IMG/VR virus record: IMGVR_UViG_2928826531_000001 | Location: 1 to 64,000 of that record | DNA from: a virus | Lineage: Duplodnaviria; Caudoviricetes | Reading direction: 5' to 3' (one strand) | DNA: 64,000 nt | Shown here: piece by piece, positions 1-64,000 of the stretch | How the letters are laid out: each line of letters opens with the position of its first letter | How positions within the stretch are numbered: position 1 is the first letter of the stretch | The notes under the pieces: model-generated | The model's input: only the letters and a program-made list of their open reading frames with translations | Told to the model about the DNA's origin: nothing | The model's database searches: none | Program-made: the position numbers and the translations under genes

Positions 1-40
1 TCACGCGATCCGAACACTGGAATGCTCTTGGGTGCGCTCC

Positions 41-586
41 ATGAAAACAGAATGTGAACAGAACGAACGCGATTTGCTCGATCCGGTGCTGCAGATCAAA
101 GCCGCGGTGCGTCGCTTGGTGAAGCTCGCCGGCGGCATCGAGGCGGCGGCCGCCGAGGTGGGGGTCAGCAAGTCAGCGATCAGCAACTACGCGAACCCGC
201 ACATGGCGGATCAGGCGCGGGTGGATGTGATCTTCGCGCTGGAGCAGGCCATTGGCGATCCGGTGGTCGTGCGCCAGCTGGCGGCGATGCACGGCTACGA
301 CCTGGTGCCGGTGACGGTATCCGAAGAGGCCGATGCCGACATGGACGCTCCGCTTCCGGAGAGCATGGACGTCACCTACCGGGCGGCGGAGATCGGGCAT
401 GTCCTCGCCGATGCGGTCAGCCGCGGCGTGATGACGGACGAAACTGCCGTGAAGCTGGAGGAACGGTGCGAGCGCCTGGTAACGCGGGCCATCAAACTCC
501 GCGAAGGAGTCGTGCGCGTCCGCTCCTGGGTGAAGAAGCACCGCAAGCCGTGGCCGCTGCGCAAACGCCCGTCGGAGGGTGTGTGA
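41..586 (+). CDS. CII-like phage regulatory protein (HTH)
   Basis: AVRRLVKLAGGIEAAAAEVGVSKSAISNY...VDVIFALE...VVRQLAAMHGYDLVP pattern; first gene of a translationally coupled operon. ATG 41 preferred over GTG 32. Confidence 0.7.
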   Translation: MKTECEQNERDLLDPVLQIKAAVRRLVKLAGGIEAAAAEVGVSKSAISNYANPHMADQARVDVIFALEQAIGDPVVVRQLAAMHGYDLVPVTVSEEADADMDAPLPESMDVTYRAAEIGHVLADAVSRGVMTDETAVKLEERCERLVTRAIKLREGVVRVRSWVKKHRKPWPLRKRPSEGV

Positions 587-828
587 TGCACGCTGTTCAC
601 GACGGCACCAACGAGACGGCGTCGCTCGGGGCGCCTTCGCCCGGGAAGGACCGGAGCGCTGTGCCAACCGTCATCGCGTCGAAGATTCAGACCAATCGGA
701 CCACCCCACCCCCATTCCTTGGTGCGGCCAAAGGCTCCGGCCATGCCGTGATGCTGGCGCTGCACCTCTCGGACCGCTCGGCAGGCAACGCGATCGCCGC
801 CGAAACCAACCCGGAGTTCCTGCCGTGA
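586..828 (+). CDS. hypothetical protein
   Basis: TGATG overlap with the upstream stop and GTGA overlap with the downstream start. Confidence 0.5.
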   Translation: MHAVHDGTNETASLGAPSPGKDRSAVPTVIASKIQTNRTTPPPFLGAAKGSGHAVMLALHLSDRSAGNAIAAETNPEFLP

Positions 829-1373
829 AGGCGAAGAAGAAGTGCTGGAGCATCAGCAAACGGAAGTTCCTGGAGCATCGTGCCGCCGGCCTGTCCGACA
901 AAGCGATCGCGGCGCTGTACCACGTCAGCGCCAACACGGTCGCGCGCGTGCGTGACAAGCACGGCATTCCGGTCTTCGCGGCCCAAGTGGGGCAGGTGCG
1001 CGACGAGGAGATCCGCCGTTGGCATGCTCTGGGGATGACCGACAGCGAGATGGCCATCCGCGTCCAGCTGAGCAAGACGCAGATCAACGTGCATCGTAAC
1101 CGGCTCGGTTTGTCGCCCAACCTGTCGGAGCGCGACAAGGCCGCGGCCGCGGTGCGCGCTGCCCGGGAGGAAGCCGCCGCTGATGGTTGGCCGCGTGTTG
1201 AGGGCGACTTTCTGGAGGCCTGGGCGAGGGTCCATGGAGACGCCAAGTGGGAGGATGTCACCATCAGGGTGACCGCCCACCGCCGTCTCCCGCCGCGCCC
1301 TCTCTTCGCCGGGGGCCTGGGCACGGCCGCGGCCATGTGCGCCGACCTCGGCGAGCGTGTGGGGATCCGCTGA
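825..1373 (+). CDS. protein with two HTH-like repeats
   Basis: GLSDKAIAALYHVSANTVARVR and GMTDSEMAIRVQLSKTQINVHRNRLGL; GTGA-coupled start. Confidence 0.65.
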   Translation: MKAKKKCWSISKRKFLEHRAAGLSDKAIAALYHVSANTVARVRDKHGIPVFAAQVGQVRDEEIRRWHALGMTDSEMAIRVQLSKTQINVHRNRLGLSPNLSERDKAAAAVRAAREEAAADGWPRVEGDFLEAWARVHGDAKWEDVTIRVTAHRRLPPRPLFAGGLGTAAAMCADLGERVGIR

Positions 1374-1630
1374 TGTCCGCCCAGCCTCGCAACGCGTCCA
1401 ACGGCTCGATCTGGAGCAAGCAAATCGGCGAGACCTTCCGCTTCGAGCGGGTGCGCCACGACTACGACGATCGCGCGGTGCCGGCCGACATGCTGGAGCA
1501 GATCACCGCCGCCGTGGCGGCCAAAAAGGTGACTGTCTGCCCACCGGCCGCATACGCGTCGCAGTTCGGGCAGACGATCTCCTCGACGCATGGCACCGGC
1601 GGGCGCTCCTGGCGCCGGGCTGGCCGCTGA
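1373..1630 (+). CDS. hypothetical protein
   Basis: TGATG coupling at both ends. Confidence 0.6.
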   Translation: MSAQPRNASNGSIWSKQIGETFRFERVRHDYDDRAVPADMLEQITAAVAAKKVTVCPPAAYASQFGQTISSTHGTGGRSWRRAGR

Positions 1631-2106
1631 TGTCGCGCCGCGCCATCCCCCTCGCGTCGCTCGGCCCCGGCGCGCTCCGTCAGGTGAGCGCGTTCCTCAC
1701 GGCCGAGCGCGTGCAGAGCGAGATGCGTGCGGCGCCCAAGCAGCGTCCGGAGGAGCAGTTCCACATCGGTGTGGCCAATCACCTGGAGATCGTCCTGCCG
1801 GTGGACGCCTGGTTTTGCCATGTGCCCAACGGCGGCAAGCGTTCCAAGGCCGAGGCCGCGCGCCTGAAGGCGATGGGCACCAAGGCTGGGACGCCGGACA
1901 TCGAGATCGTCTACCAGGGCCGGTCCTATTGGATCGAGCTGAAGTCGGCCAGTGGATCGCTCTCCAAGGCCCAGAAGGATTGTCATGCGGATCTTCGCCG
2001 CGCCGGTGCGCCGGTGGCGACGGCCCGCACCCTCGAAGAAGTTGAAACGGCCTTGCGCGGGTGGGGAATCCCGCTGCGGGGCTCTGTGCAAGGAGTCGCA
2101 GCATGA
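1630..2106 (+). CDS. VRR-NUC domain nuclease (resolvase-like)
   Basis: HVPNGGKR...[12 protein letters not shown]...IELK...LSKAQ (PD-(D/E)xK VRR-NUC signature). Confidence 0.9.
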
Positions 2107-2390
2107 GCGCGCCCATTGGTCACAACTCCGGGGCCAACGACCGCACCGACGTTGGCGGAATCGCGATCGAACGCCTGAAGGCGTTCGTCGAGCGCATTGA
2201 GCGCTTGGAGGAGGAAAAGCGCGGCCTGCAGGAGGACGTTAAGGAGGTCTACGCCGAGGCCAAGGGCACCGGCTTTGACACCAAGATCATCCGCCAGATC
2301 ATCCGACTGCGCAAAATGGACAAGGCGGACCGGCAGGAGCAGGAAGCGATCCTCGAGCTCTACAAAGAAGCCCTGGGGATGCTGGAGTAA
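2103..2390 (+). CDS. gapR: GapR/DUF2312 nucleoid-associated DNA-binding protein
   Basis: [16 protein letters not shown]...[27 protein letters not shown]...[13 protein letters not shown]. Confidence 0.93.
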
Positions 2391-2393
2391 GCC

Positions 2394-2666
2394 ATGTCCG
2401 CTGCCAGCGACTATCTCGCCACCGTCAACGCGCTGGTCAAGGCCCGCAAACAGCGGGGCATGACGCAGACGGACCTTGCGCTGATTCTGAAGACGCAGCG
2501 CCAGACCGTCAGCGCGTGGGAGAGCGGCCAGAACTTCCCGCCCAGCGACAAACTGTTCGCCTGGGCTGGCGCGCTCAGGGTTCGCATCCTGCCGCCGGAG
2601 CTTCCGGACGCCCCTGCCAATGCCACGCAAAATGGCGCAACACCCGACGAACGGAGGGCCGCGTGA
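2394..2666 (+). CDS. XRE-family HTH protein
   Basis: ARKQRGMTQTDLALILKTQRQTVSAWESGQNFP. Confidence 0.85.
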   Translation: MSAASDYLATVNALVKARKQRGMTQTDLALILKTQRQTVSAWESGQNFPPSDKLFAWAGALRVRILPPELPDAPANATQNGATPDERRAA

Positions 2667-2896
2667 GCGACTCCAAAATCGTGCACTTCCAGCCTCGGCC
2701 TAAGCCAGAGGAAAAACCGAAGGCGGCTACGCCGGCGCGGCGGGCTTTTGTGCTCGCGGCCAAGCTGTTTGCGATCGCCGAGGACCTGCCCGAGCCGCAA
2801 CGATCCAAGGCCCGCAATCTTGCGCACGAGGCGGAGGCCCTGTCGTACAACATCGCTGCCCAGCCAACGGGCCCGAAGGACGGGGGTGTGGCATGA
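2663..2896 (+). CDS. hypothetical protein
   Basis: GGAGG RBS followed by a GTGA overlap; ATGA coupling downstream. Confidence 0.6.
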   Translation: MSDSKIVHFQPRPKPEEKPKAATPARRAFVLAAKLFAIAEDLPEPQRSKARNLAHEAEALSYNIAAQPTGPKDGGVA

Positions 2897-3492
2897 AGAC
2901 CCGCAACGCGCCGGTCCCGATCGCGTATCAGGTCCCGGCCTTCGTTCGCCTCTCGCCGGAATTCACGCTGCGCGTCGAACGATCCATCCCGGCCTGCATC
3001 CTGAACAGCGTCGTCCGCACGATCCTGGAGTTCGGGAACCCCACCCCCCGTCAGCGGGCGTTCTATTCCGGCGTCCTGACAGATCTCAAAATCGCTTTCG
3101 ATGAGCCATTCGTGGGCTTCTCCCGCCCGATCCGCGAACGGCTGGCCGAAGTGGCTGATGTCGCCGGCCGCCACGCCTTCGCCCGGAACAGTGTCAGCAA
3201 GGCGCCGCTCCCGATTGTCCTCGGCTGCTTCTACTGGCTGGCCCCGATCGTCCAGGATCCGCAATACCGGCGCGCGATCATGACCGCGGCGTTCCTGCGC
3301 GCCTTCGAAGCGCTGGATGAAGAGATCGCGGCCGGCGCTGCCCGCGAGGACGCGGCCGACGACTTTGCCGCCTGTGCCGAGCAAGGCGGGTGGATCGCCG
3401 GCATCATCCGGACGCGCCTTGAGGCCGCTGGCCTGTTCCTCAGTGCTCCGACCGAGTTACCGGCCGAGAGCGATGACCGGAGGGCCGCGTGA
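2893..3492 (+). CDS. hypothetical protein
   Basis: 199-aa ORF coupled at both ends. Confidence 0.65.
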   Translation: MKTRNAPVPIAYQVPAFVRLSPEFTLRVERSIPACILNSVVRTILEFGNPTPRQRAFYSGVLTDLKIAFDEPFVGFSRPIRERLAEVADVAGRHAFARNSVSKAPLPIVLGCFYWLAPIVQDPQYRRAIMTAAFLRAFEALDEEIAAGAAREDAADDFAACAEQGGWIAGIIRTRLEAAGLFLSAPTELPAESDDRRAA

Positions 3493-4115
3493 TGGAATGG
3501 CCCTTCGGCAATCTTCGGCCGCTGATCTATGGGCTCATTTACGTCGACCCGCCTTGGAAGCAGGCCATGTACTCGGAGATCTCCGGCATCGCGAAAGCGC
3601 CGCAGTCCAAATATTCCTGCATGGAATTGGACGCCATCAAGGCGCTCCCGGTTGGGCACCTGGCCGCGCCAAACTGCTTCATCGTCATGTGGTCGCTGTG
3701 GAACTTCGTCGCTCCGGGCTACGCCACGGACGTCCTGAAGGCCTGGGGCTTCGAGCCCAAGAGCGGCGGCTCTTGGGCCAAGATCACCAAGAAAGGCAAG
3801 CAGGCCTTCGGCACCGGCTACGGCTTCCGCGGCTGCTGCGAGCCCTTCCTTACGGGCGCGATCGGGCGGCCGAAAGTCCGGAGCAAGTCCGAGCGCAACG
3901 GCATCATCACCGAGATTGAGGTGGATGCCGAGCTTGAGATGAATGCCCTCCTGGCGGAGATCAGGGAGCATTCCCGCAAGCCTGAGGAGATGCGGGACGC
4001 GCTGGAGTGCATGTTCCCCGATGTCCCAAAGGTCGAACTCTTCTCCCGCCGACCGGCCTGCGAGCGCTGGGACGTGTGGGGCAACGAGACCGCCAAGTTC
4101 GCGGAGGCCGCGTGA
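3492..4115 (+). CDS. MT-A70 family adenine methyltransferase #1
   Basis: YVDPPW, Y.CM....I.ALPV..LA, AWGF, GTGY.FR...E, REHSRKPEE, VELFSR, WDVWGNE. Confidence 0.93.
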   Translation: MEWPFGNLRPLIYGLIYVDPPWKQAMYSEISGIAKAPQSKYSCMELDAIKALPVGHLAAPNCFIVMWSLWNFVAPGYATDVLKAWGFEPKSGGSWAKITKKGKQAFGTGYGFRGCCEPFLTGAIGRPKVRSKSERNGIITEIEVDAELEMNALLAEIREHSRKPEEMRDALECMFPDVPKVELFSRRPACERWDVWGNETAKFAEAA

Positions 4116-4729
4116 TGTTCGACCTTCGCGCTCTTGCCGGCGGGCGCAAGTTCTCGACCGTGCTAGCCGATCCGCCGTGGCAGTTTGATAACGCCACGGG
4201 GAAGGTGGCGCCAGAGCATGGGCGTCTGCATCGCTATGAGACGATGCGGCTTCCGGCGATCTGCGCGCTGCCGGTCGCGGACGTCGTGGCGCCGACCGCG
4301 CATCTGTACCTGTGGGTGCCGAATGCGCTGCTTGCCGAAGGCCTCCAGGTCATGCAGTCCTGGGGCTTCACCTATAAGACCAACCTCGTCTGGCACAAGG
4401 TGCGCAAGGATGGCGGCTCGGACGGGCGCGGGGTGGGCTTCTACTTCCGCAACGTGACGGAGCTGATCCTGTTCGGCGTGCGCGGCAAGAACGCCCGCAC
4501 GTTGGCCCCCGGGCGGCGGCAGGTCAACTTCTTGGCCACCCGCAAGCGGGAGCACTCCCGCAAGCCGGATGAGCAGTACGACCTGATCGAGTCGTGCAGC
4601 CCCGGGCCCTTCCTGGAGATGTTCTGCCGCGGCGAGGGACGCCCTGGCTGGTCGGTCTGGGGCAATGAGGCTGTGCAGGCACCGGAGGCTTCCCAGAGCG
4701 CATCGGACGCCCTGCTAGAGGCCGCCTGA
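4115..4729 (+). CDS. MT-A70 family adenine methyltransferase #2
   Basis: LADPPW, HLYLWVPNALL, SWGF.YK, DGRGVGFYFRNVTE, REHSRKPDE, WGNE; TGATG-coupled to #1. Confidence 0.95.
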   Translation: MFDLRALAGGRKFSTVLADPPWQFDNATGKVAPEHGRLHRYETMRLPAICALPVADVVAPTAHLYLWVPNALLAEGLQVMQSWGFTYKTNLVWHKVRKDGGSDGRGVGFYFRNVTELILFGVRGKNARTLAPGRRQVNFLATRKREHSRKPDEQYDLIESCSPGPFLEMFCRGEGRPGWSVWGNEAVQAPEASQSASDALLEAA

Positions 4730-4731
4730 CC

Positions 4732-4920
4732 ATGCGCAGCGACAACCCCCACGACATCGCCGTGGAGCACTGCCTGACGGCCAAGCTCGCCGGCAAGAAG
4801 CCCTGTGACGTGCTGGCTGCCATCGGCGCGCCGCACCACCCCCAAACCACTTGGCAGTGCGCAATTGCCCTCGTGGCTCGCGCTTACGCCAAGCTCACCA
4901 AATCCCAGAGGACCGCATGA
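4732..4920 (+). CDS. hypothetical protein
   Basis: Small ORF filling the gap; ATGA-coupled to the next gene. Confidence 0.55.
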   Translation: MRSDNPHDIAVEHCLTAKLAGKKPCDVLAAIGAPHHPQTTWQCAIALVARAYAKLTKSQRTA

Positions 4921-6053
4921 TGACGGACTCTCTTCCTGCCCCCTTGGTTCCCGCGGACGTCGACCTGAAGGATTTCCCCTTCACTCCGATGTTTCGCGCG
5001 CGCTTGTTCGGTTCCTCGTTCCACGCCCGCGCCTCCGATGCCGAATGGCGCGCCGGTGTGACGCTGTGGCTGAAATCCTGGGATCAGGTTCCCGCCGGGA
5101 CGCTACCCAGTGATGACGTCGAGCTGTGCCGCCTAGCCGAGCTGGGCCGCGACATGAAGACGTGGATCAAGATCAAGGCTCTGGCGCTGCACGGTTGGTT
5201 CCTGTGCTCCGACGGCCGCCTGCATCATAAGGTGGTCGCTGACGGCGTCATGGAGGCCTGGAACCGCAAGATCGAGCAGCGGTGGCGCTCCGAGTGCGCG
5301 CGCATCAAAAAGGGTAACCAGCGGCACAAGACGAACCACCCGATTCCGACGCTCGACGAGTACATTGCGACGAAGGGTTACCTGAAGCGCCATGCCCCAG
5401 GTCCGTCCCCTGTCCCCGAGGACGATGAGGAGTTGTCCCCAGGGACAAGTGGCGATTGTCCCGAGGACGTCCCCGAGGAAACGGCATCCAAGGGACAGGG
5501 ACAGGGACAGAGAGAGAAATCTAACAACAGTCACTTCGTTCCTGTTGTTGGCGCGGCGAGCGCCGCGAACAACACCGAGCCGGATGATTTGATCGCGGAA
5601 TTCGACGCAGCCATTGTCGCCATGTGGGGGAAAGCCGCCAAGCGCCGCAAGCCGCACGCCACGGACCACGCCACGGCCCAGGAGTGGGCCGAAGGTGGCA
5701 TAACGGCGACGTTTGCCGGCCAGGTGCTGCGCGAGCGGTTCGGCAAGATGCGCGACCGCGGCGCCCGCCCTCCGTTCAGCCTCTCGGGGTTCTCCGACGA
5801 GATGATTCGGGCCACGGCTGCCCAGCAGACGGAGCCGTCAGCGCCATCTGCTGGGGAGAGTGTGGAGCGCGGCCAGTGGCGCAACCGACTGACCGGCTAC
5901 CGCAGCGGCATTCCGTGGTCGGCATCGTTCGGTCCGAAGCCGGGTGAGGCGAATTGCGAGGCGCCGCCAGATTTGGTTGCCGAGATCCTGCCGCACCTCG
6001 CCCCAACCGCTGAGATCGTCTGTTTAACGACTGCCCGGAGGGCTGCACTGTGA
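4917..6053 (+). CDS. DUF1376/YdaU-family phage replication initiator
   Basis: PLVPADVDLKDFPF.P...LW.KSW.QVPAGTLPSDD.EL.RLA...ALHGW..CSDGRL.H; internal iterons. Confidence 0.88.
   Translation: MMTDSLPAPLVPADVDLKDFPFTPMFRARLFGSSFHARASDAEWRAGVTLWLKSWDQVPAGTLPSDDVELCRLAELGRDMKTWIKIKALALHGWFLCSDGRLHHKVVADGVMEAWNRKIEQRWRSECARIKKGNQRHKTNHPIPTLDEYIATKGYLKRHAPGPSPVPEDDEELSPGTSGDCPEDVPEETASKGQGQGQREKSNNSHFVPVVGAASAANNTEPDDLIAEFDAAIVAMWGKAAKRRKPHATDHATAQEWAEGGITATFAGQVLRERFGKMRDRGARPPFSLSGFSDEMIRATAAQQTEPSAPSAGESVERGQWRNRLTGYRSGIPWSASFGPKPGEANCEAPPDLVAEILPHLAPTAEIVCLTTARRAAL
5405..5512. repeat. replication-origin iterons inside the initiator gene
   Basis: GTCCCCGAGGAC (5412), TTGTCCCCAGGGACAA (5433), TTGTCCCGAGGAC (5456), GTCCCCGAGGAA (5469), then AGGGAC x3 (5491-5508). 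Confidence 0.75.
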
Positions 6054-6319
6054 CCGCCGCCACCAAAGCCGAGCGCCTGCGCTGCTGGACCGATCCGGCC
6101 AAATGTGCGCCGGAGAACCTCCCGCCCCGTGTGCAGCCTGACTGCGACTGGAACATCGACCTCGGAGCCTCCTGCCGCGCCTATGGGCCGGACATGCGTC
6201 CGCCGTGTGACTTCCCGCCGGAATGCGAGGGGTGCGCTCGCAAGCTCCGGGCCGAGGGGATTCGGGGCGGCACAATTACGCCATACCAGCACCGCGTTGG
6301 CCGGAGGGCTGCGGCATGA
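6050..6319 (+). CDS. Cys-rich hypothetical protein
   Basis: Coupled at both ends; 8 Cys. Confidence 0.55.
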
Positions 6320-6582
6320 CTGTGTACGTTGACAAGCCGCTCCACAAGCTGGGCCGGATGACCATGTGCCACATGCTGGCGGACACGCTGGACGAGCTGC
6401 ACGCGATGGCGGAGCGCATCGGCTGCAGACGCGAGTGGTTCCAGGCAGACGCATCAACCCCGCACTACGACCTGCCGAAGTTCCGTCGCGAGATGGCGCT
6501 GAAGGCCGGTGCCGTCGAGATCGATCGTCGGGAGACGGTGTCGGTGATCCGCCGTCTGCGATCCCGGGGTGTGCGCGCATGA
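6316..6582 (+). CDS. DUF4031 domain protein
   Basis: MTVYVD...[25 protein letters not shown]...HYDL...R..AL.AGA. Confidence 0.9.
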
Positions 6583-6800
6583 CCGCCGCTCGTCGGATCC
6601 GCACCTCCCTGGAGCGTCACCAGCCTCGTCCACCAGCCAATGCCGACGACCTTCACCGGATGGGGGCTGCGGCATGGCATCAGGGGCGCGGCCTGTGGAT
6701 CCCGGAGCGCACGCTGGCCGCAATGGACGACATCGGTCGCGCTTTCGTCGAGCAGGTTGGCGGAAAGCTGTACGGAAAGCGGGTCGGGTTGGTGAAGTAA
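6579..6800 (+). CDS. hypothetical protein
   Basis: ATGA coupling; last gene of the coupled run. Confidence 0.6.
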
Positions 6801-6820
6801 TAAGCGGGTTTCGATCGTGC

Positions 6821-6839
6821 GCGCCATTTAAAATGGCGC
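6821..6839. promoter_or_regulatory. perfect palindrome, putative operator
   Basis: GCGCCATTT-A-AAATGGCGC in an intergenic gap. Confidence 0.5.
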
Positions 6840-6994
6840 AGCTGTGAATAGTGATCGCGGGATTCGCCCTAACGGTGTGGCAATTCGTTTTGACGGCCTT
6901 TTCACCATGATACCGTGGGGCACAAACAAATCGGGCCGGGGAGTGCGGGAACACTCCTCCAGCCCTGACCACCACCGAACGTAAGGGGTTCGAT

Positions 6995-7678
6995 ATGGCT
7001 GAAGCGACTTTGGCCCAAAGCAGAGACGCGGTGCAAGGGGGTGTGGCGCGCCGCGCCGCCCGTGACCTCCCCATCATCTTCAGCGCGCCGATGGTGCGCG
7101 CCCTGCTGGACGGCCGGAAGACACAGACGCGCCGCATCCTCAAGCCACAGCCGGAAACGTTCCTCGACGAGCACGGCGAGGCGCTTCCGATTGGCCTGCT
7201 GCATGTCGAGGGCGATCCGCGACCGCGCGTCACCATTGGCCGCGTTGTCACCCTGCAGGAGGTCCGGTACGCGGTTGGCGACCGGCTGTGGGTGCGGGAG
7301 GCCTGGGCCAACATCGCCCCTGGCATCTATTACCGCGCCACCGACGAGCGCGCGGCGCCGGCCGGCACGAAGTGGCGCCCCTCCATCCACATGCCCCGCT
7401 GGGCCAGCCGGATCACGCTGGTGGTCGAGGGGGTGCGGGTCCAGCAGCTGCAGGACATCAGCCCGGACGACGCGCAGGCGGAAGGCGTTCAGAAGTGCCA
7501 TCTGAACTGGAGCGCAGACGGCGAGACCTTTGGAGGCACGCCGCGCGATGCGTTCAGCGCCCTGTGGGACTCGATCAACGGCCCCAGCGCCTGGGATGCC
7601 AACCCGGCCATCGTCGCCCTGACCTTCCGCGTCATCCGTACCAACATCGACTCCCTTTGCACGCAGGAGGCCGCGTAA
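6995..7678 (+). CDS. conserved phage protein (ASCH/PUA-like)
   Basis: PIIFSAPMVRALLDGRKTQTRR...GDRLWVRE...WRPSIHMPRWASRITL...LQDIS..DA.AEG...W..NP. Confidence 0.85.
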   Translation: MAEATLAQSRDAVQGGVARRAARDLPIIFSAPMVRALLDGRKTQTRRILKPQPETFLDEHGEALPIGLLHVEGDPRPRVTIGRVVTLQEVRYAVGDRLWVREAWANIAPGIYYRATDERAAPAGTKWRPSIHMPRWASRITLVVEGVRVQQLQDISPDDAQAEGVQKCHLNWSADGETFGGTPRDAFSALWDSINGPSAWDANPAIVALTFRVIRTNIDSLCTQEAA

Positions 7679-8007
7679 TGGACGACGAAATCCAACAGCA
7701 GAAACGCGTCGCATGGGTCGAGCGCGAATGGCTCTGGTATGTGGTGAACTACCAGCATGTCCCCGGGGCGATCGTCTCGACCGTCAACGCTCGGTTCTGG
7801 ACGCGCCGCGGAGCGCAGGTGGTTGCCGATGTTTTGTGCGGCGCCCATGCGGACGGGTGGGACGTCGGCATTGAGGCCGGCGCAACGAGGTATGATGCGC
7901 TGGTCAGGGAAATGGGCGACGACGGACGGATGTACCGCGGCATCATCGCCGACCTGAAGCGGCGCCTGGCTGTCTCTGGCGATGCTCCGGGGGTGTCCCA
8001 TGGTTGA
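7678..8007 (+). CDS. hypothetical protein
   Basis: GGAGG RBS and TAATG coupling. Confidence 0.6.
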   Translation: MDDEIQQQKRVAWVEREWLWYVVNYQHVPGAIVSTVNARFWTRRGAQVVADVLCGAHADGWDVGIEAGATRYDALVREMGDDGRMYRGIIADLKRRLAVSGDAPGVSHG

Positions 8008-8755
8008 CGCGATCCTGACCGCCGAGGACCTGGATGCGATTGAAGCGCGGCATGCCGCTGCCACCGGTGGCGCGTGGATGGGCGGCCCTGAGGCGGAGGC
8101 CGCCGGGCATTGGTATCCGGACTGGGGGCTTGTCTGGGCGCACACGCCGAGCGCGGAACGGCCTTTCACCTTGGTGGTGGACTGCTGCCATGGCGGGGTG
8201 GCGAGCGAGGAAGAGAAATCCGAATGCCGAGCGAAGAGCATCGATCTGTGGCGGTCCGGCGCTGGAGGCGACTGGGTCGAGCCGGCCCAGGTCGCCGCGA
8301 ACCGGGCGTTCATCGAGGCCGCGCACAACACCGATGTTCCTCGCCTCATCGCAACAGTGCGCGCCCTGCTCGCCGCGAATGAGCGCGCCAAAAGGCTGCT
8401 GACCGCGGATCTGTCGGTGTTGCGCATGGGGCCGGCTGACCACGGCTTCACGCTGGACACCGCCGGCCGAATGGTTGCGGTCATCGCCGGAGAGCTGGCG
8501 ACGTGGCTCCGTGAGCATCACGCCGCGAACTACACCGAAACGGCTTTAGAGCAGATCGAGGTGAGCGGTGGCGCCTCCCGCTACATCGTGACTGTGCAGC
8601 GCGGCGATGGAAAGTCGCCGCACCAGCTGCGCAGAGAAGCCGAGGGCGAGCGTGATGAGGCCCGGGCTGAGGTCGCTCGTCTCGAGGCGGATCTCGCGGA
8701 AATGGAGCGCCGGGACGCCGCACAGCACTCGGCGAATGATGGGCGGGAGGGATGA
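8000..8755 (+). CDS. Ead/Ea22-like phage protein
   Basis: LDAIEAR.AAATGG.W ... ANRAFIEAA..DVP.LIA.VR.L motif, C-terminal coiled coil. Confidence 0.6.
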   Translation: MVDAILTAEDLDAIEARHAAATGGAWMGGPEAEAAGHWYPDWGLVWAHTPSAERPFTLVVDCCHGGVASEEEKSECRAKSIDLWRSGAGGDWVEPAQVAANRAFIEAAHNTDVPRLIATVRALLAANERAKRLLTADLSVLRMGPADHGFTLDTAGRMVAVIAGELATWLREHHAANYTETALEQIEVSGGASRYIVTVQRGDGKSPHQLRREAEGERDEARAEVARLEADLAEMERRDAAQHSANDGREG

Positions 8756-9402
8756 TCGCGATGGCGCGGACGGGGACTCAGGTGCGCATCGACCGGCTTC
8801 TTGAACGGGTGGGGATCACCCGCTTCGTCCGGATGGTGGATGCGAAGCCGATCACATACCGCCGCGCCACATGCACCGCATCCGGTGCGCATGAGGATCT
8901 CCGATTCCCGTCTGATGCCGCGCCGGAGATGGTGATCAAGGCATTTGAGCAGAAGGGCTGGGAGATATCGCAGCGGACCAAGTGCCCAGCCTGCGCAAAG
9001 CCCAAGCGAGCGTCGCGCGCCGAATCGCACCCAGAACAGAACGTCGTCACCTTGCGTCAGGAGCCGGAAAACATGAAGCAGAACACCGCCCAGAAGCCTG
9101 CAGAGGCCGTCCGCGAGCCCACACTGGATGAGGCTGCTGCGATCGTAAAGAAGCTGGACGAGTGCTTTGAGGATGGCCGTTATCTCGATGGCGGGTCGGA
9201 CCGCAAAGTCGGGGAGACGCTTGGCCTGCCGTGGGCGCTGGTCGCGAAGGTCCGTGAGAAGTTCCGCGGTCCGATCAAGGAGGACCCGGCGGTTGTCTCG
9301 CTCCGCGCCGACATTGATCGCGTTGAGGCGACCGTGAAGGAGCTGCTGAAGGAGGAGATGAAGGGGTTGCGCGAGCGCTTGGCGAAGCTGGAAGCGGCCT
9401 GA
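8752..9402 (+). CDS. hypothetical protein (CxxC; C-terminal HTH-like)
   Basis: KCPAC; YLDG.SDRKVGETLGLPWALVAKVRE..G pattern; coupled start. Confidence 0.7.
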   Translation: MIAMARTGTQVRIDRLLERVGITRFVRMVDAKPITYRRATCTASGAHEDLRFPSDAAPEMVIKAFEQKGWEISQRTKCPACAKPKRASRAESHPEQNVVTLRQEPENMKQNTAQKPAEAVREPTLDEAAAIVKKLDECFEDGRYLDGGSDRKVGETLGLPWALVAKVREKFRGPIKEDPAVVSLRADIDRVEATVKELLKEEMKGLRERLAKLEAA

Positions 9403-9409
9403 GGATGCC

Positions 9410-9544
9410 ATGGAATGGACGGTGTGGTTGATCGTGGGGCCGCTGTTGGCGTTCTACGGCGTAGCGGTGCTGTCGGAGACCCTGCCGAGAGGCGGCAAGC
9501 TGCCAGCGAACTGCGCGCCGCCGCGGCCGCGCAACCGGTCGTGA
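9410..9544 (+). CDS. small membrane protein (44 aa, not in the ORF track)
   Basis: GAGGA RBS; MEWTVWLIVGPLLAFYGVAVLSE; GTGA-coupled to the next gene. Confidence 0.55.
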   Translation: MEWTVWLIVGPLLAFYGVAVLSETLPRGGKLPANCAPPRPRNRS

Positions 9545-9819
9545 AAGCGCGCGAATTGAACGGCGTCACCCTGTCAGCGCCCGCGCTTCCGCGGCCAAAT
9601 GGGCATTATGCCGCCGGCTATTACTGGCTGTCGTGGTCAGTGCTATTCGGCTTTTCCATCTGGAACCGCGAGGGACTGCTCGCCTACCAGAGCGAGGACG
9701 GCGCGGCGGCTGCGACCCGCCTTCAGGAACTCAACCGCGCGGCATTCCGCGAGGATGTCCATGCGGAGCAGATAAAAACCAAGCGGCGCGCCACGGAGAA
9801 TTGCGCGAAGAGTGGCTAA
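9541..9819 (+). CDS. hypothetical protein
   Basis: GTG start overlapping the previous stop. Confidence 0.5.
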   Translation: MKARELNGVTLSAPALPRPNGHYAAGYYWLSWSVLFGFSIWNREGLLAYQSEDGAAAATRLQELNRAAFREDVHAEQIKTKRRATENCAKSG

Positions 9820-9938
9820 ATAAAAACCGCCGCTCCGGCTGGACCCCGAAGCGGCGGCGTAATGTGCTGACGATCAAAGAGCAATCGCATGCGGAAGATA
9901 TCCGCCCGTAAAACTTTCGTCAACGCGGGGGTAACTCG

Positions 9939-10721
9939 ATGGGTGCGGTTGCAGTGAAGAATGGTCAGAGTGCGGCTGGTGCCCGTCGTGGCACCGTGGC
10001 TGGGAAGAGTGGTTCGGCTGTCATTGCTCCGGTTGAGCCGGAGATGAAGGGGAGCGTTCCGCCGACGGACAAGGTGCTCAGCACCAAGCAGATGATCGAG
10101 GACATGCGGGCTAGGTTCGCCAACCCGCCAAAGCCGGATGGGGAGATCGTCGATCGGCGCCTCTACAAGAAGGTCGCGCCCTCGAAGACTAGCGATCTCG
10201 GATCCGACTACCGCACCCAGCATGGCGGAGCCTACCTGGAGACGTCGGAGTTGTCGGGCGGTGGTGTTCCCATCGCCGATCGCCGTCGCGTCAAGGCGGA
10301 GTGCGGCATCGAAGCCCTGTTCATGCGCGCGCAGATCAATGACCGCCAGTTCCAGGCCGGCATTCGGTTCCGGGCCCTGTGGGCGCGTGCGGCGATGCCG
10401 GCGCAGATGACCAGCAGCTATGGCCAGCAGCGCGGCGGTGGTGGGGGACGTGAGGAGGAAATCGACGCGCGCTTGCAGGTCCAGAAAGCTCTACTGGGGG
10501 CCAAGATCGCCATTCGGCAGAAGTCAGCGCAGGCGCTGAAGCTGACCACCACGGGGGAGAGCCTGAAGCCGGTCGGCGGCGGTGTGGTGGTGACCAAGGC
10601 CGGGGCTGCTGTCATCGAGGCAGCAGGCATGGACGGTCGAGATTATCGTCTGGAGGACCTGCGCGCGGGTCTAACTGCCCTGGCCGACTTCTGGCACATC
10701 ACGGACGATGCGAACTTGTGA
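9939..10721 (+). CDS. DUF6456-like protein, candidate late-transcription regulator
   Basis: IEAL..R.QINDRQFQAG.RFR.LW.RA ... LRAGLTALADFW; sits at the end of the early operon, where lambda Q sits. Confidence 0.65.
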   Translation: MGAVAVKNGQSAAGARRGTVAGKSGSAVIAPVEPEMKGSVPPTDKVLSTKQMIEDMRARFANPPKPDGEIVDRRLYKKVAPSKTSDLGSDYRTQHGGAYLETSELSGGGVPIADRRRVKAECGIEALFMRAQINDRQFQAGIRFRALWARAAMPAQMTSSYGQQRGGGGGREEEIDARLQVQKALLGAKIAIRQKSAQALKLTTTGESLKPVGGGVVVTKAGAAVIEAAGMDGRDYRLEDLRAGLTALADFWHITDDANL

Positions 10722-11195
10722 CGGGCTGTTGGATGCGGTCTCGGGCGGAGCCGCTTCGTGGCGCGCGGGCTCGGGGTTGGGTATGCTCGATAGCCCCCCA
10801 ATCTGGCGTCATCCGCTTTACCGTTACCGCCTAGAGCACGCTCGCCCGGGTCCTTGCGCCGAGCATCATCATGGGGAGTGCTTCCAAACATTCCTGGTTG
10901 CTTGCGGCAACTTTGCGTGCGTTGGATCGCTCTCGCCCTTGCGACCGCCTTACATGTGCCAGTGATTTTGCTCGGCAAAGCGATTGTACATATTTGGAGG
11001 TGCGCGGGTACACCAATAGCTTGTGGAAAGCTGACGGATGCTGTTGCATGATGAATGGCAAAGAGCAACTTTGTGGGCGGTGCCGTGTAACCGAGTGGTT
11101 GTAACTGAAGGCCTCGATGGCTCCGGCTACTGATAGCGACTACTGCGTGGAAGCTGCGGGGCTTAGTACTTCATAAGCGACACCGATTCTTTTTT

Positions 11196-11894
11196 GTGGA
11201 GGGTGGAGTGCGCGCGCCATTGCAATCTATGATGGTATTTATTACCGTTCCGTGGCTGGCCTTTAGTGTCACTCATGTGCAGGCTGAAACCAAAGCGGCT
11301 TGCAGCGTAGACGCTCCCCCAGCTAGCTGTGCAGGGTTGTTTGCCGTTGATGCCACTGGATCAGTGCCAGCTACGGAAAAGCTGGTAAACACTCCTAATC
11401 CGAAATGCGGAGATGGACGCGTATTCGACTACGTAGGTATCTTGAAAGACAGTTTGGCCAAAATGGTTGATGCCAAGAAAATGGCGGACGCATCGGCCGA
11501 TCTTGCCAAAGCCACCGTGCATTTTTTATCTAAAGAAGCTAAGGACAAGCTAGGTGGTGATATCGCAACGGGCATCTGGAGGAATTTTTCCGAAAAAACA
11601 AACGAAGGGAATTGCATTACTCTGTCCGTAATAGTACCGAACAACGCTGAAGTTGTTGGATATCGGATTGTTGCTGGGGAGAGCGGTGGCTCCATGAATA
11701 AATGCCAAGTTGGGCTGGACTGTGGCGTTGGCTACTCCCGATTCCTTCGCGAGCCGGTGGCCGCAATAGAAGAGCAAGGGGTTAAGAGTTACATGACGAC
11801 ATTTATGAACTGGGCGCACGATCGGCAGCGTGATGCACGGTTGGTTATATTCTTCAAAACGATCGATGGGAAGCCGCCCCCGATTGCAATGTGA
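11196..11894 (+). CDS. secreted Cys-rich hypothetical protein (moron, paralog 1; start uncertain)
   Basis: Lower GC, signal peptide ending VQA, C-terminal FMNWAHDRQR motif. Confidence 0.7.
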   Translation: MEGGVRAPLQSMMVFITVPWLAFSVTHVQAETKAACSVDAPPASCAGLFAVDATGSVPATEKLVNTPNPKCGDGRVFDYVGILKDSLAKMVDAKKMADASADLAKATVHFLSKEAKDKLGGDIATGIWRNFSEKTNEGNCITLSVIVPNNAEVVGYRIVAGESGGSMNKCQVGLDCGVGYSRFLREPVAAIEEQGVKSYMTTFMNWAHDRQRDARLVIFFKTIDGKPPPIAM

Positions 11895-11898
11895 GTGC

Positions 11899-12594
11899 AT
11901 GATGCGTCTCATCAGATTGATTGCGAGTTCATTGCTCCCGGGATGTATAATTCTTGGCATTGCCCATAACGGCCACGCGGGATCACGCACCGTGCGCTGG
12001 TGCGAGTACGATCCTAAAAGGACCTGTGTAGCTGGAGAATACGCAACAGTCATCGAAGTCCCGATACCGAATGGCAATTACGTTCAATCTTCGACGCCGT
12101 CATGCCCAAGTAACGACTTTTCGGTGCAGGGAAATCGCGAAAATTTTGTGGTCGGCATCGTTCGCAAGTCCAGTCAGAAGTGGCGTAAGGAAATACGAAA
12201 TTCTGCTGGATCCTTAAATGACTTGGTCTCAAGTCGCGACTATACGGACATCCCCAGCCCCTCCATCCCAGGGTTCGGTGGGGCGGAACATGCGGTGTGT
12301 TCTGCACTTGTAGCTGCTATTCCCCATGACGCTCAGGTCCAGGGAGTGCATCTTGGCTTCACCGATGCTAAGGGCACCAGGGAGTGTAAGCCTTCTGCCG
12401 AGTGCGAATATGCTAGATTCATCGCTCCGCCAAACGTGAGGAGAATACAATTGCTCTCTCGGCCCGGCATTCAAGTAGTTGATGCTTTTTTTATGAATTG
12501 GTCTCACGACCGGAACAGAATTGCATGGATAGCGGTTTTTTACAGTTTTAAAACCGGAGAAATGCCGAAAGCCATTTCGCCGGGCCCTATGTAG
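11899..12594 (+). CDS. secreted Cys-rich hypothetical protein (moron, paralog 2)
   Basis: Lower GC, signal peptide ending GHA, C-terminal FMNWSHDRNR motif. Confidence 0.7.
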   Translation: MMRLIRLIASSLLPGCIILGIAHNGHAGSRTVRWCEYDPKRTCVAGEYATVIEVPIPNGNYVQSSTPSCPSNDFSVQGNRENFVVGIVRKSSQKWRKEIRNSAGSLNDLVSSRDYTDIPSPSIPGFGGAEHAVCSALVAAIPHDAQVQGVHLGFTDAKGTRECKPSAECEYARFIAPPNVRRIQLLSRPGIQVVDAFFMNWSHDRNRIAWIAVFYSFKTGEMPKAISPGPM

Positions 12595-12861
12595 TAATGA
12601 ACTGTAGATTAGGGTCGAAAATTCGCCGATATTTCGGAGGTTGCCCCGATACAGGCGCTTGCGGGCCAGTTTGACTGAGAAGTCGCCGTGCGAACAGTAA
12701 GGGTTTGTGCTCTTTTCAGCGGTGAGAAAAGAGCCCGAGCTTGGGATGGACCCGGAGCGGGTGCGAGACGTGCTCTATGGCATCGATGCCGGGTCCGAAG
12801 GGATCACGATCCGTAAGCCATAGGCGAGCGGGCGCCAAAAACCCTCATCCGGGGGTGCGTG

Positions 12862-13227
12862 TTACGCCGGTTGCCGCTCGGCCAAGAGCCGAATGACCTT
12901 TTTCGGAATCGGCCGGTGGCTGGCTTCCTCTGGGTGCGCCCATCGGCGGGTGTCCGACCTGGTGTAGCTGGTGCCCAGCTTCTCATTCAGCCAGTTGGCC
13001 GCGGCTTGCCATCCGCCCACGCTGTCGGCCCACGCCGCATAGTCTTCGGCCGGCAGCGTGGGTTGAGGTTTGCGTCGAGGGGCCTGGGGAGAGGGTTCGC
13101 AAGGTTCATCCTCCGCCTCAACGATGACGGCAATCACGGCCACGCCGTCGGGGGTCATGACGGGGGCGGGAAGACCGGCGCGCTTGGCGCGGGCGGAGAG
13201 TTCGGCGAAGGTCATCGTCTCAGGCAT
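12862..13227 (-). CDS. putative DNA-binding regulator
   Basis: C-terminal HTH-like region (GGWQAAANWLNEKLG...DTRRWA...RPIPKKVIRLL); apparently leaderless promoter carrying operator repeats. Confidence 0.6.
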   Translation of the reverse strand: MPETMTFAELSARAKRAGLPAPVMTPDGVAVIAVIVEAEDEPCEPSPQAPRRKPQPTLPAEDYAAWADSVGGWQAAANWLNEKLGTSYTRSDTRRWAHPEEASHRPIPKKVIRLLAERQPA

Positions 13228-13233
13228 GGCGAA

Positions 13234-13262
13234 AACCTAGTATGGCGGAATGTATGGCGCAA
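13234..13262 (-). promoter_or_regulatory. sigma70-like promoter with tandem CGCCATAC repeats
   Basis: Minus strand TTGCGC-N17-TAGGTT, then 6 nt to the ATG; the -35/spacer region reads CGCCATACATTCCGCCATAC. Confidence 0.6.
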
Positions 13263-13313
13263 GCGCGGTGCGTGGCGCCACACCGAAAACCCTCACCCGG
13301 GCTCCAAAAACCC

Positions 13314-13802
13314 TCAGCGGGGGTGCGTCCGCTTCAGGGCGTAAACGGTCCAGATCAGCGACGCGATGGCCTTGAGGGTGTAGGCGCCTTCCTCGTCCAG
13401 GCTCAGCCCGAAGTGGTCCAGATCGGACAGGCGGAACGCCGTACCGCTCACGGCGATGAACACGGACTCCGCGTTCCGCCACCCAGCGATCTCACCATAT
13501 GGAGTGAAAACCCGCAGTGCATCGGCCGGAACTTCGACATTCGCCGGCTGGCCATTGCCCACGGCCCGGAACCGCGGATCATCCCGCAGCCTTTCCGCCA
13601 AGCTCCCGCGCAGGATGGACAGCGCCAGATTGGCCGCTTGCTGCAATGCTCCAGCGTCATCCCCAGCAGCGTTGAAGATCCGGGGGAAGATGTCGCCATA
13701 TGGCCCGGGCTTCTCGCCGGCTTCGCACATGGGATGGCCATCCTCAAGCCAGAACGACACCTTGGGGCACTGGGGCAGGTTCAGAAAAGCGATGTGTGCC
13801 AT
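13314..13802 (-). CDS. hypothetical protein
   Basis: 162-aa ORF co-oriented with its neighbours. Confidence 0.55.
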   Translation of the reverse strand: MAHIAFLNLPQCPKVSFWLEDGHPMCEAGEKPGPYGDIFPRIFNAAGDDAGALQQAANLALSILRGSLAERLRDDPRFRAVGNGQPANVEVPADALRVFTPYGEIAGWRNAESVFIAVSGTAFRLSDLDHFGLSLDEEGAYTLKAIASLIWTVYALKRTHPR

Positions 13803-13919
13803 TTTGCGTGTCCAAAGCTGAAAGGTTGCGGGAAGGTCAGTAGAGGGCTGGCGGGAGCTTGTCCACTCCCCAAAAACCCCCGCCGGGGGTGCGCGTCCGA
13901 AAAACCGCGCCGGGGGTGC

Positions 13920-15938
13920 TCAGGCATCAATGACGACGATCCGGGTTGAAACACCGGTGCCGCTTTCCTGGAAGGAACCGGCCGGAAGCCGTTCCGAGGT
14001 GCCGCCCACGCTGTCGAGCCAAGCCCGGAACTCCTCTGCCTTCCGATCGGAGCGGAAGAAGGGGCTTTCCGCCATGATAGCTACCAATCGGCCGCCGGGC
14101 TTCAGCATGCCGAAGGCGCGCCGAACATGGTCGGTATCTGCCAAGCCTTCAAAGGGCGGGTTCATACCGATACGGTCGTATTGCCCTTCATGTTCGAAGA
14201 AGTCCCATCCCGCCAGGGTGTAGCCCTTGGCGTTCAGGAGGTTGCGCAGGGTGCCGTTAATCTCCAGCACCGTCACGCCGTCTTTGCCCACGGTCTCCGC
14301 CATGACGTCGGCGATATCGCCCGCACCGGCGGAAGGCTCAAGCACTGAATGGCCGGGCCGCAGGTCCAGCAGGTCAATCACGCGCCGCGCCAAGCTGGCG
14401 GGGGTGCGGAAGAAACCGGGAATCTTGCGGCCCAGCAGATCCCGTAAAGCGGCTTTGATCGGATCGGCCTTCGGCGCATCGCTGGAGAGTTCCACGAACC
14501 GCGCCGCAGCTTCCCGCAGCTGGCCAGTGGTCAGGATCCCCATAGCGCGCAAGCGGTGGCCGTCGTCATCCGCTGGAAACTCGATATGCACCAGATCGGC
14601 CGCGGTTGCCTTCCGGCCCTTCCGGTCAATCTGTTCCGGGTAGCTCAGCCCGGAATCCGCCCTATAGCAGGCGCGGCGGATGAGGGAGCGGAACAACTCG
14701 GATTGTTTGGCCGTGCTCACCTTCGCCAAGGCGCCGGCGGTGCCGTCCTGCTGCGCTTCACCGATGGCGCGGAGAGTGCGCGCCAAAGTGATTTGGCGTT
14801 GCGCGTCGACTTCTACGCTGGCCGCCATGCTGGCGCGCCGTGGCGTGTTGGTCAGGCGATCGCGGGAGAGCACCTCCTGGGCGCGCGCTTCGATCCGATC
14901 CGCCAAGGCGAACAGTTTATTTTGAGTCCCAAAAACCTCCGGAGGGGGTGCGGCATGCGTCGATTCCGCCGCGTAGGGACTCTCCGCACTCTCCGGCTTG
15001 CCCGTGCCGGGCCCGTCATCCGGGCCGGCGGGCGGAGTGTCGGAACCGGCCAGCAGATCGACCAGGGAGGCGCGCACCTCGCTTTCACGAGACAGGGGGA
15101 AGATCCATCCGCTGGCTTGGCGATGCCAGAACGGGGCAAGCCCGGAAACGGCGGACTTGATCCGGTCTTTATGGGCCAGGGTTTCGCCCTTCACGATGAT
15201 GGACTTTTCCGAGTAGGGCTCAATCCGCAGGGGAGCAGCCCCGGCGGAAACCGGGGGTGCGCTGGTCTCGACAATCGTCGGCCCGTTCACAGCCGCGCGG
15301 ACTTCGGTGCACACCTCGGCGCGCGCCTCCTCCAGCGACTCGGCCCGGACTTCGGTGCGCCGTGTGGCTACGCGCGCGGGCTTGGCTATGATCGCTTTAG
15401 GCTTGATGGTGACGGACCGCGGAACGGACAGGATCCAAGCCTTGTGCGTCTGCTCCAGTTCCCACGCGAATTTGACATCGAGGTGATAATTCGTATTGAA
15501 ATAGTCCGTCATGGAATCGGACTTGTCATAGCGCCACTGCGACGCAATCGCCTGCAGGATGTCGGAAAGCGCCTTTGCCGCATCGGTCATCCGCTGCTGA
15601 GCCTCGTACGGCGCGTGAAAGCCCGCGCATTCGTGCGGGTGGTCCGCCTGCCAACGGACATTCTCCGGGTTGAGGATCAGAAACGGCACCGCTTGGATCT
15701 CGACCGTCACGGAACCATGGTGGGGAGAGCGGACGGAGATCTTGACGCCCTGGGGAATGGTGCCGGATTTCTCCGCTTCCTTGAGCGCCGCGCGGATCAG
15801 TTTGTTTCGGTCCGCGTCGCGCATGTGTCGGCCGTCGCGCTCCATGAGACCGCCGAAGGGATACAGGCTTTGCAGCGCGTCCGCGCGGTCATGCTTGGGA
15901 AGGGCGGCAAGGTCGGCAAACTTCACGGTGCTGCGCAT
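13920..15938 (-). CDS. polyvalent protein: LPD29-like N-terminus + small domains + C-terminal N6-adenine DNA methyltransferase
   Basis: GVKISVR...YDKSDSMTDYFNTNYH; YSEKSIIVKGET..HKDRIK...GWIFP; GFFRTP, VLEPSAGAG, MNPPF, LKPGGRLVAIM, LP.GSF.ESGT.V. GGAG RBS before ATG 15938. Confidence 0.88.
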   Translation of the reverse strand: MRSTVKFADLAALPKHDRADALQSLYPFGGLMERDGRHMRDADRNKLIRAALKEAEKSGTIPQGVKISVRSPHHGSVTVEIQAVPFLILNPENVRWQADHPHECAGFHAPYEAQQRMTDAAKALSDILQAIASQWRYDKSDSMTDYFNTNYHLDVKFAWELEQTHKAWILSVPRSVTIKPKAIIAKPARVATRRTEVRAESLEEARAEVCTEVRAAVNGPTIVETSAPPVSAGAAPLRIEPYSEKSIIVKGETLAHKDRIKSAVSGLAPFWHRQASGWIFPLSRESEVRASLVDLLAGSDTPPAGPDDGPGTGKPESAESPYAAESTHAAPPPEVFGTQNKLFALADRIEARAQEVLSRDRLTNTPRRASMAASVEVDAQRQITLARTLRAIGEAQQDGTAGALAKVSTAKQSELFRSLIRRACYRADSGLSYPEQIDRKGRKATAADLVHIEFPADDDGHRLRAMGILTTGQLREAAARFVELSSDAPKADPIKAALRDLLGRKIPGFFRTPASLARRVIDLLDLRPGHSVLEPSAGAGDIADVMAETVGKDGVTVLEINGTLRNLLNAKGYTLAGWDFFEHEGQYDRIGMNPPFEGLADTDHVRRAFGMLKPGGRLVAIMAESPFFRSDRKAEEFRAWLDSVGGTSERLPAGSFQESGTGVSTRIVVIDA

Positions 15939-16129
15939 TGGGCGGACTCCAGGCGATAGGCGGCCGAGTGACGGCGCCAAAGTGGTTTGACTGGGTTTGA
16001 AAAACCGCGGTGGGGGTGACCCAAAAGCCGCGCCGGGGTGTCCCCTACCGGGGTATCGATCCGGTTTCCGAGCAGCCCGGCATGCCATCGGGACCGCTGG
16101 GGAGCCGGCCCGAAGGCCGGTGCGGGCGA

Positions 16130-16315
16130 TTAGCGGACCACGTCCACCAGAAGTCGGGTACCGCCATAACTCCCAGGACCGCGCAAGCGGTTGTGCATGT
16201 CGGCACTCTGCAACTCGCCTTGCCACGCGCTCACGCTGTAGGGGATCCGGCGGATCTCCGTTTTGTTGTCGGCAACGTCGACCGCGTAGACGACTACGAA
16301 TTTCGGGTTGTCCAT
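16130..16315 (-). CDS. small hypothetical protein
   Basis: GGAG RBS; MDNPKFVVVYAVDV... Confidence 0.5.
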   Translation of the reverse strand: MDNPKFVVVYAVDVADNKTEIRRIPYSVSAWQGELQSADMHNRLRGPGSYGGTRLLVDVVR

Positions 16316-16319
16316 GACG

Positions 16320-16739
16320 TCAGCACTCCACACGGGCTTCAGCAACAGCCGCGCGTGCCGCGGCGATGACGAGCACGGCAAACTGACTATGGTTCGGATC
16401 CGATGCGGCGATTCGCTCCAGAGTGGCGAGCATTCGCGGTGCTGCAGCATTCATCGCGGCTTTGGTGGCATTGTGTTCCCGAAGCCTTCCCATCCACTCC
16501 GCGTCACGCGCGGCCGCATCAGGCACGGCGCGGCGAGAAGACGCCGTTTCGTTTGCCATCATTTCCGCCGCGACCTTGGCCGGGTTGCGCTTGGCCTTGG
16601 TGGCGTCCGAGCTGGTAGGGTAGGCGTAGGACGTCAGGCCGGTTTCCGTGTCGCCAGCGAGAAACCCGCCTTCGGGAGTGTGCATGTAGAGGATGGTCAC
16701 TGTCTGATCTCCGCTAAGCGGCGTCGCCGCGTTCTTCAT
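16320..16739 (-). CDS. hypothetical phage protein
   Basis: C-terminal AAAPRMLATLERI...ARAAVAEA phage motif; probable leaderless start just after TTGCCA-N18-TACATT. Confidence 0.65.
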   Translation of the reverse strand: MKNAATPLSGDQTVTILYMHTPEGGFLAGDTETGLTSYAYPTSSDATKAKRNPAKVAAEMMANETASSRRAVPDAAARDAEWMGRLREHNATKAAMNAAAPRMLATLERIAASDPNHSQFAVLVIAAARAAVAEARVEC

Positions 16740-16743
16740 GCCC

Positions 16744-16866
16744 AAATGTATGGCGTTGTGGTGCGTGCTGGCAACGGGCGAATGCACCACAAAGATGCAT
16801 AGCGTTCATGCGCAGAATGTATGGCATTCAGGATTTACAGGGAAGCGCTAAAACGCCATACATTCC
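16744..16866. promoter_or_regulatory. divergent promoter region with three AATGTATGGC motifs
   Basis: AAATGTATGGCG 16744, GAATGTATGGCA 16815, inverted CGCCATACATTCC 16854. Confidence 0.7.
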
Positions 16867-16911
16867 CCACACAACGCGGCGCCCAAGGCGCCCAAGCTGG
16901 GGATCTCGAAC

Positions 16912-18960
16912 ATGTCGCACGTCGTTACTGACACCGCCGCTCTTCTGGCCCAAATTGCCGAGCTACAGGCACAGCTTGCCGCGGCCGGTTCCGCTCCGCT
17001 TGCCAAGCCGAAGGCCGCGCGCAAGCCGCGCAAGCCCAAGCTGGTCAAGCTTCCGGAACTGGCCACGGTCCGCGTGACCTTCGCCGACGGCGTGACGATG
17101 CACACCAACGCTTCCCACGCATTCGAAGACGGGACGGTCGACACCTCTCGCGCCGTTGCCTATGCCGAGTCTGTGCGCCGTAACAACGCGGCCGGTTATG
17201 CGACGGAGAGCGGATCCACCCTGTCCGGCAATTGGGAATGGGTGAATACGGAAAAGGGGTGGCGCCTTCGGCCGGTTGCGGATGTCCCGACCGTGACGGA
17301 AGTCCATGTGCTGACCCAAGCCGAACAGGATGCTTTGCGTGAGGAACATCGCGTTTGGTTCCGCGGCGCGGTCCCTGCAAATGCGGAGATCGCGGCTGCG
17401 GCTTCCTGGAGCGCGCGGGTTGAAGCTACGGGCAATGATGCCGCCGCGGAAGCCGTTCACACGGAAGCGGCTGCCGAGGAGGTGGCCGAAACTTCCGTTT
17501 CGTGCGAAGGCGCTGACAACCCGTTGCATGTCATCCGCGGCGATGTCGACCGCACGGTATCAGGCCGGATGGAAATTTGCTCGGCTGCCCTGGCGGATAC
17601 GGCCTATGGCCGTGCGCGTGCCGATGCCGTGCGAAACGCCATTACGGCGCGCGGCGGTTCGGAACAGGATGCCGCCGCGGCCATGGTCCGCGCCATCGGC
17701 GACTATGAAGGCGGAACCATGCCGCCGGCCGGCAAGGCGCGTGAGCTGGTCTGTGCGCAAGTCGCGGCGGAGTGTGGCGATACCGAAGGCGCGGCACCAA
17801 TGGCCAGCAAGCCCGAATCCCTTGGCGCGGCCATGGTGCACCATGCCGCCCCCACCTGTCCGCTTTACTTGGAAGGATACGACGGCGACGCCAACCCGGA
17901 CGCAGCGCCGGAGGTGTCGCGCTATGCGGCCTTTGCCGCGCGTCATGGGATGGCCGCTCTGTGCGTGGTTGGGCTGCTGTCCATCCTGTCCGGCCGGTAT
18001 CTGCGCCGCATGATCGAACACGCGGCGGAACGGGTTGCCGCGCGGTCCGGCATCGTCTCGCTTGACGAGGTGGGAATCTACATCGCGGCCAGCATGACGC
18101 GCCCCGGCAAGCCCGGGAAGGCGCCGCGGCCAGTTTGGGAGATCTCCGGGGATACCAAGGGGTATGCGGACTGCATCAAAGCCATTGGCGCGAAATGGTG
18201 GGGCGGCAAGTGGTCCACCTGGAATGATCCGACTGCGGCGCTTGTGGCGGAGATCAACGCCAATGGTGGACGCCGCTCGTTCGCCGAACGTCTGGACGTT
18301 ATCCGGGAACGCGCTGCCGAACGGGCGGACCGGTTGGAGGAGCGCGCGGAACGAGTCACGGCGGAAGCGGGCCGGCGGTATAGGGCTGCGAAGTCCCTGG
18401 CCAGCTTCATTCCCATGGGGCAGCCGATCTTGGTGGGGCACCACTCCGAAGGCCGCCACCGTCGCGACCTGCGGCGCATTGAAAGCGGCATGCGGAAATC
18501 CTTCGAGTTGAGCGGCAAGGCAGACGGTCTGCGGCGCCGCGCGGCGACGGCCGAACAGACGGCCGAAGGCCGGACCGATCTGCGGTATCTGGCCAACCGG
18601 TTGAAGGAGGCGGAAACCAACCTGCGCGACATCGAACGTCGCTTGAACGGCACGAGCCGGAAGGAGCCAGCCGGCCCGATGAGCGATGATCGGCGCGCCT
18701 TCCTGGAGAAGCGCAAGGCGGAGTATGCGGAACGCGCGGCCTATTGGCGTGCCCAAGTCGACGCAGCCGGCGGCATCCCGTCTAAGGCACAGTTCAGCAA
18801 GGGCGGCACGGTGCAGTATGGCGGCCAGTGGTATCCCGTCGCCCGCGTCAATCGGGATACCGTCACGGTGTCGAATTGGCTTGGCGTGGCGTCGCTGACC
18901 TTCCGCGTTCCGCTCGCCCGCGTTTCCGGTTATCAGGCACCCGCGGCCATGGCCGCATAG
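16912..18960 (+). CDS. DUF3560-containing polyvalent protein
   Basis: ERAAERADRLEERA...IPMGQPILVGHHSEGRHRRDLRRI..GMRKS.E...KA; R.LANRLKEAE..LRDIERRL. Confidence 0.9.
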   Translation: MSHVVTDTAALLAQIAELQAQLAAAGSAPLAKPKAARKPRKPKLVKLPELATVRVTFADGVTMHTNASHAFEDGTVDTSRAVAYAESVRRNNAAGYATESGSTLSGNWEWVNTEKGWRLRPVADVPTVTEVHVLTQAEQDALREEHRVWFRGAVPANAEIAAAASWSARVEATGNDAAAEAVHTEAAAEEVAETSVSCEGADNPLHVIRGDVDRTVSGRMEICSAALADTAYGRARADAVRNAITARGGSEQDAAAAMVRAIGDYEGGTMPPAGKARELVCAQVAAECGDTEGAAPMASKPESLGAAMVHHAAPTCPLYLEGYDGDANPDAAPEVSRYAAFAARHGMAALCVVGLLSILSGRYLRRMIEHAAERVAARSGIVSLDEVGIYIAASMTRPGKPGKAPRPVWEISGDTKGYADCIKAIGAKWWGGKWSTWNDPTAALVAEINANGGRRSFAERLDVIRERAAERADRLEERAERVTAEAGRRYRAAKSLASFIPMGQPILVGHHSEGRHRRDLRRIESGMRKSFELSGKADGLRRRAATAEQTAEGRTDLRYLANRLKEAETNLRDIERRLNGTSRKEPAGPMSDDRRAFLEKRKAEYAERAAYWRAQVDAAGGIPSKAQFSKGGTVQYGGQWYPVARVNRDTVTVSNWLGVASLTFRVPLARVSGYQAPAAMAA

Positions 18961-19014
18961 TTTCCCCTCTGCATAGCGCCTCGTCCTTCCCCAGCTTGGG
19001 CAAGGCGCCAAACT

Positions 19015-19097
19015 AAGCCCGGACGGCCGCCGCGCCTTCCGGGCTTTTCTTTGTCCGCGCATCCCACGCCCGCCGGCCTTCCGCCGCGCGGGCTTTT
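19015..19097 (+). terminator. two tandem intrinsic terminators
   Basis: AAGCCCGGA...TCCGGGCTTTTCTTT and GCCCGC...GCGGGCTTTT. Confidence 0.75.
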
Positions 19098-19372
19098 CGC
19101 GTTCCGGATCTGCCGTCCGGACTGGACCCTGCGCGAGCCGGGCACCCTGGCGCGCTTGCTTGGCTGGCCATGCCGTGCGCCGATCGATTGGCGGCCATCG
19201 GCGCCTAGGCGTCCGGAGACCGGCCCGATCTCTGCCTTTGGCGCCGTCCGTGCAGAAGCCCGGCAGAGGCGCACGGAGCGCCTCCAGCGCGCGCGGCTCC
19301 GCAGATACCGCCCTAAACTAGACCGCATCAGGCGCGCGCCCGAGCGCCCGTGCGCCCTATCCTGGCGACGTT

Positions 19373-19594
19373 GGGTCCTTCCCAGACCAAACCCCCGCGG
19401 GCGGGGCCGCTACCCGTTTTCGAGCGTTTTCCAGCGTTGAAACCAACGTTACAGCCCGTAACGGCGCAGGACCATGGTCCTAGAGCATGTCGCAACGCTC
19501 TGAAATGAAATAATAAAATGTTTCTGCCATTCCGGTCGCGCGTAACGCGCCTCTGTAACGTGGGTGTGCATCGTGTTACGCGCCGGGGCGTTAC
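19373..19594 (+). other. putative lambda-like cos packaging site (cosQ-cosN-cosB)
   Basis: GGGTCCT (the lambda cosQ heptamer) at 19373; GGGCGGGGCCGC at 19399; six GTAAC/GTTAC repeats flanking an AT-rich tract (19501-19523); the terminase is GpA-type. Confidence 0.7.
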
Positions 19595-20019
19595 CGATCG
19601 TCGGCTTCAGCGGCGTCCGTGACCATCTGCACGACAGCCTCAGGGCGCTCCAGCATCACGCCGATGGCGGCGTCCGCTGACTGGCGGTAGTGCGGCCAAT
19701 CGGCCGCGATCAGGTGGGCGTGCATGATCGCCTTGCCCTCGGTCTCCCGTAGCCCGCGTTCGAGAGACACGAAGCCGCGAAGGTGTAGGATGGCCTGAGC
19801 GGCCCAATGTGGCGTCATGCCCAGGAACTGCCCGAGCGCCTTGTCTGAGCCGTAGAGTTGGCCGATTCGCTCAAGCACGCGCTCCAGCGCTTTCAACTCC
19901 TCATCGCTCATGCGTCCTTCACCGCCGCGGATGTCGTGGGCACAAAGGGCGAAGGCAACGCGATCCCGGAAGGACTTGGGCTCCGGGTGGATGGCGCGGC
20001 CGAAATCGTCGATATCCAC
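19591..20019 (-). CDS. hypothetical protein
   Basis: AGGAGG RBS; 142 aa. Confidence 0.7.
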   Translation of the reverse strand: MDIDDFGRAIHPEPKSFRDRVAFALCAHDIRGGEGRMSDEELKALERVLERIGQLYGSDKALGQFLGMTPHWAAQAILHLRGFVSLERGLRETEGKAIMHAHLIAADWPHYRQSADAAIGVMLERPEAVVQMVTDAAEADDR

Positions 20020-20034
20020 AGCGAGCCTCCTTTC

Positions 20035-20286
20035 CTAGATATTGACCTTGCCGCGGAGCGCTTCGTCCACCCGCTGCCCCCACTCACTCTTGGGGAACGA
20101 GTGAGCGTAGAGGAAGGCGATCAGCTCGCCAGTCGAGAAGCCGCCGCGGCACCCGCCGGTGATCATGGCTTCCTGGGGCCCGTACACGGCCTTGTAGACC
20201 TCGTAGGCCCGCAGCGTGACTGCCTTGGAAATCTTCCCGCCCTTGCGGTCTACCGTCTGGACGGGGTGAAGCTCTACTTCGGTCAC
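20035..20286 (-). CDS. hypothetical phage protein
   Basis: AYEVY..VYG.QE......RGGF..GEL pattern; coupled start. Confidence 0.7.
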   Translation of the reverse strand: MTEVELHPVQTVDRKGGKISKAVTLRAYEVYKAVYGPQEAMITGGCRGGFSTGELIAFLYAHSFPKSEWGQRVDEALRGKVNI

Positions 20287-20681
20287 GGCCGGCGCTCCTC
20301 AGATATAGGTGGCTGGCCAAGAGCGGCATCGAGCCGGATCATGGCATCAAGAATGGCGTTGCTCCGCTCCATGAAGCGCGCCCTCTCCGGCGTGTCTGGC
20401 TGGCTGCGGTCGTCGTTTGTCATGCGCTGGAGGACAAAGCCGAAGGCGGTGCGGTCGGCTTCAAGATCGGCCCTCATCCGGTCGCGCTCGGCCAGCAAAC
20501 GCGCTCCGGCTTCGGAGGAGGTGACGAGCATCTTTGCAGCCTCGTTGCGCTCGGCCTCGGCCTTCTCGATGCCACGGCGCAGGTCTTCGATCAGATTGGC
20601 GGCCCCGAGCATATCGGTGTCAGCGCCGTTGCAGTTGGACAGGGCGCAGCGGTTGCGCAGGCGTTCGACGATGTCGGCCAT
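20283..20681 (-). CDS. hypothetical phage protein
   Basis: MADIVERLR...AANLIEDLR phage motif; AGGAG RBS. Confidence 0.7.
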   Translation of the reverse strand: MADIVERLRNRCALSNCNGADTDMLGAANLIEDLRRGIEKAEAERNEAAKMLVTSSEAGARLLAERDRMRADLEADRTAFGFVLQRMTNDDRSQPDTPERARFMERSNAILDAMIRLDAALGQPPISEERRP

Positions 20682-20702
20682 GCTGAGCTCCTTTGGAGTT
20701 GG

Positions 20703-20870
20703 TCACTTCGCCCGCGGGCCGAAGGTGGTAATCCATGCCCACACGAACCCTATGGCGCTGATCGAGCCGAGCAAAGGGCCGACCCACCAGACGGACGTTG
20801 ATGCGTCCCGCATGCAGGCGATCTGCTCAACGGAGCCGGGCGGGAGGTCGAAGCATTCACGGCCAAGCAC
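20703..20870 (-). CDS. small membrane protein (55 aa, not in the ORF track)
   Basis: GGAG RBS + GTG; ...SVWWVGPLLGSISAIGFVWAWITTFG. Confidence 0.45.
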   Translation of the reverse strand: MLGRECFDLPPGSVEQIACMRDASTSVWWVGPLLGSISAIGFVWAWITTFGPRAK

Positions 20871-20901
20871 GGCGGCGCTCCATTAATAGAGAGGCAGGCG
20901 A

Positions 20902-21177
20902 TCATCCGATGTTGCGGGCGATGAGAAAGTGAGCAGTGATCGCTCCGTCTTCAGCGGTCTCGATCTTCTCGATCAGGACTTCAGACTTCGCGCCAACCTC
21001 CTTGGACACGGCCTTCATAAGCCCGTCCAGGGCGGCCAGAGAGCGGCCGATGGTCTTGGCCTGCATGAGCGAACCGTCCTTGGGGTGGAAGGACATGGCG
21101 AAGCGGCTGTCCTTCGTCGCGTCGGTGACGAACTCGGGGCTGAACTCAACGCCACAGTTCGGGCATTTGGCGGACAT
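20902..21177 (-). CDS. hypothetical protein (N-terminal CxxC)
   Basis: MSAKCPNCG; co-oriented cluster. Confidence 0.65.
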   Translation of the reverse strand: MSAKCPNCGVEFSPEFVTDATKDSRFAMSFHPKDGSLMQAKTIGRSLAALDGLMKAVSKEVGAKSEVLIEKIETAEDGAITAHFLIARNIG

Positions 21178-21207
21178 GGTTTGGGCTTCCGGATGTTGAC
21201 AGAGAGT

Positions 21208-21456
21208 TCAGGAGGCCTTGGTGACGGTGTAGCTCTTGGGCACCGCGGCGATGTAGACGATGTCCCCGTTGGGGTAGTGCAGTTCCGCTTTCTCGCCACG
21301 CTCGATGCGGTTGAAGATGGAGTCCAAGTCCATCTCCAAAGCCCTTGCGCGCTTCTCCACGATTTCCAGGCGGGCGCGTAGTTCGGCAACTTCCTGCATA
21401 TGGCGCCATGCCTCTCGGTTGCTGTCCGGGTGAGCGATGTTGACGTGATCGGCCAT
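21208..21456 (-). CDS. hypothetical protein
   Basis: GGAG RBS before MADHVNI; coiled coil. Confidence 0.65.
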   Translation of the reverse strand: MADHVNIAHPDSNREAWRHMQEVAELRARLEIVEKRARALEMDLDSIFNRIERGEKAELHYPNGDIVYIAAVPKSYTVTKAS

Positions 21457-21485
21457 GTCGGGGCTCCGGTCGTTCGGTTGATGGT

Positions 21486-21701
21486 TCAGGGGCGGAACAG
21501 GCGCCGCTTCCTCGGTCCGGCGCCGTAGGACCGTCGCTCCTTGCGGTTGCCGCCCAGAACAAAGTCGGGCTCCGGTGCGCTGCGGGTGAGGCGGACGACC
21601 TGACCAGCCTCGCGCATGTCGGCGGGTCTGTCGTTCAGCAGTTGCCCCAGGCCGACGGCTAGAGCGGTGGACAGTCTGGGCATGACCAGGCACTTACGCA
21701 T
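21486..21701 (-). CDS. hypothetical protein
   Basis: Fills a gap in the minus-strand cluster; start uncertain. Confidence 0.4.
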   Translation of the reverse strand: MRKCLVMPRLSTALAVGLGQLLNDRPADMREAGQVVRLTRSAPEPDFVLGGNRKERRSYGAGPRKRRLFRP

Positions 21702-21742
21702 GGGCGGGAGGTCTCCAGGGATTGGGATGACTCGAAGCCATT

Positions 21743-22009
21743 TCAGGCAGCCGCTGGGAAGTCTTCCGTATCGAGCCGCTCGCCCGGCAGGAGTGCCCTC
21801 TCGGCCCCCTTGCGGGTGAGCCAAAAGAGGTCGTCGTCTCCGGTGTGCTTGCCCCACCGCACCTGCGCATAGCCCTGCGCGACCATGTCGATCCACTCTG
21901 GGTGATCGTGGTGGAGTTCTCCGGAAACAAAGCGGTTCCGGTAGGAGACCGTGCGCCGGCCGTCCAATCCGAGGGCGTGGCGCGCGAGTGAAATCTGTCG
22001 ATTGGTCAT
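21743..22009 (-). CDS. conserved phage hypothetical protein
   Basis: Q..LARHALGL...SYRNRFV...W..MV..G.A...F.LT..G...L.PGERLD.EDF. Confidence 0.75.
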   Translation of the reverse strand: MTNRQISLARHALGLDGRRTVSYRNRFVSGELHHDHPEWIDMVAQGYAQVRWGKHTGDDDLFWLTRKGAERALLPGERLDTEDFPAAA

Positions 22010-22021
22010 GGAAGCGCCTTC

Positions 22022-22357
22022 CTAGAATGCAGACTCAGTCGCTGGCGTGATCGGCTGATACCGTTTCCCGAATCCGTTGCAGGTTCCGCACAACAGCGTG
22101 GCCCCCAGAAATTGGCGCGATGGGCGCCCACCCTTGCCGCCACACCCGTCGCAGTCCTGAAGCGAATAGGCATGCTCTGGAATGACCGCTCTGCCTTTCG
22201 GTGTGATGCGCCAATCGCCTGTGACCAGCCCGGCGCGATGCATGGTGTTGACCCGGATGCCATGCATCTCTGTGGAGATCAAAGTGCCGGTGTCTTGGTG
22301 CTGTGCCAGCAACTGCAGGAATTCCAGTTCGCGCTCCGACAGGTCACTGCGCTTCAT
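22022..22357 (-). CDS. wHTH-like protein with a DnaJ-type zinc knuckle
   Basis: WRITPKGRA; CDGCGGKG...CGTCNGFG. Confidence 0.65.
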   Translation of the reverse strand: MKRSDLSERELEFLQLLAQHQDTGTLISTEMHGIRVNTMHRAGLVTGDWRITPKGRAVIPEHAYSLQDCDGCGGKGGRPSRQFLGATLLCGTCNGFGKRYQPITPATESAF

Positions 22358-22376
22358 GGTGTGGCGGTTCTTCTGA

Positions 22377-22955
22377 TCAGAAACGGACCAAGGAAGTCTT
22401 CCCGCCGAGATAGAGCGGATGTTTGGGAGAGCCGTCCTTATTGTTGCCGAAGCACCAAAGGTCGATGCCGCGCTGACGGAGCGCCTCCACCGTTTCCCGG
22501 GCCGCAGACACAAGCGGGCGCGGGACCTTGCCAAAGCATACGACAACGCGCTCGGCGCTTTCGGCCGCCTGAAGGATGGTCGGCAGGTTGTCCGGTGAGC
22601 ACGCCACCACGCCCGGTTTGCTGAGGTGGGCTGGTGCCGTGGCTCGGTAGTCGCCGACGTTGCACTTCACGAACCCGGTGTAGCCTTCCCGGACGGTGAA
22701 GCCCCATTCGCGCGTAACTGTCGGATCGTTGGCGGTCGCGTCGGCCGTGCTCGGGTTCATTCCGATCAGGAGCCAGTGCCGGGCTGGAAATACGTCGCCA
22801 ATCCACCGACGTAGGACCCTGCGATAGCGCCCGCACTCGGAAAACACGGCATCGCCGCGCAGGCCGGGCGGAAGGGCGGTCTTCACCTTTCCGCCGGGGT
22901 CGTGAGTGTCGAGCTTGGTCGGCAAATCGAACAGGCCGAAATCGAAGGCGGTCAT
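22377..22955 (-). CDS. DUF1643 domain protein
   Basis: AVFSECGRYR..L.R...IGMNPSTAD...NDPT...N...YRAT.P...G.NKDGSPKHPLY. Confidence 0.9.
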   Translation of the reverse strand: MTAFDFGLFDLPTKLDTHDPGGKVKTALPPGLRGDAVFSECGRYRRVLRRWIGDVFPARHWLLIGMNPSTADATANDPTVTREWGFTVREGYTGFVKCNVGDYRATAPAHLSKPGVVACSPDNLPTILQAAESAERVVVCFGKVPRPLVSAARETVEALRQRGIDLWCFGNNKDGSPKHPLYLGGKTSLVRF

Positions 22956-23045
22956 GATGCAACTCGCTGATTCATCCGCGCGCTGTGCTGCGCGCATTAG
23001 TCCGTAGCGTCACGCTTGCGTGGCTTCCGTGACCGGCCTCACCGC

Positions 23046-23342
23046 TTAGTGCCGGCTGCCCAAGAAAAGGCGCCCGAAGCTAGTCAGGAAGTCCGGTTCA
23101 GTCTCCCACACGCGCGTTCCATCCGGGTTGACGCGCGTCCTATTAAAACTCATCCCGCAGCCACCCGCGGAAAAATCAAGGCTGCCTCGCTGTTTGGAAG
23201 CCGAATTGCCATAGACTGGAACACAGATCGGGTGCGTCTCGAAAGAGAGGTCCGCACCGTCGACAGTGATCACGTAATCCGCGCCGCCAGTTAGAAGGAC
23301 GGCGTGGCTCCCGTCGCGCAGGCTGATGGTGGTCTCGCGCAT
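23046..23342 (-). CDS. hypothetical protein
   Basis: GGGAG RBS before MRETTISL. Confidence 0.5.
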   Translation of the reverse strand: MRETTISLRDGSHAVLLTGGADYVITVDGADLSFETHPICVPVYGNSASKQRGSLDFSAGGCGMSFNRTRVNPDGTRVWETEPDFLTSFGRLFLGSRH

Positions 23343-23373
23343 GCTCTGCTCCCGGCTGCTGGCTGGCCATCGG

Positions 23374-23763
23374 TCAGATCGCGCCATTTTCCGTGGCGAT
23401 CCGGTCGGCCGTTTGGCGCTTGGCACGCCCACGCGGGATGCGCTCCTTGATCTTTGCGTCCGGCCGTAGGACGACGCCGGCTCCGTTGGCCGTCCCCGAC
23501 TCGCCGGCGGCGACGAAATCGCATCCGGCTGCCTCCAGGGTGCGCTTCACCGTTATGACGGTGCCCATCTTCGCGCTGATCAACTCGCCGTCGAGGCGGG
23601 TCAGATCGTTGATGGTGTTCCGATGCAAGCTGGTCGCTGCCGCGAGGTCATCTTCGGACCATCGCAGCGCCGCGAGCGCCTGCCGGACTTGAGCCCCCGT
23701 CAGCACGGCTGTGGCCCCCTGGCCAAGAACTGGTCCCTGCACGAGGCGCCGTCCTTTCGTCAC
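23374..23763 (-). CDS. XRE-family HTH regulator
   Basis: LTGAQVRQA.AAL.WS.DDLA.A......TI...LEAAG..F...G.GV.L (alphaproteobacterial XRE subtype). Confidence 0.8.
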   Translation of the reverse strand: MTKGRRLVQGPVLGQGATAVLTGAQVRQALAALRWSEDDLAAATSLHRNTINDLTRLDGELISAKMGTVITVKRTLEAAGCDFVAAGESGTANGAGVVLRPDAKIKERIPRGRAKRQTADRIATENGAI

Positions 23764-23790
23764 CTGTCCCTAGGCAAAATGCCTTTCTTC

Positions 23791-23828
23791 GGGTTGCATC
23801 GTATCCCCTGAGGGTATAAAGTCAACCC
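23791..23828. promoter_or_regulatory. overlapping divergent sigma70 promoters inside an inverted repeat
   Basis: Plus strand TTGCAT-N17-TAAAGT; minus strand TTGACT-N16-TACGAT; flanked by GGGTTG/CAACCC. Confidence 0.65.
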
Positions 23829-23846
23829 TGAACGATGGAGGTGAGC

Positions 23847-24854
23847 GTGGCCGAGAACAGTGCAATCGAGTGGACGGACCACACGTTCAATCCGTGGATC
23901 GGCTGCACCAAGGTCAGCCTCGCGTGCGACAACTGCTACGCCGAGACGGAGCGCGCGGTGACCTGCCTCGGCGTGACATGGGGCGTCGGTCAGCCGCGTC
24001 ACCGCACCTCCGCCAGCACTTGGAAGCAGCCGCTCGCCTGGAACCGCAAGGCCGCCAAGCTGGGCATCCGCTACAGGGTGTTCTGCGCCTCGCTCGCCGA
24101 CGTCTTTGACGCCGAAGTGCCGGACGAGTGGCGGCTGGACCTGTTTCGGATGATCGTGCAGACGCCGCACCTGGATTGGCTGCTGCTGACCAAGCGGCCG
24201 AAGGTGGCGCAGAATTTCCTTTCCAGCTTCGCCATGGCGCCCGGCAAGAGCGGGTTCCTGACCCACAACGGTGATAAGCCTAAGGGTTGGGGCGGCACGG
24301 GTGAGATCATCCACGGCGTTGGCCAGGAGCAGATTTGGCCGCTTCCGAACGTCTGGCTCGGCGCAACGGTCGAGAGTCAGGCAATGGCCGAGACACGCAT
24401 CCCGCATCTGCTGGCGACGCCCGCCGCGGTCCGGTTCGTCAGCATGGAGCCGCTTCTGGGACCGGTTGCGATGCGCCCATGGCTGCAAGGGATTCCGGCC
24501 GACGCCGCCCTGTCCAGTTACCGGCGCGTCGATTGGGTCATCGCTGGCGGCGAAAGTGGTGTGCACGCGCGCCCGTCGCATCCGGATTGGTTCCGCTCGC
24601 TCCGAGACGAGTGCATCGCCACGGGAGTCCCGTTCCTCATGAAGCAATGGGGCGAATGGGTGCCGCGCGGACCTGCGGACTGGGGATATCCAAGCGTTGA
24701 CGGAGTGCCGCGGATCCGCCTGACCAACGAAGGTCAGAACGGACACTTCTTGAACGCTGAAGGCGGCAACCCCGTCTGGATGAACCGCGCCGGCAAGAGG
24801 GTTGCTGGTCGCCTTCTCGACGGCGTGCTGCACGACGCCTACCCGACAGCCTGA
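23847..24854 (+). CDS. phage Gp37/Gp68 (DUF5131) radical-SAM-like protein
   Basis: SAIEWTDHTFNPWIGCTKVS.ACDNCYA (three-Cys motif), VFCASLADVFD, LLLTKRP, NVWLGATVE.Q, FVSMEPLLGP, WVIAGGESG. Confidence 0.95.
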   Translation: MAENSAIEWTDHTFNPWIGCTKVSLACDNCYAETERAVTCLGVTWGVGQPRHRTSASTWKQPLAWNRKAAKLGIRYRVFCASLADVFDAEVPDEWRLDLFRMIVQTPHLDWLLLTKRPKVAQNFLSSFAMAPGKSGFLTHNGDKPKGWGGTGEIIHGVGQEQIWPLPNVWLGATVESQAMAETRIPHLLATPAAVRFVSMEPLLGPVAMRPWLQGIPADAALSSYRRVDWVIAGGESGVHARPSHPDWFRSLRDECIATGVPFLMKQWGEWVPRGPADWGYPSVDGVPRIRLTNEGQNGHFLNAEGGNPVWMNRAGKRVAGRLLDGVLHDAYPTA

Positions 24855-24886
24855 ACAACTCAACGGATTATCGAAAGGAGAAGAGC

Positions 24887-25759
24887 GTGACGCGCATTCT
24901 GTTGGCCGCCCTCATGGTGGTCGCCACCTTCGCCGGCGCGAGCGCCGCCGACCTGCCCGGCGTGCGCCTGTGCACCGGCTCTGCCAAGGGCAACTACTTC
25001 TTCGCTGGCAGCGTCATCGCCCAGCAGGCCAAGGGCTCGCTGAAAGTCGATGTGATCGAGACCGCCGGGTCCATCGACAACCTGCGCAAGATGGAGGACG
25101 GCGCCTGCGACGCCGCCCTGGTCCAGTCCGACGCCTACGGCGTCTACAAGGACCGCAACCCGTCGTCGGCGCTGTCCATTGTGCGGGCTGGGGCGCTGTA
25201 CAAGGAATACGCCCACCTGCTGTGCAACAAGACGTCCGGCATCGACTCCGTGAAGGACTTGCGGAGCAACAAGGCCAAGCTGCTGACCGGTGATGCGGGA
25301 TCCGGCTCCGAGGTGACCTGGGCGACCTGGATCAAGATGGACAAGGACTACACAAAGGCGGCGACCGATCGCATTGGCGGCACGCAGGCGATTCTCCGCA
25401 TCCGCGATGGCGCCGAAGCTCAGTGTGCTCTGTTCATCAACGGGCTGAATTCCGCGCTGATGAAGCAAGTGAACGAGCAAGCGGGCGACCGGGTGAAATT
25501 GGTGCCCGTGAAGGACGGCGACTTCGCGAGCGTGAAGGACCCGGGGGGCAATAAGGTCTATTCGGCTGAGGACATCCCCGGCAGCACGTACAAGGCCCTG
25601 CAGTCCGGCTTCTTCTCCTCCGCTGTCCCGACCCTTGCCGTCGAGGCCCTGGTCGTTCTGCGCGCGGATTGGGCGGAGCAGAACAAGCGTGGTCTGGACG
25701 AACTGTCCGACGCGGTTCTGCGGGCGACGCCGGCCATCAAGCAACGGGTCGACGGCTAA
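24887..25759 (+). CDS. TAXI-family TRAP solute-binding protein
   Basis: Signal peptide; TGS..GNY; T.GSIDNL...CDAALVQSD; LY.EY.HL; I.SV.DL; GSGS..TW. Confidence 0.85.
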   Translation: MTRILLAALMVVATFAGASAADLPGVRLCTGSAKGNYFFAGSVIAQQAKGSLKVDVIETAGSIDNLRKMEDGACDAALVQSDAYGVYKDRNPSSALSIVRAGALYKEYAHLLCNKTSGIDSVKDLRSNKAKLLTGDAGSGSEVTWATWIKMDKDYTKAATDRIGGTQAILRIRDGAEAQCALFINGLNSALMKQVNEQAGDRVKLVPVKDGDFASVKDPGGNKVYSAEDIPGSTYKALQSGFFSSAVPTLAVEALVVLRADWAEQNKRGLDELSDAVLRATPAIKQRVDG

Positions 25760-25917
25760 TGCGCCTCGCCCTACGCCTCGGCGGCGCCTTTCTGGCGGCA
25801 ACAGTCATCGTGGTGGGTGACCTGACGTCCGGGCGGATCATGTCGTGCATCGTGGATGCCGGTCTCCTGGGCGGCATCTTCGTCCTGCTGGTCCCGCTGA
25901 CGATGAAGCCGGCCTGA
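25759..25917 (+). CDS. small two-TM membrane protein
   Basis: TAATG-coupled to the TAXI gene; two hydrophobic stretches. Confidence 0.6.
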   Translation: MRLALRLGGAFLAATVIVVGDLTSGRIMSCIVDAGLLGGIFVLLVPLTMKPA

Positions 25918-26068
25918 GCCGCGCGCCCTTCGTCCACAGTTCGCGCCTCGGCGCGCTCCAGGCCCCTTACTCGCGAGAGTGGGGCTTGAGGGCATGCCGG
26001 GGGTTCCGCTGAAACCCCGGCCGGGAGCGTGGTCCGGTACCAACGCAATCACGGAGACGACGCAGACC

Positions 26069-26470
26069 ATGGCCCACATTTTCGAAGGCGAGCCCGACGC
26101 CCGCCAAGCCGGCGACATCAAGCCGAGCCGTTTCCGCCCGCAGTACCGCCAGCTGTCCGACGAGGAAAAGACGCTGCACGACGCCATCAAGGGGAAAGCC
26201 GCCGAACTGGAGGCACTGTTCGAGAAGGCGCGTGCGCTGCGGTTTGCCCCGCGCACCGCGGCCATTGAGGCTAACGTCGCAGCCAGCGAGGCGGCCGTGG
26301 CACGCAACGATCAAGCCGGCATCAGTGACTGGCAGGCCCCGCCCCCGGCGCTGGATTGGGCGCGCCTGGACGAAGAATTCCCGGTTGGCAACGCGCCGTC
26401 ATACTTCGACGACGGCATGAAGGCTCTGGAGATGTCGGTCATGTGGACCGTCAAAGGACTGACCGCCTGA
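26069..26470 (+). CDS. Acb2/Tad1-like anti-defence nucleotide-signal sponge
   Basis: FRPQYRQLSDEEK.LHDAIK.KA.ELE.LF ... ALEMSVMWTVKGLT. Confidence 0.7.
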   Translation: MAHIFEGEPDARQAGDIKPSRFRPQYRQLSDEEKTLHDAIKGKAAELEALFEKARALRFAPRTAAIEANVAASEAAVARNDQAGISDWQAPPPALDWARLDEEFPVGNAPSYFDDGMKALEMSVMWTVKGLTA

Positions 26471-26573
26471 CCCATTCGGCCGCGTCGGGTGAGGTGTGTC
26501 CTCCCCGGCCGGCAGGCCACAGCCGACCTCGTGGAGTCGGTTTTGGCATGCCGAGTGGAAGAGGGGCTTCACA

Positions 26574-26759
26574 ATGGGGTTCGTGACCGAAGAGCAGAAG
26601 GACGGAACGCATCGCGTCATCAAGGGCCGCGTCGGCAAGTACTGCAGGGGGAGCGTCATCCCGGCCGATGTGGTCCAGAAGATGATCGGCGGTGAGCCCG
26701 TCGATATGGGGAACGGCTACACGATGGCTGGGCGCGATCGCGACGGCAAAGGGTCGTAA
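26574..26759 (+). CDS. hypothetical protein
   Basis: GAGGGG RBS; 61 aa. Confidence 0.5.
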   Translation: MGFVTEEQKDGTHRVIKGRVGKYCRGSVIPADVVQKMIGGEPVDMGNGYTMAGRDRDGKGS

Positions 26760-26764
26760 CCACC

Positions 26765-27574
26765 ATGGCCCGTCTGAAAGACCTTCCTGGTGTCAAGACC
26801 GGGAACCTGTTTGCTGTCCCACCGGCCATGCTGGCGGAGGACGACGGTTTCAACATCCGCCAGCAGGGCGATTCCTTCGAGGCGCTGATCGAGGAGTACG
26901 CTCAACTCTTCCTCGCCGGCCACCGGTGCCCCCCCTTGGAGGTGTGGAAGCGCGGCGACGACCTTGTGGTGATCGACGGCCATTGCCGACGGCGGGCCGC
27001 GCTCCGTGCCATTGAGCGTGGCGCGCCGGCCGATCTGACCGTCGACGTCGTGAACTTCACGGGCAACGACGCGGACCGCGTGGCCCTGATGCTCCGCTCG
27101 GGTCTGAAGCGCGGTTGGGCGCCGGCCGAGTTGGCGGAGGGTTACAAGCGCCTTATGGGCTTCTGGCAAGACGTCGGCAAGGTTGCCGCGGCGGTCGGAA
27201 AATCCGAGCAGCATGTCCGTGACATTCTGGCGCTAGCCAATGCCGACACCGCCGTTCAGCAGATGGTGAAGGCCGGCGCCGTCTCCGCCACCACGGCAAT
27301 CGCTGTCGTGAAGAAGCAGGGGCACAAGGCGGCCGACGTGCTGAAGGAGACCGTCGCCAAGGTGAAGGCCACCGGCGGCGCCAAGGTCACGGCCCGGCAC
27401 GTCTCCGCTGCTCAAGGCCTCGACGCTCGCCAGCTCCGGCCGGCGCTCATGAAGCTGGCGGATGAGGTTCGGTCCCAAGTCGATCCGGACAGCCAAGCCG
27501 ATTTCGGCGAAACGCAATTCACCGTGTCGGGCGCCACGCTGCGGCCGATCCTGGAAATGCTCGGGGTGAGGTAA
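26765..27574 (+). CDS. ParB-like protein
   Basis: GFNIR...PPLEV...VIDGHCRRRA...L...ELAEGYKRL...HTH. Confidence 0.85.
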   Translation: MARLKDLPGVKTGNLFAVPPAMLAEDDGFNIRQQGDSFEALIEEYAQLFLAGHRCPPLEVWKRGDDLVVIDGHCRRRAALRAIERGAPADLTVDVVNFTGNDADRVALMLRSGLKRGWAPAELAEGYKRLMGFWQDVGKVAAAVGKSEQHVRDILALANADTAVQQMVKAGAVSATTAIAVVKKQGHKAADVLKETVAKVKATGGAKVTARHVSAAQGLDARQLRPALMKLADEVRSQVDPDSQADFGETQFTVSGATLRPILEMLGVR

Positions 27575-27577
27575 GTC

Positions 27578-28576
27578 ATGACCACTCGTCACCTGTTCAT
27601 CTCCGGACCGATGCAGTCAGGCCGGTCCGCAGCCGCCGTCGCCATGGCAAACGCCATGCACGATCAGGGCATCCCGACGGTCTTCGTGGCCCCGTGTCCC
27701 TTGGCCGCCGATCTCTGGCGGCGAACTGGGCGCCTTCGCTGCAAGGTCATCTCCGCCAGCCCTGTGACGATCGGCTCCGCACCGATGTCGTGCGTCGTTG
27801 TGGACGATGCCGAGCGCATCAAAGAGCCGCGCGAGTTCATTCTCACGGCAATCCAGCGGCAACGCACCTTCCTGCGGCCCACCATCGTATGGGTCGTGCG
27901 TCAGGACGCCCTGGGTGAGTTCCGGAAGCTGGTGGCCGAGGTCGATCCCGAAGGATTCGGCGTGGATGAGATGATGGCGGCTCAGATTGGGGAAGAACTT
28001 GGCGCCCATTCAAACGACGCCCCCCGGTCCGGCAGCGTCGTGCAGCACATAAAGGACCTGGAAGCCGAGGTCCGGGAGATCCGGGAGGAGCGCGACCGGC
28101 TGCAGACCCAGCTTGAACCGGTTCCGGGCGGTGACGCCGCGGCGTTCGACATGGCCCTGGCCCGCAAGCTTCACCCGTACTGGTGGGACGACACATGGCT
28201 GAAAAAGCGCCACGTGGACAAAGGGCAGGAAGACTACATGCGTGAGCAGCTGGCGGTGCAGGCCGGTGAGATCCGCCGCATGGTGGTCAACTGGTTTGCC
28301 GGGCAGGGCTGTGCCGTCACCCTGCCGACCGCCCAAGCCTGGGTGCTGATCAAGGGGTATTGCGGCGGGGAAGGGGTGGTCATCACGCCGGCCGGCGACG
28401 CGGAGACCGGGAGCAAGATCGCGCGGGCTATTGCGGGCGATGACTGGGGGGTCACCGCTGAGCCGGTCCCCGTAATGATCGCCGGGACTCTGCACGGGAC
28501 CAGCAAGTGGTTCGGGGATGTCTCCGGCGTGGTCAAGGCGCTCGCCGAACGTCCGGAGCCGGCCAGCCTTCCTTGA
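27578..28576 (+). CDS. hypothetical protein with a degenerate P-loop N-terminal domain
   Basis: FISGPMQSGRS (Walker A-like, K>R); VVVDDAE (Walker B-like). Confidence 0.6.
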   Translation: MTTRHLFISGPMQSGRSAAAVAMANAMHDQGIPTVFVAPCPLAADLWRRTGRLRCKVISASPVTIGSAPMSCVVVDDAERIKEPREFILTAIQRQRTFLRPTIVWVVRQDALGEFRKLVAEVDPEGFGVDEMMAAQIGEELGAHSNDAPRSGSVVQHIKDLEAEVREIREERDRLQTQLEPVPGGDAAAFDMALARKLHPYWWDDTWLKKRHVDKGQEDYMREQLAVQAGEIRRMVVNWFAGQGCAVTLPTAQAWVLIKGYCGGEGVVITPAGDAETGSKIARAIAGDDWGVTAEPVPVMIAGTLHGTSKWFGDVSGVVKALAERPEPASLP

Positions 28577-28738
28577 GGCCGAGGCGGGCGGCATGATACA
28601 CCATGCTAGGTGCTTCGCAGTGCCTCCTGAACCGGCACTCCCACGACATTCCGAGAAGGCCGACCGGCGTTCGTCCGGCGGCCTTCGCCATGCCTGCATG
28701 CCCGCGGGTGTGGTCGGCGTCTGACCGAAGGAGCGCGC

Positions 28739-29431
28739 ATGGCCGCTAAGAAATTCATGAACGGGACCGAGTACGCCACCCACTGCGGCGTGACGAAGAT
28801 GACCGTCAGCCGCTGGACGAAGCGGGACGGATTCCCGATCAAGGATGGGAAGATCGATGTGGCGGCGGCCGACGCCTGGCGCGAGGCCAACCTTGACGCC
28901 AGCAAGCCGCGATCGAGCGTGAACCCGGCCGCTGCGCCGCCCGCCGCCGCGGCCAAGCCGACCCGGAAAACTCCTGTCCCAACGCCCACGGCGCCGGAAT
29001 CGCCCGCGGACCTGCCGCCCGATCTGGCCGGCGCGGTCCTGCTCATGCCGGATGGCACGCAAACCCTGCTTGCCGAGATTCCGAGCTTCGCCGCGTCCCA
29101 GGCGGCGAAGATGTACTACGACGCCGAGATGAAAAAGCGCGAGGTGCTGGCGCACGACAAGGAACACATTCCGAAGGTGGAGGTCCTGGCGGCGACCGAA
29201 ACCATGGTGTCGATGTTCCGCGCCGAATTCATGGGTCTGGGTCGCCGCGTCGCGCCGATGCTCGAAGGTAAGCCGCTCGCCGAGCGCGCGGACATCATCC
29301 AGGATCAGGCCCGCACGGTGCTGGAGCGCATGGCACGCAAGATCACCGCCGCGGCTCAGGGCGACTTCGATGAACAGGCGGATGCCGACGGCGATGAGGA
29401 TGGCGACGCGGATCCGGCGGAGCGGGGCTGA
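28739..29431 (+). CDS. terS: terminase small subunit
   Basis: N-terminal wHTH (EYATHCGVTKMTVSRW...GKIDV..AD.W); directly upstream of terL. Confidence 0.85.
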   Translation: MAAKKFMNGTEYATHCGVTKMTVSRWTKRDGFPIKDGKIDVAAADAWREANLDASKPRSSVNPAAAPPAAAAKPTRKTPVPTPTAPESPADLPPDLAGAVLLMPDGTQTLLAEIPSFAASQAAKMYYDAEMKKREVLAHDKEHIPKVEVLAATETMVSMFRAEFMGLGRRVAPMLEGKPLAERADIIQDQARTVLERMARKITAAAQGDFDEQADADGDEDGDADPAERG

Positions 29432-29434
29432 CCG

Positions 29435-31465
29435 ATGAGCCAGATGTCCCCGGGGGCCGCAGAACTGCTGGGGCGGTGGGCTAGTCTCCTGCGCCCACCA
29501 CCCAAACGGTTCACCGACGAATGGGCCGCAGAGAGCGTCGAGATGCCGCCGACGTCGGGCATCCCCGGCCCCTATGACGCCTCGCGCACTCCCTACGTGA
29601 TTCCGATCATGCGGGCCTTCGATAACCCGCGCTGGAAGATGATCGTGGTCGTCATGGGGTCGCAGATGGGCAAGACGCTCGCGTTCGCGATCATCATCGG
29701 CCGCCGCATGGACGACGACCCGGTCCCGATCATGTATGTGGGTCCGGACCGCAACTTCGTGGAAGACACCTTCGAGCCGCAATTCATCTCGCTTGTGAAG
29801 TCGTGCAAATCGCTGTTCCGGAAGACGATCTGGGGAAAGGCGCACAAGAAGGTCCGCAAGATCATCAACGGTGCGGTGCTCCGTCTGGCCTGGGCCGGCT
29901 CCGCCTCCCAGCTCGCCGGCCAGCCCGCTGGCATGGTGCTGGTGGACGAACGTGACCGCATGGGCGATGACGTCAAGGACGAAGGCGACCCGGTAACCCT
30001 CGGCGGGGCCCGCCTGCACTCCTACGCCAACGGCAAGGTCGGGGTGATCTCTACCCCTCTTGTGGGCAACGTCGACACCTACGTGCACCCGGACACAGGG
30101 CTGGAGCACTGGAAGTATTCGGACCCCGATGACTTGACCAGCCCAACGTGGAAGCTGTGGCAGGAGGGAACCCGCTTCGAATGGGCGTGGCCGTGCCCGC
30201 ATTGCGGGGAATACTTCATTCCGCGGCTGTCCCGCCTCACCTGGAACAAGCCGGAAGGGCGCAAGGTTACACCGGCGGAAGCGGCCCGCTCTGCTCGCAT
30301 GACCTGTCCGAACCCAGCGTGCGACAGCAACACGCACGGGCTGGTGATCGATGATTCCCACAAGGTGTGGATGAACGAGCGCGCCGTCTTCGTGGCCCCC
30401 GGGCAGCGCGTAGAGAAGGACGGGACGGTGGTCGGTGAACTGCCCGACACCGACATCGCCAGCTTCTGGGTGTCCGGCCTTGCGTCCAATTTCGTGTCGT
30501 GGGGCGATCGCGCGAAGGAGTTCGTCAAGGCCGCCCGGTCCAAGAACAAGAAGGCCATCCAGGCGACCATCAACACCGGCTTCGGCGAGTTGTACCGCCT
30601 GTCTGGAGACGCGCCGAAGCATGACGTGGTGCTGGCCTGCCGCCTTCCTTACGCCTCGGGGGAGGTGCCCTATGGCGTGCAGAAGCTGAGCCTCACCGTC
30701 GACGTCCAGAAAGACCGCCTCTATTACGTCGTCCGGGGTTGGGGCGCCCGGTGGGAGAGCTGGCTCATCAAGGCGGACGCGCTGTTCGGCGAAACCGACC
30801 AGGATCACGTCTGGAACGACCTCGCCGACGTGCTGCAGGCTGAGTACCAAGGGTTCACGATCTCTCTGTGCCTGATCGACTACGGTTATCGTCCGGGCGA
30901 CAAGGAGAAACGGCCGACGCACGCAGTCGCGGACTTCTGCCGGCGGTTCGGGTTCCACCGGGCGCGCCCGATCCAGGGCAAGGCGGAACTGCCGAGGCCC
31001 ATCATGACCTTCAAGCTCGACGTCGACACCAAGGGCAAGACCAGGACCTATGGCGTGACTGGCCACCACCTTGACACGGACGTGTTCAAGACCTGGGTGC
31101 ACGGGCGTTTGGAATGGCCGGCGGACCAGCCCGGCGGCTGGCACCTGCCGGAGGACATCGACGAGGATTACGCCCGCCAGATCGTTTCGGAAAGCCGCAT
31201 GGCGCTGCCGTCGGGCAAAGGCAAATGGGTGAAGCACGGCGAGAACCACTACCTGGATGCGGAGATGATGCAACGCGCGGCGGCCGAGCTCATGGGCGTG
31301 GCGACCATGCAGCCGCTGCCCGAACAGACGCCGATGGCTGCTGATGAAGAGGAAGAGGCCCCGCGGGTGCGGCTGGCCAATCCCCCGCCAAAGACGGCCG
31401 AGGCCGCGACGGTCCGCCAGAACAGTTGGCTGGGCAATGCACGGAAGGATTGGCTGCGCCGATAG
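29435..31465 (+). CDS. terL: terminase large subunit, lambda GpA family
   Basis: GPY..SRTPY; SQMGKT; LVDERDR; ISTP; PCPHCGE; TVDVQKDR; NHYLDAE. Confidence 0.96.
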   Translation: MSQMSPGAAELLGRWASLLRPPPKRFTDEWAAESVEMPPTSGIPGPYDASRTPYVIPIMRAFDNPRWKMIVVVMGSQMGKTLAFAIIIGRRMDDDPVPIMYVGPDRNFVEDTFEPQFISLVKSCKSLFRKTIWGKAHKKVRKIINGAVLRLAWAGSASQLAGQPAGMVLVDERDRMGDDVKDEGDPVTLGGARLHSYANGKVGVISTPLVGNVDTYVHPDTGLEHWKYSDPDDLTSPTWKLWQEGTRFEWAWPCPHCGEYFIPRLSRLTWNKPEGRKVTPAEAARSARMTCPNPACDSNTHGLVIDDSHKVWMNERAVFVAPGQRVEKDGTVVGELPDTDIASFWVSGLASNFVSWGDRAKEFVKAARSKNKKAIQATINTGFGELYRLSGDAPKHDVVLACRLPYASGEVPYGVQKLSLTVDVQKDRLYYVVRGWGARWESWLIKADALFGETDQDHVWNDLADVLQAEYQGFTISLCLIDYGYRPGDKEKRPTHAVADFCRRFGFHRARPIQGKAELPRPIMTFKLDVDTKGKTRTYGVTGHHLDTDVFKTWVHGRLEWPADQPGGWHLPEDIDEDYARQIVSESRMALPSGKGKWVKHGENHYLDAEMMQRAAAELMGVATMQPLPEQTPMAADEEEEAPRVRLANPPPKTAEAATVRQNSWLGNARKDWLRR

Positions 31466-31484
31466 CGTCGGCACGCGCGAAATC

Positions 31485-31525
31485 GGTTGCCCTGCCAAGA
31501 TCAAGCTGGTATGTAGGCTATGGTG
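31485..31525 (+). promoter_or_regulatory. putative late promoter/activator site
   Basis: GGTTGC-N3-GCCAAGA-N16-GCTATGGTG, same architecture at 41381; followed by a hairpin at 31547-31578. Confidence 0.6.
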
Positions 31526-31667
31526 TCACGTATTGGCATTTGAGCGAAGGCCGCATCCGCAAGGATCGCGGCCTTTTCCGTTTCCGGCCCGTGAGTGCCA
31601 CGCAGAATGGCGCTTGGCGCCTCGTCTGTTCGCGCCTGCCGCCGATTCCTGACCAGCGAGATCGCCC

Positions 31668-31886
31668 ATGGCCCTCACCCAAGCCTTTCTGGACAAGCTG
31701 GTGCAGGCCTGGGCCACCGGTGCGCGCCGTGTCGAATACAGCGGCACCGTGACCGAGTTCACGTCGGGCGCCGATCTGGAGCGCCGGATTGCCGTCACCG
31801 CGAACGCGCTCGGCGTGCCGAACCCGCTCAGCGCCGCGGCTCCGGCCGCCCGCGCGCCATCCATCCTTTTGCAGTTCCGCCGGTAG
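31668..31886 (+). CDS. gpW-like head-tail joining protein
   Basis: LDKL..A.ATGARRVEY.G.V.EF.S..DL; lies between terL and portal. Confidence 0.85.
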   Translation: MALTQAFLDKLVQAWATGARRVEYSGTVTEFTSGADLERRIAVTANALGVPNPLSAAAPAARAPSILLQFRR

Positions 31887-31890
31887 CGCC

Positions 31891-33483
31891 ATGAAAGCCA
31901 ACTGGCTCGATCGCGCCATCGGGGTCGTCTCCCCGGCGGCGCAGCTCCAGCGCATGCGTCATCGGGCGGCCATCGATGTGATGGCGCGCGCCTACGATGC
32001 GGCCCAGCCGAGCCGCCGCCGCGAAGGCCGGCGTCCGCCGAACACGGGCGCGAACGCCGAAACCTGGTCGTCTTTGCGCGTGCTGCGCGGCGCCTCGCGC
32101 GAGGCCGTACGGAATTCCGGGTACGCGGCGAAAGCCGTCCGAACCTTGGCGACCAAGCTGGTCGGCACCGGAATCACCCCGCGCGCGGATACCAAGAACG
32201 AGAAGCTCGACAAGGAGATCAATGACGCCTTCGAGATCTGGCGGAAGGAGTGCGACGCGGCCGGTACGCACGATTACTATGGCCTGCAACGTCTCGCCGC
32301 CCGGTCCTTCTTCGAAGGGGGTGAGGCGCTGACCAGAAAGCGGATGCGCTTCCGCCGCGACGGCCTGTATGTGCCGCTCGAGCTCCAGATGCTGGAGCCG
32401 GATCATCTGGACGAGACGAAAAACGAGATCATGGCCAATGGCCGCATCGTCCAGGGCATCGAGACCAGCAACGGGCGCGAGCGCCGGGTGGCCTACTGGC
32501 TCTTTCCAGACCATCCCGGCGAACGCGTTGGCCTGATCCGTGGCGGCGGCCTTGAGCCGAAGTCGGTGCCGGCCGACGAGGTGGCGCACTTCTATGACAA
32601 GCTGCGCATCGGGCAGCAGCGTGGCGTGCCCTGGCTTACGTCCGTCCTGATCGCCCTGGAAGATCTGGGCGACTACCGCGTCTCGGAGCAGATGCGGAAG
32701 AAGCTGGAAGCGTGCTTCGTCGGCGCGGTCATTGGGGAGGGGGACGGCAACGACGGTCAGCTTGGGCCGCGCGCGGTCGACGCAACGGGCCAGCTTGTCG
32801 AGACCGTTTCGCCCGGTATGCTGTTCCGCGCCACCGGCGCCAAGCAAGTCCAGTTTCACCAGCCGACCACCAACCCGGACTACCCGGGCTACATCAAAAG
32901 CGAGTTGCGCGGCGTCGCCGCCGGCGCGTGCATGACGTACGAGCTGCTGACCGCCGACCTATCGGACGTCAACTATTCCAGCTACCGGGCCGGTCTGAAC
33001 GACTTCCACGCGATGATCGATCAGCTTCAGTGGCTCGACTTCATCCCGATGTGGTGCGAGCCGACGTGGCGCTGGTTCATCGACGCGGCCTATCTGGCGG
33101 GCCGCATCTCGCAGCGTCATTACGGCGTCGCCTGGGAGCCCCCGAAGTTCGTGTCCCCGGACCCGCTCAAGGACTTCCTCGCCGATTTGGGCGAGGTGCG
33201 CGCCGGCTTCCAGGCGCCGCAGCAGGCGATCGCGCGCCGGGGCTACAACTGGCGCGAACTGCTCGCCCAGCACATCGAGTGGAAGAAGGCCGTCGGCGAC
33301 GCTGGCCTGGTGTTCGACATCGACCCGAGCAAGGTCACCAAGACCGGTGCGGCGAACAACGTCCAAGATGCGCCGCCGGGCGACCGCGCCATGACGCTCG
33401 CCCGCGCCGCGCTCGACATGCTTGAGGCTGAGGGCGATCCCGACGCCGCCACGCTCCGCGCCCTGATCGAGCAGCGCGGCTAA
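31891..33483 (+). CDS. portal protein, lambda family
   Basis: NWLDRAIG..SP; AYDAA; VGTGI.P; QQRGVPWL; TYE.LT.DLS.VNYSS.RAG; DPLKD. Confidence 0.96.
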   Translation: MKANWLDRAIGVVSPAAQLQRMRHRAAIDVMARAYDAAQPSRRREGRRPPNTGANAETWSSLRVLRGASREAVRNSGYAAKAVRTLATKLVGTGITPRADTKNEKLDKEINDAFEIWRKECDAAGTHDYYGLQRLAARSFFEGGEALTRKRMRFRRDGLYVPLELQMLEPDHLDETKNEIMANGRIVQGIETSNGRERRVAYWLFPDHPGERVGLIRGGGLEPKSVPADEVAHFYDKLRIGQQRGVPWLTSVLIALEDLGDYRVSEQMRKKLEACFVGAVIGEGDGNDGQLGPRAVDATGQLVETVSPGMLFRATGAKQVQFHQPTTNPDYPGYIKSELRGVAAGACMTYELLTADLSDVNYSSYRAGLNDFHAMIDQLQWLDFIPMWCEPTWRWFIDAAYLAGRISQRHYGVAWEPPKFVSPDPLKDFLADLGEVRAGFQAPQQAIARRGYNWRELLAQHIEWKKAVGDAGLVFDIDPSKVTKTGAANNVQDAPPGDRAMTLARAALDMLEAEGDPDAATLRALIEQRG

Positions 33484-33503
33484 CTCCAGCAACCGGAGAA
33501 ACC

Positions 33504-35618
33504 ATGACGACACCGACCCAAGGGGCGGCGCCGGGCGGTGCCGCTTCGCAGCAGCGCGGCACGCCGGACCAGCCCATTCAGATGCGGGCCGCCAACCTGG
33601 AGCCGGCCTCCTTCAACGCGGATGACCGCACGGTCGAGCTGGTGGCCTCCACCGGTGCCACCGTCCGCCGCTATGACTGGTGGACCGGCGAGCAGTACGA
33701 CGAGGTGCTGCTGGTCACCGCCGACGCGGTGGATCTGACCCGGTTCGAGGCCGGCAGCGTGCCGATCCTGAACGCCCACAGCCAGTGGGAGGTGAAGGAC
33801 ATCATGGGCGCCGCCGTCCCCGGCACGGCCCGCTTTGAGAGCGGCAGCCTGATCCTGACGGCCAAGCTGTCGTCCCGCGACGACGTTGCCGGGTTCGCCC
33901 AGGATGTCGCCGACGGCATCATCCGCAACGTCTCGGTCGGTTACCGCGTCCTCGGCTACGAGGTTGACGAAACCACCAAGCCGAAAACCCGCACCATCAC
34001 GAAGTGGGAGCTTCTAGAGGTGTCCTTCGTCCCGGTCGGTGCCGACGGCGCGGCCGGAACGCGCGCCTTGCCGGACACCGCTCCCGCTCAGGCCCGCCAC
34101 GCGGAGGGCGCCCAGCCCGCCGCTACCGTCAACGTGACCATCGACACGGCCGGCATTGCCACAGCCGTGACCGACGCCGTTTCCCGCGCGGTCGCCGCGC
34201 ACTCCCCCCACCAGGACAGCCAAGGAGACACCCGCATGTCCGTGCAGACCAATCCGGCGGCCGAGCCCACGCCGTCCGAGTCCCCGATCGAGAACCGCTC
34301 GGCCCCGCCGCAGCCCGCCGCTCCGGCGCCGGCCCCCGCCCCGGATCTGACCGCCATCCGGGCGGCCGAAGACGCGCGCCTGCGGGAAATCCGCTCCATC
34401 GCCGCCAACCCGGCCTTCGGCGTCGGCGACGAGATGCTGTCGCGTGCGATCACCGATGGCACCTCGGTCGCTGACTTCCGCGCCGTGGTGCTGGAGGAGA
34501 TGGGCAAGCGTCACGCGCAGCAGCCGGAGACGCACGGCAGCATCACCATCGTGCGCGATGAGGGTCAGACCCGCGCCGACTCCGTGGTCGAGTACCTGCT
34601 GTACCGCACGGATCCGAACCGCAACAAGCTGACCGAGCGCGCCCGCGGCTTCGTCGGCTGCAGCATGGTCGAGTTGGCCCGCGAGTTCGTCGGCGGTGGC
34701 GCCCGTGGCCTGGACCGTGCCGAGATCGTCCGGCGCGCCATGCACACCACCTCGGACTTCCCCTACGTGCTGGGCGCGACGCTGCGTCGCACGCTGCGGA
34801 CCAGCTACGAGAGCGTGGCGCTCACCTTCACGCCGTTCGCCCGGCGCACCACGCTGGCCGACTTCCGCGCGACCTCCCGCGTCCGCCTGGGCGCGGCGCC
34901 GTCGCTGCTGAAGGTGAACGAGGCGGGCGAGATCAAGGCCGGCAGCTTCAAGGACACCGGGGCGTCGATCCAGCTGGAGACCTACGCGCGCCAGCTTCGG
35001 GTGACCCGCCAGATGCTGATCAACGACGATCTGAGCGCCTTCACCCAGATCCCGGTGGCCTTTGGCGCGGCGGCGGCCCGCCTGCAGAACGACCTTGTGT
35101 GGGGTCTGATCACCAGCAACCCGGTGCTCGCCGACGGCAATCCGCTGTTCGACGCCTCTCACGGCAACTTGGCTGCGGCCGGAACGGCGCTGTCCGTGAA
35201 GTCCATCGCCACGGCCGACGCCGCTATGGGCAAGCAACAGGACGACAACGGCGCCGATCTGAACCTGATGCTGCGGTGGCTCCTGGTGCCGCGCGAGCTG
35301 CGCCAGGTGACCGACACCATCATCGCCGGCAAGGTCACCGCGACCAAGGCCGACGATGCGGTGCCGGCGTACATGACCGACCTCGGCTACGTCACCGACG
35401 GGCGCCTGTCGCGCGCCTCGGCCACCTCCTGGTACGGCGTCTGCGACCCCAACGCCTTCGACACGCTGGAATTCGCGTACCTCGAAGGCGAGGAGGGCGT
35501 GCAGACCACGGACATGGAGAAGGTCCAGGGCGTGGACGGCCTTGCCATGGAGGCTCGCCTGGACTTCGCGGCGGCCATCATCGACCACCGCGGCTTCTAC
35601 AAGAACCCGGGCGCCTGA
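33504..35618 (+). CDS. prohead protease-major capsid fusion protein
   Basis: RTVELVASTGA.V.R; ILNAH; GIIRNVSVGY; ELLEVSFVPVGAD; MHTTSDFP; AYLEG.EG; RG.YKNPGA. Confidence 0.95.
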   Translation: MTTPTQGAAPGGAASQQRGTPDQPIQMRAANLEPASFNADDRTVELVASTGATVRRYDWWTGEQYDEVLLVTADAVDLTRFEAGSVPILNAHSQWEVKDIMGAAVPGTARFESGSLILTAKLSSRDDVAGFAQDVADGIIRNVSVGYRVLGYEVDETTKPKTRTITKWELLEVSFVPVGADGAAGTRALPDTAPAQARHAEGAQPAATVNVTIDTAGIATAVTDAVSRAVAAHSPHQDSQGDTRMSVQTNPAAEPTPSESPIENRSAPPQPAAPAPAPAPDLTAIRAAEDARLREIRSIAANPAFGVGDEMLSRAITDGTSVADFRAVVLEEMGKRHAQQPETHGSITIVRDEGQTRADSVVEYLLYRTDPNRNKLTERARGFVGCSMVELAREFVGGGARGLDRAEIVRRAMHTTSDFPYVLGATLRRTLRTSYESVALTFTPFARRTTLADFRATSRVRLGAAPSLLKVNEAGEIKAGSFKDTGASIQLETYARQLRVTRQMLINDDLSAFTQIPVAFGAAAARLQNDLVWGLITSNPVLADGNPLFDASHGNLAAAGTALSVKSIATADAAMGKQQDDNGADLNLMLRWLLVPRELRQVTDTIIAGKVTATKADDAVPAYMTDLGYVTDGRLSRASATSWYGVCDPNAFDTLEFAYLEGEEGVQTTDMEKVQGVDGLAMEARLDFAAAIIDHRGFYKNPGA

Positions 35619-35641
35619 TCGGCTCCCGCGTGGTGACCCAT

Positions 35642-35673
35642 AGGGCGGCCGGATGGTCGCCCTTTTCCTTTTT
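35642..35673 (+). terminator. intrinsic terminator after the capsid gene
   Basis: AGGGCGGCC-GGAT-GGTCGCCCT followed by a T-rich tail. Confidence 0.75.
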
Positions 35674-35687
35674 CCGGGAGTATCGGC

Positions 35688-36026
35688 ATGCGTAATTACG
35701 TGCAGGAGGGATGCACCCTCACTCTGACCGCCCCCTACGACGTGGCCAGCGGCAACGGTCTGCTGGTCGGTTCGATCTTCGGCGTGGCCTCGTCCAACGC
35801 GACCAATGGCGCGGTCGTGGAGGCCTGCGTGGAGGGTGTCTTCGACCTGACCGCCGAAGGCGCGGGCAGCGGACAGGACATCGCCCAGGGCGGCGCGGTT
35901 TACTGGGACAACACCGCGAAGCGGTGCACCAAGACGGCGACCAGCAACACCAAGATCGGCGTCGCTACCGAGGCCAAGGCGTCGACCGCGACCACCGTCC
36001 GTGTGCGCCTGAGCGCCGCGTTCTGA
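35688..36026 (+). CDS. DUF2190 capsid cement/decoration protein
   Basis: MRNYVQEG.TL.LTAP..VASG...VG..FGVA...EGVF.L...VYWD...T.TAT.NT.IG.A. Confidence 0.92.
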   Translation: MRNYVQEGCTLTLTAPYDVASGNGLLVGSIFGVASSNATNGAVVEACVEGVFDLTAEGAGSGQDIAQGGAVYWDNTAKRCTKTATSNTKIGVATEAKASTATTVRVRLSAAF

Positions 36027-36087
36027 CCGGGCTGGGCCGGGGCGGCACAGCGCCGCTCCGGTCCGTTCCTTTCCTGGAGGACCGGCG

Positions 36088-36393
36088 ATGACCGTCCAGA
36101 CACCCACCAACCAGAACCTTGAGTCTCTTCCGGCGATCTGCCCGGGGCAGACCATCACCGTTCCCATCGGTGCCGGCAATCAGGTGTCGCCCGCCATCGC
36201 CGCAGGCGCGGTGCGCCTCTTCGCGACGGCTACCTGCTTCGTGGCCTGTGGCGATGCTCCGGACGCCACCGCCAACGGGTTCCCACTGGGCACCGAGGCT
36301 CCGGAACTTTTCGGCTTCACCGACGGACAGAAGATCGCCGTGATCGGCCGCTCGGGCGGAACCGGGACCTTATTCGTCACGCCGGCGCTGTAG
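36088..36393 (+). CDS. hypothetical virion-associated protein
   Basis: GGAGG RBS; beta-rich VRLFAT..CFV..G..P.AT...L...E.F....G.KIAVI pattern. Confidence 0.7.
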   Translation: MTVQTPTNQNLESLPAICPGQTITVPIGAGNQVSPAIAAGAVRLFATATCFVACGDAPDATANGFPLGTEAPELFGFTDGQKIAVIGRSGGTGTLFVTPAL

Positions 36394-36444
36394 CGCCATC
36401 CCCCGACCCATCCTCGTATATCCCGATCAACGGAGCGACTCTCT

Positions 36445-37437
36445 ATGTCTTCGTCTGATGCCCACGACCTCGACGATTCCGTGTTCCGCGAGCACGCGCC
36501 GCGCATTGTCGCCGACACAATCGTCGCCGACAAGATCGTCAACGGATCCATTAGCGGCCTCCGCCTGCCCAGCTGCGAGCAGCCGACCGTGGTGCCGAAC
36601 ACCGTCACCGCGGGCCGCCTCGTCATCGGCGAGATCACCCAGGAGATGCTCGACAAGGCGCGTATCGCCGATCCCAACGACAGCCTGCACGGCGTGACCG
36701 ATTGCGGCATCCCCGGCCATCGGGTCGAGACGCACGATTGCCTGCTGCGCGCTCCCCGGCCCGGCGAACTGATCGTCGACGGCGCCATCACGGCCACCAC
36801 CATCACGCCCGGCACCATCAATATCGGCAATGCCACGGTCAACGGCGTTAAGATTGATCCGGCGAGATTCAGCGTCGACACCATCAGTGGCGGAACGATC
36901 GTAGCGCCCGCGGCCGAGATCGTCGATGGTGCGATCACTGATGCCCGCATCGTGCCGGGCGTCGAGATTGAGGGCGGCAAGATCGTCGTCGGATCGCTCC
37001 GGACCGACGGCCCGCTGCCGCTCTACAAGCCCGAGGACATTGCGTCGACGACGGTGACGCTGAAATCCGGGCACAGAATCGTTCAGAGGGGCAACCGGAT
37101 CGACATCGAGCGGCCTCTGCTGGACGAGCGCATCAAGGCCGGGTCGCCCCCCGACGGTCTGTCGCACGAGGACTGGGGCATCATTCACGCCGCCGCGGAG
37201 ATGCACAGCAACCGCTCATGGCGGGGATTCGGCGGAGTGCATCCTGAACTGGCGGCGACCATGCGCGCCATGCCCCACCCGCCCTTCGTGACCGACACGG
37301 AATGGCGCGATCTCGCGCACACCGTGGAGAAAGGGTTTCTGATCGTCGACGGCGGCTCCGCCATCAAGGCCGTCAAGCTTGAGGCGATGAGCGTTTCCCA
37401 GTCCCGCCAGGACCTTCTCCAACAGCCGACGGAGTAA
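36445..37437 (+). CDS. hypothetical protein with IVDGAIT fibre-like repeats
   Basis: ELIVDGAITA, EIVDGAITD and TIVADKIVNGSI repeats, shared with the J linkers. Confidence 0.65.
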   Translation: MSSSDAHDLDDSVFREHAPRIVADTIVADKIVNGSISGLRLPSCEQPTVVPNTVTAGRLVIGEITQEMLDKARIADPNDSLHGVTDCGIPGHRVETHDCLLRAPRPGELIVDGAITATTITPGTINIGNATVNGVKIDPARFSVDTISGGTIVAPAAEIVDGAITDARIVPGVEIEGGKIVVGSLRTDGPLPLYKPEDIASTTVTLKSGHRIVQRGNRIDIERPLLDERIKAGSPPDGLSHEDWGIIHAAAEMHSNRSWRGFGGVHPELAATMRAMPHPPFVTDTEWRDLAHTVEKGFLIVDGGSAIKAVKLEAMSVSQSRQDLLQQPTE

Positions 37438-37442
37438 ACGGC

Positions 37443-37682
37443 ATGCTCGCCTCGACCGAAGGTCCCATTGTCGTGAACCCGCTTGGCCTGATGGGGGCGC
37501 GGGTGTTTGGCGGTCCGTACGACGGCATGCCCTACGCTCTGGCGACCGCTCTCTCGTCTGGGCTTGTCGCCCCCGTCGAGTTGGAACGCCGGGGCTGGCG
37601 TTACGCCGAGGGGCCCGAGATCGCAGAGTTCGTTCCCTCATCACCACCGCCGTTCCCTGATCCCCTGTCAACCACCGCTTGA
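37443..37682 (+). CDS. hypothetical protein
   Basis: GGAG RBS; fills the operon gap. Confidence 0.5.
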   Translation: MLASTEGPIVVNPLGLMGARVFGGPYDGMPYALATALSSGLVAPVELERRGWRYAEGPEIAEFVPSSPPPFPDPLSTTA

Positions 37683-37694
37683 TGGAACGCGCCC

Positions 37695-39029
37695 ATGCCA
37701 ACTCCTCCGCTGTCCGACACGTTAGCCCAGCAGGCCATGGATGCGTGGCATAGGCACGGGCGATCCCGAAAGAAAGCCGCCGCGGAGCTAGGAATCCCGG
37801 TGCCGACCTTCGAAAGCAGGTTGGAAGCCGCGCAAGCCCGGGGCCTGTCGCCAATTCTGGCCAAGCCCCGGGTGCGGATCACCGCCGCCATGCAGCGTGG
37901 CCTGGAGCCGTTACCGTCTGCTGCTCCGACCACCCCGGCCGCGCCGGAGGCGGCGAGTGAGCCTCTGAGCACCCGCGAGCGCATCGCCTACGACGACCGC
38001 ATTCGCGACCTGGAGCGCCAGCTCCGCCAAGTGCTCCGCGACGATCTGGACGCGGAGAAGGTCCGCACCGCGATTCTCGGCCTGACGGCCGGAACGCCGG
38101 TACCGCCGGCTTGGCTCGTGGAGGAGACGCACGGCGGGAGCGCCCCCGGAGTCCCTGTGACAATCTGGTCGGACTGGCATTTCGGCGAAGTCGTCAGGCC
38201 GGTGGAGGTCGGCGGCGTCAACGAGTTCAACATCACGGTCGCCCGCGAGCGCGTGCGCCGTCTGGTGGAACGCACCATCGACTTGTGCTTCGCGCACATG
38301 GTTCGGCCGGAATACCCGGGCATCGTCGTCTGCCTCGGCGGCGATATGATTTCCGGAGACATCCACGAGGAGTTGGCCGTCTCCAACGAGCTGCTGACGG
38401 CACCGACGCTGATCGAACTGCAGGGCGTTCTGATCTGGGCGCTAGAGCGCTTGGCCGATCGGTTCGGGCGTGTGTTCGTTCCCTGCGTCGTAGGAAACCA
38501 TGGCCGCATGACACACAAGCCACGCGCCAAGGGACGCGTGCACACGAGCTTCGAGTGGCTGCTGTATTGCCAGCTGGAGCGGCACTTCGCGAACGATCCG
38601 AGGGTGCAGTTCCACATTCCCGGCGAGGCGGACGCGCACTTCAGTGTCTACGGCCATCGCTACATGCTGACCCACGGCGACAGCATGGGCGTCAAAGGCG
38701 GTGACGGCATGATCGGCCTCTTGGGGCCGGTCACGCGCGGGACGATCAAGCTGCGCAACAGCGAAGCGCAGATCGGCCGCGACTTCGACACGGTCATACT
38801 GGGCCACTGGCACCAGTACCTGCCTATGCCGGGCTGCATCGTGAACGGAAGCCTCAAGGGCTACGACGAGTATGCGCGCCTCTACCTGCGCGCCAGGTAT
38901 CAGGAGCCCATCCAGGCATTGTGGTTCACCCACGCGCAACGCGGCGTGACCTTCCAAGTTCCCGTCTATTTGGACGAGCGAAAGAACGCCGAGGGCCGAG
39001 ATTGGGTGGCCTGGAGAGTAGCGGCATGA
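37695..39029 (+). CDS. HTH + calcineurin-like metallophosphoesterase
   Basis: SDWH.GE, GGDM, GNHGR, THGD, GHWH; N-terminal RKKAAAELGIP..TF.SRL. Confidence 0.88.
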   Translation: MPTPPLSDTLAQQAMDAWHRHGRSRKKAAAELGIPVPTFESRLEAAQARGLSPILAKPRVRITAAMQRGLEPLPSAAPTTPAAPEAASEPLSTRERIAYDDRIRDLERQLRQVLRDDLDAEKVRTAILGLTAGTPVPPAWLVEETHGGSAPGVPVTIWSDWHFGEVVRPVEVGGVNEFNITVARERVRRLVERTIDLCFAHMVRPEYPGIVVCLGGDMISGDIHEELAVSNELLTAPTLIELQGVLIWALERLADRFGRVFVPCVVGNHGRMTHKPRAKGRVHTSFEWLLYCQLERHFANDPRVQFHIPGEADAHFSVYGHRYMLTHGDSMGVKGGDGMIGLLGPVTRGTIKLRNSEAQIGRDFDTVILGHWHQYLPMPGCIVNGSLKGYDEYARLYLRARYQEPIQALWFTHAQRGVTFQVPVYLDERKNAEGRDWVAWRVAA

Positions 39030-39430
39030 GCTTCTGGTATCTGGCCACGCCGTACAGCCTCTATGCCGGCGGCATCGACGCGGCCTTCCGCGCCGCCTGC
39101 GAGCAAGCGGCCATCCTGCTCCGGTCCGGAATCGCGGTCCTGAGCCCAATCGCGCACTCCCACCCGATCTCGATTCACGGCGGTATCGACCCGTTGAGCC
39201 ACGCCATCTGGCTGAAGGCGGACGCGCCGTTCATGGCTGCGGCCAACGGCCTGATCGTCTGCAAGCTCCCGGGCTGGACCGAGAGCTACGGCGTCGCGGA
39301 GGAGATCAAGGCCTTCGAGGCCATGGGAAAACGCGTCCATTACATGCAGCCCGGCGTGGTGCCGGCGGCGCTGCTACCGGATCCGGAGGTCCTGACCGCA
39401 ACAACCTGCCCTCTGGAGATGCTGGGATGA
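39026..39430 (+). CDS. DUF1937 family (nucleoside deoxyribosyltransferase-like fold)
   Basis: YLATPYS...L.SG..V.SPIAHSH...W...D...GW..SYGV.EEI..F...GK.V. Confidence 0.85.
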   Translation: MSFWYLATPYSLYAGGIDAAFRAACEQAAILLRSGIAVLSPIAHSHPISIHGGIDPLSHAIWLKADAPFMAAANGLIVCKLPGWTESYGVAEEIKAFEAMGKRVHYMQPGVVPAALLPDPEVLTATTCPLEMLG

Positions 39431-40032
39431 TCGGGCCGTCCATCGTCATCGCCCTGACCGGCTTGGCCGGCTCCGGCAAGTCCACCGTCGCCGACAGGCT
39501 GACCGCTATGTACGGGTTCCGGCGGGAGAAATTCGCCGGGCCGTTGAAAGACATGATGCGTGCCTTCGGCTTGTCCGAAGACGAGATCGAGGGCGACCGG
39601 AAAGAGGTGTCGAGCGACCTTCTGTGCGGAGCCACGCCGCGGCACGCGATGCGGACTTTGGGGACCGAATGGGGCAGGATGCTCATCCACCCGGATCTCT
39701 GGGCAAGCGCCTGGAGGCGGCGTGCATCGACTGGGCGGGTGGTCGCGGATGACTGCCGGTTCCTCAACGAAGCCACGGCGGTCCGGACGCTCGGCGGGAC
39801 CATCGTCCGCATTGAGCGTCCGGGCCTTGCTGCGGCCGCCCATGTCTCGGAACAGGAAATGTCCGGCATCGTGCCGGACGAGACGATCGTCAATGATGGG
39901 TCGCCCGCCGATCTGGCCCGCAAGGTGGACGAGCTGGTCTCCCGCCTGCTGGCGCGGCCGTCGGCGGCGGTGGCCACTCACGCTGAACTCGCCACCAACC
40001 TGCCGGCGCGGCCGGTGATCCTGGAGACCTGA
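39427..40032 (+). CDS. deoxynucleoside monophosphate kinase
   Basis: GLAGSGKST; FAGPLK.M; TPR.AM.TLGTEWGR; DCRF.NEA; H.SE; I.NDG. Confidence 0.92.
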   Translation: MIGPSIVIALTGLAGSGKSTVADRLTAMYGFRREKFAGPLKDMMRAFGLSEDEIEGDRKEVSSDLLCGATPRHAMRTLGTEWGRMLIHPDLWASAWRRRASTGRVVADDCRFLNEATAVRTLGGTIVRIERPGLAAAAHVSEQEMSGIVPDETIVNDGSPADLARKVDELVSRLLARPSAAVATHAELATNLPARPVILET

Positions 40033-40035
40033 CCC

Positions 40036-40527
40036 ATGCGCATTGCCGCTCGCCTGACCTTCGCTCTATCCGCCGCTGCCGGTGTCCTCATCGCCGCCGC
40101 CGGGCACGCCGACCAGGGGGGCATTGCCCCCGAGCAGATCGAGACTTTCATCGCCGCGTTCGTGTACCTGATCCGCGCCACGCAGAGTGGCGGCCCCTGG
40201 GTCATGGGCCTCGCGGTGCTCGGCATGGGGGCCAACATCGCGTGGCTGATCTACTGGCTCCCGCACATCGTCAAGCCACTGGCTTCAGCCGTCTCCATGG
40301 TTCGCCGGGGCTCGACCGAGCGGGAGTTGGAGTTGGAGCAGAAGTTGGCCGAGGCGGACCGGAAGATCGCCCAGATGGAAGCCGATGTCAGATCCCTTCA
40401 GCACCAGGTGGAGGAGCAGGCAACGCTTTTGCGCGAGATCACGAAATACGTTGATCCCAAGAAGCTCGACCCGGACATCCTCGCTCGACTGTTCGGCGGT
40501 CCCACGACCGCACACGCGGTGTCCTGA
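40036..40527 (+). CDS. membrane protein with a C-terminal coiled coil (possible holin-like)
   Basis: Two to three hydrophobic segments followed by a heptad-rich tail. Confidence 0.55.
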   Translation: MRIAARLTFALSAAAGVLIAAAGHADQGGIAPEQIETFIAAFVYLIRATQSGGPWVMGLAVLGMGANIAWLIYWLPHIVKPLASAVSMVRRGSTERELELEQKLAEADRKIAQMEADVRSLQHQVEEQATLLREITKYVDPKKLDPDILARLFGGPTTAHAVS

Positions 40528-40535
40528 TCCGGGGA

Positions 40536-41033
40536 TCAGGCGGCGTGCTGGTGCGTGGCCGCATCGTATCCGGCGCAGGCCAACGCAATGGTCCGCGGGA
40601 TCTCCTTGTCGCCGCTTCGGTAGTAGGCGACGAGGCGGCGGCCGATGCCCAGCTCGTCGGCAGCTCGGTCAAGGCTCAGGCCGTGCCGCTCCATCCACGC
40701 GCGGAACCGCTCAGCGCTCCAGTGATCGTAGGTGGCCATGATGGCGTAATGCTCGACCAAGGTGGCGGGCATCTCGATTGGGCCACGGCTTGTGTCCCAA
40801 CGAATGACGTTTCCATTGTCGATCAAAGAGCCGGTCGCAAAGAAGCCGGAATCCATGAGCGGGGCGAACTCGCGGAAATGGTGGACCGCGTTGCCCAGAT
40901 CCACCGTCTCTTCCCGGCCGGCGCGCGGGCCTTCCGCCCAGGTGACGAGGACGGTGTGATCGCCAAGGTGGCGGAGCGACGCGATGACCGGCATCGGATC
41001 GCCCACGGTCACGTAGTCGGTGTCAGCGCTCAT
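40536..41033 (-). CDS. DUF2442 + HTH antitoxin
   Basis: LVTW...VDL...FAPL.D..FF...I.W; FRAWMERHGLSLD.AA.ELG..RR.VAYY.SG.K.IPRTIALAC.G. Confidence 0.88.
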   Translation of the reverse strand: MSADTDYVTVGDPMPVIASLRHLGDHTVLVTWAEGPRAGREETVDLGNAVHHFREFAPLMDSGFFATGSLIDNGNVIRWDTSRGPIEMPATLVEHYAIMATYDHWSAERFRAWMERHGLSLDRAADELGIGRRLVAYYRSGDKEIPRTIALACAGYDAATHQHAA

Positions 41034-41253
41034 TGAGACGGCTCCACTCGGACAGCAGGTTATCAATGTTGGCGCGAGCCCACGCGATGGCCTCTTCCAG
41101 ATCCCGACGATGCGCCTTGCCGCGCATGACGGTCAGAGTGTCGAGACGGACCATCGCATTGGAGTTCGGGCCGCGAAGGTGAAAGTGCGGAGGAACGTGA
41201 TCGCCGGCGAACATCTGAACCTTGCTGTTGGACAGTTCGATGATCGTCGGCAT
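41023..41253 (-). CDS. DUF4160 (HicA-like) toxin
   Basis: MPTI...MF..DH.PPHFH...W...N...L..EW. Confidence 0.9.
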   Translation of the reverse strand: MPTIIELSNSKVQMFAGDHVPPHFHLRGPNSNAMVRLDTLTVMRGKAHRRDLEEAIAWARANIDNLLSEWSRLNER

Positions 41254-41273
41254 TTGCGTTCCCCGTTTCGATG

Positions 41274-41331
41274 AGTGCATCATATGCACTTTTTACCGCC
41301 TGGTCAAGACGAAAAGTGCATGAGGTGCACT
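41274..41331 (-). promoter_or_regulatory. TA promoter with two palindromic operators
   Basis: Minus strand TTGACC-N17-TATGAT (41307-41279); AGTGCA-N5-TGCACT at 41274 and 41315. Confidence 0.8.
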
Positions 41332-41380
41332 GTTGTGGTCTGGGGCTGACGCGGGCGCGTCCCTGCTACAGCGCAGGTCA

Positions 41381-41421
41381 GGTTGCATGGCCAAGAGTGC
41401 CGTGCTACACATGCTATGGTG
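41381..41421 (+). promoter_or_regulatory. putative late promoter/activator site (copy 2)
   Basis: GGTTGC-N3-GCCAAGA-N16-GCTATGGTG, followed by a GCGGGCGCC...GGCGCCCGC hairpin. Confidence 0.6.
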
Positions 41422-41483
41422 CTTCGATTTGTGCGGGCGCCTCGGAAAGCCGGGGCGCCCGCTTCGCGTTTATGGGTCCGCTC

Positions 41484-42353
41484 ATGGACTTCTCCGCCCT
41501 CGCCATCTCAATCGCTATTGGCTTCCACGGAACGCCCGCGACCTATACGCCCCCGGCGGGTGCTCCGGTCGCCTGTTCCGTAGTGCAGCACCAGGGCAAT
41601 ATGCGCAGCAACACCACCAACACGCTGCGCTTCGGCAGCGATGTGGAGGTGTGGCGGGAAAACGTGTCGTTCGACATTCCGGTGTCGGACATTCCCGCCC
41701 CGATGGTCGGTGGCGTGATCGCGCTCGATGGTGGGGCGAGCTACACGATCCAGGCGCCGCCGGTGCGCCGCGACCCGGCTCGGCTCATCTGGACGTGTGA
41801 CTGTTCGTTTGGAATACCGGTGGTGTTCCGGTCGCTGCTCGGATCCGGTGCATCGCAGAACCCACCCACGCACCAAGGCTTGGCGATCGCGGCGGCGGCC
41901 ACGGCGGGCGCCGGCGTGATTGCGGTCAAGAGCGCGTGGCTGGTTGGGCAAATCCGCCCCGGCGACACGCTGGCCGTCGGCGGCGTGGCGTACACGGTTT
42001 TGAACGCGGTGCAGGCTTCGGGCAACCAGGTGGCGGGCATCCAGATCACGCCGACGCTCGTGACACCGGTTGCCGTTGGCGATGCCGTAACCCCCACCTG
42101 GGCGCGCGACTTCGTCGTGCGCTCCGGGGTCACGGGCTACCAGTCTCACGAGGTGACCGGGAACGTTCAGATTGGCGATTTGCGCATCATCATTCTGCGC
42201 GAGATGCTGGTCGCCGCCGGGTTCCCCGGCCAGCCGTCGTTGACGGATGTCGTGATCCCGTATGCGGCGCCCTGGATCATCAAGAACATCACGCCGATCA
42301 TGCAGGGCAATTCGCCGTTGCTCTACGAGATCCAGGCGAGGGGCAACGGCTGA
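41484..42353 (+). CDS. head-tail joining/closure protein, multidomain
   Basis: N-terminal FG.PATYTP...P..G..I...Y.I..PP.RRDP.RLIW; C-terminal Q.GDL.II...LYEIQAR; position. Confidence 0.7.
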   Translation: MDFSALAISIAIGFHGTPATYTPPAGAPVACSVVQHQGNMRSNTTNTLRFGSDVEVWRENVSFDIPVSDIPAPMVGGVIALDGGASYTIQAPPVRRDPARLIWTCDCSFGIPVVFRSLLGSGASQNPPTHQGLAIAAAATAGAGVIAVKSAWLVGQIRPGDTLAVGGVAYTVLNAVQASGNQVAGIQITPTLVTPVAVGDAVTPTWARDFVVRSGVTGYQSHEVTGNVQIGDLRIIILREMLVAAGFPGQPSLTDVVIPYAAPWIIKNITPIMQGNSPLLYEIQARGNG

Positions 42354-42763
42354 TGGCGGCCATCGACGATGGCGCCGTACGCGCCGCCCTGGAAGGCGTC
42401 CTGCAAGCGGCAGCCTCGGCCTTGCCGCCGATCACGGGCGAGAACGTCACCTTCCAGCCGGCAACCAACGCCCCCGCGCTCCGGACGCGTCTGTTCCGCC
42501 ATCCCAAGCGTCGGTATGCGGGCTTCACCGCCCTCGACGGCTTCTTGCACATTGAAGTGTGGACGCCGGCCAACGTTGAGGCGGGCCCGGCGGAAGCGAT
42601 CGCGGCCCAGGTCGAAGCGCTGTTCGCTCCGTACGCGGAGGCCGATGAGGCGATCAGCGGGCTCGTTCACGTCCAGGATGTCGCCATTCTGACGGGCGGC
42701 CCAGACGACACCGATGCCTTCTGGGTCGTGCCCGTCCAAGTCGATTGGTGGGTCGCGCAGTAG
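42353..42763 (+). CDS. tail terminator-like protein
   Basis: I..ENV.F.P...G.L.I.V..P...G.AE.IA..V..LF...W.VPV.V.W; position. Confidence 0.7.
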   Translation: MAAIDDGAVRAALEGVLQAAASALPPITGENVTFQPATNAPALRTRLFRHPKRRYAGFTALDGFLHIEVWTPANVEAGPAEAIAAQVEALFAPYAEADEAISGLVHVQDVAILTGGPDDTDAFWVVPVQVDWWVAQ

Positions 42764-42797
42764 CGCACCCTGAGGCTCCGCATCATCCAGTTTCGTC

Positions 42798-42828
42798 GCC
42801 GCCCGGCATGCTGCCGTGGCGGCTTTTT
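42798..42828 (+). terminator. hairpin + U-tract
   Basis: GCCGCC-CGGCA-TGC-TGCCG-T-GGCGGC-TTTTT. Confidence 0.55.
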
Positions 42829-42845
42829 CACATGGAGAAAGCCCC

Positions 42846-43202
42846 ATGGCAACCCTGAGTGTTCAATCCATCAGCGAGGTCGGCGCCGCACTGACCTACG
42901 CCGCCGCTGCGGCCGGCGGCGATGCGTTCCCCAACGCCGACGACCGCACCTTCTTGCACGTGAAGAACGGCGGCGGGTCCTCCGTCACCGTGACCATCAC
43001 GGCGCAGACCACGACCGCCACGGTTCCCGGCCTCGGCGTCATGACCAAGGCCAACCGCACGGTTGCCATTCCCGCCGGGGACGACCGTCTGATCGGCCCC
43101 TTCCCGCAGAAGGCCTTCAACAACAGCAGCAACCAGGTGGCGGTCGGCTACTCCGCGGTGACGAGCGTCTCCGTCGCGGTGGTCCGCGTGCCGGCCCAGT
43201 AA
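42846..43202 (+). CDS. conserved virion structural protein
   Basis: AA.AGGD.F.N....FLHVKNGGGS.VTVT...V.IPAG..RLIGPF...FN...V.YSAVTSV.V. Confidence 0.75.
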   Translation: MATLSVQSISEVGAALTYAAAAAGGDAFPNADDRTFLHVKNGGGSSVTVTITAQTTTATVPGLGVMTKANRTVAIPAGDDRLIGPFPQKAFNNSSNQVAVGYSAVTSVSVAVVRVPAQ

Positions 43203-43220
43203 GGCAGGAGTGACAAGACC

Positions 43221-43658
43221 ATGAGCGTTTCAATTCAGGCGAAGGCCGGTCGCCAGTTCACGATCAAGGTGAGCGACGGCGCCGCGACCCCGACCTTCCT
43301 GACCATCGGCGGCCTGCGGGATACCAGCATGCAGCTCAACGGCGGTGCGGTCGACATCACCAACGTCGCCTCAAACGGCTGGCGTGAGTACCTGCCGGGC
43401 GGTGGCGTCAAGGAGTTGTCGGTCTCCGGTTCGGGCATCTTCGACAGCCTCACGCCGGGCGCCCGCAAGGTGTGGGACGCCGCGATGGCGCAGGACGCCT
43501 CGGGCTATCTGGAGATGCAGCTGATCTCCGGCCACGGTGACTCGTTCGTCGGCACCTTTGTCGTGGACTCCTACAGCCGCAAGGGCGGCAACGAGGCCGA
43601 GACCTTCGACATCTCGCTGAAGTCCTCCGGCCCGCCGACCTACATCCCGGCGCCGTAA
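43221..43658 (+). CDS. major tail tube protein, TP901-1 family
   Basis: G...IKV.DG....F.TIGGLR.....N...VDIT...S.GWRE.L...GVK..SVSGSGIF. Confidence 0.92.
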   Translation: MSVSIQAKAGRQFTIKVSDGAATPTFLTIGGLRDTSMQLNGGAVDITNVASNGWREYLPGGGVKELSVSGSGIFDSLTPGARKVWDAAMAQDASGYLEMQLISGHGDSFVGTFVVDSYSRKGGNEAETFDISLKSSGPPTYIPAP

Positions 43659-43796
43659 TCCCGCTACCCTGACCCGGACCAGGACCCTCGTTGGCCGTCA
43701 GGCCGACCACCCGCGCGAGGTGCGGGCGGCGGAGCGTCCGGGATGCGCCCCGCCGCCCTTTCGCGATCCCATCCCCGTCTATCTCGGAGACATCCC

Positions 43797-44591
43797 GTGA
43801 GTTCACCCATTTCCGCGAAGGATCTGTACAGGTTCGATCCCGCCGTGGACCGCATCGCCAAAGCCCGCGACGCCCTTGCGGACGCCGAGCGCGCCGTCGA
43901 CGAGGCGGCCATTGAGGCGGACCGCGCCACCAGTGAACAGGATAAGGCTGAGAAGGCCGAGGCGCTGAAGGCGAAGCGCGAGACCGTAGAGGTCTTGACC
44001 GGCTTCGTCACGCGGGCCGAGCGCGCTATGGCGGAGCGGAAATCCAAGCCAGTGTACCTGCTGCGCGTGCCTACGCCGCGCACGCGGGCCGCAATGGCGG
44101 AGGAGGCCATGCGCTTGCCGGTGGCGCCGAGCGATCGCGCGATGTTCGCCGCGATCAAAGCTGCCGGAACGGAAGCCGGCCTCATCCCCACCGATGATCC
44201 AGATCTGGCGGCCGTCGAAAAGGCGTTGCGCGAAAGCGGGGGTGGCGTTCCCGACAATCTGCTCGGTCTGTTCGAGGGGTTGCACGATCGGGTGTCCGAC
44301 CATCCCAAGGTCCGCGAGGTCCACGTGGCCCGCATGCGCGCGCAGAACGCGCTGTCGCTGCTCACCGTCCGCTTCTACCTGAAGGGAATCGAAGGACTGC
44401 CAGGCGCCGAGACCTTCGAGATCAAGCATGGCTTGGCGACCGAAGAGTCTCTCGACATCCTGCCGCCGGACGAGATGGCCGCGATCGAACAGAAGATCGC
44501 CGAACTCGGCACCCTGCGGGGGCGGGAGGGAAACTTCTCCGGCTCGCTGTCGCCGTCGCAGTCGAGCCGGACGCCTTCGCCGACGGAGTGA
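43797..44591 (+). CDS. tail assembly chaperone (gpG-like)
   Basis: Follows the tail tube gene; GGAGA RBS + GTG; ends ...EGNF followed by an S/P-rich tail. Confidence 0.75.
   Translation: MSSPISAKDLYRFDPAVDRIAKARDALADAERAVDEAAIEADRATSEQDKAEKAEALKAKRETVEVLTGFVTRAERAMAERKSKPVYLLRVPTPRTRAAMAEEAMRLPVAPSDRAMFAAIKAAGTEAGLIPTDDPDLAAVEKALRESGGGVPDNLLGLFEGLHDRVSDHPKVREVHVARMRAQNALSLLTVRFYLKGIEGLPGAETFEIKHGLATEESLDILPPDEMAAIEQKIAELGTLRGREGNFSGSLSPSQSSRTPSPTE
44528..44534 (+). other. programmed -1 frameshift site G GGA AAC
   Basis: X XXY YYZ heptamer in the correct phase; the -1 frame is open to TAA 44944. Confidence 0.85.
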
Positions 44592-44944
44592 TCGGGCCTT
44601 GGGAGGTTGGCGACGTGATCTACCTCGCCAACCCCCGTCGGATGGTGCCGCGCTGGGCCTGGGAGATGGTGAGGCTGTGGCGCCTGTTCCAAGGCGGCAT
44701 GAGCTTAGGTTTCATGCCGGAGATGGCTGGCGCCATGGACCAGTCCAGCAAAATGCTGGACGCGTTCAGCGTCATGTCGGCGTTCGAAGCCGAAATGAAG
44801 GACGAGGGCGACCAGACCCGGTGGACGAAGAAGCAGGTGCGGGAAACGCGGGAAGCCATCGCCAAGGCGAAGGAGCTGTATCCCGACGGTCTCGCGACCG
44901 GTCCTCTGCTGGAAGCAACGCTGAAGTCCCGGCGCAGAGCGTAA
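44534..44944 (+). CDS. gpT portion of the G-T frameshift product
   Basis: -1 frame reads LLRLAVAVAVEPDAFADGVIGPWEV...P..AG.MDQ...MLDAF. Confidence 0.75.
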   Translation, partial: LLRLAVAVAVEPDAFADGVIGPWEVGDVIYLANPRRMVPRWAWEMVRLWRLFQGGMSLGFMPEMAGAMDQSSKMLDAFSVMSAFEAEMKDEGDQTRWTKKQVRETREAIAKAKELYPDGLATGPLLEATLKSRRRA

Positions 44945-44948
44945 ACGG

Positions 44949-45605
44949 ATGGCCATCGATCCCGCGCTCCGCTCCTTCGTCAAGGGGACCTATGGCAACA
45001 GCCAGGGCCTCCAGGCGTTCGAGCGCTCCGTTCAGCTGGCGTTTGACGGAGCAGAAGCGGAAATCCAGCGGCTCCTGGTCGCGCGCGTGAAGGAAGAGCT
45101 GGCGCGCGCGCTTGGGGAATCACAGCCGTCACACGTCGACCAATGGATCGACGGCGTCAAAGGCGTGCCGATCGAGGCGATCGCCGCCGGTGGCGTGGCC
45201 TATTTCCGCTTCGGCTATTCCGGTGTGATCGCCGCTGAGGCGCTCAACCTGCTGGAAACCGCTTCTCCCTGGAAATCGGGCCGGTACGCTGAAAGCCACA
45301 TCGTCCTAGCTGACGGATCCGAGATCGCGGGTCCGGAGGCGATTCAAGAGGGCCAGGTGATCACCATCACCAACAAGGTCTTCTACGCGGGCCGGATCGA
45401 GGCCGGGAAAAAACGAAGCGGAGAGCCATGGTCCGCAAAGGCGCCTTTGGGCGTCTACCGGCCGGTGGCCGAGTACCTGCGGCGCCGCTGGGCGCGGTTC
45501 GCCACCGTCCAGTTTGCATGGCGCGAGTTCACGGGCATGGAGCAGGGGTTCCGCCGGCCCGCGCTGACCATTACGCCAAAATGGCAAAGTGAGCGGAATG
45601 GCTAG
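44949..45605 (+). CDS. neck/tail-completion protein (HK97 gp10-like)
   Basis: SPWKSGRY..SH...ITN...YA.RIE.G...S.KAP.GVY. Confidence 0.7.
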   Translation: MAIDPALRSFVKGTYGNSQGLQAFERSVQLAFDGAEAEIQRLLVARVKEELARALGESQPSHVDQWIDGVKGVPIEAIAAGGVAYFRFGYSGVIAAEALNLLETASPWKSGRYAESHIVLADGSEIAGPEAIQEGQVITITNKVFYAGRIEAGKKRSGEPWSAKAPLGVYRPVAEYLRRRWARFATVQFAWREFTGMEQGFRRPALTITPKWQSERNG

Positions 45606-45675
45606 GGCCGGAGTCCAGCCGCAAATGGGTACGTCGAAAACGTCACAATGTTCCCTTTTTGTTCAAGCGCAAGCC

Positions 45676-45704
45676 TTGACGTCAAGAGGAAAGTTGGGCA
45701 TATA
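45676..45704 (+). promoter_or_regulatory. sigma70-like promoter for the ncRNA
   Basis: cTTGACG-N17-CATATA; no credible CDS follows on the + strand. Confidence 0.65.
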
Positions 45705-45709
45705 TGGTC

Positions 45710-45795
45710 GTGCCAAGTCGCCCCCAGCGACCCGAACTGTCACCAGCGTGGTGTGCGTGCTCGACATGCGTCGAGATAGGGTCTGGGGGCGCACC
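45710..45795 (+). ncRNA. structured RNA adjacent to the DUF3800 gene (DUF3800-motif-like); strand inferred from the promoter
   Basis: Outer stems CGCCCCCA/TGGGGGCG and GACCC/GGGTC enclose hairpins CACCA-GCG-TGGTG and CTCGAC-ATGC-GTCGAG. Confidence 0.75.
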
Positions 45796-45801
45796 TCTCC
45801 T

Positions 45802-46413
45802 CTACTTAAATCGCCAAATATCAGAGACCTTGGGGCGCAAAGCGCGCAGCCACCGATCCGAATCCTCTCGGTTTGTTCGATGTGATCTGGCGATCGCACC
45901 GGCACACATGTCCGCCAGTTGCAGCAATGGATCTGCGGTGGAATCCTTGAACCGGACGGCGCGCAGCTTGCCAGGCCCCATCTCTCGCCGCAAACGTGTA
46001 TTAAGCTTATTGCGGAACTCTCGATCTCCAGAGCCGTCGATGATGACCTTAGCGTCCTGCAGAACGCCGCCATCGTGTGTCATCATCTGCGCCACAAAAA
46101 ACTCGTAAAACCGTTCCTTGTCGGCTCTGATCCGCGGAGAGTAGATGACGTTCTTCTCCACCACAATTGCGCGAACAGAAAACGGCAGGTTGCGGACGGC
46201 CTGGAAAAAGGCGTCCCTTCGCTCGTAATCACATTTATTGAACTTAAACTCCGGAGCACAGCGGAGGTCGATTAGCAGCTTCCGCATAGCGATCTCCGTC
46301 CTTTGCGCGTCCTCATCGGTCCGGAAGATGACCATTGCGGCCACAAACACCGGGGTCGATCCCTTCTCAGTCTTGAAGCCGGGATCACCACTTTCGTCAA
46401 TGAACACCAGCAT
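45802..46413 (-). CDS. DUF3800 domain protein (RNase H-like)
   Basis: VFIDESGDPG...FV.A...EFKF...IIDG...DS....LLQLADM.AGAI. Confidence 0.92.
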   Translation of the reverse strand: MLVFIDESGDPGFKTEKGSTPVFVAAMVIFRTDEDAQRTEIAMRKLLIDLRCAPEFKFNKCDYERRDAFFQAVRNLPFSVRAIVVEKNVIYSPRIRADKERFYEFFVAQMMTHDGGVLQDAKVIIDGSGDREFRNKLNTRLRREMGPGKLRAVRFKDSTADPLLQLADMCAGAIARSHRTNREDSDRWLRALRPKVSDIWRFK

Positions 46414-47011
46414 GGCTCACAGTCCCGAAGAAAAAGCGCCGTGGGAGGTCTGTTGACCACGCGTTGAATGAAGACCGAGCGTTGCATCCCCGAACGGAGG
46501 TGCAAAAGCCGCGCATACTGGGCTTGCCATCTGGGCGCAGGCCTCACACGGCTCGCAATCCGCTTCTTTGGTCCTCTGAGTCATCCAGGCATCGGTGTTG
46601 TTGTGGTGGGTGGCAATCGCATTGCTGGGACTGTATGTTGGTGCGCATCCTAGTCCCATCATTTGGGGTAGGCAACCCCTCCAACCAGATATTGTATGCT
46701 TGACGACGGCCCATCTCCTAGATATGGCGCGCCGAGTACAACGTTCCCCGAGTGACAAGCCGTAGACCCCTTCGCGTCACTTTGTGCCCAGAGCGCGTCA
46801 ATGCACGGAAGTGGTCGGCGCACACCTCCAGGCGCGGCGGCCCGGCGTTAGCACCTCATATAGCGATGGGGGTCGAAACTGGTCATCTCCTGCTTTTGCA
46901 GGAAGTCGAGCGCAAGTTATTTGGTGGGAGTGAGTTCGTCGTTCATCACTCTTTTGCCCTGATCAGGATCCGCGGCATCCGCCATTCCAATGTCGGAGCC
47001 ATCATCAGCGC

Positions 47012-47944
47012 CTACGGCGCCAGATGGGATGCTAACCGCTCAATCTGGGAGAGGTCCTGGAGCGGCTCATAGTCCACAGAGGCGATGGCCTTGATCGCTT
47101 CGCCCGCCGGGAGAGTCGCGGTGTCTACGGAAAGTGGTCGTGTGGCCACTTCGACGGGGCGGCCACTCGCCAGAGCGGCTTCGACCACCGCTTTCACCTC
47201 GCCCATACGTGGCCGATGGTCCGGTCGATAGACCAACGGGGCGCGATCAACCAATACAAGCCCGGCAGCGCCTTTGGTCAGTGCGCCAAGGCTGTGATTG
47301 TAGTTGCCTTTGCGGGCGTGCGGTGCCGTTCGGTCGCGGTTGACGGGGGTTATAAAAAGTCTGGCAGCTTGAAGATTCTCTTGATGCAAGAGTTCTTGCA
47401 GGAGTTGGGACGTAGCTGATGTCGTGTCGAGGTCTGGGCGCGCGAGATCGATCTCCCCGAGGCGTCCGGCCTCGACGCGGTTCCCCATGGCGCACGCATC
47501 AATAAGGACGAAGGGCGGGTTCCCGAGGATCACATCCCATTTCGGCTCTGCCCCCTGTTGTTCTTCGAAAAACTTCTGAGCGTGGAATAGCATCCCGCCC
47601 GATCCTGCTGCCGGATCGACGACAAGGTTTTGCTGGTCGTGCCCATGACCGGAAAAATGGAGGATATGGGAGATCACCTCGCGCGGGGTAAAAAACTGGC
47701 CAAATTTGGATGCCGCGGCCTTGCTCAGCCGAACGCCGGGCCCTTCACCATCGCCGTCTATAAAGCGGACGCCAGCATCTTCCAGGGCTCGCTGAAGTGC
47801 AACGAGAGTGCTGACCCGAGGAGCCGAAACGCCCCTTTCAATGTTGTTCAGAGTCGCCAGGGACACGCCAGCAGCGGCAGCCAAAGATGCCTGCTTCATG
47901 TTCAGCAACGCGCGCGCGGCACGGATCTGGGCAGCGGTGATCAT
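47012..47944 (-). CDS. XRE HTH fused to a truncated N6-MTase-like segment and an unknown C-terminus
   Basis: ITAAQIRAARALL...GVRF....GPGVRL, then GQFFTPREV, DPAAGSGGML, DVILGNPPF. Confidence 0.75.
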   Translation of the reverse strand: MITAAQIRAARALLNMKQASLAAAAGVSLATLNNIERGVSAPRVSTLVALQRALEDAGVRFIDGDGEGPGVRLSKAAASKFGQFFTPREVISHILHFSGHGHDQQNLVVDPAAGSGGMLFHAQKFFEEQQGAEPKWDVILGNPPFVLIDACAMGNRVEAGRLGEIDLARPDLDTTSATSQLLQELLHQENLQAARLFITPVNRDRTAPHARKGNYNHSLGALTKGAAGLVLVDRAPLVYRPDHRPRMGEVKAVVEAALASGRPVEVATRPLSVDTATLPAGEAIKAIASVDYEPLQDLSQIERLASHLAP

Positions 47945-47981
47945 GCCCTACTTATACACCAATCGAGGCCCTCACACGATC

Positions 47982-48041
47982 AAAATAGGTGCTACACGTA
48001 TTTTCTGGCTTGTGAGCGACCGAAAATAGGCGTTACACCTA
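47982..48041. promoter_or_regulatory. operator pair between divergent genes
   Basis: AAAATAGGTGCTACACGTA(TTTT) at 47982 and AAAATAGGCGTTACACCTA at 48023. Confidence 0.65.
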
Positions 48042-48074
48042 GTCCCGTCGAATCGACGCCTAGGAGCGCACCCG

Positions 48075-48524
48075 ATGGATTGCGATGGATGTAACTGGCG
48101 CAGAGCAGCAGTATATTGGCAGACTGCGGCCCCCGTGGTCGGGACTGGAGCACTCAGCCATGACGCCGTTGCCATGTCCGCGCACCCGGACGCAAGGCTA
48201 TTCGCGGCATGGTCTGGCTACGTAGAAGCCTCTAATGCCATTGGCGCTGGCGTAAACTTCAATGGATTGAGCGACGAGGAGCTCGAACCGCAGGTTCGCG
48301 TGGCGCGGGGCTATGGCGAGGTTATCGAAAACACACCAGCGAAAACGCCCAGGGGAATGGCGTTGAAGCTCCGGTATCGATTCGCCGTGAACTGCCTCAG
48401 CATCGCCGCGTTCAACGCTGCGGTCCACGGGGCGGACATGCACGAGGAGTTCCTGTCGGATCCAGCTGATGAGATGTTGTGGCGCATGATCGGCGAAGCC
48501 GAGCGCATGGACGCTGTGACTTGA
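48075..48524 (+). CDS. hypothetical protein
   Basis: AGGAG RBS; HPDARL...I.NTPAKT..G.A.KLR motif common in alphaproteobacterial mobile elements. Confidence 0.65.
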   Translation: MDCDGCNWRRAAVYWQTAAPVVGTGALSHDAVAMSAHPDARLFAAWSGYVEASNAIGAGVNFNGLSDEELEPQVRVARGYGEVIENTPAKTPRGMALKLRYRFAVNCLSIAAFNAAVHGADMHEEFLSDPADEMLWRMIGEAERMDAVT

Positions 48525-48951
48525 CCTTGCCGGCAACGAAGAGCGCGCCCCTCAATTGACAGCCTTGTGACACTCACCTTGAGCGTGACAGGCGGAGCGG
48601 GGCATGGTACATAGGTTATGGTGGCGCTTCGGGTGTCCGCGTGGCTTCCGCACTCATCATTTGAGCGACTCTTAGCATCGCCGGAATCCGTCTGTGCTGT
48701 GTTGATAACCGCGCGACACGCACGTTTTGGTCGTGTCAGCCGACATGCCAACACTTTCGACCACCGCTGTCCCGACGAAAAGCAGCATCGCAGCCAACAC
48801 GACACCCAAGCAATTCTAACGACGCCAGCCAAAATAACCTCTTGGTAGAGGAGGGCATGGTGGCTCGCGTTTTGTGATCTATCGGATTTTGAGTGAGTGT
48901 CCCTAGGGCGCCCGGCATGCCGTGCGCCCTTCTCGTATTCGGAGCGCGCCC

Positions 48952-51900
48952 ATGGCCATTGAATCTCGCCTTCTCGATCTTACGGTGTCGTCCGAAGGCG
49001 TGCGGGCGGGTGTTGCTCAGGCGCAATCGCTTCTCGCCTCACTCACGTCTGATCTGGGCAAGGCGCAGGTCGCAGCTGCCGAGACGAACATTAAGGTTCG
49101 GGATGCCGGTGTCGGCATCGGGCGCGCGTTTGCCAGCGTCACGAAGGACCTGCTCCCCGCCGCTGATGGGTTGACGAAGATCGCCCGCCAGATCGATGCC
49201 GTCGGTCAGGCTCAGACGCGTGGCGCGGCGAGCCACAAGCAAGCGGCCGACATGATCAACCGGCTGACGGGAAGCCTGTCCGAGGCTGAGCGTGAGGTGG
49301 TAGGCCTCATCCAAGCGTCCGGGCAAACGGAAAGGGCGCTTGAGTCCTCGTTCAAGAAGGGGACGCTGTCCGCTGCCGATTACAAGGCGAAGGTGCTGGA
49401 GGCGCGTGAAGCAACCTACCAGCAGGTCGCCGCGCTCCAGGACGTGATCGACGCCCAAGAGCGATCCGCAAAAGCGGCCGCGGGCCTCGACGCCCTGCGC
49501 CGGCAGTACGATGCGACCTACGCCGAGATCCGCCGCTACGGCGAGGCGATGACAAGCGCGAAGGCGGTTCTGGACGCCGTCAACGCTTCGGAAAACGAGC
49601 GCGCCCGCATCCTGAAGTCCGTCTCGGACGCCTATGATCCTGCGATCAAGGCCTCCAATGCCCGCGCCGCCGCCTTGCAGAAGGAGCAGGAGGCCCAGGC
49701 TGCCCTCATGGCCTCGTATCGGGAGCAGGCGGCTCTTGCCCGGTCCCAGACCGAAGGCCAAGCGATGTGGAACACCTACGCCGGGGTTCAGGCTGCGCCG
49801 ACCGGTTCTGCAGCGGTTTCGGCCGCGGTCTTCCAGGAAGCCGCCGCCGCTGAAAAAGCGGCGATTGCGCGGAGCTTGCGACGCGACGCAATCGACGCTG
49901 AGACGCGCGCGATGGAGCAGCAGGCTAAAGTCGACGCTGCCGCCGCGCTGCGGGAAGAGGCGCAGGCCCTAGACGCCCTGAAAGCGCGCGTTGACCCAGC
50001 TGCCGCAGCGCTCCGGCGTCTCGACGAGGATAAGGCCAAGCTCGACGCCGCCTTCGCGGCCGGGAAATTGACCGGTGGAAAAGCAGAATACGATGACCTC
50101 ACGGCCGCGATCAGTCGCAATCGGGCGATGATCGAGGCCTCGACGGTCAGTCAAAAAGGGATGACCAATGCCCTTGGTCTGACACGAGCGCAGATGGCGG
50201 CGCTGTCGCCACAGATCAACGACATCGTGTCCGGCCTCATCATGGGCCAGCCGCCCATGATGATCTTTGCGCAACAATCCGGCCAGGTCGTCCAGGCTCT
50301 ACAAGCCGGCGGCGCCGAGATGCCGGCATTCGCCGCCGGCACGTTGGCCATCGCCGCTGGGTTCGCCGCTCTTGCGGCGGGATACGCGGGCGTCATCTAC
50401 GCAGTCCACAGCTATCGTTCCGAGGTCAAGGAGGTGGAGCGCGTCAACGCGCTTGTCGGTCAGTCGGTCGGCATGACGACGTCGGGGCTGCTGAAACAGG
50501 CTGAAGGAATCGGCAACGCCGCGGGCATTTCCACGGCGAGCGCCCGAGCTATCCAGAACGCCTACCTCGGGACGGGAAAAATCGGGGGCACAGTCCTCAC
50601 GGAGTTGGCAGCCACCACCAGAGGCTGGGCACTGGCAACCGGCCAGGATCTGGACGCCGCCCGCGATGATCTAGCCAGGTTGTTTGCCGACCCGACGCGG
50701 GCTGTTGACGAACTGACGGCGAAGTATGGGGCGTTCGATGATGCCCAGCGGCAACTGATAAAAAACTACCAGGCTCAAGGCAATCTGGAACGTGCTCAAG
50801 CCCTTCTCCTCCAGGGGATTGAGGATCGAGCCAAAGGCGCGGCCGAGCGCATGTCGGCTCTCGGAAAGGCATGGGAGTGGATCAAGAAGCAGGCTAACGA
50901 TGGAGTCGAATGGGTCGGCGAAAACGCCGGAGAACCGTCTCGGCAGAAGCGCATCGAAATGCTGCAACTGCGCCAGACCAACGGCATCTATCTGACGAGT
51001 GGCCTGCGTCAGGATGATGCGGATGAGTTGGCCGCGCTCCAGCAGCTTGAACAGGATGACGCGATCCAGGCATGGGCAAGCAAGGTTCGCGCCGAGTTCG
51101 TTCGCCTGTCGAATGCTACCGGTGATTTCGCGAGGTCCATCGACCCGGCTCTTGCTGCGTCCACGAACCTGACCAACGCTGAAAAGCTACTCGACAAGGC
51201 TGTTTCGGAAAACGTCATCACTCGTGGAGAAGCGTCGCGCCTGATGGGTTTGTACCGGGAGCAGCTGAGTTCGGCGGCCGGGGCTATGGCGGATCTCCAG
51301 CGTCAAGCCGCCGCCTTTAACGCCCCCGCCGGCTTCGAGCGACGTTTTGCGCAAGTGGTGAACCAAGCCTCGAATAACGGGAAGGAGCCACTACCGGCAA
51401 CCGGCCCGACCAGCGCAACAGAACTACGCAGCGGCTTGGTCGATGTGGCTGTTGGCGAGGTGCGCGATCAGGTGGCACTGGTCCAGCGTCAGGCGACCGC
51501 GCAGCAGCTTCTGGCCGGGGCGATCACCGACACCGCGCGGGCCCAGGCCCAGGCGCGCGGGCAGTTTGCCGAGGTGATCGCCCAGTACCCCGATCTCGAC
51601 GCGAAAACCGCGTCAGCTGCCCTTACCACCAAAAACTTCGGCGTGTTCTTGAAGACCCTGCCGCAGCCGTTGCAGGATCTTTGGAAGCAGATGAACGCGA
51701 GCGCGGAAGCCCAGGTCGCGGGTAGCATCAATCAGGCGACCGTCCAGATGCGGTTGCAGTCCGAGGCCGCCGACCGTCTGGCCGAGGCTGCGGGGAAGGG
51801 CGAAGCGGCGCAGAGGCGCGCGAACATCGAAAACCAAGTGGCGGCGGCCTCGCTCCATGGCCTCGCCGGAGCCACGCGCGCCGCGCTGGAGGCGCAGGAA

Positions 51901-53106
51901 GCCGCCGCACGCCGCCAAATCCACGCGGATTTCGCAGCCCAGATCAACCTCGACGTAGCTGCGAACCAGCGCCTTGTCACTGGCATGCAGCAAGGTGTTG
52001 CCGCTTGGCGGTCCGCCGAGATCTACAATAAGGCGGTGGCCCAGGCTATGCGGGAAGTCCCGCCAGAATACGATGCGGCGGGCAATGCAACTGGTCGGTT
52101 TTCGAAGGCGATTGCGGACAATGTCGCGAAGTTGAAAGAGCAACAAAGCGCAGCCGATGGGGTCAACCTTTCCACCTATACCCAGCAGGTCGAAAGCCAA
52201 GGCCGCAAGCTGGCGCTCGACCGCAGTCTAATCGGGGCAACGCCGGAGCAGGAGGCTGTGGCCCGGGCGCGGTTCGAGGCCGACGAGTGGCTCCGGTCGC
52301 AAAAACTTTCCTACGCGTCGCTCAACGACGACCAAAAGCGGCAATACGACAACATTCTGAAGATCGCTGAGGCCAACGCGAAGGCGGGCGTCGAGATTCA
52401 GCGATGGACGCAGTACGGCGAGGTCTTCACCAACGCCTTCGACCGCGTGGGCGATGCTCTGACCCAAGCCTTCACCCAGGGTGGCGCCTCGGCCGTGAGC
52501 TTCCGCTCGGTGGTGTCGGGCGTCCTGGCCAGCATTGCCACAGATCTGCTGAAAATCACCGCCATCACGCCGTTCAAGAACTGGGCGCTCGGCGGCATCA
52601 GCAGCCTGCTCGGCTTTGCCACGGGAAGCGCCGGTGGCGCCGACCCGCTTGCCGGCTGGCAGTCCTCGGCACAGGCCGCCGGTGACGCCGTGATGCAGCT
52701 TTATGCCCCGACCCGCCACACCGGCGGCTTGGTGGACATGTCCGGCGCGGGACGGTGGGTGAATTCTGCCGTCTTCGATGGTGCTCGCCGCTACCACACC
52801 GGCGGTGTTGCCGGTCTCGCCCCTGACGAGGTGCCGGCCATCCTGCGGCGCGACGAGGAGGTCATCACCGAAAGCGACCCGCGGCACCGGTTCAACAGTG
52901 GGGTCCGCGCCCCGGCCAACGAGAACTCCGGCAGCGTCACGATCAATATGCCGATCACCGTCAACGGTTCGGCTGGCTCCCAGGAGCAAAACGCCGACCT
53001 CGCCAAGCAGATCGGTCGTGAGGTGCAGAGCCAGGTGGACGCGCGTGTCCTCGCGGTGCTCCGTCAGCAGTCCCGCAACGGCGGCATGCTCAGCCCAGCG
53101 GCATAA
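48952..53106 (+). CDS. tail tape measure protein
   Basis: 1384 aa, Ala/Gln-rich helical; QINDIVSGL.MGQPP..IFAQQSGQ (lambda TMP domain); RYHTGG..GLAPDEVPAIL...EEV. Confidence 0.95.
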   Translation: MAIESRLLDLTVSSEGVRAGVAQAQSLLASLTSDLGKAQVAAAETNIKVRDAGVGIGRAFASVTKDLLPAADGLTKIARQIDAVGQAQTRGAASHKQAADMINRLTGSLSEAEREVVGLIQASGQTERALESSFKKGTLSAADYKAKVLEAREATYQQVAALQDVIDAQERSAKAAAGLDALRRQYDATYAEIRRYGEAMTSAKAVLDAVNASENERARILKSVSDAYDPAIKASNARAAALQKEQEAQAALMASYREQAALARSQTEGQAMWNTYAGVQAAPTGSAAVSAAVFQEAAAAEKAAIARSLRRDAIDAETRAMEQQAKVDAAAALREEAQALDALKARVDPAAAALRRLDEDKAKLDAAFAAGKLTGGKAEYDDLTAAISRNRAMIEASTVSQKGMTNALGLTRAQMAALSPQINDIVSGLIMGQPPMMIFAQQSGQVVQALQAGGAEMPAFAAGTLAIAAGFAALAAGYAGVIYAVHSYRSEVKEVERVNALVGQSVGMTTSGLLKQAEGIGNAAGISTASARAIQNAYLGTGKIGGTVLTELAATTRGWALATGQDLDAARDDLARLFADPTRAVDELTAKYGAFDDAQRQLIKNYQAQGNLERAQALLLQGIEDRAKGAAERMSALGKAWEWIKKQANDGVEWVGENAGEPSRQKRIEMLQLRQTNGIYLTSGLRQDDADELAALQQLEQDDAIQAWASKVRAEFVRLSNATGDFARSIDPALAASTNLTNAEKLLDKAVSENVITRGEASRLMGLYREQLSSAAGAMADLQRQAAAFNAPAGFERRFAQVVNQASNNGKEPLPATGPTSATELRSGLVDVAVGEVRDQVALVQRQATAQQLLAGAITDTARAQAQARGQFAEVIAQYPDLDAKTASAALTTKNFGVFLKTLPQPLQDLWKQMNASAEAQVAGSINQATVQMRLQSEAADRLAEAAGKGEAAQRRANIENQVAAASLHGLAGATRAALEAQEAAARRQIHADFAAQINLDVAANQRLVTGMQQGVAAWRSAEIYNKAVAQAMREVPPEYDAAGNATGRFSKAIADNVAKLKEQQSAADGVNLSTYTQQVESQGRKLALDRSLIGATPEQEAVARARFEADEWLRSQKLSYASLNDDQKRQYDNILKIAEANAKAGVEIQRWTQYGEVFTNAFDRVGDALTQAFTQGGASAVSFRSVVSGVLASIATDLLKITAITPFKNWALGGISSLLGFATGSAGGADPLAGWQSSAQAAGDAVMQLYAPTRHTGGLVDMSGAGRWVNSAVFDGARRYHTGGVAGLAPDEVPAILRRDEEVITESDPRHRFNSGVRAPANENSGSVTINMPITVNGSAGSQEQNADLAKQIGREVQSQVDARVLAVLRQQSRNGGMLSPAA

Positions 53107-53117
53107 GGGACGGAGCC

Positions 53118-53474
53118 ATGCCCCTTCAGACCTTCTCTCCTCCGCGGGCTCCAAGCTTTCAGAGCCAGAAGTCCGTTCAGCCGCGCATCCTGAAGGCGTC
53201 GTTCGGCGACGGCTACACCCAGCGGACTGCGGACGGCCTCAACACGATGCCGCAGTCGTGGGATCTCCGGTGGGACGCCCTACGCGCGACGGATGCGGAC
53301 GCGATCGAGGCCTTCTTCGTCGCGACCGGTGGCTACAAAGCGTTCTGGTGGACGCCGTTCGACCAAGGCAGCCCGCAACCGCTGAAGTTCATCGTCGAGA
53401 GCTGGACGAAAGCGCCCGTCGGCACACGGGTCTATTCGGTCAGCGCGAAGCTCACCCAAGTCTTCGACCTCTAA
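53118..53474 (+). CDS. minor tail protein (lambda gpM-like)
   Basis: P.I.KA.FGDGYTQR.ADGLN...AF.WTP...F. Confidence 0.92.
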   Translation: MPLQTFSPPRAPSFQSQKSVQPRILKASFGDGYTQRTADGLNTMPQSWDLRWDALRATDADAIEAFFVATGGYKAFWWTPFDQGSPQPLKFIVESWTKAPVGTRVYSVSAKLTQVFDL

Positions 53475-53484
53475 GGCCCCCGAC

Positions 53485-54228
53485 ATGACAACACCGACCC
53501 TGCCGCCGGCTCTTGCAGCCGAGGCGCACTCCGACGCGCCCGATCCCATCGTCACGCTGTATGACCTCGACACTGCTGTCTATGGCGGCGGCACCTACCA
53601 TTTCACGGACAACTCCGGCAATGGTGCCCCGATCAAGTGGCGCGGCAACGACTATCAGCCCTTCGACCTGGAGTCCGAGGGATGGGAATGGTCCGGACGC
53701 GGCCCGCTTCCGACACCGCGCCTGCGCCTGACCAACGCCAACATGCTGCTGTCATCGCTGATCGCCACGTACGATGACCTGATTGGCTGCCGGGTGACGC
53801 GGTGGCGGACCATGGCTCGCTTCCTCGACACCGGCGCGACACCGAGTCCTGGCGATCATTTCCCGCCAGACGTGTACGTCATCGAACGCAAGGCCGTGCA
53901 GACCAAGCAGGTTGTCGAGTTCGAGTTGTCGGCTGCGCTCGACCAGCAGGGGCGCATGCTGCCGGGGCGCCAAGTCATCCGGGATAGCTGCACGCACACT
54001 TATCGGCGCTGGAACAGTCTGACCGGCGGTTTCGACTACAGTAAGGCAAGCTGCCCCTTCGCCGAGACCGGCGCCGGCTGCTACTTCGACCGCCTTGGCA
54101 ACCCCGTGACCGACCCGAGCCAGGACGTCTGCGGCAAGCGGCTGAGCGACTGTCGGCTGCGCTTCAACCGCTACGGCTTCCTGTTCACCCGCGCCTTCCC
54201 CGGCGCCGGACGCGTGAGGGGCTCATGA
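53485..54228 (+). CDS. minor tail protein L
   Basis: W.GN.Y.P...G.E....G.LPTP.L...R.RT..RFLD...IERK...FEL...LP.RQ...C...YR...D.CGKRLSDC.LRF...FPG. Confidence 0.95.
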   Translation: MTTPTLPPALAAEAHSDAPDPIVTLYDLDTAVYGGGTYHFTDNSGNGAPIKWRGNDYQPFDLESEGWEWSGRGPLPTPRLRLTNANMLLSSLIATYDDLIGCRVTRWRTMARFLDTGATPSPGDHFPPDVYVIERKAVQTKQVVEFELSAALDQQGRMLPGRQVIRDSCTHTYRRWNSLTGGFDYSKASCPFAETGAGCYFDRLGNPVTDPSQDVCGKRLSDCRLRFNRYGFLFTRAFPGAGRVRGS

Positions 54229-54923
54229 TCCTCGACCCCGCTGTCATTTCCGCGGCCAAGGCGCACGCCGTCGCCGAGCACCCGCGCGAGAGCTGCGGCC
54301 TGGTCACAGCCGCCGGTTACGTGCCGTGCCGCAACGTGCACCCCGATCCGCTCGACCACTTCGAGATCGCGCCGGAGGAGTTGCTACGCGACGACGTCCG
54401 CGCCGTCCTGCACTCCCACATCGCGGAGCGACACGACCCCTGGCCGAGCCAGGGCGACATGGGGCAGCAGATCGCGATGGACGTGCCGTGGGGCATCATC
54501 GTGACCGACGGCGTCGGGGCGCTGGATCCGATCCTGTGGGGCGACTTCCTGCTCGACACGCCACTGGTCGGCCGCCCCTTTGTGCACGGCGTCACCGACT
54601 GCTACGCGCTGATCCGCGCCTACTACCATCAGGAGCGCGGCGTCACCCTGCCCGACCATGCCCGGACTTACGAATGGTGGACGGCGGGCGAGAACCACTA
54701 CCTCGACCATTTCGCCCGTCACGGCTTCCGCGTCATCGATGCCGGGGAGGCGCGGCCGGGCGATGGCTTCCTTGCCCAGGTCCTGAGCCCGGTGCCGAAC
54801 CACGCCGGCGTGCTGATCGAGGACGGCCTGGTGCTTCACCACCTCGACCGCCGCCTGTCGCGCCGCGAACCCGCCTTTCCGTGGAAGCGGCACATCACCC
54901 ACTGGATGAGGCTTGAGGCATGA
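54225..54923 (+). CDS. tail assembly protein K (MPN + NlpC/P60)
   Basis: PRESCG; HSH...PS.GD; GRPFVHGVTDCY; PNHAGV; LHH. Confidence 0.95.
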   Translation: MILDPAVISAAKAHAVAEHPRESCGLVTAAGYVPCRNVHPDPLDHFEIAPEELLRDDVRAVLHSHIAERHDPWPSQGDMGQQIAMDVPWGIIVTDGVGALDPILWGDFLLDTPLVGRPFVHGVTDCYALIRAYYHQERGVTLPDHARTYEWWTAGENHYLDHFARHGFRVIDAGEARPGDGFLAQVLSPVPNHAGVLIEDGLVLHHLDRRLSRREPAFPWKRHITHWMRLEA

Positions 54924-56020
54924 CGACCATCGTTCTGCATGGCCGCCTGCGTCGTGAGTTTGGCGGCCCCTTCGTCCTGCAGGTCTGCTCGGCCGCCGAG
55001 GCGGCGCGTATGCTAATCGCCCAGGTGCCCGGCTTTCGCGCTGCGCTTCGCGAGGGCTACTACCGCATCGTCTACGGTCCCAAGGCGGCGGTGAAGCGCG
55101 GACGCACGATGGGGGGATACGAGATCGGCGAGTCCGATCTGACCCTGCGCACCGGAGCCGAGGCGATCCACTTCGTCCCGGTCGCGGCCGGCGCCGGGCG
55201 CGGCGCGGGCAAGACGATTCTTGGCGCCGTGATCGCTGTAGTCGCGGTTGTTGCGGCGGTATACACCGGCGGCGCCTCGCTGAGCGCGCTCGGAGGCTCC
55301 ATCGCTGGCACCGGCATCACCTATGGCTCGGTCGCTCTGTTCGGCATTTCGATGATGGTCGGCGGCATCTCACAGATGCTTTCGCCGATGCCCAAGGCGC
55401 CAAACGCCACCGAAACAGACAAGACGAACAGCTACCTACTCGGCGGGCAGCTCAACATTTACGAGCAGGGCGGCCCGGTGCCGCTGGTCTACGGACGCTA
55501 TCGCGTCGGCACGACGTTGGTCTCGGCGGGCCTCGATACCGCGATCATCATGGGCGGCGGCCCGGTCGGCACGCCGGCCGAGGGCGGCAGCGCCGGTGGC
55601 GACAGCCTGCCGACCATGGAGACGCCGGGCCCGGTCGACACCGATCGGCCGACGTACGGCCCGATCGTGCTGAAGCCCTCGGCCTCCGTCGTGACAGGCT
55701 TCCGCCTCTATTCGATCAGCAACGGCACCCTCACCAAAGCCGACGGTTCGCAGGTCGCGGCCGGCGAGGTGCTGACGCTTGATCAGGGGGCCGCCGGCCT
55801 GACCTTCACCGGCGCCGGCACCGTGGTCGACGGCTACTGGCCGAGGCCGCCGCGCTTCACAGTGCAGCAGATGGCCGGCGGCTCCCCCTATGGCGGTGAG
55901 GCGACCTTCGGCTCGACCGGCTCCTTCATCAGCAGCAGCGACGGCAGCGTGGGCGGCGGCTCGGCGGTCGGCGCCCCCGACAACGATGGTGGCCCTGGCC
56001 ACTCCGGCGGAATGTGGTGA
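54920..56020 (+). CDS. tail assembly protein I with a C-terminal extra domain
   Basis: I.LHG.L...FG; IH.VPV.AGAG; GGISQMLSP; SY...G..N...QG.PVPLVYG...VG...VSAG, then about 155 extra aa. Confidence 0.9.
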   Translation: MTTIVLHGRLRREFGGPFVLQVCSAAEAARMLIAQVPGFRAALREGYYRIVYGPKAAVKRGRTMGGYEIGESDLTLRTGAEAIHFVPVAAGAGRGAGKTILGAVIAVVAVVAAVYTGGASLSALGGSIAGTGITYGSVALFGISMMVGGISQMLSPMPKAPNATETDKTNSYLLGGQLNIYEQGGPVPLVYGRYRVGTTLVSAGLDTAIIMGGGPVGTPAEGGSAGGDSLPTMETPGPVDTDRPTYGPIVLKPSASVVTGFRLYSISNGTLTKADGSQVAAGEVLTLDQGAAGLTFTGAGTVVDGYWPRPPRFTVQQMAGGSPYGGEATFGSTGSFISSSDGSVGGGSAVGAPDNDGGPGHSGGMW

Positions 56021-56025
56021 GTCCG

Positions 56026-59000
56026 ATGACGGAAATGAATCTACGCGGCATCCTCGGCGCCGGTGGCGGCAAAAGCGGCGGGTCGTCCGGGGCGGGCGCC
56101 GTCGAGGATCCAAACAACCTGCAATCCAACACGATCGCCCGCTTCCTCGACGTCATCGCCGAGGGCGAAATTGGCGGCTTGGTGGACGGCGCGAAGTCGA
56201 TCTACATCAACGGCACGCCGCTGCAGGCGAGCGACGGCACCTACAATTTCGCGGGCGTCTCGTGGCAGTCGCGCAATGGCACGACCTGGCAGGCACCGGT
56301 CGCCGGGTTCAGCGACGTCGAGCACGAGGTCAACCTCAACAACCGCAAGATCACCGTCGCGGGCTCGCCCGGTCCGCTCATCACGACCATCGAGAATGGC
56401 ACCATCGACCGCTTGCGCGTCACGATGGCCGTCGACGCGCTGACGCAGCAGGACACCAGCAACGGCAACCTGCATGGTGCGGCGGTCCAGTACGCGATCG
56501 ACACCCGCCCGGAAGGCGGCGCCTGGACCGAGGTCCTGAACGACACCATCAGCGGCAAGACCACGTCGACCTTCCCCAAGGCTGTCTATGTGAGCAAGCC
56601 GGCCGGCGCGACTGGGCGGTGGGATTTCCGGGTCCGGCGCCTCACGCCGGACTCCACGACCGTCACGCTGCGCAACGACCTGTACGTCGTCAGCTACACC
56701 GAGATCACCGACAGCTGGCTGGTCTACCCCGACACTGCCCTGATGGCGGTGGAGATCGACGCCAAGCAGTTCGGCTCCAGCATTCCAGACCGCACCTACG
56801 AGGTGTGGGGGCGCAAGATCCGCGTGCCGGCCAACTACGACCCGGTCGCCCGCACATACGCGATCAGCGGGCCCGGAACGTCGGGGGGTATCTGGGATGG
56901 CAGCTTCAAACTGGCGGTGACCGACAACCCGGCCTGGGTTCTCTACGACCTGTTGACTGATGAGCGGGCGGGCCTCGGCGCGGTGTTCGGCGGATTGGCG
57001 CCGGATAAGGGCAGCTTCTACCAGATCGCCAAATATTGCGACGCTAGCATTCCCGATGGCTTCGGCGGCACGGAACCGCGCTTCCGCTGCTCGTGCGTCC
57101 TCAACACGCGGGAGGAGGCTTACAAGGTCCTCCAGTCGATCGCATCGAGCTTCCGCGGCATGCTCTATTGGGCGAGCGGCACGGTCTACGCAGCCGCCGA
57201 CATGCCGGCGGATCCGGCGAAGCTGGTCACGCCGGCCAACGTCATCGACGGCCTGATCAGTTACGAGGGCACGGCGCTCAAGGCCCGCCATTCGGTCGTC
57301 GCGGTGACATGGTACGACCCGGCCGACGGCTACAAGCCGGCCGTCGAGTTGGTCGAGGATCCGGAACTGATCGCGCTCTACGGCTGGCGGCAGGCTGACG
57401 TGACGGCCTACGGCTGCACCTCGCGCGGCCAGGCGCGCCGCCAGGGTCTGTGGGTCCTCAACAGCGAACGCTATGAGACCGAGACCGCGACCTGGACAGC
57501 CGCCCTCGACCACGCCGACGTGAAACCGGGCGACATCGTGGAGATCCGCGACCCGGTGCGGGCCGGCGTGCGCTTCGGCGGACGACTGGCGGGCGTCACC
57601 GACGCGCACCGGGTCACGCTCGACGCTCCCGTCGATCTGGCTGCCGGACACAGCTATCAGCTTTCTGTGATGCTGCCCACCGGCGCCGTCGAGTCCCGCC
57701 CGGTGGTCACCGACGGGCAGGCCAAGACGCTGCTGACGCTCGACCTCGACACGCCCTACTCGATGACGCCGGAGGTCGGCAAGGTGTGGGCGCTGGTCGG
57801 CACCGACGTATCGTCGTCGCTGTGGCGCGTCGTCGCCAACCAGCAGAGCGAGGCGCACCTCTACAAGATCACCGCGCTCAAGCACGACAGCACCAAATAC
57901 GCGCGCATCGAGCTGGGCCTCAAGATCGACCCGCTGGCCTACACGCGCCTGACCACCGGCGACGCAGTTCCGGCCCCGCAGAACGTCACCGTCACCAAGC
58001 AGACCTACTCGGTGCCGGGCGGGCTGCGCACCCGCTTCCTGTTGAGCTGGTCGCCGCCGAACAGCGCCATCGTGTCCGCCTACCAGGTGCAGTACGAGAC
58101 GCCGTCCGGCCTGTGGGTCGACGCCGGCAAGATCGTCACCGTCAGCTACGAGATCAACGACCTTGAGATCGGCAGCTACCGCTTCCGCGTCCGCTCGCTG
58201 ACCAAGGACAACCGCGGCTCCAGCTGGGTGATGGCGTCGTCGACGGTCGCCGCGACGGACGAGGAGTTCGCCGCGCCGCCGCAGACGCCGACCCAGCTGA
58301 CGCTGAACACCAGCGTCTACGAGGACGAGCGCGCCGGCACGACGCTGGTCGCGCTCGGCGCCGCCTGGGTGCCCGGCTTCGACAGCGACATCAAGCATTT
58401 TGAGGTCGCGCACAAGCGCACCAGCGACACCGAGTGGACGGTCGACCGCACCACCGACACGGTGAAGACCTGGTGGGTCGACGCCGGCACCGAGTACCAC
58501 GTCAAGGTGCGCGCGGTCGATCTGCTCGACCAGCCCTCGGCCTACACCGCGGACGCCGTCATCACCTCGGCGATTCCGCTGACCAAGCCGAGCGCCCCGG
58601 CGCTGAGCGACGCCACGCTGAACGAGCACAACCTCGGCGAAACGACGGTGCGGCGTAAGGTCGACGTGCACTGGGCGGCCAACCCGGTCGAGGAGCGCGT
58701 CAGCTCCTACATCGTCATGGTCGGCAGCGCCGCGCTGCAGGGCGGCTTCGAGATGCCGGCCACCGGCACGTCCTACAGCTACGAGTGGACGGGCTCGCGC
58801 GGGCCCGGCTACACGCACGTCCGTGTCAGAGCCGTCAACGTCAAGGGCCAGAAGTCGGATTGGTCGGCCTGGTTCCCGTTGACCGTCGTCGCCGACACCA
58901 CGCCGCCGGCCGACCCGACCGGCCTGACCGCCTCGCCCGGCCTGCGCCTGCTCAACTGGTCCTGGACGAACCCGACCGACGACGACTTCGCCGGCGTTGA

Positions 59001-62000
59001 GGTCTACGTCTCGGCGACGAGCGCCCGGCCGGCGACGCCGGTCACCACGACCTTCCTGTCGCAGTACACGATCACCGACCTGCCGGCCAACGCGCGCCGG
59101 TACCTGTGGCTGCGCGCCAAGGACGCCAGCGACAATTTCGGCAACTTCGTCGGCCCGGCCGCGGTCACGACCGGCGCCATCGTCGCCGGCGACTTCGACG
59201 CCGGGGCGCCGGCGACGCCGACCGGGCTGGCCCTGGCGCAGAACAACGCGCCGCTGGCCGACGGCACGCTGTCGACGCGCCTGAACATCACCTGGACCGC
59301 CAACAGCGAATCTGACCTCGACGGCTACGAGCTGGAGGTGCGTGAGGGGCTGACCGCCGGCTGGCCGGGCAACGCCGCCACGCCGACCGGCATTCCGGCG
59401 GGCAACACGACGGCCTACGCGCTCACCGTGCGCGCGGGCTTCACCTACGGCGTCAAGATCCGCGCCAAGGACTTCCTCGGCCAGACCTCGGGCTGGTCGG
59501 CGGAGGTCGTGCTCGGCGTCACCGGCGACGCGGTTGGCCCGGCCAAGCCGACCGGCGTGCAGACGACCGCGCTATTCCAGGCGATCCGCGTCGACTGGGT
59601 GAACCCGAGCGACGCCGACTTCGACCAGGTGCGCGTCTGGGCCAACACGAGCAGCGACGCCGCGACGAAGACGCTGGTCTGGGAGGGCCACGCCTCGTCC
59701 TTCACACACGAGGTCAACACCGCCGGGGCGACGCGCTACTACTGGCTCGAAGCGCTCGATATCAGCGGCAACCCGTCGGGCTTCACCGGCCCGTACAGCG
59801 CGACGACCGCGACCCTGTCGGCCGGCAGCTTCGCGTCCGACGCCCAGCCGGTGAAGACCGTCACCGCCAACCCGCTTGCCGCCGGCAACCTGAACAACGG
59901 CAGCCTCGGCGGCGGCGCGACGACGATCAGCTACGGCGGCCGCCTCTACACCTGGGATGGCGCGAAGTGGGTCGACGCGGTTAGCGCGAGCAACCTCTCC
60001 GGCCAGATCGGTGACGGCCAGATCAGTGGCGTCAGCACGGGCAAGCTGTCCGGCACGATCGCCGACAACCAGATCGCCGGGCTCAGCGCGGCCAAGGTCA
60101 CGGGCGACCTGACCAACGCCCAGATCAACGTCAGCAAGCTCCAGGGCCAGATCGCCAACAGCCAGCTCGGCACCGGGATCGACGCCGCCAAGCTGTCGGG
60201 CGACATCACCAACGCCACCATGGCGGCCGGCAAGATCACCGGGCAGATCACGCAGACCCAGATCACCGACGGCGCCATCAGCACGCCGAAGCTGGCGGCG
60301 GGCTCGGTGGTCGCTTCCAAGCTGGCCGTCGTTCCGAACAACCTGTGCCCCGATCCGTTGTTCCTCGACCAGTCCTTCTGGACGCCGGACGCGGGCGGCT
60401 GGTTCTTCGAGAAGACTACCAACGCGAACGAACTCGGCACCTTCTCCTACGTCGTCCTGTGGGATGGGTCCTACACCGGGTCCGCGCGCAGGCACGTCTG
60501 GTCACCCGCGCTACCCTACGCGGGGGCCAACCGCACGCTGCGTTTCCGCGCCCGCGGTGCGGTGACCAACACCACGCAGACGGTCTACGCCGGGGTTCAG
60601 TGTTGGGACAATGCCAACAACTTCCTCGCCATGACCTCGGTGTCCTGGGGAGCGAGCCCGGCCGGAACGGGTGTGAGTGTTCAGGAAAGCACCATCGTCG
60701 TCCCGGCGAACACAGCGCTCCTGAAACTCGTGGTCTTCCAGGACGGCACCGCGCCTTGGAAGGGCGTCGCCAAAGTCTCCGAGGTGGAGCTGTGCGAGGC
60801 CGCCACCGCCTCGATGATCGTCGATGGCGCCGTCGTGGCCGGCAAGATCGCCACCAACGCGGTGACCGCCGGCACCGTCGCGGCCGGCGTGATCTCGGCG
60901 CGGGAGATCCAGACCGGGGCCATCACGGCGTCGAAGATCGGCGTGACCGATCTCACGAACTTGGTGCCCAACAATCTGTTCGACGACAACGCCGCCGGCT
61001 GGTATCGCGCGAGCGGGCAGCCGGTGTCGCTGCTCACGACTTGGGGCGCCGACTGGGGACCGAACGGCGCGCTGCGCGTCGAGCCCAACGAATGGCACTA
61101 CTCGCCGCGCTTCGAGGTCGAGCCTCTGCGCGAATACTATGTGTCGTCCTACATCACGACCAACAACACCGGCCTGGTCGACCTGTTCATCGACTTCCTC
61201 GACAAGAACGGAGGCTTCCTCTCCAACGCCCAGCTGATCACCTCCAAGCCGTTTCCGGACAACTCCACGATCTCCGGCTCCTTCACGGTTCCGGCGAACA
61301 CCTTCTACGCGCGGGTCTGCTACCGGAAGTCCGTCAACTACATGGCGGTCGGTCATCCAACCGTCCGCATGAAGAACAACGGCAGCTTGATCGTCGACGG
61401 GACGATCCAGTCCAACCATGTCGCGTCCCAGGCGATCACCACCAGCAAGCTGCTGGTCGCCTCGACCGGCGCGGCGCTCAACGCCGACCCGAGCCTGCTG
61501 GACATTTCGGCGTGGCAGTATTGGGACGGCGGATCGGCCCAGGCGCTTTTCACGATGGTGAGCGATGGCGCGGCCGGCAACAACGTCGTCCGCTCCCTGG
61601 GCGGCCACGTCAACGGGACGTGGATGTATGCCCGGCAGCGCATCGCGGTCGACCCGACAAAGTCCTACCGGGTGCGCTGCCTCGCGCGCCGGTCCTCCGA
61701 CGCGACCGGCCTCTTCTACATGGGCGTCGCGGCGTTCGACTTCCAAGGCAACAACCTGGACAGCGGCGGCAACGGCGGCCGCGGTGGCAGCCAGTGGTTC
61801 TACGCCGCGTCGGCGGTGACGCCCGGCACGGGCTGGACGACCTACGTCGGCCGCTTTGGCGCCGGGACTGACCTGCCGATCCCGAGCAACGTCAAGACCA
61901 TCAGCCCGCTGTTCATTTTGAACTACGGCTCCGGCGCGGCTGGCTACATGGAGGTCCAGGACCTCCGCCTGGAAGAGTGCGTCCCCGGCTCGCTGATCGT

Positions 62001-64000
62001 GGACGGCGCCATCACCGGCGACAAGGTGGCGGCAAACGCCATCTCGGCCCGGCACATCGTCATCTCCGACGCCGAGAACCTGATCCCGGACAACGCCTTC
62101 CTGGACGCCAACTCCTGGGTTTACGCCGGCACTTGGGCGGGACCCGCTGCGGGCCGCGTCGGGTTGGCGGCGGTCTCGGGGTGGCGCACGGCCTACGGCT
62201 ACGAGTTCCGCTCCTACGAAGGCAACATCTGCTCGCAACCCTTCACGATGATCCCTGGGGACCAGTATCGGTTCGGGTTCCAGGGCTGGTCGAACTCCAG
62301 CGACATCTCCATCGAGATGTGGGTTCACAACGAAGAGACCGACTACTGGTATCGCCTCGGCTTCTGGTATCCGAACGGCAGTCTTGTCGATTACGCCTTC
62401 ACCTGGACGGCGCCGTCTGATCTTCGCCGCGCTCGCTTCCACCTGATCCGCCGTGGCGGGACCAGCGCCACCAACGTTTGGGCGACGGTCGCGGCCCCTT
62501 ACTGCCGGCGTCTGAACGGCGGCGAGCTAATCGTCGATGGCGCGGTGACCGCCAACAAGATCGGCGCGCTCGCGGTCACCGGCGACAAGGTCGCGGCGGG
62601 CACGCTGACGGTCGACAAGCTCGCCGTTTTCTCGACCGGCAACTTGATGGCCGGGGCGGACCTGTCCGCCGGCAAGACCTATTGGAATCTCAGCTGGAAC
62701 CAGAACAACAACCCGCATGACTTCGGTCAGGATGGTCCCGACGCCAATTGGTATCCGGTCGGTGGGCACTCGCTGTTCGTCCACCAGACCAGCGGCGGTG
62801 CTGGGATCATCGATTACAAGTATATGCACCCGAGTGTCGGCGGCCTCTCCGAGCGCGTTCCCGTCGAGCCTGGAAAGTATGTCGAGTTCAGCTTCTACGC
62901 CCTCGCGCACCGCTGCTCCGTGGTGGCGCTGCTCATCTTCGATGACGCCAACGGCAACTACATCACGGAAATTCCGTCTGCCCCCTGCACCACGCCGGGG
63001 ACGAACGGGAAGCAGTTGTCGCTTTGGGTTCGCCTCTGGGTCAAGGCCCAGGTGCCGAGCAACGCCGCGACCGTGCGCCTCATCATGCGCAAGAGCGGCA
63101 CCGACGCCGGGCAGAGCGACAGCTGGGCCTTCTGGACGCATCCCTTCTACGGGTATTGCGGCGCGAACGCCACGGAGCCCCAACCCTGGCAGCCGGGCGG
63201 CTCGACCGCGATCTCCGGCGCGAGCCTGGTCACCGGTTCCATCGTCGCCGACAAGCTGGCGGTGAACTCCGTCACGGCCAATGCCATTGCTGCTGGCGCG
63301 GTCACCGTTGACAAGCTGGCGGCGAACAGCATCACCGCGACCAAGCTGGCGCTCGGCGATCTGACCAACCTCGTCCCGGACAACAACCTGGACGAAATGT
63401 CGTGGGGCAACTGGAACGCCAATGGCTCGCTGACCAGGGTCAACGCGACGGGTGACTGGCGGGCCACGCGGATTTTCCAGGTGGATATGCCTGGAAACGA
63501 CTGGTGCCATGTCGCCTCCGGCAATTTTCGCGTCGAGCCGGGTAAATCCTACCGCATCTCCGGCATGTTCCAGAGGAACGGGTCGGCGACGGGGACTGCG
63601 ACGATCTATGTGGATTGGCTCACCTGGGACGGGCAGTGGATTTACAACGCGGGCAACTGGGACCAGTCGGTGGGGAACACCGGCCCGCAGGAAATCGCCG
63701 CAACGCTCGTTGCTCCAGCCAACGCGGCGTTTGCCCGTCTGCTCTACCGTATCGGCAGCACGGCGACCGGCCGGTGGTTCTTCGGCGGCGCCATCGTCAA
63801 GCGGCTGTATGGCGGCGAGCTGATCGTCGACGGGACGATCACCACCAACCACATGGGCGCCAACACGATCAACGGCGATCGGATCACCGGCGGCACCATC
63901 GCCGGCGACAAGATCACCGCCGGCACGATCACCGGCGACCGCCTGGCGCTCGGCTTCGCGAAGATGGACGCAATCCGCGTCGTCGGGCACAGCAACAACG
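56026..64000 (+). CDS. tail tip/host-specificity protein J, >2650 aa, 3' end outside the window
   Basis: Frame +1 read by eye without a stop: GAGGGKSGG...EDPNNLQS..ARFLDVIAEGEIGGL; TDNPAWVLYDLL; GCTSRGQARR; FN3-like repeats; six CBM-like modules. Confidence 0.93.
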   Translation, partial: MTEMNLRGILGAGGGKSGGSSGAGAVEDPNNLQSNTIARFLDVIAEGEIGGLVDGAKSIYINGTPLQASDGTYNFAGVSWQSRNGTTWQAPVAGFSDVEHEVNLNNRKITVAGSPGPLITTIENGTIDRLRVTMAVDALTQQDTSNGNLHGAAVQYAIDTRPEGGAWTEVLNDTISGKTTSTFPKAVYVSKPAGATGRWDFRVRRLTPDSTTVTLRNDLYVVSYTEITDSWLVYPDTALMAVEIDAKQFGSSIPDRTYEVWGRKIRVPANYDPVARTYAISGPGTSGGIWDGSFKLAVTDNPAWVLYDLLTDERAGLGAVFGGLAPDKGSFYQIAKYCDASIPDGFGGTEPRFRCSCVLNTREEAYKVLQSIASSFRGMLYWASGTVYAAADMPADPAKLVTPANVIDGLISYEGTALKARHSVVAVTWYDPADGYKPAVELVEDPELIALYGWRQADVTAYGCTSRGQARRQGLWVLNSERYETETATWTAALDHADVKPGDIVEIRDPVRAGVRFGGRLAGVTDAHRVTLDAPVDLAAGHSYQLSVMLPTGAVESRPVVTDGQAKTLLTLDLDTPYSMTPEVGKVWALVGTDVSSSLWRVVANQQSEAHLYKITALKHDSTKYARIELGLKIDPLAYTRLTTGDAVPAPQNVTVTKQTYSVPGGLRTRFLLSWSPPNSAIVSAYQVQYETPSGLWVDAGKIVTVSYEINDLEIGSYRFRVRSLTKDNRGSSWVMASSTVAATDEEFAAPPQTPTQLTLNTSVYEDERAGTTLVALGAAWVPGFDSDIKHFEVAHKRTSDTEWTVDRTTDTVKTWWVDAGTEYHVKVRAVDLLDQPSAYTADAVITSAIPLTKPSAPALSDATLNEHNLGETTVRRKVDVHWAANPVEERVSSYIVMVGSAALQGGFEMPATGTSYSYEWTGSRGPGYTHVRVRAVNVKGQKSDWSAWFPLTVVADTTPPADPTGLTASPGLRLLNWSWTNPTDDDFAGVEVYVSATSARPATPVTTTFLSQYTITDLPANARRYLWLRAKDASDNFGNFVGPAAVTTGAIVAGDFDAGAPATPTGLALAQNNAPLADGTLSTRLNITWTANSESDLDGYELEVREGLTAGWPGNAATPTGIPAGNTTAYALTVRAGFTYGVKIRAKDFLGQTSGWSAEVVLGVTGDAVGPAKPTGVQTTALFQAIRVDWVNPSDADFDQVRVWANTSSDAATKTLVWEGHASSFTHEVNTAGATRYYWLEALDISGNPSGFTGPYSATTATLSAGSFASDAQPVKTVTANPLAAGNLNNGSLGGGATTISYGGRLYTWDGAKWVDAVSASNLSGQIGDGQISGVSTGKLSGTIADNQIAGLSAAKVTGDLTNAQINVSKLQGQIANSQLGTGIDAAKLSGDITNATMAAGKITGQITQTQITDGAISTPKLAAGSVVASKLAVVPNNLCPDPLFLDQSFWTPDAGGWFFEKTTNANELGTFSYVVLWDGSYTGSARRHVWSPALPYAGANRTLRFRARGAVTNTTQTVYAGVQCWDNANNFLAMTSVSWGASPAGTGVSVQESTIVVPANTALLKLVVFQDGTAPWKGVAKVSEVELCEAATASMIVDGAVVAGKIATNAVTAGTVAAGVISAREIQTGAITASKIGVTDLTNLVPNNLFDDNAAGWYRASGQPVSLLTTWGADWGPNGALRVEPNEWHYSPRFEVEPLREYYVSSYITTNNTGLVDLFIDFLDKNGGFLSNAQLITSKPFPDNSTISGSFTVPANTFYARVCYRKSVNYMAVGHPTVRMKNNGSLIVDGTIQSNHVASQAITTSKLLVASTGAALNADPSLLDISAWQYWDGGSAQALFTMVSDGAAGNNVVRSLGGHVNGTWMYARQRIAVDPTKSYRVRCLARRSSDATGLFYMGVAAFDFQGNNLDSGGNGGRGGSQWFYAASAVTPGTGWTTYVGRFGAGTDLPIPSNVKTISPLFILNYGSGAAGYMEVQDLRLEECVPGSLIVDGAITGDKVAANAISARHIVISDAENLIPDNAFLDANSWVYAGTWAGPAAGRVGLAAVSGWRTAYGYEFRSYEGNICSQPFTMIPGDQYRFGFQGWSNSSDISIEMWVHNEETDYWYRLGFWYPNGSLVDYAFTWTAPSDLRRARFHLIRRGGTSATNVWATVAAPYCRRLNGGELIVDGAVTANKIGALAVTGDKVAAGTLTVDKLAVFSTGNLMAGADLSAGKTYWNLSWNQNNNPHDFGQDGPDANWYPVGGHSLFVHQTSGGAGIIDYKYMHPSVGGLSERVPVEPGKYVEFSFYALAHRCSVVALLIFDDANGNYITEIPSAPCTTPGTNGKQLSLWVRLWVKAQVPSNAATVRLIMRKSGTDAGQSDSWAFWTHPFYGYCGANATEPQPWQPGGSTAISGASLVTGSIVADKLAVNSVTANAIAAGAVTVDKLAANSITATKLALGDLTNLVPDNNLDEMSWGNWNANGSLTRVNATGDWRATRIFQVDMPGNDWCHVASGNFRVEPGKSYRISGMFQRNGSATGTATIYVDWLTWDGQWIYNAGNWDQSVGNTGPQEIAATLVAPANAAFARLLYRIGSTATGRWFFGGAIVKRLYGGELIVDGTITTNHMGANTINGDRITGGTIAGDKITAGTITGDRLALGFAKMDAIRVVGHSNN

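Follow-up and report, generated by a model that had tools for sequence, protein, structure and literature searches.

Arbiol et al. 2010 (PMC2839356) and Comeau et al. 2014 (PMC4122927) have described promoter-early stem-loops (PeSLs), composite motifs that join a terminator to a promoter and occur in hyperplastic genome regions of T4-type myoviruses. According to these accounts, a stop codon is followed by a stem-loop of poly-G/poly-C tracts with G-T pairs and then by a promoter (PMC2839356; PMC4122927). The elements occupy plastic regions and indels end there, PeSL-like sequences are reported at a polymerase domain linker/split, and terminator and promoter activity as well as mini-circles have been demonstrated (PMC2839356; PMC4122927). 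Morons are characterized in one account by their own promoter, their own terminator and a deviant GC content (PMC3594210). The stoperators of cluster A mycobacteriophages are presented as fixed 13-bp sites that occur genome-wide and are bound by the immunity repressor (PMC6550527; PMC9283540).

A lambda-like Azospirillum phage (contig C8) carries six copies of the motif AAAAACC-N5-7-GGGGGTG between positions 12837 and 16018, all on the plus strand. The six strong copies listed in the first-pass annotation were verified in position and sequence, and its description of the motif as directional and confined to one arm agrees with the scans. The minus strand of the 95.6 kb contig holds no copies, even at two mismatches, and no full copies are found on the contig beyond 12.8–16.1 kb. 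Allowing two mismatches adds only the sites 16023 and 16660 on C8. In the window, the whole stretch of 64,000 nucleotides that was analysed, the pattern AAAAMC-N4-12-GGGGTG gives 12 matches, which are the six sites each scored at two offsets. The chance expectation is 0.14 (100 shuffles), and 12 was reached in none of the 100. A half-site scan of the genome (9.73 Mb, 10 contigs, both strands) returned seven perfect copies, six within a 3.2 kb stretch of C8 and one on C10. Among 69 genomes of the genus, only G000 (6 + 1) and the relative G009 (2) contain the exact pattern more than once. When the six copies were used to build a covariance model, it gave no further match in the window at E < 0.1, barring the palindromic copy s3 on the opposite strand.

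The genes of the arm are all encoded on the minus strand, and the coordinates given below refer to features on that strand. In mRNA sense, the motif reads GCACCCCC-(3–6 nt)-GGGG-UUUUU-GG. In three transcription units, it lies 0–4 nt past the stop codon or spans it. The next promoter-like box is downstream of it, and such boxes sit between each motif and the next start codon. The stop-adjacent copies are s1, s2 and s4; copies s3 and s6 and the weak copies s2w and s6w are tandem to these or further downstream. For every full intergenic copy, the T5 run is on the mRNA-sense strand and a minus-strand stop codon lies upstream.

Copy s1 (12835..12859; 29.9 bits, E = 9e-6), in mRNA sense CGCACCCCCGGATGAGGGTTTTTGG, starts 4 nt past the TAA stop (12862-12864) of a 121-aa gene (12862..13227) with no family assigned. 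The putative promoter box of this gene, TTGCGC-17 nt-TAGGTT (13234..13262), is located 6 nt before the ATG. Copy s2 (13304..13327; 36.4 bits) has in its loop the TGA stop (13314-13316) of a 162-aa gene (13314..13802), also with no family assigned, and its G-run encodes the C-terminal His-Pro-Arg. The weak copy s2w (13283..13303; GAAAACCCTCACCCGGGCTCC on the plus strand; 10.7 bits, E = 2.9; repeat family D2) is a 21-nt unit tandem to s2. The candidate box of the 162-aa gene, TGGACA-17 nt-TACTGA (13837..13865), was recognized by eye and missed by the promoter scan. Copy s3 (13870..13893; 37 bits) stands 6 nt upstream of a -35-like box and is alone among the copies in having a 6-bp stem (ACCCCC/GGGGGT, loop GCC) that is perfect on both strands. 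Tandem to it is s4 (13897..13920; 33.4 bits), which adjoins the TGA stop (13920-13922) of a 672-aa gene (P0001; 13920..15938). Upstream of the predicted box of the 672-aa gene, TTGGCG-16 nt-TATCGC (15953..15980), s6 (15997..16020; 25.2 bits) and s6w (16021..16043; CAAAAGCCGCGCCGGGGTG on the plus strand; 2 mismatches) form another tandem. The pairs noted earlier at gene boundaries (13286/13306, 13872/13900 and 16000/16023) are real. Of the three weaker copies proposed with them, 13286 (s2w) and 16023 (s6w) hold, but 15248 consists of the right half GGGGGTGCG only, with no spacer, and is a half-site rather than a full copy.

Beyond the s6 pair lies a probable two-gene unit (16130..16742) with no family assigned, in which the frames, as read, run from 16320-16742 to 16130-16315 with stop and start 4 nt apart. 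A promoter-like site, TTGCCA-18 nt-TACATT (16745..16774), was found by scan upstream of the 16742 start. The stem-loop CCGGCC-UUCG-GGCCGG (mRNA sense; 16105..16120), located 10 nt past the stop of the 16130 gene, is not a copy of the motif; thus, the arm also uses other 3' hairpins.

The 672-aa protein (phrog_15406, 5e-89; phrog_1926, 6e-12) carries an Ala/Pro-rich linker between its N-terminal domain and a C-terminal DNA methyltransferase domain. It is an orphan methyltransferase fused to a domain matching the 'released upon infection' family, with a DUF3560 nearby, and the arm genes look like early anti-restriction functions. The copy at 14931, previously placed inside a coding sequence, is s5 (14929..14952), which is in frame within this gene and encodes AAPPPEVF in the linker joining the N-terminal and methyltransferase domains. 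In the model of the 121-aa protein, the C-terminal half consists of four helices. Family searches with this protein gave no match, and a fold search gave none at E <= 0.001; the best matches (best E 0.83, non-significant) are helix-turn-helix DNA binders. The GC content is 0.576–0.595 at 10–14 kb compared with 0.63–0.70 elsewhere on the contig, and the GC3 of the arm genes is 0.74–0.78 compared with ~0.78–0.87 for most neighbouring phage genes. This dip in composition fits added cassettes.

Three related arms have been compared (C8, G009 and L026), which are all there are in the collections searched. G009 and L026 are ~80% identical to C8 and carry motif copies at the same gene ends, so the position is conserved among related phages, and in all three the motif is restricted to the arm. 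The left edge of the shared arm is s1, where the homology of G009 and L026 stops. In L026, an extra 173-aa gene is inserted exactly between two motif copies that adjoin in G009. A second private cassette with its own hairpins is found directly beside the s6 pair, and the gene beyond is replaced. The cassettes present only in L026 are located at 7327-7848 and 11194-11499 (L026 coordinates), and the replaced gene is the C8 16130 gene. The s2w unit is present only in C8, with a gap in both relatives. Motif copies thus bound the whole-gene cassette insertions and swaps as well as the 21-nt unit indel among the three related elements, and cassette-exchange junctions are the only one of the four functions proposed in the first-pass annotation to gain support, with the junction evidence coming from a few events in three related arms. 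Every cassette, including those private to L026, bears such an element at its 3' end.

The A-run/C-run part of the motif is retained at five of six orthologous boundaries over ~20% divergence, with the flanking intergenic DNA diverged or unalignable. The right half of the motif drifts in the relatives (GGGGCTG, GGGGATG, AGGGATG, AGGGTGG) where the A-run persists. The promoter-like boxes of the 162-aa and 121-aa genes are nearly invariant across all three relatives. In C8, the loop of s4 is of the s6w type, unlike that of the s4 orthologues, and the s6/s6w pair aligns with the s3/s4 pair as a 30-nt unit (repeat family D6, 77%). Taken together, the loop type and the unit alignment suggest gene conversion between copies. 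In G061, the 162-aa gene has a distant homologue that belongs to a tight operon of overlapping genes with no motif, which indicates that the motif goes with the arm architecture and not with the 162-aa gene.

A C-run/G-run stem can be drawn for most copies. The A-tract and G-tract had been read as half-sites one helical turn apart; the variable 5–7 nt spacer between C-run and G-run fits a stem-loop better. Among the six perfect copies, the mRNA-sense stem of s3 reaches approximately -10 to -11 kcal/mol, and those of the other five are poor, at -3.1 to -7.0 kcal/mol. Six arm segments were folded in mRNA sense, namely the gene boundaries with the motif (four), the in-frame copy and the non-motif hairpin; they are no stabler than their dinucleotide shuffles (z -0.73 to +1.37). 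Covariation is not above control, with 85.6% of cells pairing compared with 84.2% in shuffles, and 126 of 500 shuffles at or above the observed value. The terminator scan reported no motif hairpin, only an alternative hairpin at s2.

Based on these observations, the reading that we favour, with about even confidence, is that the motif is a cassette-boundary element like T4-type PeSLs and moron ends, combining a weak attenuator with exchange microhomology. In this lambda-like temperate phage, the motif would form the 3' boundary in a minus-strand row of small, independently promoted, moron-type accessory cassettes. In the transcript, it would appear as a short C-run/G-run stem-loop followed by a U-tract, ahead of the promoter of the next cassette. 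There, as an intrinsic terminator or attenuator of weak or leaky action, it may shield neighbouring cassettes from one another, which would account for the frequent tandem copies. Because the copies are direct repeats of ~24 nt, they may also offer microhomology for cassette insertion, deletion, swap and gene conversion, much as the PeSL motifs of T4-type phages are said to do. The positions and polarity of the copies, their restriction to the arm, their conserved placement in the relatives and the indels that they bound are direct observations. What we infer from them is termination, activity of the boxes as promoters, and that recombination works through the motif instead of simply ending up there. 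A terminator within an open reading frame, as in the case of s5, is awkward to explain and counts against this reading. The conserved GTGCG flank and the solitary GGGGGTGC half-sites also count against it and hint at sequence-specific recognition.

Such recognition would be expected of a protein-binding site on the DNA or mRNA, orientation-dependent relative to transcription and perhaps bound by the 121-aa protein of the arm; it could be a roadblock of the stoperator type or the target of a regulator encoded by the phage. We consider this rather unlikely. The uniform orientation of the copies argues for it, as does the flank GGGGGTGCG / GTGCG, which is kept beyond what the stem requires. The octamer GGGGGTGC occurs eight times on the plus strand of the 95.6 kb contig, seven of them in the arm, including the two solitary half-sites inside the 672-aa gene, and zero times on the minus strand; in the host, it is seen just 421 times in 2 x 9.6 Mb. 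The lack of statistical support for the hairpin (covariation, folding z) and the four-helix C-terminal domain of the 121-aa model, with its non-significant helix-turn-helix matches, point in the same direction. However, the spacer measures 5–7 nt in C8 and takes a wider range in the relatives, which suits a rigid double-stranded site poorly. As a C-run and a G-run, the two halves can pair, the right half drifts at sites that retain the A-run, and for the proposed binder the fold search gave no match at E <= 0.001 and the family searches none. The motif may instead have no present molecular function, as neutral footprints of serial cassette insertion, slippage and gene conversion or as a small selfish or passive repeat family, which we regard as distinctly unlikely. 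The 21-nt unit indel, the tandem pairs, the exchange of loop type and the in-frame linker copy are all consistent with such footprints, and the stems decay in the relatives. The three-way identity run at s5 (25 nt) is unexceptional, ranking 8th longest of nine runs of at least 20 nt in the 672-aa gene. Set against this are the A-run/C-run kept at orthologous boundaries despite diverged flanks and the presence of such an element at the 3' end of every cassette, even those private to L026.

Uniform polarity and clustering in one 3.2 kb stretch would also suit a site that is read directionally on double-stranded DNA when the genome enters the cell, is packaged or has its ends protected; it might stop injection, slow the terminase motor or work like Chi. 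We find this very improbable. The polarity tracks gene orientation and stop codons. Since the motif follows minus-strand stop codons, it is oriented by transcription and tells nothing independent about DNA entry or packaging, and the stop for staged DNA injection proposed earlier is left without support. The earlier proposal of a packaging slow-down 3–6 kb before cos fares no better: the arm and the large terminase gene are 15.6 kb apart in C8 and 8.7 kb apart in G154, a related provirus, G009 has no close terminase near the arm and only a 33%-identical partial match 32 kb away, and this inconsistent distance leaves a metered signal unsupported. The arm is embedded in otherwise mosaic, rearranged contexts. 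A Chi-like hotspot would show strong over-representation of its oligomer in the host, whereas GGGGGTGC is slightly under-represented (421 compared with 473 expected; z -2.4; rank 51,949 of 56,710 octamers). We give equally little credence to a hairpin on the plus (template) strand that supercoiling would extrude, or that would fold once the DNA is single-stranded, and that might serve as a hairpin promoter or priming signal. In its favour, G-T wobbles complete 6-bp plus-strand helices in s1, s2 and s5, where the mRNA-sense strand has C-A mismatches, and the arm genes resemble early anti-restriction functions. Over 25 copies, folding is slightly better for the plus strand, the antisense strand of the genes (mean -7.8 compared with -6.7 kcal/mol; 17 copies compared with 8), but this asymmetry is small and the G-rich strand is expected to fold better anyway. 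The right arm of the stem mutates in the relatives as well, the copies track stop codons and keep no fixed distance from starts, and the phage is of the lambda type with double-stranded DNA, in which a non-systematic look gave no sign of a virion RNA polymerase.

If the cassette-boundary reading holds, the PeSL principle, in which accessory cassettes are both insulated and exchanged at one short terminator-like repeat that they share, would extend past T4-type lytic phages to temperate lambda-type phages, namely those of GC-rich soil and rhizosphere bacteria. The motif would then provide a simple sequence handle for plastic cassette arrays, probably with anti-restriction or defence genes, and would help to delimit cassettes without known function. 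The location of s5 in a domain linker raises the idea of module swapping in multi-domain 'polyvalent' phage proteins. A bolder and rather doubtful proposal is that the ~24-nt hairpin repeat is an active exchange site at which, specifically, anti-defence cassettes are acquired, lost and shuffled in this family of Azospirillum temperate phages, possibly via excised mini-circles, with s5 as a docking point for domain swaps. If true, this would be an integrase-independent, integron-like cassette array in a lambda-type phage.

Integron attC sites are 57–141 bp long, have R''/R' core sites and lie beside the intI integrase in arrays of promoterless cassettes. The motif resembles them in its position at the 3' end of each cassette, its common orientation, its imperfect inverted repeats and its possible overlap with the end of an ORF. 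It differs in its length of ~24 nt, in the absence of such core sites in a comparison by eye and in the promoter-like boxes of the cassettes. The only Phage_integrase (tyrosine recombinase) match on the contig (C8:74774-75319) is ~59 kb from the arm, which also speaks against an integron attC. With stoperators, the motif shares asymmetric sites, mostly in one orientation relative to transcription and many at gene boundaries. It departs from them in its self-complementary halves, its T-run and its confinement to a single arm. Two defining features of stoperators, the fixed 13-bp length and the genome-wide spread, fail here (5–7 nt spacer; 0 copies outside the arm), which counts against the earlier suggestion of stoperator-like sites; a protein-binding role keeps the low probability given to it above.

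The cassettes are closer to morons, of which the original description is reportedly that of Juhala et al. 2000. They comprise one gene or a small gene unit, preceded by a promoter-like box and followed by a hairpin and T-run; their GC content is below that of the surrounding phage, and related phages have or lack them as wholes. As judged from sequence only, the promoter-like boxes and hairpin + T5 elements are at the places expected for morons. Classical morons are isolated insertions with unrelated terminators, whereas here several are lined up, with a terminator-like sequence that is almost the same in all of them. Compared with PeSLs, the phage is a lambda-like temperate siphovirus of an alphaproteobacterial host of 65–68% GC, there are ~8 copies in one 3.2 kb arm as opposed to ~50 genome-wide, the stems are shorter (5–6 bp), and the terminator and promoter activity demonstrated for PeSLs is predicted here from sequence. 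The repeat families cover only the stem-loop/A-run; a sigma-70-type promoter is not part of the repeat unit, and the four promoter-like boxes are unlike one another. The likeness to PeSLs lies in a short repeated intergenic motif that begins at the upstream stop codon, can be drawn as a poly-C/poly-G stem-loop with G-T pairs and stands beside the putative promoter for the next small gene of unknown function. As in PeSLs, the copies are concentrated in a plastic accessory region, the indels and replacements that set close relatives apart have their ends at the motifs, and s5 parallels the PeSL-like sequence at a domain linker or gene split.

The motif AAAAACC-N5-7-GGGGGTG occurs at six sites on the + strand, at 12835..12859 (s1), 13304..13327 (s2), 13870..13893 (s3), 13897..13920 (s4), 14929..14952 (s5) and 15997..16020 (s6). 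A pattern scan of the window gives 12 matches, which are these six sites at two offsets each, where chance would give 0.14; this number was not reached in any of 100 shuffles. In the whole source genome (9.73 Mb, 68% GC, 10 contigs), seven perfect copies of AAAAACC-N(2-10)-GGGGGTG have been found. On the phage contig, C8, which is 95.6 kb long and of which the window is the first 64 kb, allowing up to two mismatches brings in only two more + strand sites, 16023 and 16660, and none on the minus strand. A covariance model of the six copies detects nothing further in the window at E<0.1. Of 69 genomes in the genus, only the source genome and the relative G009 have more than one exact match to the pattern. 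In IMG/VR, a 16-base version of the pattern matched 29 loci, with more than one copy only in L026, a provirus contig. The first-pass annotation had placed the six strong copies exactly, and its view that they share one orientation and are confined to one arm holds, since all six lie on the + strand within 3.2 kb. Two of its weaker copies, at 13286 (s2w, 13283..13303, tandem to s2) and 16023 (s6w, 16021..16043, tandem to s6), are also real; the one at 15248 is a right half-site only.

The genes of the arm have been assigned to the minus strand from codon-position GC and family matches. They comprise a 121-aa gene (12862-13227), a 162-aa gene (13314-13802), a 672-aa gene (13920-15938) and a probable two-gene unit (16130-16742). 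The 672-aa protein has a C-terminal DNA methyltransferase match (phrog_15406, 5e-89), and its N-terminal part matches phrog_1926, annotated as "released from the phage upon host infection" (6e-12). Read in the mRNA sense, the motif is GCACCCCC-loop-GGGG-TTTTT-GG. s1 starts 4 nt past the stop of the 121-aa gene, while the loop of s2 holds the stop of the 162-aa gene and its G-run codes for the terminal His-Pro-Arg. The stop of the 672-aa gene is abutted by s4, and s3 comes 28 nt later. Downstream of the two-gene unit come a separate CCGGCC-UUCG-GGCCGG hairpin and then s6w and s6, ahead of the 672-aa gene. A promoter-like hexamer pair lies between each motif and the following start codon, and for this reason the arm looks like four consecutive units, each made of a predicted promoter, one or more genes and a motif. 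One of these pairs (16774-16745) came from a scan and the three others were read from the sequence; two of these three are in blocks nearly invariant among the relatives.

Family searches gave no assignment for the 121-aa and 162-aa proteins. The structural model of the 121-aa protein has a four-helix C-terminal domain of moderate confidence (pLDDT 72), for which the best fold matches are helix-turn-helix DNA binders, none of them significant. In the 121-aa gene (start at 13227) and the 16742 gene, the -10-like hexamers are only 6-7 nt from the ATG, so their mRNAs may be leaderless. A second repeat, (A)ATGTATGGCG, is found at 13238-13262, 16738-16757, 16815-16830 and 16851-16866. It overlaps the promoter-like boxes of the same two genes and is kept in G009 and L026. 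In the region from which the 16742 gene and the DUF3560 gene at 16912 diverge, it also occurs as an inverted pair, GAATGTATGGC ... GCCATACATTC. The repeat probably serves a shared regulator as its operator.

C8 carries lambda-type virion genes, including a gpA-type large terminase (29435-31465), a lambda-family portal (31789-33483), a protease-capsid fusion (33504-35618) and a tape measure (48922-53106). The closest proteins to the 672-aa product carry the source label Azospirillum brasilense. The GC content of the window is 0.58-0.60 at 10-14 kb versus 0.63-0.70 in the remainder. A 2 kb segment adjoining s1 (10800-12800) has a GC content of only 45-57% versus ~65% for the phage, and counterparts are absent from both G009 and L026. 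Its long + strand ORFs (11196-11894 and 11830-12594) show flat GC across the three codon positions; Pfam searches with both and a PHROG search with 11830-12594 gave no match. Further out, at 9826-9858 on the minus strand, transcription of that strand meets a strong canonical terminator, made of a 13-bp stem and then TTTTTATTT. Its sequence has no relation to that of the motif, which indicates that ordinary strong terminators are also used by the phage. On the other side, and divergent from the arm, a + strand gene (16912-18960) codes for a protein of 682 aa that includes a DUF3560 domain (3.5e-28). Homologues of the arm methyltransferase protein elsewhere carry ArdC-N or polyvalent-protein domains (PF08401, PF18847). 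Together, these domains suggest an anti-restriction or early-function island that takes in the whole region.

Relatives of the arm have been sought in a phage collection by DNA, in genome contigs with the 672-aa protein (P0001), in genus and order genomes, in viral contigs with the pattern and two alignments, and in metagenome contigs with the alignment and the s5 sequence. Only two related arms were found. The G009 arm belongs to a chromosomal element and is 80% identical across 12895-16757 of the window; the L026 arm is 81% identical to C8 and ~90% to G009. Beyond the arm, the three elements have little DNA in common. In the phage collection only the methyltransferase domain matches, to Pseudomonas F116-like phages, the P0001 search of genome contigs gave distant matches only, and the metagenome search gave nothing. 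The motif is absent from seven other Azospirillum loci that encode homologues of the methyltransferase or N-terminal domain, and from an overlapping-gene operon of genome G061 that includes a distant homologue of the 162-aa gene. In the three arms, a three-way alignment and a covariance-model search place the copies at the same gene ends. The scan of the phage and its relatives proposed in the first-pass annotation finds a motif that is neither unoriented nor genome-wide. The A-run followed by the C-run is its best-kept part.

The left end of homology among the three arms is s1. Two copies adjacent in G009, s1a and s1b, have L026 counterparts separated exactly by an extra 173-aa gene (7327-7848), both junctions of which are within motif copies. 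L026 has a further cassette directly next to the s6 pair, formed by a 101-aa gene with its own two hairpins, one of which belongs to the motif type, and past it different genes replace the C8/G009 gene at 16130. The 21-nt unit s2w is present in C8 only. Large indels in the arm are few, yet each one adjoins a copy of the motif or a hairpin near it. The loop of s4 in C8, CCGCGCC, is of the s6w type, while the s4 orthologues carry CCCCTCT; since the s3/s4 and s6/s6w pairs also align as 30-nt units at 77%, conversion between motif copies is suggested. In both relatives (region 7163-7300 of L026, and 18390-18435 in the reverse complement of L011+L012 in G009), the outermost copy, s1a (ACCCT-CTCC-AGGGT), has the arm on one side and the end of a convergent + strand gene on the other, and forms a perfect stem on both strands. 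It directly follows a GANTC site (GATTC) in both, and GANTC also precedes s5 in all three elements.

The copy s5 is in frame within the 672-aa gene and codes for AAPPPEVF in an Ala/Pro-rich linker. The 62%-identical homologue P0004 keeps the peptide AAPPPEVFG, followed by a 20-residue insertion, and more distant homologues have a generic Ala/Pro linker only. Since the two-domain architecture predates the motif, s5 did not arise as a fusion relic at a gene boundary. This leaves a copy embedded in the gene or a coincidence of the coding sequence, the latter very unlikely given a chance expectation of ~0.002 per 2 kb strand, scaled from the window shuffle expectation. Unusual conservation was dropped because the 25-nt run identical in all three arms is only the 8th longest among the 9 runs of at least 20 nt in the gene. 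A frameshift site, judged by eye, was also dropped: slippage by -1 on the U5 of s5 would soon run into a stop in C8, but the relatives do not keep this.

Stem-loop formation is favoured over a rigid double-stranded site by the C-run and G-run halves and the variable loop length, though the statistics do not back it. Pair counts in 16 copies (15 distinct) reach 85.6% versus 84.2% in shuffles, 126 of 500 of which are as high, in a test of low power, since C can pair with G at any position. In the mRNA sense, the folds of six arm segments (the four gene boundaries with motifs, s5 and the non-motif hairpin) are not more stable than dinucleotide shuffles (z -0.73 to +1.37). The mRNA-sense stem is weak in five of the six perfect copies (-3.1 to -7.0 kcal/mol), with a good 6-bp stem in s3 only.

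We give about an even chance to the best-supported reading, in which the motif marks the boundaries of cassettes. As a short terminator or attenuator, probably a leaky one, it would insulate independently promoted accessory cassettes from one another, and its repetition would let it serve as microhomology for cassette exchange. A stoperator-like, protein-binding role is rather unlikely; the variable loop speaks against a rigid site, and the octamer GGGGGTGC leaves room for sequence-specific recognition, with eight + strand occurrences on C8 (seven within the arm) and none on the minus strand. Solitary GGGGGTGC half-sites in motif orientation lie in two different reading frames of the 672-aa gene, at 14400-14407 and 15253-15260; G009 keeps the second and not the first. 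That the motif is a neutral repeat is unlikely. Its right half drifts at some sites of the relatives (GGGGCTG, GGGGATG, AGGGATG) and the G009 orthologues of s3 and s6 are degenerate; the placement at gene ends recurs in all three arms. A hairpin on the template strand is very improbable. In 25 folded copies, the + strand is slightly more stable owing to G-T wobbles (mean -7.8 versus -6.7 kcal/mol; better in 17, the mRNA sense in 8). This is expected of the G-rich strand and the right arm of the motif has also changed in the relatives, so it is not taken as + strand function.

The single polarity had led the first-pass annotation to propose a signal for staged injection or packaging. A DNA entry, packaging or Chi role is highly doubtful, as the orientation is set by the genes that the motif follows. 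The arm and the large terminase are 15.6 kb apart on C8 and 8.7 kb apart in the L026 provirus; in G009, the only terminase-like match is weak and partial and lies 32 kb away. The surrounding modules are rearranged between the relatives. A Chi-like host signal is ruled out by the slight under-representation of GGGGGTGC in the host (421 observed versus 473 expected). A host REP-like element or general host terminator was rejected because the extra copy in the source genome (C10) is in a divergent promoter region, not after a stop, as is a site common to 13 other genomes of the genus. An RNA anti-CRISPR role, with the motif imitating a host CRISPR repeat, was dismissed, since no CRISPR-like array emerged from a simple genome scan for 18-mers that recur at least four times with a spacing of 50-95 nt. 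A search for known RNA families in 9-24 kb returned a single match, which is noise (E 0.38). Sigma-54, nut/boxB and ops sites were dropped after comparison by eye with consensus sequences, and a promoter UP-element because the T-run is 6 nt from the -35-like box at s3 and >20 nt at s2 and s6.

Among described systems, the promoter-early stem-loop (PeSL) of T4-type phages is the closest. According to PMC2839356 and PMC4122927, PeSLs consist of a stop codon, a stem-loop of poly-G/poly-C tracts with G-T pairs, and a promoter. They are concentrated in plastic regions where indels end at them, and PeSL-like sequences occur at a polymerase domain linker or split. With this description the arm motif agrees in outline. 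Unlike PeSLs, it is found in a lambda-type temperate phage of a GC-rich host, has ~8 copies in one arm, has shorter stems and is known here from sequence alone. Only the stem-loop and T-run part is repeated, while the four promoter-like boxes differ. The arm, with predicted promoters and terminators and a lower GC content, also fits the definition of morons in PMC3594210, as genes with a promoter and a terminator of their own and a deviant GC content.

Follow-up and report, generated by a model that had tools for sequence, protein, structure and literature searches.

The window, i.e. the whole stretch of 64,000 nucleotides analysed here, covers the first 64 kb of an Azospirillum replicon of 95.6 kb, in which a lambda-like siphophage is joined to a Rep3 plasmid initiator; the replicon is a lambda-like Azospirillum phage-plasmid. 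At 12.8-19.1 kb it carries an accessory block of ~6.5 kb (the island), formed by a leftward five-gene operon, coding in order for a 126-aa ORF, a 61-aa ORF, a 672-aa LPD29-like/N6-methyltransferase, a 162-aa ORF and a 121-aa ORF, and by a divergent DUF3560 gene (Table 1). The operon is oriented opposite to both neighbouring operons and is an independent transcription unit. An earlier note on this DNA had located the island where lambdoid phages carry their lysis genes, between Q and cos; indeed, the lysis genes were found elsewhere, at contig positions 68091-69499, but the expected Q antiterminator was not identified upstream of the island in domain and PHROG family searches. Further cargo of the replicon is represented by VWA/PP2C/kinase genes at contig positions 76.5-80 kb. 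The enrichment in GAA codons, formerly an impression by eye, was borne out by counting: GAA/(GAA+GAG) is 0.53 in the island versus 0.28 in nine comparison genes, a difference that points to a foreign origin. The comparison of site depletion between island and remaining genome, suggested at the same time, gave no such signal, since palindromes are no scarcer in the island (O/E 0.96) than in the replicon (0.87).

Window positions 12895-15979 and 16099-16757 are ~80% identical at the DNA level to a prophage in another A. brasilense replicon (L004), the gpA terminase of which is only 22% identical and in which the divergent partner gene codes for a DnaN-clamp fusion, not for a DUF3560 protein. The closest relative of the phage (G003), with a TerL 80% identical, contains a HigB-like toxin/HTH pair and a DNA ligase in the same slot. 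Judged from the match to L004, the island is horizontally mobile as a module.

Table 1. Position of the features in and around the island (window coordinates).
Feature	Position	Strand	Remarks
Terminator-like repeat closing the leftward operon	12835..12862	-	CACCCCC..GGG and U-run on the minus strand
orf121	12862..13227	-	Last operon gene; orphan
GCCATACATT copy	13249..13258	-	22 nt upstream of the orf121 start, facing orf121
Two tandem terminator-like repeats 3' of orf162	13283..13326	-	Repeat analysis
orf162	13314..13802	-	Orphan protein
Two tandem terminator-like repeats 3' of the methyltransferase gene	13869..13919	-	-29.5 kcal/mol, z -0.5
LPD29-like/N6-methyltransferase gene	13920..15938	-	672 aa
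orf61	16130..16315	-	Starts 4 nt past the stop of the upstream ORF
126-aa ORF, first operon gene (probable start)	16320..16700	-	Longest ORF extends to 16790
Divergent control region	16745..16864	.	Three GCCATACATT copies
DUF3560 protein gene	16912..18960	+	682 aa, PF12083 match
Twin intrinsic terminators closing the DUF3560 gene	19015..19098	+	Hairpin energies and U-tracts
21-nt block with palindrome GGCGCGCGCC	19321..19341	+	Identical in the relative G003
cosQ-like GGGTCCT(TCC) and GC-rich cosN-like stretch 30 nt on	19373..19415	+	Lambda match
cosB-like array	19440..19595	+	Five GTAACG/CGTTAC hexamers flanking an AT-rich 40-mer
Terminase small (phrog_57) and large (gpA) subunit genes	28739..31465	+	9.3 kb from the cos-like site

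The LPD29-like/N6-methyltransferase fusion described in the earlier note is present, with its LPD29 assignment reached via homologues. The longest ORF would code for 768 aa; this length was rejected in favour of 672 aa, because the homologues have 672 aa and the upstream 96 codons contain indels and lack codon periodicity in the comparison with the relative. The protein comprises an LPD29-like domain (residues ~37-170), a small beta domain, a helical linker and an N6-adenine-type methyltransferase (~460-672). In the translation of the latter, motif I (xxxPxxGxG) reads VLEPSAGAG and is followed by motif IV, (D/N)PP(Y/F), as NPPF; this part is 45% identical to phage methylases, and PHROG methyltransferase families match the protein down to E=8.8e-89. 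Pfam N6_Mtase and N6_N4_Mtase gave no match, while PCMT/MTS and NCBIfam models matched below threshold only; since a direct Pfam N6_Mtase match is absent, we infer a DNA substrate from the motifs and the homologue annotations, and the C-terminal part is a predicted N6-adenine DNA methyltransferase. For the N-terminal part no Pfam family, LPD29 (PF18847) included, was matched directly at E<=5; nevertheless, 25 of its 61 aligned homologues match LPD29 (best E=5.6e-08). The LPD29-like domain has 817 representative matches at E<=1e-3, and in the top Atlas clusters 28-37% of the members have LPD29 (score 0.82-0.83), which is taken as a lead only. The same domain matches phrog_1926, annotated as "released from the phage upon host infection" (E=8e-12). 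Giant proteins of 2609 to 5308 aa are found among the relatives. The methyltransferase homologue of Shewanella phage X14 lies inside a 2740-aa protein adjoining the tailspike gene.

The 682-aa product of the divergent gene is a DUF3560 protein, as first read: PF12083 matches residues 465-577 with E=3.5e-28 and 98.6 bits, against a gathering cutoff of 27.2. An N-terminal region of 400 aa without assigned domain precedes DUF3560, which is followed by helical hairpins and a C-terminal small beta domain. The attribution of the island proteins to domain families of polyvalent proteins and conjugative elements proved correct, DUF3560 matching at least 5000 plasmid records, with 3796 conjugative among the matches listed. 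Single-chain DUF3560-methyltransferase fusions occur in three other Azospirillum genomes, with 41% identity to the island proteins in the methyltransferase part and 44% in the DUF3560 part, and their existence argues for a functional link between the two large island genes; one of them adjoins a ParB-like gene on a contig that also carries, at some distance, TrwB/TrwC genes. Foldseek searches with the models of the LPD29-like and DUF3560 proteins returned nothing at E<=1e-3, the highest VIA Z was 5.5, and family, fold and homologue searches yielded no function for LPD29, DUF3560 or the four small ORFs.

The small genes noticed at first sight are supported by the comparison with L004, which reveals third-position-biased substitution in all four minus-strand ORFs. 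In orf121, substitutions at codon positions 1/2/3 are 0.24/0.13/0.44, with 72% aa identity; the protein has no Pfam, PHROG or NCBIfam match and might be a regulator. The corresponding values for orf162 are 0.25/0.10/0.37; one homologue is 70% identical and a second one, in the G003 phage, 29%, family searches gave no match, and its Atlas model has a pLDDT of 0.46. Family searches were likewise negative for orf61, whose mismatches cluster at third codon positions (17 vs 9 vs 3-5). The first operon gene probably codes for 126 aa from the GTG at 16700: this codon is ATG in L004, GGAGA stands 9 nt upstream, and the third-position bias spans 16315-16764, with a 1-nt indel upstream of 16722.

The island has its own control signals. 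AATGTATGGC, proposed earlier as an operator motif, occurs four times in the window, always inside the island, and the 9-mer core is found four times in the 95.6-kb replicon versus six in the other 9.6 Mb. All four copies of the GCCATACATT element face the downstream gene, at positions conserved in L004; besides the one before orf121, two point leftward (16754-16745 and 16825-16816) and one rightward (16855-16864), and the element overlaps predicted -10 regions. The control region contains, on the minus strand, a promoter-like TTGCCA-18-TACATT, replaced at the same place in L004 by TTGCAT-17-TACATT. The twin terminators said to close the island proved strong (19015-19046 and 19067-19098, -23.5 and -22.3 kcal/mol, z -3.7 and -2.5), each is followed by a U-tract, and the second is conserved in G003. 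The oriented repeats reported after the minus-strand genes are there, in five copies between 12835 and 13919, but as hairpins they are weak; the one at 12835..12862, belonging to repeat families D2/D3, has a z of 0.5.

The cos site had been placed initially just upstream of TerS, at 28.6 kb. This placement was overturned and the site moved to ~19.4 kb because of three observations, i.e. the homology of a gap, the spacing of GGGTCCTT in comparison with lambda, and a repeat array. Homology links the 630-bp gap at 18,961-19,590 to the DNA just 5' of TerS in the closest relative (G003:C27), where the cos-like region immediately precedes the small terminase gene. GGGTCCTT sits 30 nt ahead of a GC-rich stretch, with the same spacing as at the right end of lambda (NC_001416 48473-48502), of which the 7 bp at 48473-48479 are presumably cosQ; GGGTCCTTCC is unique in the replicon, and the cosQ-like block is conserved in three Azospirillum prophages and four further viral contigs. 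cosQ has been described as a highly conserved sequence of 7 bp, and lambda cosB as having the layout R3-I1-R2-R1 (PMC4669245). Five of the 20 GTAACG/CGTTAC copies of the replicon fall within 150 bp at the cosB-like array, and the 40-mer between them is among the most AT-rich of the replicon; the array may be the cosB, with candidate TerS-site repeats around an AT-rich bend site, and it is phage-specific, relatives bearing different repeats at this position. The distance of 9.3 kb from TerS is unusual. TerS is directly upstream of TerL in 5/5 more distant relatives, compared by gene order only, and the contigs of the source assembly run through both candidate cos sites. The location of a predicted lambda-type cos at ~19.40 kb, adjoining the island as the earlier note had it, is supported by the sequence comparisons. 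The island lies on the cosQ side and would therefore be at the last-packaged end, if the packaging polarity is that of lambda.

Counter-defence is the most likely function that we infer for the island, and we lean towards considering it a horizontally exchanged counter-defence cassette in a cosQ-side cargo slot of the phage-plasmid. A sigma-70-like promoter with GCCATACATT would drive the leftward operon, with a second copy of the element before the 121-aa ORF, while a further copy would drive the DUF3560 gene toward cos, where the two strong terminators would stop transcription. The orphan methyltransferase may methylate the DNA of the element both in the plasmid state and in lytic growth, so that virion DNA would withstand restriction when it reaches the next host. 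Accessory anti-defence or DNA-handling roles of the polyvalent-protein kind may fall to the LPD29-like domain, the DUF3560 domain and the small orphans. As the cassette adjoins cos, last-in-first-out ejection would place it in the DNA that enters first, and transcription of the leftward operon would then run in the direction of entry; first entry is possibly a bonus, rather than the demonstrated cause of the cos-side location. Polyvalent-protein domains have been proposed as early-invasion effectors, in a passage of PMC5512222.

The earlier note went further and considered the island as the phage equivalent of a conjugative leading region, expressed immediately on entry to methylate or protect the incoming DNA. 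In the strong form of this idea, host RNA polymerase would transcribe the first-entering cassette at once from its own promoters, so that restriction and other defences would be disarmed before exposure of the remaining genome. The structural half of the idea holds, the island being self-contained and on the cosQ side of a predicted lambda-type cos, as the same module is in L004; moreover, the leftward promoter would enter ahead of its genes, making transcription co-linear with entry, the domain families are common to conjugative elements, and last-in-first-out ejection is the standard lambda model, according to part of a 2023 paper (PMC10287942). However, a phage methyltransferase protects chiefly through methylation of progeny DNA before packaging, and methylation after entry has to race restriction; the island also lacks palindrome depletion, the slot of the nearest relative bears a toxin-antitoxin-like pair and a ligase instead of anti-defence genes, the X14 homologue is part of a giant protein by the tailspike, not of an end-proximal operon, and the 2023 paper reports in vitro ejection of lambda from either end at ~50/50. 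In its strong form, the leading-region reading appears doubtful. Its broader form, a swappable cassette at the first-ejected end, whose GCCATACATT promoters fire on naked entering DNA and whose cos-proximal slot is a group-wide counter-defence site, is held just as tentatively; here the methyltransferase fusion, the DUF3560 protein and four new anti-defence proteins would be delivered before the remaining genome enters, and the generality of the slot would follow from the recurrence of the module on the cosQ side in a prophage with an unrelated gpA terminase.

A module for lysogeny or the plasmid state, serving host and element together as an RM-like or other defence/addiction system, would combine the methyltransferase with orf121 as controller and with a nuclease not recognised as such, either orf162 or the first ORF; alternatively, the module might be an epigenetic regulator. 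This explanation would suit the independent transcription unit opposite to both flanking operons, the weak terminator after each gene, the repeated element over the -10 regions, as in C-box-type control, and the similar cargo (the HigB-like pair of the relative and the VWA/PP2C/kinase genes); however, family and motif searches found no nuclease in any ORF partnering the methyltransferase, and the fusion of the latter to a polyvalent-protein domain, and to DUF3560 in relatives, fits an offensive rather than a defensive repertoire, making this explanation unlikely. Packaging of both large proteins in the capsid and their injection with the DNA, to act in cis like P1 DarB, was proposed for phage polyvalent proteins with DarB as the methylase archetype (Iyer et al. 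2017, in a section of PMC5512222) and agrees with the phrog_1926 match and the X14 protein, but it is very improbable here, as the island genes lie outside the head/tail module and, in contrast to the late operon, are served by promoters of their own, and Pfam searches detected no DarB-type SF2 helicase partner, MuF or portal-associated domain.

If the counter-defence cassette is expressed on entry, the logic of leading regions and of T7/T5 early entry would extend to temperate lambda-like phage-plasmids, and the cosQ side of cos would provide a positional rule for the discovery of anti-defence genes. At the locus there are four orphan ORFs that are conserved, together with two uncharacterised domains of wide occurrence, both of them linked to a methyltransferase. 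Whatever the function of the island, conservation of a lambda-type cosQ block extends from phage lambda of Escherichia coli to phages of Azospirillum, and a predicted cos can be separated from the small-terminase gene by several kilobases.

In comparison with lambda, the site shares GGGTCCTT ahead of the GC-rich stretch, then repeats around an AT-rich patch, and the terminase is of the gpA type; it differs in its distance from TerS, as the lambda site is directly upstream, in the letters of the cohesive ends, in being known from sequence alone, and in the host, an alphaproteobacterium with 65% G+C. Conjugative-plasmid leading regions, T7 (gene 0.3) and the T5 first-step-transfer DNA have counter-defence genes at the first-entering end, transcribed in the direction of entry. 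The island would resemble them, by analogy, in having counter-defence-type genes at the predicted first-entering end; unlike them, it belongs to a temperate cos phage with double-stranded entry, without ssDNA promoters and with no known stepwise entry. Neither a helix-turn-helix nor another Aca family turned up in the island ORFs, in contrast to Aca-regulated operons, with which the island shares small orphans and an LPD29-type gene behind a promoter with a repeated element; LPD29 genes occur in aca4 operons, as a passage of PMC13551039 states. With the polyvalent proteins, P1 DarB included, as presented in part of PMC5512222, it has in common an LPD-type domain fused to an adenine-type methyltransferase, and DUF3560 and the same methyltransferase family in fusions and giant proteins; however, the island proteins have two to four domains each, without SF2 helicase or Pfam-detectable LPD36, and their genes form a separate promoter-driven operon by cos, instead of being part of a structural/T4SS module.

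The window comprises positions 1-64,000 of a separate 95,602-bp contig (G+C 0.648) of a 10-contig, 9.7-Mb genome, whose close homologues carry the name Azospirillum brasilense. In this contig a lambda-like siphophage is joined by plasmid functions; its main features are collected in the table. The early region leads to the packaging genes with no lysis genes in between, as the earlier note had described, and endolysin-like and holin genes are indeed found past the tail genes; family searches of the replicon genes recognised no Q antiterminator.

Features of the phage-plasmid (window positions, unless marked as contig positions)
Feature	Position	Strand	Basis or remark
CII-like and HTH regulators, VRR-NUC, GapR, two MT-A70 methyltransferases, DUF1376	0-10.7 kb		
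Minus-strand gene from codon model	12862-13227	-	codon-position G+C, codon model
Minus-strand gene from codon model	13314-13802	-	codon-position G+C, codon model
Minus-strand gene from codon model	13920-16226	-	codon-position G+C, codon model
Small ORFs	16130-16790		codon-position G+C, codon model
DUF3560 gene	16912-18960	+	codon-position G+C, codon model
Small terminase (TerS)	28739-29431		phrog_57
gpA large terminase (TerL)	29435-31465		
Structural genes: lambda-family portal, protease-capsid fusion, 1394-aa tape measure, 3260-aa J-like protein			
Endolysin-like and holin genes	contig 68091-69499		after tail genes
Rep3 initiator	contig 71731-72804		

The phage-plasmid backbone also contains VWA, PP2C phosphatase and protein kinase genes in a row (contig C8, the window's own, 76511-79983; L002 12511-15983), which may form a signalling or defence-like triad. 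A DUF3800-IX RNA (Rfam RF02968, 51.2 bits; 45721-46413) adjoins a DUF3800 gene on the opposite strand, within a low-G+C insertion in the tail gene region that also includes an HTH-N6_Mtase gene (47012-47944). In the probable source run, the Logan contig covering the replicon has a word depth of 165, and other records of the run touching 12000-31000 have 37-43; word depth is not copy number, and the difference may point to several copies per chromosome or to spontaneous induction.

The cos site very probably lies at about 19.4 kb, where the earlier note had predicted it, beside the island of interest. An initial view placed it in the 162-bp gap upstream of TerS (28,577-28,738), but comparative data overturned this, as that gap has no homologue in the relative, no repeat array or AT-rich patch and no copy of the conserved core, all of which are present in the gap at 19.3-19.6 kb. 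The closest relative, contig G003:C27 (TerL 80% identical; also listed as an 84,714-bp IMG/VR contig), has homologues of the second terminator (window 19067-19115) and of 19321-19430, the latter with 73% identity and an identical 21-nt block; both stretches fall in a 590-bp gap that immediately precedes its own TerS (phrog_57, E=5.5e-18), from which tightly packed genes run to TerL. The same core is found between a clamp-fusion gene and TerS in L004, a prophage of A. brasilense CP059450.1 whose TerL is only 22% identical, and it is common to four further viral contigs, none of which ends at it. It contains GGGTCCTTCC, unique in the replicon and present 22 times in the other 9.64 Mb.

The predicted site resembles that of lambda, where the block GGGTCCTT occupies 48473-48480 of the lambda record, 30 nt short of the physical right end, the 7-bp cosQ presumably being 48473-48479; at the left end a GC-rich 12-mer comes first, and T-rich stretches after it. 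In the window, a GC-rich stretch (about 19,395-19,415) is reached at this spacing from the block, and past it five GTAACG/CGTTAC hexamers (20 in the whole replicon), grouped within 150 bp, flank one of the most AT-rich 40-mers of the replicon. The cosB-like position is occupied by four copies of GTTGCGC in G003 and by five or six of GTTTCC in L004; this variation is as expected if cosB co-varies with the diverged TerS proteins, which share 43% identity. PMC4669245 describes cosQ as 7 bp long and highly conserved, and cosB as TerS-binding R sites around an IHF site; a literature search with cosQ and its letters found no relevant paper. The 21-mer GACCGCATCAGGCGCGCGCCC, tried as a marker in five more distant relatives, gave chance-level matches only, with similar control counts, and none on their TerL contigs; the 18-mer scan of the genome contigs, with at least 119 unrelated GC-rich chance matches, was uninformative, and contigs of the probable source DNA run pass through both candidate sites and are uninformative on virion ends. 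That the conserved element of this gap serves as a late promoter is disfavoured, since in the window it is directed into a convergent block on the minus strand.

An oddity for the call at 19.4 kb is that the small terminase gene is not coupled to the cos-like site. In the window TerS is 9.3 kb from the cos-like site (19373-19595), while in G003:C27 it is located at cos (57607-58605) but 5.6 kb from TerL (64233), with DUF5131, TAXI-like and ParB-like genes in between; in all five more distant relatives TerS immediately precedes TerL.

Directly on the cosB side, 19591-23763 contains about ten small minus-strand genes, only one with a family (DUF1643, 22377-22997); this block would be the first DNA packaged, and its G003:C27 counterparts are elsewhere, at 6.6-8.8 kb. 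Between cos and TerS, a 163-aa protein (25979-26470) matches the Pfam Acb2/Tad1 hairpin domain (E=6.8e-07, 29.8 bits, cutoff 27) and is possibly a cyclic-nucleotide sponge. In L004, about ten copies of the palindrome TGTCCCAYRGGACA (26060-26330) separate the clamp-fusion gene from the cos-like core and could represent an iteron, centromere or operator array.

Genes of the island, a leftward five-gene operon and a divergent DUF3560 gene, were called from codon-position G+C and from a codon model for which the chromosome was the training set. L004 shows about 80% DNA identity over window 12895-15979 and 16099-16757, with substitutions at codon positions 1/2/3 of 0.24/0.13/0.44 for orf121, 0.25/0.10/0.37 for orf162 and 0.12/0.07/0.31 for the methyltransferase gene; in the first ORF of the operon and the 61-codon ORF (16130-16315) the differences are also mainly at third positions. 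The 96 codons preceding Met-97 of the 768-aa ORF display indels and no periodicity, and database homologues are 672 aa long; therefore, the methyltransferase gene was set at 13920-15938. For the first ORF, the most likely start is GTG 16700 (ATG in L004), with GGAGA 9 nt before it; a 1-nt indel relative to L004 lies further upstream. For orf162 only one close homologue was found, and the Atlas gave no usable match and a poor model. The island has no match to Rfam, no tRNAs, no HTH detected in any ORF and, at the DNA level, no match in the phage collection. Its GAA fraction is 0.53 versus 0.28 in comparison genes, an enrichment that had been noticed by eye, and third-position G+C is lower; this differing codon use marks acquired cargo. 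Directly to the left, a low-G+C patch (11000-12800; 0.52-0.54 versus 0.65), whose ORFs 11196-11894 and 11830-12594 have no family match, may be more foreign cargo in the same slot.

The 672-aa protein carries a C-terminal amino-methyltransferase domain, in which VLEPSAGAG precedes NPPF. Proteins of Vibrio and Shewanella phages annotated as N6-adenine methylases share 45% identity with residues 325-671, and Pseudomonas phage F116-like proteins about 51% with residues 462-671; PHROG giant "DNA methyltransferase" families also match (up to E=8.8e-89), and the curated Pfam and NCBIfam DNA-methylase models do not. The N-terminal domain, called LPD29-like in the earlier note, has no direct Pfam match. 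A phmmer search with residues 1-230 against 1.84 billion representatives returned 817 proteins at E<=1e-3, mostly solo proteins of 140-250 aa and some giants of 2609-5308 aa; when the query was aligned with 60 of the best 150 matches, the shorter proteins being chosen, 25 of the 61 members matched Pfam LPD29, and the label is right by transitive homology. The AlphaFold model of this domain (pLDDT 82.9) retrieved nothing from the PDB with Foldseek at E<=1e-3, and a VIA-wide search (best Z 5.5, generic alpha/beta folds) gave no convincing solved relative.

The 682-aa protein contains DUF3560 at residues 465-577 (98.6 bits) in a nearly unique full-length architecture, with four partial relatives in 5.8 billion clusters. 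By tblastn, it has one weak match in 50,697 phage records and matches at least 5000 plasmid records, with 3796 predicted conjugative among the matches listed. The DUF3560 model (pLDDT 74.4, 8-row alignment) comprises long helical hairpins with the conserved loop GQPILVGHHSE and, at the C-terminus, a small beta domain; Foldseek gave no solved match at E<=1e-3, and a literature search on DUF3560 found no paper on function. In L004, the gene divergent from the shared operon (23943-26015) encodes instead a 690-aa DNA polymerase III beta-clamp fusion, which has only a 29-residue stretch in common with the DUF3560 protein.

The two large genes of the island appear linked by single proteins of 658-668 aa in three other Azospirillum genomes (G032, G054, G067), in which an N-terminal DUF3560 is fused to a C-terminal methyltransferase of the same family as in the island (44% and 41% identity, respectively). 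Two of these fusions have an integrase as neighbour, at the border of an element integrated beside the nuo operon; next to the third is a ParB-like protein, and the same contig carries, further on, genes for the TrwB coupling protein and the TrwC relaxase. In Shewanella phage X14, the methyltransferase homologue lies inside a 2740-aa protein adjoining the tailspike gene. These contexts fit the polyvalent-protein repertoire that Iyer et al. 2017 (PMC5512222) describe.

A pair of strong hairpins with U-tracts (-23.5 and -22.3 kcal/mol) closes the DUF3560 gene, in agreement with the twin terminators of the earlier note. The oriented repeats it listed are present, with one or two copies after each minus-strand gene and five between 12835 and 13919, the hairpins formed being weak. 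Its operator motif is real as well: AATGTATGGC has four copies in the window, all inside the island, and its 9-mer core occurs four times in the replicon and six in the remaining 9.6 Mb. In the orientation GCCATACATT, each of the four copies faces its own downstream gene and contains a -10-like TACATT; moreover, TTGCCA-18-TACATT of the window has a counterpart in L004, TTGCAT-17-TACATT, despite diverged surrounding DNA. The motif is therefore read as a putative element of a promoter specific to this module, or as an operator that overlaps the -10 region.

The earlier note proposed that the island enters the cell first, as a leading region, and its structural premises (island position, cos, operon direction) hold. 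Since cosQ-cosN-cosB run from left to right, packaging would start rightward and the island, which ends 400 bp left of cosQ, would be packaged last; if ejection follows the standard last-in-first-out model, it would be the first to enter, with the leftward operon read in the entry direction. Methyltransferase protection acts chiefly through modification of progeny DNA in the previous host. The restriction-site depletion that the note wished to see checked does not appear for 6-bp palindromes, of which the island has 174 observed versus 180 expected (O/E 0.96), with 0.87 for the whole replicon and 0.67-0.80 in the tail-gene region. The cos-proximal slot of G003 is taken by a HigB-like toxin, its HTH partner and an ATP-dependent ligase, and therefore it looks like a general cargo site. 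Lambda ejection polarity is given as near 50/50 in vitro by Bong et al. 2023 (PMC10287942). These points leave the proposed function at the level of inference, and the leading-region mechanism is plausible but unproven.

The observation of the earlier note, its cos prediction included, is confirmed nearly in full, and the description that suits the island best is a mobile cassette of counter-defence type, carried by an Azospirillum phage-plasmid in its cargo slot on the cosQ side. It adds no new category: it belongs with kinds already known, namely orphan phage methyltransferases, polyvalent-protein domains and early-entry anti-restriction.
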